Positions 1 to 64,000 of a stretch of DNA of 64,000 nucleotides are shown one piece after another. Location: contig OY740804.1 of NCBI GenBank assembly GCA_963514005.1, positions 19,530,001-19,594,000 on the forward strand. The letters run 5' to 3'. Each line of letters opens with the position of its first letter. Positions within the stretch are counted from its first letter, which is position 1. The DNA comes from Raja brachyura (taxonomy: Eukaryota). The translations under genes were made by a program, and so were the position numbers. The notes beneath the pieces are model-generated. The model did not search any database. It was given only the letters and a program-made list of their open reading frames with translations, and had not been told where the DNA came from.

Positions 1-1825
1 TACAGGGACAAGATGGAGTCACAGATGGAGCAGCAGGACACCAGACGCCTGTGGCAGGGGCTACGGACTATAACCAACTACCGGAGCACCCCACCCTCAT
101 CCGCAAGTGCCGGCACCTCCCCAGCTGATGACCTGAACTCTTTTTACGCACGGTTCGAGATGGGCAACACCACCCCAGATCTGCCACCAGCGGGCTGGCT
201 AACGAAGCTGATGGGAGGAATGAGCACACATTCTCGCTGTCCGAGCACAATGTGAGGAGGGCTCTGACACGGGTGAACACGAGGAAAGCTGCAGGACCCG
301 ATGGCATCTCGGGACGAGTACTTAAGTCCTGTGCTACGCAGCTAGCTCTGGTGCTCACTACAATATTCAACCTCTCCCTGGACAAGTCCGTAGTCCCTGC
401 CTGCTTCAAAAGATCCACCATTGTACCTGTACCAAAGAATGCCTCCCCAGCCTGTCTGAATGACTACCGTCCGGTGGCCCTCGCCTCGGTAGTCATGAAA
501 TGCTTTGAGAGGCTGGTGAAGAAACACATCTGCGCCTTCCTCCCTCACAACATGGACCCGTTACAATTTGCATACCATCTGAACAGATCCATGGACGATG
601 TTGTCTCCCAGGTTTTGCATACCGCTCTCTCCCATCTTGACAGCCAGAAGGGGGGCTACGTGAGGATGCTGTTCATAGACTTCAGTTCAGCCTTCAACAC
701 GATAGTCCCCACCAGACTGGCCGAGAAGCTGCTGGAATTAGGGCTCAACACCCCACTGTGTGCCTGGGTCCTGGACTTTCTCACCACCAGGCCCCAGGTA
801 GTCAAGATGGGAGGGAATACATGGAAGTCCCTCACCCTGAGCACAGGATCCCCCCAGGGTTGCGTCCTCAGCCCCCTGTTGTACTCCCTGTACACACATG
901 ACTGTGTGGCTAGGTTCAGCTCCAACTCGATAATCAAGTTTGCTGATGACACCGTGGTGGTGGGCCTGATCTCAGACAACGATGTGAAGGCCTACCGAGA
1001 GGAGGTAGCTGATCTGGCACTCTGGTGTCAGGACAACAGCCTCCTCTTGAACATCAAAAAAACAAAGGAGCTGATCGTGGACTTTAGGAGGGCACATCAT
1101 CCGAGGACGTACACACCATTGAGGATAAATGGGGATACTGTGGATAGGGTGAGCTGTTTTAAATACCTGGGAGCCCACATCTCTGAGGATCTGACATGGA
1201 CATCGCACGCTGCAGCACTTGTGAGTAAGGCAAGGCAGCGCCTTTACCACCTCAGGCAATTGAGGAAATTCAGAGTGTCTCTGAGGATCCTCCAGTGCTT
1301 CTATTCTGCGGCTGTGGAAAGCATCTTGTCCGGAAACATTACAATCTGGTTTGGGAATTGCTCTGCCCAGGACAAGAAGGCTCTGCAGACAGTAGTGCGT
1401 TCGGCTGATCGCACTATGGGGACTTCTCTCGCCCCTCTGCAGGAACTATACATCAGGAGGTGCAACTCCAGAGCCAATAAGACAATGGGAGACCCCTTCC
1501 ACCCTTGCAATGGACTGTTCCAGCTGCTACGGTCAGGCAAATGCCTCCATTGCCATGCTGTGAGAACGGAGAGGATGAGAAGGGGTTTCATCCCAGAGGC
1601 CATTCAGACTGTAAACTCCTATCTCACCAGGGACTAACTCTACTACAGTTACTGTACCACAATACCGCCCACAATATTTTATTAAGGAAAAGAACATGTG
1701 ATTCTGTTTGTAGTATGTTGGTTGTTTGTTTGTTTTTTGCACAAAGTCCGTAGGCACTGCCACTTTTCATTTCACTGCACAACCCGTATGTGTATGTGAC
1801 GAATAAACTTGACTTGACTTGACTT
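1..1825 (+). mobile_element. Rex1/Babar-type non-LTR retrotransposon, 3' part (runs off the window's left edge)
   Basis: ORF 252-1637 is an RT with [42 protein letters not shown] and FKYLG motifs. A frameshift near 250 joins it to ORF 13-255. It ends in AATAAA plus a (CTTGA)n tail at 1802-1825. Confidence 0.88.
252..1637 (+). CDS. Reverse transcriptase domain of the Rex1-type LINE (TE-encoded, probably defective)
   Basis: 461-aa ORF with the full set of non-LTR RT motifs, including FADD. Confidence 0.75.
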   Translation: MRRALTRVNTRKAAGPDGISGRVLKSCATQLALVLTTIFNLSLDKSVVPACFKRSTIVPVPKNASPACLNDYRPVALASVVMKCFERLVKKHICAFLPHNMDPLQFAYHLNRSMDDVVSQVLHTALSHLDSQKGGYVRMLFIDFSSAFNTIVPTRLAEKLLELGLNTPLCAWVLDFLTTRPQVVKMGGNTWKSLTLSTGSPQGCVLSPLLYSLYTHDCVARFSSNSIIKFADDTVVVGLISDNDVKAYREEVADLALWCQDNSLLLNIKKTKELIVDFRRAHHPRTYTPLRINGDTVDRVSCFKYLGAHISEDLTWTSHAAALVSKARQRLYHLRQLRKFRVSLRILQCFYSAAVESILSGNITIWFGNCSAQDKKALQTVVRSADRTMGTSLAPLQELYIRRCNSRANKTMGDPFHPCNGLFQLLRSGKCLHCHAVRTERMRRGFIPEAIQTVNSYLTRD

Positions 1826-4800
1826 CAACATCCCCCTCCCCTGTGAGGCAACACCCTGGCTGAAAACAGCCAAATTCCTCACTCTCAGCACATCACGATA
1901 GAAACTAGGCAAACCCCGTAAGGCGGGTCGACTGATGCCCGCCACCAGGAGCCACGAAACCCCCCTTAGGCAACGACCCCGACGGTAAAAATACGTGGCC
2001 AGAGCGTGCCATCTGGGGGGGTTCTCCGCATACATATACCTCCGCAGAGTCCTGAGACGGAGAGCCGCCACCTGGTTACACACGCATACCAAGGACTGGC
2101 TGCCTTCTTCTAACGAGAGACTCTGCAGAAACCCAGTGCTTCCTAATTCCCCAAAATAAATCCACCAGCTTCTTCTGTAAAGCAGTTACAAACATAGAGG
2201 GCGGGACCAGAGTAGCCAGTCGCTACCATAACATGGAGGCCACCAGCTGGTTTATGACCAGCACCCTCCCCTGAAAAGAAAGAAGAAGCTGGCCTGACCA
2301 GCGTCCCAGCCGGGCGACGGATTTCATCTCCAGCTCCAGCCAGCTCGCTGCCAAGCATCCTCAGTGGAATCAGGTACACCAGATAGAGGAGGTGTGTGGT
2401 GCTCCACGCATACAATGTCATCTCCTCCAGCAGGGAGTCTACCTGCCACTGACCCACTAAAAGCCTAGAACACTTACTCCAGTTAATCCTGGCAGATGAT
2501 GCAGCCAAGAAAATCTTTTGGCAGTCACGCATCCTCCACAGGTCACCAGGGTCAGTGAACGTAAGGAACGTAAGGAGTATATCATCGGCATAAGCCGAAA
2601 GAACCACCTCCAACCGCGGGCCAGGTAGGGCCAGGCCTGTCAACCGCCTCCGAAGAAGACACAGGAACGGTTCCACACAGACCGAGTACAACTGGCCAGA
2701 CATGGGGCACCCCTGACGATCCCCCCTCCCAAAATGAATGGGAGCCAACAACACACCATTAACCTTCACAAGACACTCCACTGCAGCGTACGAAAGCTGG
2801 ACCCTGCCAACAAAATGCGGTCCAAACCCAAACGCTTGCAATGTCCTGAAGAGGTAGTCATGCTCTACCCTGTCAAAAGCCTTCTCCTGATCAAGAGACA
2901 GAAAAGCAGCTGACTGACCACTACCCTGAGATAGATGAATCAGGTCCCTAACCAGGTTGATGTTATCCTGAATGGACTGGCCAGTATAGGGCTGGTCAGT
3001 TGAGACAGCACAGAGCCCAGGCAATTTGGCATCGCCCGTGGAAAAACTTTGTACTCTGTACAGAGGAGAGAGACCGGGCGCCTGTTCCTCAACATGCGGA
3101 GTTCACCTTTCTTGGGCAGCAAGACAACGACTGCCCTATGCCACGAGAGGGGCATCTCCCTGGTCGCCAGACTCTACCCCAGAACCTTCATGTAATCAGC
3201 CCCCAGGATGTCCCAGAAGGCTTGAACAAATTCTACCGTCAACCCATCCAGGCTTGCCCCTCCTGAGCTGGTGCAGGGCACGAGTCAACTTCTCCAATGA
3301 TAATGGATCATCAAGAAGTTCGGACACCTCCCTATCTACAATCGGTAGACCCTCCCACAGATCTTGCTGATCCTCTCCGCTGAATCCATCTGCGGAGAAC
3401 AGGGACCCATAAAAGGACCGGACTAAAGCACTGATCCTCTCTGGATCAGCGACAGAGGAGCCATCATCCGCGAGCAGCTCCACGAGCTGTTTGCGGGCTC
3501 CCTGCCTTTTAATGAGAGAGAAAAAGAAAGGTGAATCATGGTCCAGATCATGCAACATCTGGACCCGCGGCCTCACTCAAGTGCCTCAAGTCCGCTCAAG
3601 CTCCTCAAGGCTTCCTTCTTCTCCTGAAGACTCTCCCCATACAGAGGAGTCTTCACCAATCCGACCCAGGCGAGACTCTGCGTCTAGTAGCTCCCTCTCA
3701 AGCCTCTCGACCGCTGAGTCTCGCCTTCCGGTCGACCCCCACGTGTATTCCTTACAAAAGAGACTGATGTGAGCTTTCCCCACATCCCACCACTGCCTAA
3801 GGGATGAGAAGCTCCTCTGCCTCTCTCTCTACTTCACCCAAAACTGACTGATTGACTCCCGGAAACACCGATCCTCCAGGAGCCGGTTATTAAAATGCCA
3901 GTACGCAGACCAAGCCCATTTGCGCGCTGGATTAAAGTCCACACGCACCAGACAGTGGTCCGAGCAAGGCAGCAGTTGCATTGAGGCCACTGAGGCATGA
4001 GAGACATACGCACCGGAGATGTACATGCGATCAATGCGGGAACCACCCCCCTCAGACCTCTGCGAAAAAGCATTGGAATCAGGGTGGAGGTTCCGCCACG
4101 CATCAACTAGCTGAAAGGAATCAATCAAACCTCTCAGCTTCTTCGCTACAGCAGGGGTACACTGAGTTCCAGAATGATCTCGCACCTCAGGTGTGCAATT
4201 GAAATCTCCCCCAAAGAAGACACACTCTCCGCTCTCAATAGTGCTCAACAGAGCAGTCACCTCCTGAAGTAGGCCGGCCTGCATCGTGCCGTTACTGGGG
4301 GCGTACATGTTAATGAAATGCAGCAGCATGTCATCCAGGCTCACGACCAGATGGAGCAAACGTCCTGGCACAACTTCCTGCACCATCAAGATCTCTGGCT
4401 GTAAAGTCAGGGCCAACAGATAAGCCACCCCACTGAATTCGTGCTGAGGTGGCTCATGTAGACTCCCCCTTCCCACTCCAGTCGCCAGGAGGGTTCGTCA
4501 CGACAACAGCATGCATCTCTTGCAGAATACTCACTGCATATTTCCCCTCTCTGAGGACTGGCAGATGATGAAATCTATGAAAGCTGGCTCTACTACCATT
4601 TAAATTTAAAGTGGCAACCACGAATGTGCAAACACACTAGATTGTGTTGCTCACACTTCTCGTGGGCTCAGCTACTTTCTCTCTGAGGAACTTAAAAAAG
4701 CCCCCAAAGTGACGCTTCTCAGACTCAGGAAGGTCACTGTCTTTGCTGACAAGGATAATATTAAGAGCCTTAATAAATCCCTGCAGATCTGTCCACCATC

Positions 4801-7575
4801 TCCGAGCTGCTTCAATTCTAGTCTTAGCACTCCTGTTTGTTTTTAGAAAGTCTCGTAACTCACAGATAATGACTGTTCAAGACACAGCCCTGGAGTCCAG
4901 GCGCTCTGCCAACCCACTCACACCTGGAGCAGCATCCTCCCCTGTACTGCGCTCAAGGTCATTGTCAGAGTTCGAAGGACTACGGGGCTGTGTCTTGAAA
5001 GCTCACTCACCCATTGCACAAGCCGGCCCCATCGCTCTCCCCCTCCTCCGGCATGACACCACCCCCAGGATCAATGCCGAGGGAGGGTCCCGCTACCTCT
5101 GTCCGGTGAAAGGCCAGGCTCTTGCACTCTTCCACCACCCCCCACGTCTGGGCCTGGGGAAGAAAAAACAAGAGACACCCCCAGGGACCGTGGTGCGCAG
5201 TCACCCCCAGAATCCGAAAGAGGGACACAAGCCGAAACAGCCGCGACCCCCACAGCACCCAGAGTATCCGCTCCACTGGCACCACCTAGAGAGTCTCCAC
5301 CCTCCACCACCAGGGGAGTAACCTCACCAAGACCCACTGAAAGAGCTGGTGCTTTGGGAATCTCCCCTAATACCTCAGCCTGTGAGGCAGCACATCGCAC
5401 AGCACCTCCATTGGCTCTAATAAGGAGCACAGACTGGGACATTGGTACCAGATGTCTCCCCCTTCGGGCCGACTCTGCTCATCCCCCATCCCAGGGGACA
5501 CATTTCCAGGGGAACCAACCCCAACAACTGGCATGCCAACACCCTCGGAAGGCCTCTGAAATGAGGGGAGCTCCTCCGACCCAGAAGACACACTCCCAGG
5601 GGAGCTATCCTAAATACCCGGTGAGATAACTCCCTCAGAAGGCCCCTGAGACGAGGGGACAACCACCGGCCCAGAGGACCCAATTCCAGGGGAGTCAACC
5701 CCAGTAACTGGTCTGGTAACACCCACGGAGGTCCCTGAAACAGAGGCCCAACCTCCGGCCCAGAAGACACCAGTTTGTGGCCACCATCCTCATCAGGGGT
5801 GGAAGGTGTTGAAGTAGGTGTTGGGCCCACAACCTTGCTCTCCCTCTCCAGGCCCACACCTTCCTTTAGTCTCGCTGGCATGCGGCGGTACGGTGACCTC
5901 CATAAAGGGAACGTCCTCCGCCTCCACACCACCCGCTGCCTCTTTTCCACCCCCACGTGAGTAAGAGTACCTTCCCTGCCCCCTTCTGAACCACCTCCGC
6001 TCTTTGCTGAACCACACCAGGTCCTGGACCTCACTGGGGCCAACAGGCACCCCTTGGGTGGGCTCAGGTCTAGGCAAGGGCCCATCCACTTGCATTTGAC
6101 TCGCTTGGAGGAGCTTATTCTTCTTCTTAGACCTCTTCTTCTGCACCACCCAACCCCCCCACTCCCCCTTTCGCATTTCCCCTGTGCCTCGCCATCAACC
6201 ACCACAGGTTCAGGATGTAGGGGGCGGGGGCCATCACGGCCCTGGGTCGCCAAGGCAGAGCTGACAGTCCCAAATGGGTTACCGAGGCGGAGCTAACAGT
6301 CCCAGCCGTGTCACCAGTACCGCCCTGGGTCACCGAGGCATAACAGGCCACCCCGGACGGGCCAGCAATGCAATCCTGGGCCACTGCGTTAGAATTTCTA
6401 GTAGTGGCCCGGCGATTGGTACAATCCCTGCGGAGATGTCCAAACTCTCTGCACACATGACCCCGAGCCTCTCCCCAACTCCAATACAAGCGGTTGGGAA
6501 CACCCCTAATGGTCCACAACAAAGCTCCTGTCAGTGCCCAACCCCTCTTCCACCTTCATAAAAACCCGCCCATTGAAACTCAAGACCCGTTTTTCATACG
6601 GGTCATTCCAGGGGTGCATAAGCCTGGTAAGCTTAGACCGCACCTCCCCAATCTTTCCCAAGTGTGGAAGAATTTTTACATCCCGGAAAAACGTGGGACA
6701 ATTCCGCAGGAGAAATGGTTTCACAGTGGACACCCATGGTTCCACCAGTATAAAGACCCCCTCCACTGTGAGGCCCCTCCACAATGCTAGGGCCACATCC
6801 TCCCGAACTTTAATATCAACCCAACCTTCCCTCCTGCAATCTCAAAAGATGCAATAACATCCCTCTTAAAAAGATGATGCAAGCCCTTTGCAATTACACC
6901 CCTGCTCCACAGGAACCCGGTTTGGACCGAGATCCCATATATATCGCCATCCAAATCAACATAAGGTTCATCCTCAAATGTCCCCGAAACCGCTGCCGAA
7001 GCCATAGCTGCATAACTCCAAGCCCAAGGCTGAGCCCCCGCCATCTTGACAGTGGCACAAACCAGCTCCAGGAACACCAGCAACTCAGGTCAAAGGCGAT
7101 CTCAGAGACAGTCACAGTCCAGATAAGCAGCAGAAGCAGTTTCCTCCAACCGATGTAAGGAAAGTCCGCACGCTCAACTCCACAGCCGAGAGCAGCTTTT
7201 GGGAGGCTCCTTAAAGCCCTTCCGAAATTTCCAGAAACTGCCGGAAGCGAAAAGTACCTTCTTCACATTAAGCCCAGGCAGCTGCACTGTGCAAAACAAC
7301 ATTGGGGCAGAGAATCGGTGCTAGGAATGTCAAAGACATTGAAGTCTTACCTACCCTCGATCTCCAGGCACCCTGGGTAATCCGCCAGCCACGGCCAACG
7401 TTAAGTCAGTCTGTGAAATCTCACTTGCTTTGTCCCTCTTCCTTCGACTGGAAGCTGCTCCCGGTTGCTTCCAAACTTCTCAGCTGCCGGAGCTCAGAAA
7501 GTCACAGTCTCTCCCTCTCGCTCTCTCTCTCTCTCTCCCTCTCTCTCTTTTTTTCCCTCTCTCTCTCTCTCCCAG
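1826..7575 (-). mobile_element. Tx1-like L1-clade LINE (ORF1 + ORF2), defective; 3' part interrupted by the Rex1 insertion
   Basis: ORF2 starts near 4620 (VATLNLNG). It has APE endonuclease motifs (GGDFNC, SRIDR, SDHCLV) and RT motifs (LSLDQEKAFDRVEH, RQGCPMSG, SAYADD), broken by frameshifts. ORF1 region about 7050-4650 has SYAA and a degenerate zinc knuckle (HVCREFGHLRRDC). Confidence 0.85.
7507..7572. repeat. (CT)n microsatellite at the 5' boundary of the Tx1-like element
   Basis: Direct reading of the sequence. Confidence 0.85.
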
Positions 7576-8264
7576 AATTCAAATTAGTCAGAAAATGGTG
7601 TTAGGTCAATTCTTGGGACTGAAGGCAGATAAATTCCCAGGGCCTGATGGTCTGGATCCAAGAGTACTCAAGGAGGTGACCCAATAAATCGTGGATGCAT
7701 TGGTGATCATTTTCCAATGTTCTCATGACTCTGGATCAGTTCCTGTGGACTGGGGGGTAGCAAATGTAACTCCACTTTTTCAGAATGGAGGGAGCGAGAA
7801 AAGGGGGAATTATAGACCAGTTAGCCTTACATCGGTAGTGGGGAAGAGCTCGAGTAGATTATTAAAGATGTTCTAACAGCGCATATGGAAAGCAGTGACT
7901 GGATCGTTCAAAGTCATCATGGATTTATGAAGGGGATATCATGCTTGACTAATCTTTTGACATTTTTGAGGATTTAACAAGTTGAATGTATAAGGGAGAG
8001 CCAGTGGATGTGGTTGGTGTATCTGGACTTTGAAAAAGCCTTTGAACATTTCCCACACAAGAGATTTTACTTTGGAGTCACGTGAGTGACTACGTGAAGA
8101 CCCCGCAGCACGCATGCGCGACATATCGTCGAACGCATTGCGAAGCGACAGGCAGGAGGAGCACCGCTCCTCCAGCGTATGTTTAAAAACGGCCCGCAGG
8201 TAAGTACTTACCATTCCTGAGGTTGTTGTCGGCTCTGTGGTGTTGTATTACAGAGCGCACCAAC

Positions 8265-9506
8265 ATGAAGTCCAGGACAAAGTCCAAAAGAGCTGCTGCC
8301 AAAATTGCTGCTGAGGACCGCGAAGGAGGCAGCCAGCAGCGGTCGAGTTCTCCAGAGCTGCTGATACAAACTGCAGCCCCCGACTTCACGTAGCTATAGC
8401 CCACAGGTGCTCCTCGGACTGGCGGCAAAACCACCCGGAAGTTGGACAGGTTCGCTGACTCAGCTGAGTCCGGACCGGAGGACACCCCGCCCGCGGGAAG
8501 CGACGGCGATCGACTATCCCACATGGAGCGGATGGTGGAGCAGTTGCTCCAACGTGACCTGCTGCAGCAGGGGTATGGTCACAGTGGGTCTCCTCGCAGG
8601 CCCACGGCAGCATCCTTTACAGGACTGCCAAATGTCTCACCCTTCTTGCAGGGGAGCATAAGGAGTCAGAACTGGGCTGACTCTGAAGAAGGGAGCATGG
8701 CTAAAGATACACCTATGCTAGGGGTGCCAGAAGAGGAGCTATTGGGAATGGTCACGAAATTTGCGATGCCTACCCAAAAAGAGCTGCCATTACCTCCAAA
8801 GTTGGCAGCCAGTATCACCTACATGGCAACTAACCAACTTCAAGAACAAGCCATTAATGACAGTGCAGTCAAATACTTAGCTCCAGAGAATTGTGTCTCC
8901 CTCAACGTGCCTGCTGTTAACAACCCCATTTGGGGTAACATGAGCCCTGGCATCAGGAGCTAGGATGTGAAACTCCAGAAGATCCTTAAACTACTGGCTG
9001 CTGGAATTACGGCCTTTGCCAGGTCAGTGGACGGAATGGAAAAACCGGAGGAGCTACAGGACGCGCTAGCTCTCCTATGTAACACTCAGTATGAGATAAA
9101 CAGTTACAGGAAGAGTGTCATCCGGCCTGCACTGAACCCCAAGTTCGCGGGGTTGTGCAGACCCAGCACTGCACAGCCGGCAACATTACTATTCAGGGAC
9201 AACTTGCCTAAACAGGTCAAAGACCTCGATGAAGAGGCAAAGGCAATAGGCATGATTAAAATGCCGGCTGCCACCAAGTCCTCATACCAGCGGCGACAGC
9301 ACCCCTATGCATCCACCAGCAGACAACGCTACAACAGCGATAGACCACCTGCTGGTGAAAGCTCGAAGGCCGTTCAACCTGCTCAACGGTCTTTTTTAGA
9401 CCATGGCCCAGCACGGCCTTCTTGGAAGATGCGCCACTCCCACACCACAGCGCCTCCACATCCCAAGAAACAAGGACAGAGGCAACCAACACAGCACCGC
9501 CGGTAA
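8265..9506 (+). pseudogene. DIRS gag-like ORF1 (interrupted by stops)
   Basis: ATG 8265; ORF pieces 8442-8963 and 8967-9506 are in frame across a TAG. RPALNPKFAGLC and LLF..NL are typical DIRS gag C-terminal features. Confidence 0.7.
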
Positions 9507-9508
9507 CC

Positions 9509-11443
9509 ATGGAGGTAGGTGGGTCTGGTTGCCTCAGGAACATCGCATGTTTATACTCCTCACGGGTTGGAGGACGGTTGCACTTGTGTCGGGATGCATG
9601 GAGCACTTTAACCTCTGATCCTTTCATACTGCAAAGTATTCAGGGATATAAAATTGAATTTGTTCACAAACTCCCTTCCCCTGTTCAGCATACACCTAGT
9701 CGAAAGTTTGTACTTTCACAGAAAGAAAAGACAGAAGGTCATGCTGAACTCTTAAAACCACATTCAAAAGGGGTAATTGAGAAAACCAAAAGAGAGTCTC
9801 ATGAGTTTGTATCGAACATTTTCACTAAGAATAAAAAAGACGGCGGATGCCGCATCATTATTGATTTGACAGAACGAAATACTTTCGTGCAGTATGCCCA
9901 CTTCAAAATGGAAACCTTTATCACTGCCAAACAACTAGTTTCCAAGAGGTACTTCATGGCTTGCATCGACCTAAAGGTTGCATACTATTCAGTACCAATA
10001 GACAAGGATCATCGCAGATATTTGAAATTTGTCTGGATGGGGCAGGTCTGGTAGTATAAAGCGCTGCCTAATGGATTATGATCAGCACCCAGACTGTTTA
10101 CCAAATTATTAAAACCAGCTTTAGCGTGTCTCAGAAAACAAAAACATATTGTTATGGCATACCTCGATGACATTGTAATCATGGGGAAAACCTTGGAGTT
10201 GGCCAAATTGGCTGTCTCAGCCACTGAGCACTTATTTAAAAAGCTGGGGTTTATCACCCATCCAGATAAATCAAAATTGATGCCTTCTACCACTATGGAC
10301 TATTTGGGATTCACAATTGACTCTGTTCATATGTCTGTCACATTGTCACCGAACAAAGCGTCAGACTTGATAGAAGCATGCAACAGCCTTACTGGCATCA
10401 GGAAACCGTCTATTCGGCAAGTAGCCAGGGTGATTGGGAAGCTTGTGGCTGCTTTCCCAGCCACAAAATTTGGGCCAGTGCATTACCAAAACCTACAAAG
10501 GGCAAAAATTGCAGCACTCAAGCACCATGCGGGCCATTTTGACAGGCCAATGCAATTACCAGGGAAAGCAAAATTGGAATTACAATGGTTGTTAGACAAT
10601 GCTTGACATTGCTCTAACCCCATCACAATCGCAAATCCCTCGGTTATACTACAAACTGATGCCAGCGCACAAGGTTGGGGAGCAACTAATACCACCTCCA
10701 GTTGCGGTGGTAGATGGAATGCACATGAATTAACCCTACTACCAGCACTAGGAATTAACTATCTAGAAATGCTGGGAGGATTTCATGGACTCCGGGCTTA
10801 CTGTTCGGACTTGCACCATCTGCATGTATGCTTACAAATTGATAATACCACTGTGGTGGCTTATATCAATCATATGGGTGGAATAAAGTCGATATCCTGT
10901 GACGAATTGGTCAATACAATCTGGCACTGGTGCCTAGAAAGGAGTATTTGGATATCAGCCACTTACCTTCCAGGTTGGCTAAATACAGTGGCGGACACCA
11001 GGTCACGCAAGTTTAATGACAACACCGAATGGATGTTGGACCGCAAAGTGTTTGCCGATATTGTAGATCAGTATGGAACACCAGATATCGACCTTTTTGC
11101 ATCCAGACTTAATCACCAAATATCAACATATGTTGCATGGAAACCAGACCCTGAGGCAGTAGTGATGGACGCCTTCTCGCTACACTGGGGGGATTTGTTT
11201 TTCTATGCATTTCCCCCCTTCTGCCTCATCAGTCGGGTCTTGCAAAAAATTCAGCAAGACTCCGCATTGGGTATTCTGGTTGTGCCCGACTGGCCTACTC
11301 AACCATGGTTCCCTGTGGTACTGGACATGGTCTCAGAACCATGCATTCCAATACCTAAATGTCCGAGTTTATTGGTGCACCCTGTGACAGGGGAGAGTCA
11401 CCTATGCCATGACCGGATGAACCTATTGGTTTGCAGGGTTTGA
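9509..11443 (+). pseudogene. DIRS pol: reverse transcriptase, RNase H and DNA N6-adenine methyltransferase-like domain
   Basis: VGGRL..W..LTSDP..GY.IEF start; RT (FKMET, IDLK.AYY, YLDD); RNase H (TDASAQGWG, INYLE, DNTT); MT (IDLFASRLN, DAF, YAFPPF). Several in-frame stops, e.g. 10052 and 10604. Confidence 0.88.
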
Positions 11444-12395
11444 AAAGGCCACTTCTGGATTTTGGACTCTCGGACCGAACAATCAATATCATCACAGCAT
11501 CGTGCAGGGAGTCCACCAGGAGACAGTACCTCACTTACGTGAAGAAATGGGAGGTGTTCTGTGCCAAAACAAACACCACATATGACACAGCTACCATCAC
11601 GGAAGTGCTGGAGTTCCTTTCAATGAAGGTTTGAGCTACAGTGCCATCAACTGTGCCAGAAGTGCCCTATCCAATTATCTCGGACAAGGTTATGATCACC
11701 TTACAGTGGGGTCTCACCCTTTGGTGTCGAAACTAATGAGGGGAATATTTAATTCCAATCCCCCCCAGGACTAGATATTCACAGATATCGGCATTGTACT
11801 AACCATGCTCCGAGGGTGGGTACCAATAACGTCCCTTTCATTGGACAAACTGACCTACAAAATGGTCATGCTGATGGCACTCGTGACGGTGCAATCTGTC
11901 CAGTCCCTACACAAGCTAAGTATGGACGCCATGGTTATAACCAACAAAAAGGTAACTTTCTTTATACAGGGGTTACTCAAACAAGACAGGCCTGGATCAT
12001 CTGGCCGAAAGTTGGATTTCCTGGCTTATCCCGTAGACAGCCGTTTATGCATAGTGACCCACCTTTTATGCTACATGGAGGTCACCAAGTGTCTCAGGGG
12101 CACGGAGAGGGCTTTGCTTATAAGTCACAAACGTCCTCATCACAGAGTCACCATGCAAACCATTTCAAGATGGCTAAGGGTGGTATTGGGTGCAGCGGGG
12201 GTGGACACTAACGTGTTTAAATCTCACTCCACCAGGACTGCATCCACATCGGCGGCAAGGATGATGGAAGTTCCAATGGACCACATCCTTGCAACGGCGG
12301 GTTGGACAAATGAGAAAACCTTTCAGCGGTTTTATAATAAACCCGTGGCCGCGCCTGAGATGTTTGCCGACAGAATATTAAGTTCTGTATTATAA
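11431..12395 (+). pseudogene. DIRS tyrosine recombinase (frameshifted)
   Basis: KSHSTR (HxxR), ATAGW and TFQRFY catalytic motifs in ORF 11805-12395. Upstream piece 11431-11634 is in another frame. Confidence 0.88.
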
Positions 12396-13152
12396 TTTCC
12401 CCGATGTAGGGGTATTATTATTTGGTATTGTTAAATAATTACTCTTTTGTTTTTCAGCACAGTTTCATGTCTGAAATACGTTAACATACTTCCTCCATTT
12501 CTCATTATGGCAGTGTGTGAGCATGGATTCGTTCCAGGGCATGAAATCACAGGGCTTTGAAATCGTCACACAGTCACTCACATGACTCCGAAGTAAAATA
12601 GTAAGATTAAATGAGAACTTACCAGTTTGAAGTTTGATCTTTATTTTATGAGGAGTTACGATGAGGGATTACGTGCCCTCCGCTCCCAAACCCTCTATTA
12701 TAAAGGTCAACTGGTATGCTAGTTCTCTTATCTTACTATGTTAGTCAACTCTGTTATCTGTGATTTCGCACCGCTGCTTTGAAGAATGTCGCGCATGCGT
12801 GCTGGCGGGGTCTTCACGTATATATATTAACGATTTAGACAAGGGAATTAAATGTAACATCTCTAAGTTTGCAGATGACACAAAGCTGGGTGGCATTTTG
12901 AACTACGAGGAGGATGCTATGAGGCTGCAGGGTGACTTGGATAGGTTGGTTGAGTGGGCAGAAGCATGGCAGATGCAGTATAACGTGGATAAATGTGAGG
13001 GTATTCACTTTGGTGGCAAGAACATGAAGGCAGATGATTATCTGAATGGTGTCAGATTAGGAGGGGAGGGGGTGCAACGAGACCTGGATGTGCTTGTACA
13101 TCAGTCACTGAAAGCGTGCAGGCAGTGAAGAAAGCCAATGGCATGTTGAATT

Positions 13153-13907
13153 GAATTTCCTTTATTGTCATTCAAACAATAGTTTGAACGAAATTGCGTA
13201 CCTTGCAGTTATGACAGAAAAAAAGCAAAAAACACACAATGAACACAGTTTAACACAAACATCCATCACAGTGAATCTCCAGACACCTCTTCACAGTGAT
13301 GGAAGGCAAAAAGTCTTATCTCTTCCTTGCTTGTTCTCCCGCTGCGTCGAGGCGATCGAGGCTCTCGATGTTGAACCCCCCGCCGGGTGATGGTAAGTCC
13401 CGCGGTCGATTCCAAGCTCCAGGAACGGGCCGATTCAAATTCCGCAACCCGGGGTAGACAAAGCTGCCACCCTCCAGTCCAGCGGACGAAGCTGTTGTTA
13501 CAGGAGCTCCAGAGAATCTGTCACCAACCTGGGACCTGCGAGCTCCCGATGTTACCGTCTACATGGCCCGCGGCCGAGTCCTCTGAAGTCGGGTCGCAGC
13601 CACAGCACCACCACAGCCTCAGAAGTTAGCCAGCTCTGTGATGATAAGTCCGCAGGCTCTGACACCGGAGCCGCAAGGTTGATTCCAGTTGGAGGCCGCC
13701 AGCTCCACGATATTAGGCCTCAGCGCAGACGGAGATACGACAAGGAAAAGGTCGCATCCCTGTTGAAGGAAGAGGTTCCTTCACACATCCTCCACCCCCC
13801 ACACACACACAACTAAAAATCAACTAACACACACATCTAACAAGATAAAAGAAAACAAAAAAAGGAAAAGACAGACGGACTGCAGGTGAGCCGCCACTTC
13901 TGATATT
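13153..13907 (-). mobile_element. Short non-autonomous LINE-derived element (about 755 bp) with a 9-bp TSD
   Basis: TGTTGAATT flanks it on both sides (13144-13152 and 13908-13916). On the minus strand it has an AGAAGTGGCGGC 5' end, a GC-rich body, a hairpin motif at about 13262-13304, and AATAAA plus a (TTCAA)n tail. Confidence 0.7.
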
Positions 13908-15036
13908 TGTTGAATTAATTATGAGAGGATTTGAGTTTAGGAGCATGGAGGTCCAACTGCTGTTGTACAGGCCCTTGGTGAGACCACACCTGGAGTATAG
14001 TGTGCAGTTTTGGTCTCCTCGTTTGAGGAAGGACATTATTGCTATTGAGGTTCACCAGGTAAATTCCCGGGAGGGCAGGACTGATGTATGATGAAAGAAT
14101 AGGTCGACTGGGCTTCTATTCACTGGAATTTAGAAGGCTGAGAGGATATCTTATATAAACATATAAAATTCATCGAGGATTGGATAAGGTAGATGCAGGA
14201 AAAATGTTTCAGACGTTGGGGGAGTCCAGAACCAGGGGTGACAGTTTAAGAACATTTAGGACTGAGATGAGGAAAACCTTTTTCACCCAGAGAGTTGTGA
14301 ATCTGTGGAATTCTCTGACATAGAAGGCAGTGGAGGCCAATTCACTGGATGTTTTCAATAGTGAACTAGATTTGGGCTAAGGGAATCAAGGGATATGGGG
14401 TAAAAGCCGGAACGGGGTACTGATTTTGGATGATCAGCCATGATTATATTGAATGGCGGTGCTGGCTCAAAGGGCCGAATGGGCTACTCCTGCACCTATT
14501 TTCTATATTTCTTTGGTTCTCTCTTTCACTTAATCTCTCTGCCAAAATCACTCGTACTTAATTTAGCCGGTCTGTCTGTTCCAATATATATCTCCATCCA
14601 TCCCTCTTATTCTCACTTGCAGTTGCTCTGGATCTCTCTCTATGTGTCTCTCCCTGTCAGTCTTCACCCTTCTTTCTCGGCATCTTCCTCTCTCAATCTC
14701 TTTGTATCTCACTCTCAGTGTCACTCTTATAATCTGAACGTGCCTTGCTCTATCCCATCTCCTTTCTCATTTTTTCTGAACCTCTCTTCTACAATCTCTG
14801 TGTATCTCTGTCAGTTTCTCTCCACTTCTCTCTTAATTTTGGTACATCCTCCCTTACAAAAATATTTGAGACATAGATTGTATCTCACTCTCTCAATATT
14901 AATGCATCTCCTCTATCTCTCTGCATCTCTCTTCTATCTCATCTATCTTTGTGTTTCTCTCTATCTCTCTGTGACTCATTCCCTCGATCTCTCTGTGTTG
15001 CACTGACTCTCTGTTTCTCTCCTTGTCTACATGCAG

Positions 15037-15385
15037 TTGGTACAGGCTGGAGGGGCCAAGCAGTGTCCAGTGTGCTGTGACCATCCTGTATCCATCTGTG
15101 ACAGATCTGAGTCCAATGTCCAGCCTTGCGTCCGAATGGTGCATTGTGTGGATCCCAGCCGGAGGTGCCCAGTTCAGACTGCTGACTGGGTGATGTTACA
15201 TGCAGATGTAGTGAACCCAATGTACTCTGGGTTACTGTGATTTCCTATCGTGCCCACAGGGAACCGAGCACTACACAAACCACTCTTCAGAGCCCTCTCC
15301 CTGTCCAGAAACACGCATAGTTTCTGTTCCACTTGTTCAACACATTCTGGACCAGATTTTCAAAGGCAGGCACTGGATTGGCTGA
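15037..15385 (+). pseudogene. Possible decayed IgV exon of a CD2/SLAM paralogue
   Basis: Long polypyrimidine tract and CAG acceptor before it, GTAAGT donor at 15386. Phase-1 start GTGWRGQAVSSVL* is in register with [14 protein letters not shown] of the intact exon (GGA>TGA), and ATTGTGTGG (IVW) is shared. Contains stops and frameshifts. Confidence 0.3.
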
Positions 15386-15439
15386 GTAAGTCAATTGCAG
15401 TGGGAGAGCAAAGGGAGGTTTCAAAATGCTTCAGTTAGA

Positions 15440-16040
15440 GCTGTCGTGGTAGGTGACTCGTTAGTTACGAGGGGGAGACAGGAGAATTTGTGGCAGCAAT
15501 CGAGACTCCCAGATGGTGTGTGGCCTCCCTGGTGCCAGAGCCCAAGATGTATCTGAGCGGTTGCGTGGCATTGTCAAGGGGGAGGGGGAGCAGCCAGAAG
15601 TTGTGTGCCTGTTGGCACAAATTACATAGGCAGAAAAAGGGATGAAGTCCTGCAAAATGAATATAGGGAATATAGGCTAAAGGGCAAAAAGCAGTACCTC
15701 TCCCGAGGTAGTCATCTCCGGATTACCCCTAATGGCACATGCTAATGGGGGTAGGTTTGCTTTATTGATTAAAGAGAATGTCACAACAGCAGTCCAGATG
15801 ATGTTACTGGTAGTTCACCCAGTGAGGCTATAAGGGTGAAGCTGAGAATTAAAATAATTAAAATGGGGAAGTTTGAGAGTTTATTTTAGGCCCCCAAATA
15901 GTCAAAGGAAATTAGAAGAACAAACATGATGGGAATTTTCAGGCAGCTGTAAGATTGTCATAGTCTGGAATTTTAACCTTCCCAACAAAGACCAGGAATG
16001 TCATATGCCAAAGGCATTTGTTAAATGTGTCCAGGAAAGT
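15440..16040 (+). mobile_element. Old CR1 fragment (ORF1 esterase into endonuclease)
   Basis: AVVVGDS..LPGARAQDV..KGEGEQPEVV resembles the ORF1 of the CR1 at 22.0-22.5 kb; followed by a degraded EN segment. Confidence 0.65.
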
Positions 16041-16699
16041 TTCCTTGTGTAATATATAGAGGGCTCTACAAGGGAGAGGGCAACGCTTGAAATGCATAAC
16101 GCATGGTAAGTGTATTCCTTTGGTTTTATATGAGGTTGATATTAGTAGCGATACGATTGTTTGATGGAGGATTGGGATAAATGTAAGATAGGACATGGGT
16201 ATTTAGCATTTGTTTGAGTCCTGAATCAATCATCTGTAGTTTATTTTACTTAGTAAATCTTTCCTTTCTTTGTTGCTTAGTAGTGCACGCTGGCACCACA
16301 GTTGGTAAGACCGTGTATTGAGGCAGATGGTTCTGTTACATCTTCCTGAGGTGTCATGGGCTTAACTCAATGAAATACTAGTGAAGGGAGGTCCTCACTT
16401 GATAACCTCAATGATATACTGGCATCTACACGTCTAGTTTTAGTTGTTCAGTTCAACTAAAGGTGTGTTAGTTTTTCATGTGGCATTGGGATTAGGTTTC
16501 TTGGTTAAACATTTAAATTATGTGTTTGTCATCATGTAGATTGCTTATTACTGAATATGAAGTTAGTTATTGCCCTCAAACATTAGTGTGTATAGGTAAT
16601 TTAGATACAATTTTGGCATTGGTTTTCTTGCTTGAGCATTTATCCTGGTGTTATAGCATGTACTTTGTGCTTTGAAGTAATTAAGATCTCACCCATGTT

Positions 16700-17025
16700 C
16701 ATAAGTTACAGGCGCAGAATTAGGCCATTTGGCCCATCAAGTCTACTCTGCCCTGCAATCATGGATGATCTATATTTCCCTCTCTACTTCATTCTCCTGC
16801 CTTCTCCCCATATCCTTTGGCACCCTTACTAATCAATCTCTGCTTTAAAATACCCAATGACTTGGCCTCCACAGCCATCTGTGGCAATTAATTCCACAGA
16901 TTCACCACTCTTTGATTAAAGAAATGACTCCTCATCTCTTTCTAAAGGTGCCGGGTACTTCCTTTTATCCTAAGGCTGTGATCTCTGGTCCTCGATTCTC
17001 CCACGAGTGGAAACATCTATCCACG
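16700..17025 (-). mobile_element. CR1 3'UTR fragment
   Basis: GGCCATTTGGCCCATCAAG and TTCCACAGATTCACCACTCT motifs shared with the other CR1 3' ends in the window. Confidence 0.65.
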
Positions 17026-18932
17026 CTGCCCTCTTGATCAATTTCCTCAGGCCTTTGCAAAAGCCTGGGGCCAAAGTGCAGGCTCTTCTTCTTCATGCAC
17101 TCATTTGGAGGTGATTCTTCTTCATACTCACTTTCCTTCCGATCAGACGCTTCTCTCACTCCAGCATTACCTATACCACATGCTTCCCTGGGATTTGATA
17201 TGATATTGATTTAATTCTCATCATCACATCACCTTTTAATGTGTTGACTCCGGCATTTGGCTGTGGTTCCACAATTCATACAGCTTCCATAGTCTTGGCC
17301 TAGTGAGATAATAAGCACCTATAGACTAATTGACTGCACACATCCAACCTGGCCAGCACTGAAACCTACACATGATCAGGAGGGAAGACCCAGTTTCTGC
17401 TCCTTGACCTTAGTTGAGATTGGCTAACTCAACCCAAATTTGGAATTGAACTGTGAACACCCTGAGGTGTTTGAGTAATGAAGATATTTTTATCCCCAAG
17501 TACATGGAGCCACTCCTTGCAATGTCTGCATGTAAATGTGTGTTGAGGTGGAGCAGTGCAATCATGCATTCAAGTGGTGCAAAAAATTAAGATGTGATGA
17601 TCTTTGCACATTTACTACTTGGGGAGAGGGGAGAGATCAACACGAAGTTAGGGAGTAGCATAGAACAGTACAGACCAGAAAATGATTCATAGCATTGTAG
17701 AAAAGAGGAACTCCACACAATGAGTCAGTGCATGTTCCTGGTAGAACATCTGATTAGGCACACCCGTGCAGGTTATTCTTGTGTCTGACCATGTCCCTTC
17801 TGAGAACATTGATTTTATCCTCAAGTGGTCGTGAGTTCCAGACCTTGGTAGCTGTCTGAGCAAATGTATTAGAACTGAAGAGAGACAAGCAGACTGTCAG
17901 TGGAGCTGCCATGGTACGGCGCCCCGGTGGTATTATGGTGGTATCTGCAGTGTCTTGTGTCTCCAATTTTTTATTTTCAACATTCAAGTTTTAGATTAAA
18001 ATGTGACCCTTGCAGTCCAGGATACCATCCACCTCTTCTGTTGCTCACCAATCCTGAAAGACCTCCGGAAAGCCAGAGGATATGTGTGCTCTCACTCCAG
18101 GGACGATTAACTTGTGATGTCTCCCTGAATCAGGTGCTCTCAGGTCAGGAGTGTGGGACTGAAGTGCAAGCAGATCTTGAAGAATAAATTATAAACAGGA
18201 ACTACAGCCTCCAGCTAACGGACTTAAAATTGTGTAGCACAGGCTTACTCTGTGTAACACTTTTCACCCCAGGTCCCAAATGTAAAATGTGGAAGACTCC
18301 CGCATGAAGAGACACTTTCCTCACCAATAGATTGCAGAACAGACTACCGTGGCAAGATTGAATGGTAGATGACTTCAAGAGAGTGCAGTACATACAGGAA
18401 ACTGTGTGATATAGAACAGCACAACCAGTGCGTTGAGAGTATTTTATGAGACGGTGAGGCAGGAACTACTCTATGCCTTACCTGTGTCGTGGCAGTATGT
18501 GATGGGACACTACAGGGAATAATTCCTCATCTACATACCCCTTCTCCAATGTTGGGCAGTGTGAACAGGGCCATATTAACAATATCTCAGCAGGAAGCGA
18601 GCAGAGCTGAAACCAAAGGCTGACATGAGCTGCATTTTAGTTGGTCTTCTTGATCCAATCTGCTCCCTTCCTTTACATCATCCTTCCTCCAGACCTTCCT
18701 CCCCACCATGCTTTCTTCCCACTGATCCCATGAAATTTCCCTGGTTCAGATCCTAGTTCCCAATTCTGAGGGGACTTCGACCACTTTCCAATGCCCAATT
18801 GTCTGTGAAAGTCTCCAGTGAGCCAGTGGACACTGCATGCACCACAATGCCTGAGCACAAATGTAGGCTTGGGAGTGGGACAGGTAGTCGGGTCAAGTGG
18901 ATGTAAAGTATTCAGTACATGGAAATAGGATA

Positions 18933-21900
18933 ATAGAAACATAGAAAATAGGTGCAGGAGGAGGCCATTCGGCCCTTCAAGCCAGCACCGCCATTCAATA
19001 TGATCATGGCTGATCGTCCGCTATCAATAACCCGTGCCTGCCTTCTCCCCATATCCCTTGACTCCATTAGCCTCTAGAGCTCTATCCAACTCTCTCTTAA
19101 ATCCATCCAGTGATTTGGCCTCCACTGTCCTCTGTTGCAGGGAATTCCATAAATTTACAACTCTGGTAAAAACGTTTTTTCTCAGCTCAGTCTTAAATGA
19201 CCTCCCCTTTATTTTAAGACTGTGGCCCCTGGCTCTGGACTCACCCAACATTGGGAACATTTTTCCTGCACCTAGCTTGTCCAGTCCTTTTATAATTTTA
19301 TATGTTTCTATAAGATCCCCCCTCATCCTTCTAAACTCCAGTGAATACAATACATCCTAGTCTTTTCAATCTTTTCTCATATGACAGTCCCGCCATCCCA
19401 GGGATCAATCTTGTGAACCTACGCTGCACTGCCTCAATCAAAAGGATGTCCTTCCTGAAATTAGGAGACCAAAACTGTACACAATACTCCAGATGTGGTC
19501 TCACCAGAACCCTATACAACTGCAGAAGAACCTCTGTACTCCTGTACTGAAATCCTCTTGTTATGAAGGCCAACATTCCATTCGCTTTCTTCATTGCCTG
19601 CTGTACCTGCACGCCAACTTTCAGTGACTGGTGTACAAGGACACCCAGGTCTCACTGTACCTCCCCCTTACATAACCTAACCCCATTGAGATAATAATAT
19701 GCCCCCTTGTTTTTGCCGCCAAAGTGAATAACCTCACATTTATCTACATTATACTGCATCTGCCGCGCATCTGCAACTTCCTAACATCCTCTACACAGTT
19801 CACACTGCCACCCAGCTTTGTGTCATCCGCAAACTTGCTAATGTTGCTCCTAATTCCCTCTTCCAAATCAGGTATATAGATGATAAACAATAGCGGCCCC
19901 AACACCGAGCCTTGCGGCACTCCACTCGCCACTGCCTGCCATTCTGAAAAGGACCCGTTCACTCCTTCACTTTGCTTCCGGTCTGCCAACCAATTTTCTA
20001 TCCATGTCAACACCCTACCCCCAATACCATGTGCTCTAATGTTAGTCACCAGTCTCCCGTGCGGGACCTTATCAAAGGCTTTCTGAAAGTCTAGATACAC
20101 TACATCCACTGGCACCCCTTCATCCATTTTAATTGTCACATCCTCAAAACATTCCAGAAGATCAGTCAAGCATGATTTCCCTTACAAAAATCCATGTTGA
20201 CTTGGACTAATCCTTTTACTGCTATCCAAATGTTCCATTATTACCTCTTTAATAATTGACTCTTTCCCAGCATCTTTCCCAGCACCGAAGTCAGGCTAAC
20301 TGTTCTGTAATTCCTCATTTTCTCTCTCGTTCCTTTCTTGAAAAGTGGGATAACATTAGCTATCCTCCAATCCACAGGAACTGATCCTGAATCTATTGAA
20401 CATTGGAAAATGATCACCAATGCGTCCACAATTTCTAAAGCCACCTCCCTGAGGACCCTGGGATGCAGATCATCAGGCCCAGGGGATTTATCATCCTTCA
20501 GTCCCGTTAGCCTACCCTATACTATTTCTCGCCCAATGAAAATTTATTTCAGTTCCTCTACCCCCTTAGATCCTCGGTACTCCAGGACATCTGGGAGATT
20601 GTTTGTGTCCTCCTTAGTGAAGACAGATCCGAAGTGCCTATTCAACTCTTCTGCCGTTTCCTTGTTGCCCATAATAATTTCATCCGTGTCTGCCTTCAAG
20701 GGACCCACATTTGACTTTGCTATTCTTTTTCCCTTAACATATCTAAAGAAGCTTTTACTGTTGTTCTTTATGTTCCTGGCCAGCTTCCTCTCGTACTTCT
20801 TTTTCAGCCCGTATTGCCCATTTTGTTTCCTTCTGTTGTCCTATGAAAGTTTCCCAATCCTCCGGCTTCCGGCTACTCTTTGCTGTGTTATACATCTTTC
20901 TTTTAGTTTTATTCTATCCCTAACTTCTCTTGTCAGCCACGATTGCCTCCTACTCCCCTTAGAATCTTTCTTCCTTTTTGGAATGAAATGATCCTGCATC
21001 TTCCGGATTATGCCCAGAAATTCCTGCCATTGCTGTTCCACCATCATTCCTGCTAGGATCCTTTTCCAGTCTACTATGGCCAGCTCCCCTCTCATGCCTT
21101 CATAGTCCCCTTTGTTCAACTGTATCACTGCCACTTCTGAATTAACGTTCTCCTTCTCAAATTGCAGATTAAAACTAAGCATATTATGATTACTACCTCC
21201 AAGCAGTTCCTTTACCTCGTGTTCTCTTATCATATCTGGTTCATTGGACAACACTAAATCCAGAATTGCCTTTTCTCTGGTCGGCTCCATTACAAGCTGC
21301 TCTAAAAATCCATCTCGCAGGCATTCTCCAAACTCTCTTTCTTTGGGATCCTGATTTTCCCAGTCTACCTGCATATTGAAATCCCCCATCACCACAGTGG
21401 CATTGCCTTTATTACATGCCAGTTTTAACTCCTGCTGCAACTTGCACCCTACATCTGGACTACTATTTTGGGGGTCTGTAAATAACACCAATTAGTGTCT
21501 TCTTGCCTTTACAATTCCTCAACTCAATCCACAGTGACTCTACCCCGTCAGTCCGTATGTCTTCCCTCGCAAGGGACTGAATTCCATCCCTCACCAGCAG
21601 AGCTAACCCCCCCCCCCCCCCACCTCCTCTGCCCACCTGCCTGTCCTTTCTATAGGATGTATAACCCTGAATATTAAGTTCCCAGGCCCGATCCTCCTGC
21701 AGCCACGTCTCAGTAATCCCCACAATGCCATATCTACCAACTTGTAACAGAGCCTCAAGATCATCTACTTTACTTCTTATACTTCGTGCATTCATACACA
21801 ATACTGTTAATTCCTTACGCATCTCACCTTTCACATCGATCCCTATTACACTTGGCCATACTCTCCTATCCCTTCGTGATCTTCCTTCCCCGTTAATTCT

Positions 21901-22600
21901 GTGGTCATTAACCATCCCTTTACTCCCTTTCCCTTTAACTCCATCGTCGACTATCCCATTTGACACCCCACCCCCCTTATTCAGTTTAAAACCACCCGTG
22001 TAGCAGTGGCAAACCTGCCGGCCAGAATGTTGGTCCCCCACCTGTTAAGATGCAATCCGTCCATTTTGTACAGTTCCCCCTTATTCCAAAACACATCCCA
22101 GTGATCTAAGAATCTAAATCCCTGCCCCCTACACCAGTTACTCAGCCACACACTTAGGTCCCGTATCTCCCTGTTCCTGCTCTCGCCAGCACGAGGAACT
22201 GGAAGCAAACCGGAGATAACAACCCTGGAGGTCCTGCTTTTCAGCATTTTTCCAAGCTCTCTAAAGTCACGCTGCAGAATATTCATCCCCTTCTTTCCGA
22301 CATCGTTTGGCCGACATGCACTACCACTTTCGGCTGTTCACCTTTGTCCTTGAGGATTTTCTGCACTCTGTCCGTGACATCCTGGATCCTGGCACCAGGA
22401 AGGTAGCACACCATCCTCGAATTCCGCCTGTTGCCGCAGAAACTCCTGTCCGTACCTCTCACAATGGGGTCTCCAACTACAATGGCGTTGCCTGACGTTG
22501 GCCTCTTTGGTTTTGGCTCAATGTTCCTTTTTGCTTTGCAAGCCAGTCCGCCGCTCAGTGTTTTAACGTCTTCTGTCCCGACAGCTTCTAAGGTTGCAAT
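18933..22600 (-). mobile_element. CR1 LINE, long 5'-truncated copy with ORF1 SGNH/GDSL esterase, ORF2 EN+RT and 3'UTR
   Basis: ORF1: IVVGD, PGARIQDV, VVVHVG, ISGLLP, DGLHLN. EN: CMNARS, GITETW, YRPP, MGDFN. RT: YLDFQKAFDKVPH, GVPQGSVLGP, KFADD. The (TTTCTATG)n-type tail is at about 18933-18950. Multiple frameshifts. Confidence 0.92.
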
Positions 22601-22699
22601 CATATATGAGTCCTAAATTGGGTGAGGTTGATTTAAATAACTTAAGGCAGGATCTGGTAAAGGTAGTTTGGACCAGTAGCTTTCAGGTAAAATTGTGAT

Positions 22700-25460
22700 T
22701 GCAATAATGTTGCAATCATACAAATTGTTTGAACAATGTACAGGGATGGCAGCTCAAAGTTTCAGGTAAATATGCTTCAGGAGTGATAGGTAGAAAGGTA
22801 AAAGAGGATGGGAAATTGAAATAATGCAGTACACAGGAATGATTTAGGATGGCTCTTCCAATGTGACCACATGGGCAGAACTTAGAAATAAGAACATAGC
22901 TCCAACCACAGCCTGTGGACTTCAACATCGAGGAGCTCGCAGTCTCGGGTAGAGACTGATGTCAGGAAGATCCAAGGTCGCAGGAGGTTCGACGAGCCCC
23001 AACCGGGGTCTGATCGCCCAGCACGGGGTAACTGAGATCCCCCCGATGCGGGAGCTTGTTCGCCCCGATGAGGAGGGCTCGACCGCCGGCTGTGGGAGCC
23101 ATGATCGTCCCGACAATGGAAGGTCCGAGGCCCCCAAGCACCGGAGGACAAAGAAGGGAAGCGATTGAACTTTTTTTTTGCCTTCCATCACAGTGGGGAA
23201 TGTGGAGGAGTCACTGTGGTGGATGTTTATGTTAAAATGGATTTTGTGTGTTGTGTGGCTTTTTATTGGTAAGACTGTATGGTAAATCAAATTCCTCGTA
23301 TGTTGCAAAACATACTTGGCTAATAAAGTATGATTATGATTATGATAATATCACAGCACTTCCAACAGTCAGCTGGAGATAGACGAGCAAATAAAAGGAC
23401 AAATATTAAACAAATCATGGATGTGTAAAGGATTATAGTTGTGGGGGATTTTAACTTCCCGAGTAATGACTGGGATTGCCTGAATGTGAAGAATTTCAAT
23501 AGGATAGGTTTTAGCACCACAAAGTCACATATCCTACGATAGAAGGGATTCCACTGGAATTAATGCTGGGCAATGAAGTTGGATAAGTGGTGGAAGTGTC
23601 AGCGAAGGAGAATTTTAAGAAGAGCAATCATACTTATTCAAGTTCCAAGCTGGTTATGCAGAGATATTGGAATGGTCTGCATGTTTGACTCCTAAGTTGG
23701 GCGAGGTTGATTTAAATAACTTAAGGCAGGATTTGGTAAAGGTAGCTTGGACCAGTAGCTTTCAGGTAAAATTACATCCAATAAGTGGGAGCCTTTTTAA
23801 AGGGAAGTAGTTCATGACTACCATGTTTTGATGGAGGTGAAAGATCAGGTTAGCATGATTAGAGAATCCTGGGTGCAAATATTGTGGATGCAGAGGAGTT
23901 GATGAAGAAAAAGAGAGGCATATGACAGTATAGGCGACTGAAAGTTACAGGGTCCTGTCAGGGAGTTTGGAGTGTAGAAAACTATTTTTAAAAGAAATTG
24001 GGAGTGCAAAAACAGGCCTTGAAATATTATTGGCAGACAGGATTAAGGTGAAACCGAAGAAGTTTTCTATTAAGGGGATCATGCTAGTAAATTGTATGTG
24101 AAGTTGGGGGATGTAAGTATGGTCCTAAATAAATATTTCTCACCTATATTTACGGAGGAGAAGGACATGATAGACAAAGAGCCAGAGCAAGGGATGGTGA
24201 TGTTCAGGAGCATGTTAGTAATAGGAAGGAGGAGGTGCTAGATGTCTTGTGCTACATCAAGACGTACAGATTCCCAGAGCCAAATGAGATTTGCCCCAGG
24301 CTGCTGTGGAATGCAAAGGTGGAGACTACATGTCCCTAATGGACATTTTACATCTTCATTAGCCACAGGTGAAATACCGGATGAATGGAGGATAGTAAAT
24401 GTTGTTCCTTTATTAAGAAGCTCAACAGATAACTACTGGTCAGTCAGTGGAAGAGAAACTATTGGAAAAATGCCTAAGGAACAGGATACATTTTCACTTA
24501 GGAAGTCGGGGATAGATTAGGGATAATCAGCATGACTTAGTTCATGCAAAATCCTTGTCACAAATATGACTGCATTTTTTGTGGCTCTGACTGAACATGT
24601 TATTGAGGGGAGTGTGAAGACATTGTCTACATGGACCTCAGTCATAGAGCATGGAAATAGATCCTGTGGTCCAACTCGTTCATGCTGACTAAGATATCCC
24701 ATGGAAGTTATTCCCATTTGATCACTTTTGGTCCAAATCCCTCTTCCCTATTCATGTACCCGTCTAAATGTTGTTTAATTGTTGCTATTGTCTACCTCGA
24801 CTGCATCCTCTGGCAGTTTGTTCCATGTAACCACAATCCTCTGTGTGAAAAGGTTGTCCCTCACCTACCTCTTATATCTTTCCCCTCTCACCTTGAACCT
24901 GTGCCCTCTAGTTCTTGATCCCTCTATCCTGGGGAAAGGACTTTCTACATTCACTCTATCAATTCCCCTCATAATTTAAAACACCTCTTTTTGATCTCCC
25001 CTCATTCTCCAAGGCATAGTGTGACGTTTTATAAGGTCCCATGTGCTAGGCCAATCCAGCAAGTTAAAGCTCACTGCGTTCAGTGCAAACCAGTAAATTG
25101 TTTTTCTGAATGCAATTCTCTGACCGAATCTGTACCACAGCATATTTAGACCTTTGATCAGAATGTATGAAGTATGATAACTAAGTAGATAATATGAAAA
25201 TGGGTGGTCTCATAGAAAGCAGGTATTGAAGGTTGTTCAAGGCTCATGGTTTGGATCAGGTGGAAAGTCTGGGTGAGAAAAGCCAAATGTAATTTAACCC
25301 TGACAAATACAAGGGAGGGCATTTAGGGAGGGCATTTTGGGAGGGCAAACAATGTTGAAACATTAACAGTAAATGGTGGAGCCCCAGGGTATGTTGATGA
25401 ACAGAGGAACCTTGGGGTGCAAGTCCACAGGTCCCTGAAAGTCCCAGCGCAAATGGATGA
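22700..25460 (+). mobile_element. Old, degraded CR1 ORF2 containing younger insertions
   Basis: IIVVGDFNFP (about 23433-23460), GEIPDEWRIVNVVPL (about 24370-24410) and later RT remnants. Interrupted by the element at about 22900-23345 and a minus-strand CR1 3' fragment at about 24645-25015. Confidence 0.6.
22900..23347 (+). mobile_element. Short non-autonomous element, same family as 13153-13907
   Basis: GC-rich repetitive body, TTTTGCCTTCCATCACAGTG...CACTGTGGTGGATG hairpin, AATAAA plus (TATGAT)n tail. Confidence 0.65.
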
Positions 25461-25769
25461 GGGGTGAAGAAGCTCACTTCAACCTTTTAGTTTGTTTTAT
25501 AATGTGATCAATTGAGTACTGTGTTTACAAACTTCTTATGCTGCTTCAAGTATGAATTTCATTGTTCCGTTTTGGTCAATATGACAACTAAACACTCTTC
25601 CCGCTTGAACCGTGTTTATTATGTGGCTTCCTCTACATGAGAAAAACAAGTGCAGATGGAATTACCATTTCACAGGCATCTGTGTTCAATCTACAGGAGT
25701 GTCCCTGAGCTTCCCTTTATCTCCCACTTTAATTCTCCATCCCACTCCCATTCTGACCTCCCTGTCTGT

Positions 25770-25880
25770 GGCCACCTGCGCCTGTATGTATGTTCTCCTT
25801 GTGACCGCGTGGGTTTTCTCCGGGTGCTCTAGTTTCCTCCCACACTCTAAAGACGTGCAGTTTTCTAGGTTAATTGGCTT
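25770..25880 (+). mobile_element. V-SINE (HE1-like) core fragment
   Basis: GTTCTCC..GTGACCGCGTGGGTTTTCTCCGGGTGCTC..GTTTCCTCCCAC V-domain consensus. Confidence 0.7.
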
Positions 25881-26599
25881 CCAGCGGGCACCGCAGAGCC
25901 ATGCAAGGAGGGACCTGGCTGGCCTGGCGAGAACGTGGACAGACCCGGCAGCCGATGAGAACAACCGGCGGCACGACAAGAACAAAGATGGAACCTGCGG
26001 CCACTGTGGGGCCGTGCAATAGCAGACCGGGCTGGCCGGCCGAGAACAAGGACGGACACGGCGCCAGCCTGATCTTTGTTGTCGTCGGCCACTGAGAACA
26101 AAGCCCAGCGGGCCACCCCATGGCCATGGGTGGCGGCAGGCCTGGGGCCCAGCGGGCTGCTGCCTGTAGGGGGACACTAGGAAGCCCCAAAGCCCCTCGA
26201 GTTGAGGAGGGAGCTGCTGGCAATTACGGAAACGAGGAGTGGGCCTGTAGGGTAGGGACTGTGGTATTGCCTCCAGCGCCGTCAAGGTGAGCTGCAGGAG
26301 GCGCCCCCTGAGTCATAGAGGCGGTCGGGCAAGAAGAGGGACGTCGGGTCACGGGCCTGCTGCAGCAGCCTGGGGTTTGCCTCTGCATACCTGGATCATG
26401 GGCACTCCATTACTTCCAGCATGTGGACCGGACTTTGGGCTTTTCACTTTTCTTTGTAAACAGTGCCAAAATATGGCGCCTGCGTATTTGTGGGTTATTC
26501 AAAAGAACAGCTCTGGAACATATCTCAGCTGCCATATTGAAGGCCTGTACTCCAAAAATAGTGCATGCCTGACCGAGCTGTTACAGTCTAGTTGAAACA

Positions 26600-27255
26600 C
26601 TAAGCATAGAATAAATATAGCACAGGAAACAGGCCGTTTGGCCCATAATGTCTGTGCTGAACATATGTTAAACTAATCTCCCCTGCCTGCACGTAATCTA
26701 TATCCCTCCATTCCCTGCATTTCGATGAGTCTAACAAAAAGCGTCTGTTGTGTCTTCCTCCACCATCACCCCTGGATGCACATTCTAGGCACCCGTCACT
26801 CCCTGTTTAAAAAACATCCCACACGTCTCCTTTAAACTTTACCCCTCTCAACATAAAGCTACGCACTTCATTCTTTGACATTTTCATCCTGTGAAAAGGT
26901 TCTGGTTGTCTACCCTTTCTATATCTCTTACAATTTTATACACCTCTATCAGATTTCCTCTCAATCTCCAATGCTCCAGAGAAAACAATTCAGGTTTGTC
27001 CAACCTCTCCTGACAGCTAATACCAATCTGGTACACTGCACAATCCACAAAGTCTCCACCTCCCTCCTTTAATGAGCAATGGGAACCACACACACTACAC
27101 CAAATGTGACCAAACCAAAGTCTTACAGTACAAAGCTGCAATATGGCTTCCTAGCTGTGATACTCAATGCCCCAACCTATGAACGAAACCGATTAAACTG
27201 CATACCTACTTTTCCACTCTATTCACATGTTGCCATTTTCAGGGAGCTGTGACCC
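26600..27255 (-). mobile_element. CR1 3' fragment
   Basis: [19 protein letters not shown] peptide and CR1-type 3'UTR. Confidence 0.7.
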
Positions 27256-27279
27256 AAAGGATGACTAAAGAGGGGGCGC

Positions 27280-28345
27280 AGGCAAGGGAAGGGAGGAGAG
27301 GGAATGCAGGAGTTACTTGAAATGAGAGAAATCAATATCATACCACTGTGTTTTAAGCTGCCCAAGCAAAATATGAGATACTGTTCCTCCAATTTGCGTG
27401 TGGCCTCTCTCTGACAGTGAAGGAACCCCTGGGCAGAGAGGTCAGTGTGGGAATGGGAAGGGAAATTAAAATAACCGGGACATCATATGGGCCAAGACAG
27501 ACTGAACGTAAATGTTCAGCAAAACAATCGGCAAGTCTACGCTTGGTCTCGCTGATATATAGGAGCCCCACCAGGAACACCGGATATAGTAGATCAGGTT
27601 GGAAGAGGTGCTAGTGAACCCCTGCCTCACCTGAAAGGACTGTCGGGGACCCAGGATGGAGTCGAGGGAGGAGGTATAAGGACAGGTTGCAGGGAAAGGT
27701 CCATGGGGAAGGGGTGGTTTGGTTGGGAAGGGATGAGTGAACTAAGGTCTTTGCAGAGAGAGAATCTCTGCAGAAAGCAGAATGGGGTGGAGGTGGGAAA
27801 ATGTGACTAGTGGTGGAGTCCCATTGAAGGTGATGAAAATGTTGGAGGATGATATGTTGTATGTGGTGGCTGAGGCGGTGAAAGGTGTCCTCCTCTCTCA
27901 GAGTGAGGCCACATGTAAATTGGAGAAACAGCACCCATATTGCGCCTGACAACCCAGAAGAATGAACGTTGATTTCCCTAATTAAGTAACTCCTGCATCC
28001 CCTCTCCTCCCTTCTCTTGCATCCTCCACCACCCTAGTCATTCTACCAGTTCCACTGTATGCATTTTGGTATCCGTCTTATTATCACAGCTTCCCTCGCC
28101 AACAATGGCCCATCATGCTCTCCCCTGTTCCTGAGGTCATCTGTTGTGGTCCTAATTTGTTCTGGCCTTTTCTCACCTCCAGTTTATTTCTACCCCCACC
28201 TCTACTTTCAGTCTGAAGAATGGTTCCGACCCAAAATGGCACGTATTATTTCTAACAAAATGGCTGCCTACCCTCTGAGTTACTCCAGCATTTTGTGTCT
28301 ATCTTTGGTATAAACCAGCATCTGCAGTTTCTTCCTACACAATAT
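27280..28345. mobile_element. Penelope-like element fragments (GIY-YIG region on the minus strand, followed by an inverted 3' copy on plus)
   Basis: GLLYISETKRRLADCFAEHLRSV is a GIY-YIG endonuclease motif. The plus-strand segment 27890-28340 repeats the AAATTGGAG..CAGCA..CATAT motif and ends in GTCTGAAGAA..CGACCC..CAGCATCTGCAGTT. Confidence 0.72.
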
Positions 28346-28360
28346 CGTTGTTGTCATTTG

Positions 28361-28454
28361 ACTTCCTGAATGTGGTAACTGGGTCAAACCCCGCCTTTAG
28401 ACGCTCGACGCTTCAAAGATCGGCGCACATACAACACATTTGTACAAGAGGAAG
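28361..28454 (+). promoter_or_regulatory. Putative TATA-less haematopoietic proximal promoter of the SLAM/CD2-like gene
   Basis: ETS site ACTTCCTG (28361-28368), RUNX site TGTGGT (28371-28376), GC box CCCCGCC (28389-28395) and PU.1-like GAGGAAG (28448-28454), all within 130 bp of the ATG. Confidence 0.5.
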
Positions 28455-28489
28455 CCTCCCCTATCACACACTGCAGTACGCGGAGAGAT

Positions 28490-28544
28490 ATGGACTCCAG
28501 GTGCCTGTCAATCTCCTTCTGGCTCGTGCTGGCCATCTCAGACT
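28490..28544 (+). CDS. SLAM/CD2-like exon 1: signal peptide [18 protein letters not shown]
   Basis: ATG, hydrophobic core, then GACT|GTAAGT phase-1 donor, typical of an IgSF leader exon. In frame with the IgV exon. Confidence 0.7.
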
Positions 28545-30289
28545 GTAAGTTTATTCAAAAAGAACCTTTCTGTTTAACTTTGTGTTTAACTTCTCTCTCT
28601 CCAGCAGAATCCCATCTTGCACTGCCTGGACAGTGTTTCGATACTAAGTAAAGCTCCCTTTATAATGTTGTTTGAAATATTAGCTACAACATTCACCAAA
28701 GCACCATACACCCAAATAAAGATTCAAAATATAGTTCACCTTGAGGTACTTCCCCTAACTGCTGTCTGCCTACCATTTTGATTATCTTAGATTTTAATGA
28801 CTTTACTCTAGTTATGGAGCAGAGACATGTGTGTGACCCTTTGAGGTTTTCAATGTATATGTGTGGCGACTCTCTTTACGCTCAGCCTGAAATAGGGCAT
28901 ACCGACCTCTGCCCTCTACCCCAGCTCACACTTTCTCTTCCTCTCGAGTTCGCCCTCATTTATTTGCCTTCTCTGTCCTTACCTCAGTTTTGGTGTTTCA
29001 ATTTATTTGCTTATCTTCCAACACCTATTTCAGTGTTGCTCTCTCTCTGCAGATCAGTTGGTCTTTCTATCTCTTCATCTTTCATTTCTCTCTCTTCATC
29101 GTACTCTCTCAAAATATTAGGGCCGCCCCATTTTCCGCCTTGCATCTTCACCGGAGGTGTTATATGCTTCCTGACACTAATTGATGGATTGTTTGACCAA
29201 ACACTCTCTCTTTGTGAATCAACTTATTACAACTTGACAGCAGTTCCCAATCACTAATGGGCTCTGAGCCGTCAGACCCATTTGTTCTTTGATGGATTCC
29301 AGCAACTATCCTCACTCTACGCAGTCCATATTCCCAGGGCATGATTAGACATAGAATGAAGCTCCTTTTCCACATTCCCATCACATATTTCCAGAGACAC
29401 GGATCAACTACACAGACAGTTTCCCTGTACACTGACACATGGCAAATTACCAGGACATTCGATAGATATAGAGTAAACACAGGTCTCCGTCTGTCTGGTT
29501 ACAATTTCCAAAGATACAGTTTTGAAACAATGTGAAGTTCTATTTACCCCATCTCCCTTAGACAGTCTCATGGCAAGGGTGAAATATAGCAGTTTAGGTT
29601 TATTATTGTCATGTGTACCGAGGTAAAGTGAAAAAAATAGTTCTGCATGCTATCCTATCAGATCAGATAATATAAAATATAAATATAATCTAGACAAACA
29701 CATGTACATTAGATAGAGGAAAGGGAAAGATACAGAGAGGGGAGTGTATTTCTTAGTGTTGTAGAGATGGAGAAGGAAGCACAGGCGTGGGTCATCTTGT
29801 TAGCTGATTTTCAAAGGCAGTTTGAAGTACATGATGAGTCAATGTGGAAAGGCCAGTCTGTGTGGCGGACTGGGCGACACCCACTGCTAATCCTTTGCAG
29901 TCTTGTGCAGAGCTGTTCACAAATCTGCACAAAGTTGTCATGCAACCCGAACATATGCTTTCTATGGTGCATCTGTAAATGTTTGTAAGAGTCATTGGAG
30001 ACATGCTGAATTTCCTCATCTCTTACAGAAGAAACAGGAAAGCTCTGTTTACCCCATCAAATCACTCACTCCTAGGGTGCATGCAGATCTTTTCTTGTCA
30101 CTCTTTTTCTCCCTTTTGAGTTCTCTCTCACTTTCTCACTATCCAAATGTTTTCTCCCCTACTTGGCACTCTTAGTCTCTCTCACTTTGTCTGCTAGTCT
30201 TCCGTCACTTCCGTGGGTCACACACTCTGCAGATTAGTCTGTCTGTCTCTTTCTTTCTCTCCCCCTTCTTTCCATCTCTCTCGCTCTCT

Positions 30290-30351
<62 letters not shown>

Positions 30352-33300
30352 ACTCAGTTTGTCTCCATTTCGTTCAGCAACACTATCTGCTTCATATATT
30401 TCCCAACCACCACCAGGATATGTTGCAACCACTTCCTGCCACCATTTGATGGTTTGAGTAAACACCCTTCCTTATCGCAGCTTAACAGCAGGTTTCTGAT
30501 CTCTCACAAGGGCTTAGGCTTAACAAGAGTTTCAGGCTTATCATTTCTTGATGAATTTCAATGGTTGTTCTTGCTCTGCACTGCCACAGTCCCAGGGCAT
30601 AGGTTGGATGCAGAGCAAAACTCCCTGTATAATGTCCCATCACACATGGGGCAGAGATTAAAAACAGGGTAAAGCCCCCCTCTAAACTTACACAGATCCA
30701 GGACAGGTTTAGATACTGAGTGAAACGCGAAGATTAAGCTGCAGTTTTGAGGCAATGACAGATACCTGTAAAATATGACAATGCTTGCATGGGAAAGTGA
30801 AATTTAAGGACCGGGGAGGTATTTCTCGTTTCTCTCTGTGAGAGGCAGGTTGAGACCAGAAGTGTGGGAAATGGAGGAGATGCATGTGGCGGAACGGGGA
30901 GCCATGTTTCTTGAGAATGGAGAATGAAGATTACTTGCATGGAAAGCCTCATCTTGACAACAGATGTAGTGGAGATGGAGAAACTGAAAGAAAGGGATGG
31001 TGTTCTCACAGGAGACGGGTGGAAGAGGTTAGTCCGTATGGGATTCAGTGGATTGATTGTAAATATAAAGGGATAATTTGCTTCCGGAGATGAGACAGAT
31101 AGAAAGGGGAGAGAAGTGTCAGAAATAGTCTAATCAAATTTGAGGACAGTCTGGAGGTTAATAGCAAAGGTGATAAAATTGACAAATTCCTCACAAGTGG
31201 AGGCAGCCCCAACTATTTCTCCATAATTACATATTACAACTTTCTTTGCCATGGCCCCCATATGGTCTGATACATTGAGAGCCTTGTTCAGGACGAGTGA
31301 CACTACTCACCTGATTTCAGGAAGAATTCAGCCTTCCTGTACATTTTAGAAACTGTGACAATGGCAAAAATGAATGGTAGGAGGCAATGTGTGCAAACAC
31401 CCAGACACTGTGGGAATACAGGGCTTAGATTAAATTAGGAATCAGAGGTGCATGTAACAAGGGCAATGCAGTGACCAGGAAGACCTGAATCCACTCATAG
31501 ACTAAGAGTGATGTGAAGATCCTCTATGCGTGGAGCCACAGGAGATGGACAAGGTCCTAAATTAATTCCCATCCCTATGCCTTTCATGCATGTTAGCGAG
31601 CTCAGCGAAGTCAATAGCGATGAATTGAAGAGAGCACATTATATCAAAGGAGCATTACACCACTACTGGAGGACTTAAAACATGTAAAGGTAAATCCTCA
31701 GGACCTAATTAAGTGTATCATAGGACATTGGGGTAAGGTAGGGAAGAATTTAAGAGGTGCCTAACAAATATATTTGTATCAGCGATAGCATTGGTGAGGT
31801 GTTGGCAGTCTGGAGGGTGGGTAAATTGTGTCTTTATTTAAGAAGGGCTGCAGGACAAGGCTGGGAAATACAGACCAATGAGTCTGACATCAATAAGCAT
31901 AGGTTATTAAAGGAGATTCTGAGAGACAGGATCTACGTGCATTTCGAAACACAAAGATTGAATAGGAATGGTTACTATGGCTTTGTGCTTGAGAATTTGT
32001 GTCTCAGGGATTTGAGCGAGTTTTTGACGAGGTGACTAGAAAGATGAAGATAGCGTGATAGATGTTGCCAATGTGGCCTTTGACAAGGTACAGCTTGGTA
32101 GGCTGGTCCAGAAGGTTATATCACATGGGGTCCAATTGAAATAAAATTGGCTTGATGGTAGAAGAGGCTGGGTAGTGATATACATTTGGTTTAAGACCGG
32201 AGGTCTGTGACGCTAGGTGTGCTGCAGGAATGGGTACTGGGTTGTTCATCATTTATATTAACAATTTGGATGAGAAACCAGGTGGCATTATTGGTAGGTT
32301 TGCATATGAAACTAAAATTGGTGTGTAGTGCACATGAAGAAGATTATCCATGATTACCATGGGATCCTGATCAACTGGGCCACTGGGTTGACGAATGGTA
32401 GATCAAGTTTAATTCAGATAAATGTGAAGTATGGTATTTTGGTTGGACAAACCAGAGCAGGACTTGCATAGTAAATAGTAGATAGGTATTGTAGGACACA
32501 GAGACCTAGGGGTGGAGGCAAATAGTTCCTTAAAAGTAGTAAAACAGCTGGGCAGAGTGGAAAAGGAGGTGTTTGGCACATTTGCTTTCATCAGTCAGGA
32601 TATTGAGTATTACAGGGCATATTACAGTTGTACAAGATGTTGATAATGCCACTAGTGGGGTAGTGCATACAGTTCTGATCTCAATGCTCTTAGATTATAT
32701 CATTAACAGGTGAAGATGCAAAAAAAAACCTTACGAGGATGTTACCTGGATTGGTGGGTTTGATTTAGAGAGTCATAGTCATACAATATGGAAACAGACC
32801 CATTGGCCCTACTTTCCCATGCCGACCATGCCCCATGCACGCCAGTCCCACCTTCCCGCATTTGGCCCACATCCCTCTCAACCTTTCCTATTCAGTCAAA
32901 AAAGGAGACGCTGGATAGGCTACAGCTTTTTACGCTGGAGCATAAGAGGTTGAGGGGTGAGCTAGTAGATGCTTATGAAATTCTGACAGACACAGATAAG
33001 TGAATAAACATAGACTTTTCCTAGAGTAGGGGAATATAAATCTAAAGGGAATATATTTAAAATAAGAGGAAAGATTTAAAAAGGACCTTGTAGACAGCCT
33101 TTTCACATAGTGGGTGGTGTGTATATGGAACAAGCTGTCAATAGAGGAAGATATAATTACGACATTTTAAAGACAGGTGTATGGATAAGAAAGATATTGA
33201 GGGATGTAGTCAAAATGCAGGCAACTTGGACTAGCTCACTTCGGCAACTTGTTCAGCCTAGACTTGTTGAGCCGAATGGCCTATTTCTGTGGTGATAGTT

Positions 33301-36300
33301 TGATGACACCATAGAGGAACAAACGCATGGATGGTTTGATATTTCAACATGTTCAGGAACCGATGATGGAGAGGGCAATTTTAGACTCATTATTGTGTAA
33401 AATGTAAGAGTTAATTGATAATCTAGTATTAATTTGTCAAGTCTGAAGGCGACATTGTAGCGCAGTGGTGGAGTTGCTGCCTCACAGCGCCAGAGGCCTG
33501 AATTTGATTATATAAAGTTGCTGCCTGTACGGAGTTTGTCCGTTCTCCCTGTGTCCAGGTGGGGTTTCATTGTTCATTGTTCATTTATTTATTGTTCATG
33601 TATTTATTGTCATTCGATAAAAGAAAGCGAATGGTATGTTAGTGACGAAAGCGAATGGTATGTTAGCTTTCATAGCAAAAGGATTTGAGTATAGGAGCAG
33701 GGAGGTTCTACGTCAGTTGTATAGGGTCTTGGTGAGACCACACCTGGAGTATTGCGTACAGTTCTGGTCTCCAAATCTGAGGAAGGACATTATTACCATA
33801 GAGTGCAGAGAAGGTTCACCAGACTGATTCCTGGGATGTCAGGACTGTCTTATGAACAAAGACTGCATAGACTTGGTTTATACTCTCTAGAATTTAGGAG
33901 ATTGAGAGGGGATCTTATAGAAACTTACAAAATTCTTAAGGGGTTGGACAGGCTAGATGCAGGGAGATTGTTCCCGATGTTGGGGAGGTCCAGGACAAGG
34001 GGTCACAGCTTATGGATAAGGGGGAAATCCTTTAGGACTGAAATGAGAAGGACTTTTTTCACACAGAGAGTGGTGGGTCTCAGGAACTCTCTGCCACAGA
34101 GGGTAGTTGAGGCCAGTTCATTGGCTATATTTAAGAGGGAGTTAGATGTGGCCCTTGTGGCTAAGGGGATCAGAGGGTATGGAGAGAAGGCAGGTACGGG
34201 ATACTGATTTGGATGATCAGCCATGATCATATTGAATGGCGCTGCAGGCTCAAAGGGCCGAATGGCCTACTCCTGCACCTAATTTCTATGTTTCTATGTT
34301 TCTATGTTTCTAAAAAAAAGCTTCCACATGAATCATGAATGACATTTGTACTCAGGTCCGAGCAATGTAATAGTGCAATAAGACATCAAAAAAATGCAGT
34401 AAAGACATCAATAAATTCTAACTTATATAAAAACCTACAACAATAAAATTTAAATAATAATGAGCCTATGAATAAATAGTAAAAAGTAAAAAAAGCAGCA
34501 TGGTTAAAAGACAGCAGCATAATAATGTCCATAGCAGCAGCAGTAGCAGCAGACAGTTCACTGAGGCAGTGAGGGTTCAGTCAGTGAGGTAGGGAGTTTA
34601 AAAGTCTCACAGCCTTGGGGAAGAAGCTGGCTTTAAGCCTTGTTGTCCTGGCCTTTATGCTGCGCAGCCTTCTCCCTGAGGGGAGGGGTCAAAGAGTCCA
34701 TTTGCCGGGTGGGTGGTATTTGAGGCTCTGCTCTTGCACCTGCTGATGTAAATGTCCCTAATGGCAGGGAGGCAGTTGTTTGTGATTTCTTGGGCAGATT
34801 TGACCACCCTCTGCAACGCCTTCCAGTCATCAGCAGAGCAGTTTCCGTACCGCACTGTGATACACGACGTGAGGACGCTCTCCACCACACACCTGTAAAA
34901 TGATGTCAGGACTAGGGTGCTGAGGCCAGCACGCTTCAGTTCCTCAAGAAATAAAGGCGTTGGTGGGCTTTTTTAATGATGCTAGCCGTGTTGCAGGTCA
35001 AGGTGAGGTTGTTAGAAATGTGCACCCCCAGATATTTAAAACTGGACACCATCTCCACAGCTTCTCCTCCGATGTAAAGGGGAGGGGGGGTGTAGCCGCC
35101 TTTTCTGAAGTCCACAATCACCTCCTTTGTCTCCCCCACGTTGTAGAGGTTGTTTGCTTTACACCAGACTTCAAGTTCTCCCACTTCCTATCTGTAGCCC
35201 GACTCGTCATTGTGGGAGATTAATCCCACCGCAGCTGTGTCATCTGCAAATTTGACAATATGACTGTTCGGGTGTTTGGCTGAACAGTCATAAGTGAGAG
35301 GAATGTACAGCAGGGGGCTCAGGACATCCCTGTGGGGAGCCGGTGTTGAGGGTAATGGGGGGGCGGATGAGACACTGTAGATGTTAACAGACTATGGCCT
35401 GTTGGTCAAGAAGTCTAGTACCCAGTTGCACATGGATGGTTTAAGTCCAAGCAGCAGCAGTTTGTTGACTAACGTCTGCGGAATGATGGTATTGAAGGCA
35501 GAACTAAAGTCCAAGAAGAGCAATCTGACATATGAACTCCTGTTCTCCAAATGAATGAGGGCTGAGTGAATGACGGATGAGATTGCATCAGATGTAGACC
35601 GGTTCTTCCTGTAGGCGTACTGATGAGTGTCGACATTGATGTTAATGCTGTCTTTTAGGTGGACCATAACCAGCCTTTCGAAGCATTTTGTGATTATCAG
35701 GGTGAGAGCCACCGGACGGTAATCTCAAGCCTGACACCACTGACTTTTATGGCACAGGGATGATGGTGGCGGTCTTGAGACATGTCAGCACCACAGCTTG
35801 GGAGAGGGAGGTGTTATAGATGTCAGTCAGTACCCCAGTGAGTTCATGAGCGCAGTCTCTCAGAACCCGTCCCGGGATGTTATCCGGGCCTGCTGCTTTG
35901 CGGGGGTTGACTCTCATCAGGGACCTCCTCACATCCTCAGCAGTCACCCTGAGAGGCAGCTCACCTGGTGGGAGTGTGAACCTGCAGCTGGGGGAGGTGT
36001 TGGAAGCCTCAAAGCGAGCATAAAAAGTGTTCAGGGCATCAGGAAGAGATGGATCCCTGGGGCATGCAGCATCTCTTTTGTTGTGCTCTGTGATGGCCTT
36101 GATGTCCTTCCACATGCTCTGGGGGTCATTGGTGGACAAATGACCTTGGATTTTGAAAGCATAGCTGGCTTTTGCTCTCTTAAGTCCAGCGTCCAGCTTG
36201 CTCCTCGCTGCTCTCAGCACCGATGCATCTCCCAGCCTGAATGCTGAGTTTCTCTGGGTACTCTGGTTTCCTCCCACGCTCCAAGACATACAGGTTTGTA

Positions 36301-39300
36301 GGTTACGGGCTTCGGTATAATTGTAAATTTTCCTTAGTGTGTAGGATAGTGCGATTGTACAGTGTGATGGCTGGTCAACGCAGACTTGGGCTGAAAGGCC
36401 TGTTTCTGCTCTGTATCTCTAAAGTCAGGGGAAGAATGATCACTTAAGAAAGAATTTGAAGCTTGGAAGTATTGTAGCAATGTTACAACATTTTGAGATT
36501 TAAAAAATGAAGTCTGCAATTTATCCCATCGGATAAAGCATAAAAAGAAGTTTAATGTGACACCTAATTCACTTTCATATCTTCAGTATTAAAAAAGTTA
36601 TGGCCATTTTCATATTCGGAAATTAGCATCTTGTTCCCTATTGCTTTTCCACTGATTTAACACAAAAGCTGTGATCGAGGACAGTCAAAAGCCCATAACT
36701 TTCTTAAAAATTAAGAGAACAGAAAGACATTTTCAGTTATTATAGATTGAAGCATTCTGAAACAAATATGAAACAATCTTACTTGGATGACCTGAAATTA
36801 AAGCATATAATTAGATACCTAATTGTAGCTAATTACAAAATGTAATTACTAGATCTAAACATCTATTAATTTCTTAAGAAAAGATTAACATTTTTAAATA
36901 GCCCAGGTGTCCAAATAACATTCACACAAGAATTCACAATATAACATGATTTTTAAATCTCATTGTCATGAATTTATAGGCCAAATGGAAGGAATTTAAT
37001 GTTTAATTCCCGTAAATTAATGGCCATTTAAATAATCTTGCAATAATCTTGGGTTTTTGTGGAACGCGATCAATTGGAACGTTGTGGTTTGCGGTGAATT
37101 TGAACCCCATATTGGCAGGAAAAACACTGCCAGTTCGTATGGGGCCATAATCACATTTTCGCCAATGAAATTTGGATTAAAGTCATTCAAAGAAGCAAGT
37201 TTATATGTAAAATAAACGACTTTCCTTGTGTTTTGTCCCCTACGTGAGTTCTGTCCCGTCACTGGCGTTGATGGCGTTAGAAGTAGCTTTATTATTTTAC
37301 TCCAGCAATTAAATTGTCCCGTGATTTTTTTTTTTTAACTTCCGAGACGGAAGTTAACTTTTAACGAGTGAATAGCAGAGATATTAGATAACTATTTTGT
37401 GGGTCATCACAAAGACGACACAGAGTATCCTGGGAACAGTTGGTGACCACTAGAGTAAATGAAGGGCTGAAAAAAATGTACATTAGTGAAAAATTGTGTT
37501 GGAGAAATGAAACGGAAAGGTGATAAATCCCCAGGATCAAATCACCTGCATCCCAGGGTTGAAGGAGACAACCTTGGATTGTCATCATCCAAATGTCCAT
37601 AGATGGTGGAACAGTTCCCACAAGTTGGAAGGATGCAAATGTTACTGCACTGTTTAAGAAAGGAGAGGGGGGGAAACGGGATACTACAAGCGTTCAAGGT
37701 AGGCTCCGGGCATTACAGGAGTTGCAAGGGATCATTTCAGATTTTCACTACAGCAGTGGGGATGGTGGGAGTTCTCTCCAAGTCACAGGGCAGCAATGAA
37801 CAGTGACCATGGTTTAAGTACAACATGGGGAAGGTGGAGTAGATTCCAGTCCCCAGTATAGTAGGTGAGGCCAGAGAGGTGGATGTCAGTTTGCTCCCAT
37901 ATTGGTGGAGAGGGCAGGGGTTCACTACCAGTTCCCAGTCCAGTAGTGGGGAGGGGAGAGGGTCACACCCAGTTCCCAGTACAATAATGGGAGGGAGGGA
38001 GGGGTGCACTGCTACTTCCCTGTACGTAGTGGGGAGGGGAGTGTTTCACAGCCAGTTCTCAGTACAGCAGAGGCAGGAAGGGAAGGGGATCACACCCAGT
38101 TCTCAGTACAGTGGTGGGGAGGGTTGGGGGATAGGTTAATTTCTGGTTCCGGTATAACTGTGAGGAGGGCAATGTTTCAATCGCAGCAGAGCGGTGAGAG
38201 GGGACGGGCAATTGACCCCAGGTTCCAATAACGGGCAGATCAGGATTCACCCCAAGTTTCAATCCAGCAGGAACTCGATAAGCTATGATCTTTTGCAAGG
38301 TATAAGTTTGAGGATCCAAATGGTATCACCCTACTTCTGCCTCTGGAAAATATTTCTCTTGGTACCTCTCATCACCCTGCCCCATCCACGTAAATCTACC
38401 CTCCCCCTTCTCTGATGTGACCAACCCCACTCCAAACCTGTCCACATTCCTGGATCTCAGCCAACAAAGGCAGGGATCCCCTCCTCTTCCCTCTCCCCTC
38501 CTCCATCAGGGATCTGTGAACGTGCATTCCAAGGGTCTGCTTCCTCTGACCCCCCCCCACACACCAGCCACTCTCCCATTTACCTTGTGTTCCCTCGCCA
38601 TGTTCACTCTGCCCAATCCCTCTCCCTCATCTCCGGACTGGGTCCCATTTGCCGTGTCTGTTCCCCCTGACCCGTCCGTCTATATCTGGCTACAGGCTGT
38701 AACTTCCTTCCTCAGTCCCGGGTGCAGAGAGTCTTCACTCTGTTCACCCCGTGGGCTCACTGTGTGATGCAGGAACTGTGGGCTGGGTCTCTCACAGAAC
38801 TGGGAGCCAGACGATGGGCCTCATGGCCTGCTCCTGTGCTGTGATTCTCCCAGCTCCGATTTTTCCTCCAGTTACTGTGCTCTCCTGCTGATTGCCTCTC
38901 TTGTCTCCTCAGCTGGGACTGGAGATGACACTCGCCCTGTGATTGGAACTGTGGGACAAAAGGCCTTGTTATCTTCTGGGCTTCAAGTCAAACCGAGCAA
39001 TCTTGAGATTGTGTGGGAACATCTATCATCCAGAACCAGGATACTGGAATATACGAAAGGGAATGTTAAAATCTATGACACCAAGTACAAGGGACGGGTA
39101 AATCTTCATCGCAATGACTTCAGTCTGGAAATTTTAAGTCTACAGACACAGGATGCCGGAGATTACGAGGTAACTGTAACACTGGATACGGGCGCACAGA
39201 CTGTGTCCACAGTCCGACTGGAGGTATATGGTGAGTGAGACTGCCGCCGAGGAGCCCGGGTTTAACCATTTCATGAAACCCCAATCCCACATAAATGGGT

Positions 39301-51500: not shown

Positions 51501-54500
51501 GTCTCGCTGAGTTACTCCTGCATTCCGTTCTATCTTTGACCAGCATCGTCTGAACGAAATTGTTATCATAGTCATAACATATAATAAAAAACAAAACACA
51601 CAATAAACACATATCCAACATCCACCACAATGAGATCACCAGGCACCTCCTCACTGTGGTGGAAGGCAAAAGTCTTAAGTCATTGTCTTCATCCCTCCTA
51701 GTTCTCCCTCTGCGCTGAGGCAATCCAAGCCTCCGCGCCGCTGGAGCACCGCAGCTCTAAGCCGGACCGCCGCTGGAGCACCGCAGCTCTAAGCCGGACC
51801 GCCGCTGGAGCACCGCAGCTCTAAGCCGGACCGCCGCTGGAGCACCGCAGCTCTAAGCCGGACCGCCGCTGGAGCACCGCAGCTCTAAGCCGGACCGCCA
51901 CTGGAGCACCGCAGCTCTAAGCCGGACCGCCGCTGGAGCACCGCAGCTCTAAGCCGGACCGCCGCTGGAGCACCGCAGCTCTAAGCCGGACCTCCGCTGG
52001 AGCACCGCAGCTCTAAGCCGGACTGCCGCTGGAGCACCGCAGCTCTAAGCCGGACCGCCGCTGGAGCACCGCAGCTCTAAGCCGGACCGCCGCTGGAGCA
52101 CCGCAGCTCCAAGCCGGACCGCCGCTGGAGCACCGCAGCTCCAAGCCGGACCGCCGCTGGAGCACCGCAGCTCCAAGCCGGACCTCCGCTAGAGCACCGC
52201 AGTTCCAAGCCGGACCGCCGCTGGAGCACTGCAGCTCCAAGCCGGACCGCCGCTAGAGCACCGCAGCTCCAAGCCGGACCGCCGCTGGAGCACCGCAGCT
52301 CCAAGCCGGACCGCCGCTAGAGCACCGCAGCTCTAAGCCGGACTGCCGCTGGAGCCCCGCAGCTCTAAGCCGGACCGCCGCTGGAGCACCGCAGCTCTAA
52401 GCCGGACCGCCGCTGGAGTACCGCAGCTCTAAGCCGGGCCGCCGCCGGAGCACCGCAGCTCTAAGCCGGACCGCTGCTAGAGCACCGCAGCTCTAAGCCG
52501 GACCGCCGCTGGAGCACCGCAGCTCTAAGCCGGACCGCCGCTGGAGCACCGCAGCTCTAAGCCGGACCGCCGCTGGAGCACCGCAGCTCTAAGTATATAT
52601 TTGATACTTGACTAATGACGTCAGTGTGCCGAAAGCCTTCTTGACCACTCTGTCTACCTGTGATGCCACTTTCAAGGAACTACGTATATACCTGCACTTC
52701 TGCATTTCACTGCTCTACAACTCTCCCCAGAGCCCTGTGTAGGTCCTATCCTGGTTAGACTCCGGAAAATGTATGACAATTATGTTTCCGAAATGCAACA
52801 CGTCACATTAATAATGAAAGACATTGTATACATACACTCTGTTGCGCTTATGATCGTGGCGCTCAATTCTTCCATAGTGTGATTGAAGTCTGCCTGAGGC
52901 AGGATGTAGAGTGAGCCGATTCATGCTTCCTCCAGCGTCTGTCGCTTCCAAGGCCTGAAAAAATCAGTTTAACATGTACATGGCATATGAGAGTTTGCAG
53001 TCTCTTTCTCATATTGGAAGGTTTGCTCCTCAAGTTCTGGTTGCACTTCAGACCGTGCTCCTGATCTTTGGGCACCCAGTGTGGGCCTCGGTGTGTCTGT
53101 TAGGGGACGTACGCGTTGGTCTGCTCCTGGGTCCAGCCCAGATGGCATTTCACAGGTGCCGCTGTGCGTAGTCGAAAGTTCCGCCCTGACTACCAGATCC
53201 TCTTTGGAGGTTATGTCCATATCTGGGTGACATTGAGAGGGAATGTTCAGCATCTACTGGCCGCTTGGAGGCTGACTGGGAGCAGAGGACACTGCAGCGG
53301 CTCAAGTGTGTCGAGATAAGGTTGTTGTAACTTGAAGTTTGTTGATCGTATACTGGATGAATACAATCCTGTATACCTGTACGTGTACAAATGTAATGTA
53401 TACTGTCCTAGTGTGATGCTTGTAATCGTGGAATTTCCTTTAAAAAAGAAAACAACTGTGGTCTAACTCAGAAACTGGCGTAATATATGGAGGGGGTAAA
53501 GTGAATGGTGATTGGAGAGGATAGTGGGGTATTGGAGAGGATCGAGGGGAATTGCTCTGGATGGAGGGTGAAAGAGGATAGCGGGATTGGAGGGAAGTGA
53601 TGTATGGGGATATTTGAGGCAATTGAGGAACATTGAGGGTGGAGGAGGAAAAGGAGGGGAGTGAAAATAAAAAAACACTGCAGTTTCCCAAAAGCACGAA
53701 GAATCCGTAGAAATAGAAACAGTTCGCGTTTCACATGAGGAACTCTTCACCAGACCTGAGAGACAAAGAAATGTCTGTATAGGTGGCAGTGAAATGTGAG
53801 GGAGGGGATGGGTTGGAGTCTAAGGTGGGATGAGGGTGTGTGGCAGATGGGAGATGGTTGAGTTACTGTGGCCGTGCGACCTATTGCTGATGTAGATCTG
53901 GCCACTGGGACGTGCCCAACAGGGCTGGCTGTCCAGGGAGAGAAAACAGGATGGCAGGCACTGGTTTGGGGTTTAGTGGAGGGAGATGGGAGTGGCAGTG
54001 GGGACATGATACTGGGGTGGGGTGGGAGTGGATCTGTCCACTCCGTGTCACTGGGAGAGACGATGGGGTTGGAGTCACTGAGTCTTTTCTCCTCACCAGC
54101 TACAGGATTGCCGTGGTGGGTGAAAATGCTGACCACCATTGTGATCATCATTGTGATCATCATTGTGATTGTTATGAGCCTCTCCATCTGTTACTGCTGC
54201 ATACTGAAAGTGAACCAACTGACATGGGCTGACCTGCTTGTGAACTGGGCCAACTGGAGCCGAGAAAGACGAGACCAGCGTGTTTCATTCTGTACCCGTG
54301 AGTGTCTGCTCCGATCAAGGGAATGTGAGGTCAGTTACCAGGGGAGAGAATAGCAAGGGGTGGGAGGAGCTGAGAGAGAGTGTGGGCAAGAGGATGGTGG
54401 AGATGAAGGGGATGTGTGAGACGAGGGAGCAGTGGTGAGTATAGAAGGCAATGGGGAGAAAACGGGAATGGCCAGAAGGATGTGGGAGGGGCTGGAGGAG

Positions 54501-56946
54501 GAGGTGGTAGGGGTCAGGGGTGTGGCAGCTGTGAGGGGGTTGTAGAATAGAAAGGCGGTTCAGAGGGGTGAGGGTTCCAGGGAGCAGATCACTGAACAGC
54601 GCCGCTTCACCTGTATTCTCCCTCCACAGTGTTGCTGAATCCAGAAACAATCATCAAGAATCCTCACGACAATACCGACAAACAGTAAGTAGCAGAATGG
54701 TCCTCAGCAGAGGACTGCTGGAGATCAAACAGGCAGCCCAGCGTGGGAGATGGCAGAGTAGTAACACGATAAATCATCCCCACATCCTCACCAGGAGTAT
54801 CCCAGGATAGAGACCCAGTTACTGGGGTAGACTGTCTCCACACACCCCCAGTTACTGGGGTAGACTGTCTGCCACACACCCAGTTACACTGTCCGCACTC
54901 GAGATTCCAATGTTTAATTGTCCAAGATTGGAACAATGAAATTCATATTTGCTTCAGCTTTGCAGGCATATTAAATGCAACAGCACAACAAATTAAGGTA
55001 TAATAAAAAATGTTGCGTTAGGGTTGTGCAGAGTGGTTCAAGATTCAGGCGGTCGATGGGAAGAAGCTGTTCCTGGAAGCTATAACACAGTTCTCAGACT
55101 CTTGTACCTTCATTTTGATGGTAGCAATGAAATGAGGCTGTGGATCTTGATCATATGAGATGCCTTCCTAACGCAGTGCCCCCTGTAGGTCCCTGTGATG
55201 GTTGGGAGCTCAGTTTTGTGATGGACCAGGCAAGATTTAATTCTCTGCAACTTCATTCCTTCCAAGCACACCCTGTTCCTGAGATACACTGTCCCCATAC
55301 ACCCAGTTACTGGGGTACACTGTCCCCCACACACCCAGTTACAGGGGTACACTGTCCCCCACACACCCAGTTACTGGGGTACACTGTCCCCATACACCCA
55401 GTTACTGGGGTACACTGTCCCCTACACACCCAGTTACTGGGGTACACTGTCCCCATACACCCAGTTACTGGGGTACACTGTCCCCATACACCCAGTTAGT
55501 GGGGTACACTGTCCCCATACACCCAGTTAGTGGGGTACACTGTCCCCTACACACCCAGTTACTGGGGTACACTGTCCCCATACACCCAGTTACTGGGGTA
55601 CACTGTCCCCATACACCCAGTTACTGGGGTACACTGTCCCCATACACCCAGTTACTGGGGTACACTGTCCCCATACACCCAGTTACTGGGGTACACTGTC
55701 CCCATACACCCAGTTACTGGGGTACACTGTCCCCTACACACCCAGTTACAGGGGTACACTGTCCCCCACACACCCAGTTACTGGGGTACACTGTCCCCAT
55801 ACACCCAGTTAGTGGGGTACACTGTCCCCTACACACCCAGTTACTGGGGTACACTGTCCCCATACACCCAGTTACTGGGGTACACTGTCCCCATACACCC
55901 AGTTACTGGGGTACACTGTCCCCATACACCCAGTTACTGGGGTACACTGTCCCCATACACCCAGTTACTGGGGTACACTGTCCCCTACACACCCAGTTAC
56001 AGGGGTACACTGTCCCCCACACACCCAGTTACTGGGGTACACTGTCCCCATACACCCAGTTACTGGGGTACACTGTCCCCATACACCCAGTTACTGGGGT
56101 ACACTGTCCCCATACACCCAGTTACTGGGGTACACTGTCCCCTACACACCCAGTTACAGGGGTACACTGTCCCCCACACACCCAGTTACTGGGGTACACT
56201 GTCCCCATACACCCAGTTACTGGGGTACACTGTCCCCTACACATCCAGTTACTGGGGTACACTATCCCCCACACACCCAGTTACTGGGGTACACTGTCCC
56301 CTACACACCCAGTTACTGGGGTACACTGTCCCCCACACACCCAGTTACTGGGGTACACTGTCCCCTACACATCCAGTTACTGGGGTACACTGTCCCCCAC
56401 ACACCCAGTTACTGGGGTACACTGTCCCCCACAGACCCATATACTGGGGTACACTGTCCCCCACAGACCTAGTTACAGGGGTACACTGTCCCCACACAGG
56501 CCACTTGTGAGGTTGGAGAAGGGTTGTGTTTCATGTTTGCGTTTCTGAATGGACACGCTCGCGAAGGTGAAATCTCGCGGTGCATGGGCCGAGTGAGATG
56601 GGGAGCGTCAGGGTCAATGGGTATCAAGGTGCTGCTTTGTGTGGGAAGAGGGGTTGGATTGGGAACACTGGGAAATATCTATCAATGGGCACTCACTGAT
56701 CTCACCTCTGCTCTGTCCTACAGGCTTGATCCAGTCAAAGTGAGTGAAGAAAGGATCCCATTCGGTGTTCGAAGCGCACAGACACCCCATGACATAGAGA
56801 CTCCAGCTCACAGACATCCCATGACAGTTGATTCCAGTTCACAGACACCCCATGAGAGTTGGCTCCAGCTCACAGATACCCCACAAGAGTTGGCTCCAGC
56901 TCAGATACCCCATGAGAGTTGGCTCCAGCTCATAGATACCCCATGA
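28490..56946 (+). CDS. CD2/SLAM-family immunoglobulin superfamily type I membrane receptor (spliced): join(28490-28544,38913-39230,43376-43657,54100-54297,54630-54684,56724-56946), about 376 aa; 3' end ambiguous
   Basis: All junctions are GT-AG with compatible phases (1,1,1,1,2) and no internal stop. Architecture is SP, Cys-less IgV, IgC2 with 4 Cys, TM, cytoplasmic tail. Confidence 0.8.
29592..30035 (-). mobile_element. Rex1-type LINE 3' fragment
   Basis: [17 protein letters not shown] peptide and CACATGACAATAATAAAC 3' end on the minus strand. Confidence 0.65.
30240..30352. repeat. (CT)n microsatellite in intron 1
   Basis: Direct reading. Confidence 0.9.
30700..31215 (-). mobile_element. 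Penelope-like RT fragment
   Basis: Minus-strand [20 protein letters not shown] resembles the PLE RT C-terminal motifs. Confidence 0.5.
31500..33300 (+). mobile_element. Old CR1 ORF2/3'UTR
   Basis: Degenerate AFDKV, IYINNLD and [14 protein letters not shown] motifs. Confidence 0.65.
33568..36240 (-). mobile_element. Rex1-type LINE (5'-truncated), containing a CR1 insertion near its 3' end
   Basis: [35 protein letters not shown] and [10 protein letters not shown] peptides; AATAAA plus (TGAACAA)n-type tail at about 33568-33610. Confidence 0.85.
33625..34311 (+). mobile_element. Young CR1 3' end
   Basis: [13 protein letters not shown] and [19 protein letters not shown] peptides; (TTTCTATG)n tail at about 34283-34311. 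Confidence 0.9.
36480..37360. repeat. AT-rich interspersed repeat, possibly a non-autonomous DNA transposon
   Basis: Sharp compositional change and an internal inverted motif (AAAGTTATGG..CCATAACTTT). No ORF, termini not resolved. Confidence 0.3.
37730..38230. repeat. Degenerate tandem repeat, unit about 41 bp (CACACCCAGTTCCCAGTACAGTAGTGGGGAGGGGAGAGGGT-like)
   Basis: CCAGTT(C/T)(C/T)CAGT followed by G-runs recurs at about 40-bp spacing. Confidence 0.7.
38913..39230 (+). CDS. SLAM/CD2-like exon 2: N-terminal IgV domain without the B-F disulfide
   Basis: Acceptor TTGTCTCCTCAG, donor G|GTGAGT, phase 1-1. Motifs [34 protein letters not shown] and VRLEVY; no cysteine. Confidence 0.9.
40085..40620 (+). 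mobile_element. Penelope-like 3' fragment
   Basis: [15 protein letters not shown] peptide and GTCTGAAGAAGGGTCTCGACCC..CAGCATCTGCAGTTCC terminal motif. Confidence 0.75.
40945..41115 (-). mobile_element. V-SINE (HE1-like)
   Basis: Reverse complement of the tRNA head and V-domain (GGTGCTGTCTGTGTGGAGTTTGTATGTTCTCCCTGTGACC). Confidence 0.7.
41500..43075. mobile_element. Cluster of CR1 fragments (both strands) and short Penelope/SINE tail pieces in intron 2
   Basis: KLERVQ.RFTR (minus), PHLEYC (plus), CR1 3'UTR motifs, and TCTGAAGAAG/GACCCGAAA motifs at about 42.6-42.8 kb. Confidence 0.55.
43376..43657 (+). CDS. SLAM/CD2-like exon 3: IgC2 domain with two predicted disulfides
   Basis: [29 protein letters not shown] and DVC; phase 1-1 with consensus splice sites. 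Sequons NFT and NRT. Confidence 0.9.
44000..45105 (+). mobile_element. Old CR1 RT/3' fragment
   Basis: [20 protein letters not shown] and MQFWTPYY motifs. Confidence 0.7.
46352..47610 (-). mobile_element. Short non-autonomous element (family of 13153-13907) next to a V-SINE piece (46228-46352), itself split by a CR1
   Basis: Degenerate hairpin motif at about 47223-47260; GC-rich GAAGCTCC repeats; GGAGGCCGCCAGCT..CGATATTAGGCC shared with 13691-13720. Confidence 0.6.
46453..47200 (+). mobile_element. Young CR1 3' end
   Basis: Nearly identical to 33625-34311; ends CCTGCACCTATTTTCTATG. Confidence 0.9.
47958..50685. repeat. 2.7-kb C/T-rich low-complexity (polypyrimidine) tract with internal duplications
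   Basis: Almost only C and T on the + strand. Blocks are repeated, e.g. about 48480-48740 versus 48995-49240, and CCCGTGTGTGTGGGAGGTGGTTAGTGTG near 50234 and 50547. Confidence 0.95.
51010..51540 (+). mobile_element. Penelope-like GIY-YIG/3' fragment
   Basis: [21 protein letters not shown] and [28 protein letters not shown]. Confidence 0.8.
51545..51735 (-). mobile_element. 3' part of the short non-autonomous element family, continuing into the 32-bp minisatellite
   Basis: ATCCACCACAATGAGATCACCAGGCACCTCCTCACTGTGGTGGAAGGCAAAAGTC matches 13261-13316. Confidence 0.65.
51736..52592. repeat. 32-bp CpG-rich minisatellite (GCCGGACCGCCGCTGGAGCACCGCAGCTCTAA), about 27 copies
   Basis: Near-perfect tandem units read directly; 4 CpG per unit. 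Confidence 0.97.
54100..54297 (+). CDS. SLAM/CD2-like exon 4: transmembrane helix and juxtamembrane region
   Basis: Acceptor CTTTTCTCCTCACCAG, donor C|GTGAGT. Encodes [33 protein letters not shown], in frame with exon 3. Confidence 0.8.
54630..54684 (+). CDS. SLAM/CD2-like exon 5: small cytoplasmic exon ([18 protein letters not shown])
   Basis: TTCTCCCTCCACAG acceptor, CA|GTAAGT donor, open in the required phase. Confidence 0.65.
55285..56500. repeat. 31/32-bp minisatellite (CCCAGTTACTGGGGTACACTGTCCCCATACA), about 39 copies; diverged seed copies at 54814-54895
   Basis: Direct reading; each unit contains the near-palindrome CCCAGT-T-ACTGGG. Confidence 0.97.
56724..56946 (+). CDS. SLAM/CD2-like exon 6 (cytoplasmic): either reads into the minisatellite to TGA 56944, or is a 16-nt micro-exon (56724-56739) spliced to 57084
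   Basis: CTCTGTCCTACAG acceptor; phase 2 matches exon 5. Internal AAA|GTGAGT donor at 56740 and downstream CCGTTTTACAG acceptor ending at 57083. Confidence 0.5.
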
Positions 56947-57064
56947 GAGTTGGCTCCAGCTCATTGATACCCCATGAGAGTTGGCTCCAGCTCATAGATA
57001 CCTCATGAGAGTTGACTCCAGCTCACAGATACCCCATGAGAGTTGGCTGCAGCTCACAGATACC
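56777..57064. repeat. 31-bp minisatellite (CACAGATACCCCATGAGAGTTGGCTCCAGCT), about 9 copies, at the 3' end of the SLAM/CD2-like gene
   Basis: Units of 32,31,31,31,29,31,31,31,31 nt counted by hand. Confidence 0.93.
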
Positions 57065-57759
57065 TGCTGCCTCCGTTTTACAGCGAGTGCCTCTGCACGT
57101 GCCCAGTTACTAGGAAACGATGCCCATCTCCGGTGCAGAGGGAGGATGATAGGGGTGAGTTTCCCTTCCACTGGAACCTCTGCCCTTTTCCCACTGACCC
57201 GGTGAGGAGGAACCATGTTCAACACCAGGGGTTCTGCAGTGACCTGTCGTGACCCCACATCCACACCCGTTACTCCCAGTCTCCCAACTCTTTGTCCCAG
57301 ACTGTGGTTTGTAACCGCACCAACGCTGTGCTCTGTGTTACTGACCGTATATCCACTGATGTTCCCACAGCCCCTCCAGTGGATGTGCAAATAACTATTC
57401 AGAAACAAAACATAGGTTGGCTTTATTGAAGACACAATACGGTTGTCAATTAGATTGTGTATGGTTCGGCTGTTCCCCACTCATGTGATAAATATATGAC
57501 CACGTATTTAACTAGAGGGCACATATTCTCAGCCCTGACTGCAACTTCCCTCTGAAAGTTGGTTTATTTTAGTGTTTATCCTTAATCGTATTTCAAAATG
57601 TTGCTAGAAAATGTGCATTTTGCAAGACCTGGTTTCTCAATTGTTTTCCTGATATATAAAAATTGGCAAACATAACTTTCTTAATTTAAACATTCACAAA
57701 CCAGTGTTCCTTGAACTTTGAAAGTGAGTATTTGCTGTCTTGTGTACGTATTCCTTATA

Positions 57760-59346
57760 CAGTGCATTCAGAAAGTATTCAGACCCCTTCACTTTTTGTT
57801 ACGTTATAGCCTTATTTTAAAATGGATTACATTTGGTTTTTTTTATCATCAATCTACACACAATACCCCAGAATGAAGGTGAAAACAGGTGTTTAGAAAT
57901 GTTTTCAAAGTAATTACAAAGAAATAACTGAAATATCACATTTACATAAGTATTCAGACCATTTACTATGCCTCTAAATTGAGCTTAGGCTCATCCTGTT
58001 TCCATTGAATATCCTTGAGGTGTTTCTACAACTTGATTGGAGTCCACCAGTGGTAAATTAAATTGATTGGACATGATTTGGAAAGGCACACACCTGTCTA
58101 TATGAGTTAACAGTGCATGTCAGAGTAAAAACTAAGCCATGAAGACAAAGGAATTGTCTGTAGACCTCCGAGACAGGATTGTGTCGAGGGAAGGGGAGAT
58201 ATGGGGAAGGGTATAAAACAATTTCTGCAGTATTACAGGTCCCGAAGAGCACAGTGGCCTCCGTCATTCTTAAATGGAAGAACTTTGGAACCACCAGGAC
58301 TCTTAATAGAGCTGGCCGCCTGGCCAAACTGAGCAATCAGGGGAGAAGGGCCTTGATCAGGGAGGTGACCAAGAACCCGATGGTCACTCTGACAGAGCTC
58401 CAGAGTTCCTCTGTGGAGATGGAAGAACCTTCCAGAAGGACAACTATATCGGTGGTACACCACCAATGAGGCCTTTATGGTAGAGTGGCCAGACGGAAGC
58501 CACTCCTCAGTAAAAGGCACATGACAGCCCGCTTGCAGTTTGTCAAAAGGGTTGTTTTGTCTGGTGCTCTGGTCTGATGAAACCAAGATTAAACTCTTTG
58601 GCCAGAATGCCAAGCGTCACGTACGGAGGAAACCAGGCACCGCTCATCACCTGGCCAATACCATACCTACATGGTGGTGAAGCATGGTGGTGGCAGCATC
58701 ATGCTGTGGGGATGTTTTTCAGCGGCAGGAACTGGGAAAGAGATCAGGGGAAAGATGAACGGAGCAAAGTACAGAGAAAACCCTGATGAAAACCTGCTCC
58801 AGAGCGTTCTGGACCTCAGACTGGCGCGGAGGTTCACCTTCCAAAAGGACAACGACCCAAATCACACAGTCAAGGCAACGCAGGAATGGCTTACTGACAA
58901 GACTGTTAATGTTCTTGAGTGGCCCAGCCGGAGCCTGGACATGAACCTGATTGAACATCTCCGGAGGGACCTGAAAATAGCTGTGCATCGATGCTCCCCT
59001 GACAGAGCTCGAGAGGATCTGCAGAGAAGAATGGGAGCAATTACCCAAATACAGGTGTGCCAAGCTTGTAGCGTCATATCCAAGAAGACTTGAGGCAGTA
59101 ATCGCTGCCAAAGGTGTCTCAACAAAGTAATGAGTAAAGGGTCTGAATACGTAAGTAAATGTGATATTTCAGTTATTTATTTTTAACTATTTTGCAAAAA
59201 TTTCTAAACACTTGTTTTTGCTTTTTTTATTATGGGGTATTGTGTGTAGATTGATGAAAAAAAAATGTGATCCATTTTAGAATAAGGCTGTAACGTATCA
59301 AAATGTGGAACAAGTGAAGGGGTCTGAATACTTTCTGAATGCACTG
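57760..59346 (+). mobile_element. Tc1/mariner DNA transposon, IR/DR type, full length (about 1.59 kb), transposase defective
   Basis: TA target duplication on both sides; about 200-bp TIRs starting CAGTGCATTCAGAAAGTATTCAGACCCC with an inner AAGTATTCAGACC direct repeat. Confidence 0.95.
58139..59130 (+). pseudogene. Tc1 transposase (DD34E type), frameshifted
   Basis: MKTKELSVDLRDRIV, GYKTIS, WSDETKI, KHGGGSIMLWGCFS, FQKDNDPNH, WPS.S.DMNLIEHL. Confidence 0.9.
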
Positions 59347-59994
59347 TATATCTGTACAAAGTATTTGTGAAGAATATTTGAATATTAATTGTAATCTGAG
59401 AATTTCTCCTTTTAAATTTTAATTCTAATCAATCTTTTATTAATGTTTGAAGTCAACAAAGGTCATGACTTTGAAACACACTTAAAATTATTTGTACTCT
59501 TCCACACATATCATGCCTTCCACCTCTATGTCAGCACTTATTTGATTAACTCCAACTTCCAGTGTTGTTATTGGCATCTCCTACCTTGCTTCTGCGAGTT
59601 AGATCCATCCTAGTCCTGTTACGGTGGAATCCATTGAGACAGAACAGTTTTCCACTGCTCAAGGCTAAACCTGGCCAAAGTTCAACGCTCCCATTGAAAT
59701 GTATGGGAGGGATTATGTGTTCTGAAAAACAACAAACAGTTGTTTTATTATTTAGATTACTTTCAATTTTTTTTTAATTCATTTGAGAAGTTTTCAAAAT
59801 TATGAGAGGTGTAGATTGTAGGAAATCCTTCTCCGTGGCAGGGGTGTCTTACAAATACAGATTTATTTTACCAGGTCCCAGTCATTCCATCTGAATCTCT
59901 CCTCGCAGATGCTGCCTGACCTACCACTCTTTACATTTCCTGTTCATTCAGATTTTTACTGCTTAATTCTATTTTTTTTTAATAATAAAATCTG

Positions 59995-62900
59995 AAAAAA
60001 ATAAATGCTGAAAAGGCATTTGATCAGGTGGAATGGCCCTATCTTTTTTTCTGTGATGGAAAATTTTCAGCTGGGTGAGAAGTTTTGTACATGGGTTAAA
60101 CTCCGATATACTAACCCAACAGCTTCTTCTTCGAGTCCGTTGCAATCTCAGATGTCGTTCTGCCAGTATCTGGCGCAGGTCACAGCTGGTCGGGTGGGTT
60201 CAGCCAGGTCCTGGGGGCTGCACTGGGGGGCGTCGTCACACTTCAGTAGGTGGGACATTGTCTGTACTGCTCCACAGCTGCATGTGTCTTCTGCCTGGTA
60301 GTTCCATGCTTTCATAAGTGCTTTGCACCTCCCCTGCTCCACTCGTAATCTGTTGAGGGTCGTCCAGGTTGGCCATGGGAGGTCGTGCCCGCTGGCGAAG
60401 CATTCAGTCGGAGTAATTCCTCTCTCCATCCAGTCGTGAGCTCGTGTGTTGAGCTGGTTCCATTCATCTTTCCAGATGTTGGTCCTTGCTGTTTCTTTGG
60501 TTGTCTGGAGAGGTGGAACTGCAAGAAACTGGCTCTGGATTTCAGTCGGGGTGGAGGTGCTGTGTGTCCGTGTAGGGGGTGCCTGGTATCGATCTCCTCT
60601 CCACTTGTCTTGGGCGACGATGGATCATCTGATATGGGGGGGGGGGGGAGGGGGGGCAATACCAGCTATGGCGTAGAGGCAAGGGACTGGCGTTGTCTTT
60701 ATGCATCCCGTGATAATGCGGCAGGTGTCGTTGAGGGCTGCGTCAACCAGTTTGGTGTGGTGGGAGCGGCTCCAGCTTGAGAACGCGTATTCAGCTGTGG
60801 AGAAGCACAGGGCTAGGGCAGTTGCACGGATGGTTGGTGGATCAGCGCCCCACTTTGAGTTTACCAGTTTGTGCAGGATGTTGTTGCGAGTGTTGGCCTT
60901 GGCTTTGGTGTTCTAAAGGTGGGTTTTGAAAGAGAGTGTCCTGTCGAGTGTGACTCCGAGGTACACGGGGTGGAAGTGGTTGGAGAGTTTGTGGCCATCC
61001 CATGAGACGCTCAGTTGTTTGCCTGCATCTGGATTTTTAAGATGGAAGCTGCATAGTTGGGTTTTTGATGGGTTGGGTTTCAGGTGGTTGTTATTGTAGT
61101 AGGTTGTCATCTCTTGGAGGGCGCTTTCCAGGACAGACTCGATCTTCTGGAAGTTCTCCTGTTGGGTGGTGATGCAGAGGTCATCAACATAGATGAAGCG
61201 GCAGCATTGTGGGGGAAGTGGTTGGTTGGTGTAGATGTTGAAGAGGAGGGGGGCCGGTACGCTGCCTTGTGGTAGGCCATTCTTTTGGGCTTTCCATTTG
61301 CTCATCTTGTCATTTAGTTCAACGAAGAAGCGCTTGTTGTTGAGAAGGCTTTTGATGACTTGGCACAGGTGGAGGTCACCAGTCATGTCAAAAAGTTTCC
61401 TGATCATGGTGCGGTGCTGGACAGTTTCGTAGGCAGCGGTGAGGTCTATGAAAGCTGCTCCGGTGATGAGTTTGCACTCAAAACCGTCCTCAATGTGTTA
61501 GGTGAGGTTCAGTAGTTGCCCGGCACAGGAGCGGCCAGGGTGGAAGCCAGCTTGATCTTTAGTAAGCTTGGGGTCTATGAGTGGCTAAGGCGTTGGAGTA
61601 GTAGCCTCTCGTAGAGCTTGTAGGTGATGCAGAGGAGGGAAATGGGTCTGTAGCTCTTTGGGGATGATGGGTCCTTTCCAGGTTTGGGAATTGCGACAGT
61701 CTTGGCCTTTCTCCATACAGGTGGGGTTATTTTCTGTCCCATGCATGAGTTCAGCATTGCTAGGAGCCAGGTCTTTGCTTTAGGTCCCAGGTGCTGTATC
61801 ATTTCCACCAGTACATCATCGATTCCTGCTGCTTTCCCAGATTTCAGCATGCTCATTGCAGCTTCGAGTTCTTCTAGGTCGAAGGGCTTGGTGAGAGCGC
61901 TGGCTGGTTGTAGGCGGTCTGTTACCGCTGTCCGGCGGCATTCTCCTGTGGATCTGCGCCGGTTTTGGCTACGACCGTTTGCCACCAGCTGTGCTGCAAC
62001 TGAGTTTGCTGTGACTGTTGTGAGCGTGGGCGGTGTGGTATGGTCTTCGCCGAAGCGGCGGATTGTGGCCCATGCCTTCCTGCTGTTATTGGTCATGTTG
62101 GTGTTTTCTATCAACTCCTTCCAGACTTGCCTTCGGTCCTCCCCGACTGTGTTCAACAGGATCTCGCCGAGTTCCATGGTGGTGGAGGAGAAAGGGTCCT
62201 CGTGGTATGCCCCGTGGTAGGCTTTCAGTAGATCGCTGGATGTTTCCGGCAGCCCGGGGATGGCATCCTCTTGGTATATGTCGCCTGGCTGACCTTTTCA
62301 CCAGTTCTGTGAACATGGTATAGTTGTTGGGGTGTGATGGAATGCTGGGGATGGAGTCTTCGATCTCCTGTTGGAATGACAGCCAGTCGGCCTTCCGCAG
62401 ATTGAACCTTCTGCGGAAGGGGACGGTTGTTGCTTGGAGAGCGGATCGGATGGTTATGGTGATTGGCCGGTGTTGCGTATGGGGGATAGGGTCCAGGACC
62501 TCTTTCACAGTTCTGAATGATAGTTCGCTGCTCACACAAACAAGGTCTGGTTTATATCCTCGTTTCCATCTGGCACTGTGGAAAGATTTTGGCAGTTTGG
62601 CGTCATGGATCAGGATCAGGTGTTTCGACTCGAGCCAGGTTTCGACTTCATCTGCATCTTGATTGTTCACTTCATAGCCCCACAATGAGCTATGGGCATT
62701 GAAGTCCCCAATGCTAATGTGGTATTTCCTCTTGCATCTGTCTGGCAGTTCAGAGTGGAGGAACGGACTTTGGGGGGGTTTATGCACTGATGTGACAGAT
62801 GTTTGGGAGGGCAACTGTGATGGTTTCCATTTGCCCTTCGGTGGTGTGGGTGCAGACCTCTTCGATCACGAGGTTTGGTCTGCTGAATACAGCTGACCCA

Positions 62901-64000
62901 TACTGTCTGTGTCGGATCTCGGCCACCAGCTTCATTCCAGGGATGGCTGGTCGGTGTTGTGTAGGGCTGGTGTGGGTTTCCTGCATGCACACTATGTCGA
63001 AGCGTTTGGCCGCTGTCGCTAGTATGTCTGCCTTGCATCTGGAGAAGCCTTCAATATTGATTGAGGCGATTGACAGTGCAGGCCCAACAGCTAGAATATT
63101 GACAAATCAAATGTTATCACCCAAATTCAATCTATCTAGATGTTGTAGACAAGGATGCCCATTATCTCCGTTATTATTTGCCCTAGCTATCGAACCACTT
63201 ACAGAAAGTGTTAGAGCCCACCCAGAAATGTATGGGTATAATACTAAAGATACAGTTAATAAAATTTCTTTATACGCAGATGATCTATTATTATACATCA
63301 CACACCCAGAAACTAGCATTCCAAATTTACTAAATCTTATAAATCAATTTGGCTCATTCTCGGGATATAGAATTAATTTGAATAAAAGTGAAATTATGCC
63401 AATAACGGAACGAAAACCCACATACATTGCAATAATCTCCTTTTAAAATAGTCTATGAAAAATATAAATATCTTGGAATTTATGTGACTAAGAAATATAC
63501 GTCTTTATTTAATTTAAATTTTCCTCCTTTACTTAATAAACTACATAAGAATATTCAGTATTGGAAAACACCATCTCAATGCTGGGTAGAATTAATGCCA
63601 TAAAAATGATTTTCTTCCACAATTACTGTACTTATTTCAATCAATTCCGATATATCTCCCAAAATATATATTTTTTTAACTTGACTCTATTGTTACACCC
63701 TTTATTTGGGATTTCAAGAACCAGAGAATAAATAAAAAACGTTTATGTAAATCCAAGATGAATGGAGGAATAGTCTTACCAATTTTTTTAATTTTATTTT
63801 TGGGCAGTTAATATTAAAAATATGACCTTCTGGTTGGAAGATATGGATCAACAACCAGATGGGTTAAAGATGGAAAAGGACGATTGTTTACCTTTTGAAA
63901 CTGGCTCGATCTTGTTAACCCCTACAAAATTGAATTAAAAAAACATAGTGAAAATCCGATAATATATAGTGGTATACGAACTTGGAAACAATTAAAAATT
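59995..64000 (+). mobile_element. AT-rich L1-clade LINE ORF2 (RT), split by the Vingi insertion and running off the right edge
   Basis: AEKAFDQVEWPYL..YTNPTA, then resumes ARILTN..RQGCPLSPLLFALAIEPL..SLYADD..FSGYRINLNKSE..KYLGI. Confidence 0.88.
60125..63082 (-). mobile_element. Vingi (Ingi-related) non-LTR retrotransposon, near-complete single ORF, with a 10-bp TSD
   Basis: TSD CCCAACAGCT at 60115-60124 and 63083-63092. EN: SINIEG, CMQETH, GDFNAH, KRGYKPDL, QHRP. RT: KNGLPQGSV, FIYVDD, YLGVTLDR. C-terminal CSCG..QTMSHLLKC and YWQNDI* end; no RNase H; short (AGA)n tail. Confidence 0.8.

Follow-up and report, generated by a model that had tools for sequence, protein, structure and literature searches.

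A spliced CD2/SLAM-family membrane protein with an ITSM-free tail, encoded in a skate gene cluster beside NCSTN and PEX19

The V domain of CD2/SLAM proteins lacks the B-F disulfide and their C2 domain contains four cysteines in two disulfides, the constant domains of CEACAM proteins contain two cysteines, and HEPACAM is a single-copy conserved gene outside the SLAM locus. Tandem expansions of the CD2/SLAM family, with tails both with and without an ITSM, occur in Xenopus and in cyprinid fish such as carp. The mammalian family includes a GPI-anchored member, SLAMF2 (CD48), and two others, SLAMF8 and SLAMF9, with approximately 30 intracellular residues and no ITSM (PMC4718992), so that a missing ITSM is not in itself surprising. 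Both CD58 and CD48 bind in trans through the V domain (PMC11969063, PMC7472110). In sharks, T cells of the nurse shark are marked by transcripts of Cd2 and Slamf6 (PMC10529500) and a T subset of the bamboo shark by an sh2d1a-like gene (PMC11372145), while for the white shark a figure legend depicts a slamf gene within the MHC (PMC10751288). The literature covered, mostly open papers without supplements, yielded no account of a skate or shark SLAM cluster, and the supplements of genome papers may list such genes.

The window analysed here is a stretch of 64,000 nucleotides from the skate Raja brachyura (contig OY740804.1, positions 19,530,001 to 19,594,000), in which an initial annotation had described a hidden gene of six exons with GT-AG sites and compatible phases, successively encoding a signal peptide (SP), an IgV domain free of cysteine, an IgC2 domain with four cysteines, a transmembrane (TM) segment and a tail. 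This gene (gene A; its downstream neighbour is termed gene B, and an inverted gene is termed gene C) is a spliced skate CD2/SLAM-family membrane protein combining IgV, IgC2 and TM, the end of which has now been corrected. The predicted architecture was sustained for the most part: the six GT-AG exons (Table 1) join to an open frame of 1131 nt that encodes 376 aa of a type I membrane protein with no internal stop.

Table 1. Positions of features of gene A in the window, and of a transposon that carries a related segment.
Feature	Position	Strand	Evidence or remarks
Exon 1, coding part (18 codons + 1 nt), encoding the signal peptide; donor GTAAGT	28490..28544	+	matches N-terminus of skate orthologue P0001; predicted from sequence
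Exon 2: IgV domain without Cys, phase 1-1	38913..39230	+	Pfam V-set, Receptor_2B4; best PDB match CD48, E 2.8e-6; present in runs X1-X3
Exon 3: IgC2 domain with four Cys (C140, C146, C194, C213), phase 1-1	43376..43657	+	in X3 and X4 the loose end ahead of the TM exon is the 3' end of this exon
Exon 4 (phase 1-1), with TM helix, CYCC, Trp-rich helical segment and basic patch	54100..54297	+	spliced contigs; one-helix single-sequence model; paralogues B and C have homologous exons
Exon 5 (phase 1-2), 55 nt long, 5 nt less than its counterparts in the paralogues; may be a decayed ITSM exon	54630..54684	+	joint 54297-54630 GT..AG; alignment; register test; weak DNA test
Exon 6, coding part: another 73 codons, none for Tyr, in part minisatellite; stop TGA 56944-56946	56724..56946	+	loose ends behind exon 5 in X3 and X4, passing 56740; stop from DNA
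31-bp minisatellite, 9.5 copies: most of the distal tail of gene A, continuing into the 3' UTR	56773..57064	+	paralogues B and C have a far shorter array
31-bp minisatellite, 39 copies, in intron 5 of gene A	55267..56498	.	common to the same intron of paralogues B and C
SLAM-capturing TIR transposon	L010:1264-3040 (G000:C5:93.37 Mb), L009-L020		source G000:C24:19345367-19345657

Alignment of four public runs (X1, X3, X4 and X5) to positions 53600-54810 provided spliced contigs across some of the predicted junctions, evidence of the kind that had been sought. Runs X3 (organism A) and X4 (organism B) are recorded neither as RNA nor with a tissue, yet each of these two of the four runs still yielded one spliced contig, and both contigs show three of the five junctions (C2-TM, TM-exon 5 and exon 5-exon 6); in X1 and X5, which look like DNA, the sequence continues through the intron between the TM exon and exon 5. 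The two upstream junctions, SP-V and V-C2, agree with the skate orthologue P0001, and also fit, as a length argument only, the X3 contig, the 685 nt of which upstream of the TM exon correspond to 649 coding nucleotides plus 36 and leave no extra exon among SP, V and C2. In database relatives of a paralogue the TM exon is separated from the last one by a further, small exon, the counterpart of which in gene A is exon 5.

The end of the gene, which the initial annotation had placed at 57113, required revision. Both contigs pass through the donor GTGAGT at 56740 within exon 6, and the seven-exon form splicing from 56739 to 57084, on which an end at 57113 depends, was therefore rejected in favour of a stop that ends at 56946; organism B has GTGGGT at this site, without the donor consensus. 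Because the X3 and X4 contigs end, if colinear, 12 and 34 nt short of this stop, its position was taken from the DNA. A direct joint between exon 4 and 56724, giving a 38-residue tail with a stop as in the paralogues, was likewise not seen in the contigs, which include exon 5. The description of the gene as hidden among introns filled with transposable elements held in part: 72% of its span has another match inside the surrounding 464 kb, paralogues and simple repeats being counted, and the introns are indeed repeat-rich, but relatives were already present in RefSeq (XP_055510665.1, XP_032898067.1 and XP_032898513.1).

Several other features of the window were recorded. The intron after C2 (43658-43900) is conserved with the little skate, whose RefSeq model reads into it; in gene A it reaches a stop after 9 codons, and its retention would give a soluble form. 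Elsewhere, LINE pieces lie at 130-4500 and 60100-63400, a Tc1-like piece lies at 58100-59100, and ORFs on the + strand at approximately 8400-12400 presumably belong to a DIRS-type retrotransposon, resembling as they do a reverse transcriptase, an RNase H and a recombinase.

Membership of gene A in the CD2/SLAM family, as originally proposed, is supported by several comparisons. The suggested profile search of the V exon returned Pfam V-set (E 7.9e-8) and Receptor_2B4 (E 8.6e-5, over the cut-off), and among solved chains CD48 occupied ranks 1-3. The ectodomain consists of a distal IgV and a proximal IgC2 followed by the TM segment, as in the definition of the family (PMC4718992); the V exon encodes no cysteine, a property that extends to seven of the ten V domains in the surrounding cluster, and the last three of the four C2 cysteines are nearly invariant in relatives, these being cysteine positions from which the disulfides are predicted. 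Structure prediction, also proposed at the outset, was undertaken with the paralogue P0016, the AlphaFold model of which (mean pLDDT 82.9) most closely resembled a CD48/CD2 chimera and NTB-A (SLAMF6), CEACAM1b being fourth and not far behind. CEACAM1 was the first match of the C2 exon alone, and a profile of 26 relatives placed the multi-domain proteins FCRL5, CEA, titin and CEACAM1 above SLAMF6; when the same profile was confined to two-domain chains, SLAMF6, CD48/CD2 and CD2 led. The C2 domain of gene A has four cysteines rather than the two of a CEACAM constant domain, and the location of gene A in a fast-diverging cluster beside NCSTN and PEX19 differs from that of HEPACAM; the isoforms of one skate gene cluster have been named both HEPACAM-like and Ly-9-like. 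Gene A further differs from the SAP-binding SLAM receptors (SLAMF1, 3-7) in having no ITSM in its tail, and from what would be expected of a CD48 orthologue, with a GPI anchor and neither TM segment nor tail, in that its TM exon is spliced in. Complex prediction with two copies of the V domain scored 0.00, a value that counts neither for nor against binding.

Linkage is consistent with this assignment. The cluster extends from 19.34 Mb, and its first gene is 0.4-0.5 Mb away from NCSTN (C24:18.90 Mb) and PEX19 (18.88 Mb). The human SLAM cluster at 1q23 likewise adjoins PEX19 and NCSTN, whose side is the SLAM side rather than the CD2/CD58 locus. Two of the four SLAM-locus markers tested were thus linked; as for the other two, C12 alone contained VANGL, and UFC1 lay on contigs other than C24.

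The neighbouring DNA proved to contain the paralogue cluster for which a search had been advised: ten IgV genes or exons, gene A among them, were located in 464 kb around the window. An exon scan predicted ITSM-type exons downstream on the same strand for four of the ten, plus one more, unassigned ITSM-type exon, and the predicted motifs (TIYAQV, TIYDTV, TEYAAV and TVYATV) have matching tails in ray relatives. A tree of 46 rows, comprising cluster genes and database relatives (most of them unlabelled, with no CEACAM or HEPACAM rows, and with a midpoint root for drawing), united genes A, B and C with skate database proteins in one V clade (98/98). The nearest named protein, XP_055510665.1 from the little skate, is 78% identical over the V exon, and there are further relatives in the thorny skate; the chondrichthyan lineage originally suggested for the gene is thus borne out by its nearest named relatives.

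Genes B and C lie to the right of the window (G000:C24:19599560-19673569), with C inverted and tail-to-tail with B. Gene B is a mosaic, its V exon being 92% and the next intron 99.2% identical to those of A, while its TM exon and intron 4 are 93% identical to those of C; these identities point to exchange between neighbouring cluster genes, putatively by gene conversion. Other members of the cluster are more divergent in organisation. A V-only gene at G000:C24:19707532-19712909 has a Thr-rich stalk, TM and ITSM-type exons, with no C2 exon found; the TM exon of the first cluster gene (G000:C24:19358230 region, L043) apparently has a GC donor, GCAAGT, at the place where gene A has its homologous GT donor; and debris includes a partial C2 at C24:19370526. 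Another short TM exon with CLCGC before the helix is present in three copies (G000:C24:19368736, 19430935 and 19447692, - strand), and represents another ITSM-less type in the cluster resembling the stingray protein P0054.

A segment of the family has also been carried outside the cluster. A non-autonomous DNA transposon of approximately 1.85 kb, with short TIRs (~16 bp, starting TAG), bears the 3' half of a SLAM V exon together with its donor and ~110 nt of intron, a segment that shares 90.7% identity with the first cluster gene. It was recorded in at least 34 places on 19 contigs outside the cluster (40 of the 67 candidates scored), and many copies keep the frame open.

Beyond the CYCC motif (54189) the tail of gene A comprises 124 residues with no Tyr, no TxYxxV/I, no PxxP or PPP, and five TP pairs. 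The claim of the initial annotation that the tail lacks an ITSM was confirmed, inasmuch as none occurred in any of the three tail variants built, and among 528 + strand acceptor-frames from 54298 to the signal exon of the next gene there was a single TxYxx[VIL], located 10 kb past the stop. The companion claim that no ITIM is present needs qualification: no Tyr follows CYCC, but the Tyr within it forms a loose IxYxxI match at the TM edge (paralogues keep IxYxC[IMV]), and in organism B Tyr-Ile replaces Cys-Thr at the end of the TM exon (window 54292 and 54295), the C-to-Y change at 54292 creating an ITIM-like SxYxxL that spans the exon 4/5 junction. Similarly, the CYCC cluster and the Trp-rich segment (54219) are both present as described, but CYCC is peculiar to gene A, paralogues retaining only YxC, and it is the long TM exon with its Trp segment that is common to genes A, B and C.

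A single-sequence model of the gene A TM exon gave one helix at exon residues 5-64, and in the P0016 model the corresponding helix (223-266) falls in confidence to ~60 in the Trp segment. As modelled, the Trp and Leu residues at W 0, L +3, W +7 and W +10 would share one helix face; the hydrophobic moment of the segment was not above that of shuffled sequences (407, 1119 and 953 of 2000). A weak search with the gene A TM exon found no match in other sequences, and a search with a paralogue tail recovered only the skate cluster P0016, one of 24 candidates. The Trp segment occurred in one of the listed representatives of up to 560 aa, and has so far been found only in a skate cluster of 39 members by searches that are weak for short segments. 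The Trp-rich tail is so far known only from skates; members without an ITSM are an established part of the family (PMC4718992), a point on which the initial annotation was overstated.

Comparison with the paralogues suggests how such a tail may have arisen. Three paralogues with an ITSM have an intron end homologous to the one that precedes the TM exon of gene A (z 17, 8.1 and 4.9; 0 of 300 shuffles in each case), which argues that gene A derives from the same stock. In exon 5, ETII occupies the codon positions at which two ITSM exons have ETIY, and in a register test chosen after the motif had been seen, ETI at codons 5-7 after the acceptor was present in 3 of 3590 frames, these being the two ITSM exons and exon 5 of gene A. 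Genes B and C were at background level in this test (484 and 904 of 3590), and alignment of exon 5 DNA with four ITSM exons was weak for gene A (z <= 2.0). Because of the post hoc choice of test, the weak alignment and the background values for B and C, the odds that exon 5 is a decayed ITSM exon are put at slightly better than even; that gene A lost its ITSM seems likely from the sequence comparisons. Exon 6, considered as a relic of a second ITSM exon, had no clear likeness (z 0.5-2.2) and was rejected in this role.

Exon 5 is 55 nt long in A as against 60 nt in B and C, a difference that shifts the frame in A and, given that no indel is listed in this exon for either the DNA or the spliced contig of organism B, is not attributable to an assembly slip. 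The shifted frame passes the position of the gene C stop and continues through the 31-bp minisatellite, while gene B has a premature stop inside exon 5 and gene C ends in EMAAML. That three genes have three different ends suggests the TM exon as the part of these tails likely to be under constraint.

With no ITSM in its tail, gene A is read mainly as an adhesion ligand, a function that the initial annotation had fairly suggested. On contact with another cell it would pair with a further copy of itself or with a neighbouring SLAM receptor and would not recruit SAP, an interpretation to which a probability of roughly 0.6 is assigned. Family precedent (CD2-CD58, CD48-2B4) suggests that its V domain would bind head-to-head via the GFCC'C'' face, any SAP signal being left to a partner that bears an ITSM. 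The juxtamembrane cysteines are predicted to carry palmitate and the Trp stripe to fix the helix to a partner helix or to the inner leaflet, so that together they would serve much as the GPI anchor serves CD48; the distal 90 residues of the tail would be mostly dispensable, since the three paralogues end in three ways. Against this, a 124-residue tail with five TP sites could itself signal. An unlikely but serious contender is a SAP-independent signalling receptor, similar to CD2, SLAMF8 and SLAMF9, in which ligation would bring in a partner through the Trp helix, IxYxC[IMV] or the Thr-Pro repeats. Retention of the Trp segment and YxC in all three genes of the clade and in those skate relatives that include the TM exon speaks for such a role, as do the long frame kept in organisms A and B, the exon 6 frame of gene A that is also open in B and C, and the SxYxxL of organism B; the tail nevertheless has no Pro-rich CD2 motif after CYCC, tyrosine is commonly placed at the edge of a TM segment as an interface residue, and the six TM-exon differences listed for organism B against organism A, few as they are, all alter residues, unlike a tightly kept docking site.

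The V exons of the cluster have diverged in a manner compatible with another role, namely that of a decoy or competitor. In this role a fast-changing copy would intercept ligands or pathogen proteins directed at the ITSM receptors, would transmit no signal and would give soluble forms by skipping of the TM exon. Values of dN/dS in three cluster pairs were 0.73, 0.88 and 1.06, a fourth pair having 4 non-synonymous and 0 synonymous changes, and both the exchange evident in gene B and the omission of the TM exon from RefSeq isoforms P0154 and P0162 of paralogue C are in keeping with it. The dN/dS values are not, however, clearly above 1, no TM-less form of gene A was seen in reads over 53600-54810, and a shared ligand is doubtful because the V domain of gene A is only 44-47% identical to those of its ITSM-bearing neighbours, leaving this role a slender chance. 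That gene A might be a transcribed duplicate in decay with no needed function is very improbable: the frameshift in exon 5 relative to the paralogues, the run of the tail into a minisatellite and the broken pieces in the cluster are what decay would produce, but the 376-codon frame is open, all splice sites and domain-core residues are kept, splicing occurs in two organisms and relatives exist in two more skate species.

Alongside the preferred reading as an adhesion ligand, it may be speculated that skates made a SLAM subfamily of their own, in which the ITSM Tyr was erased (ETII) and a Trp-striped helix inserted as a new module for membrane coupling or signalling, with receptor-ligand pairs independent of mammalian 2B4-CD48; this proposal is rather unlikely to hold.

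Among the closest described proteins, XP_055510665.1 (CD48-like, Leucoraja erinacea) and XP_032898067.1 (SLAMF9-like, Amblyraja radiata) group with genes A and B (100/100), and a Trp-rich tail of the gene A type is present in XP_032898513.1 (HEPACAM-like, Amblyraja radiata). The two closest RefSeq models omit the TM exon, one reading into the intron after C2 and the other being cut short, and the corrected model of gene A therefore supplies a membrane form and tail that neither represents. More broadly, a cartilaginous fish is found to have a ten-gene SLAM cluster at the mammalian locus, mixing predicted ITSM receptors with ITSM-less members; the expansions in Xenopus and cyprinids, similar in their tandem arrangement and mixed tails, are of a lineage independent of it. 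The cluster offers named candidates with which to ask whether SAP-dependent receptor-ligand pairs date from early jawed vertebrates or have arisen repeatedly.

Gene A resembles SLAMF8 and SLAMF9 in its IgV, IgC2 and TM organisation, in the absence of an ITSM and in its SLAM locus, but differs in the 124 residues after CYCC, with their Trp-rich helix, that stand against tails of approximately 30 residues (PMC4718992). In the 46-row tree it groups with skate paralogues, with no sign of orthology to either protein. With CD2 it has in common a two-domain ectodomain, a TM segment and a long tail without an ITSM, CD2 differing in its Pro-rich motifs, of which gene A has none, and gene A in adjoining NCSTN and PEX19. 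The closest parallel to the function proposed here is provided by CD48 and CD58, signal-less ligands of a related receptor: CD48 is the best match of the V exon and, as part of a chimera, of the paralogue fold, and where it has a GPI anchor, gene A has a TM segment and a tail.
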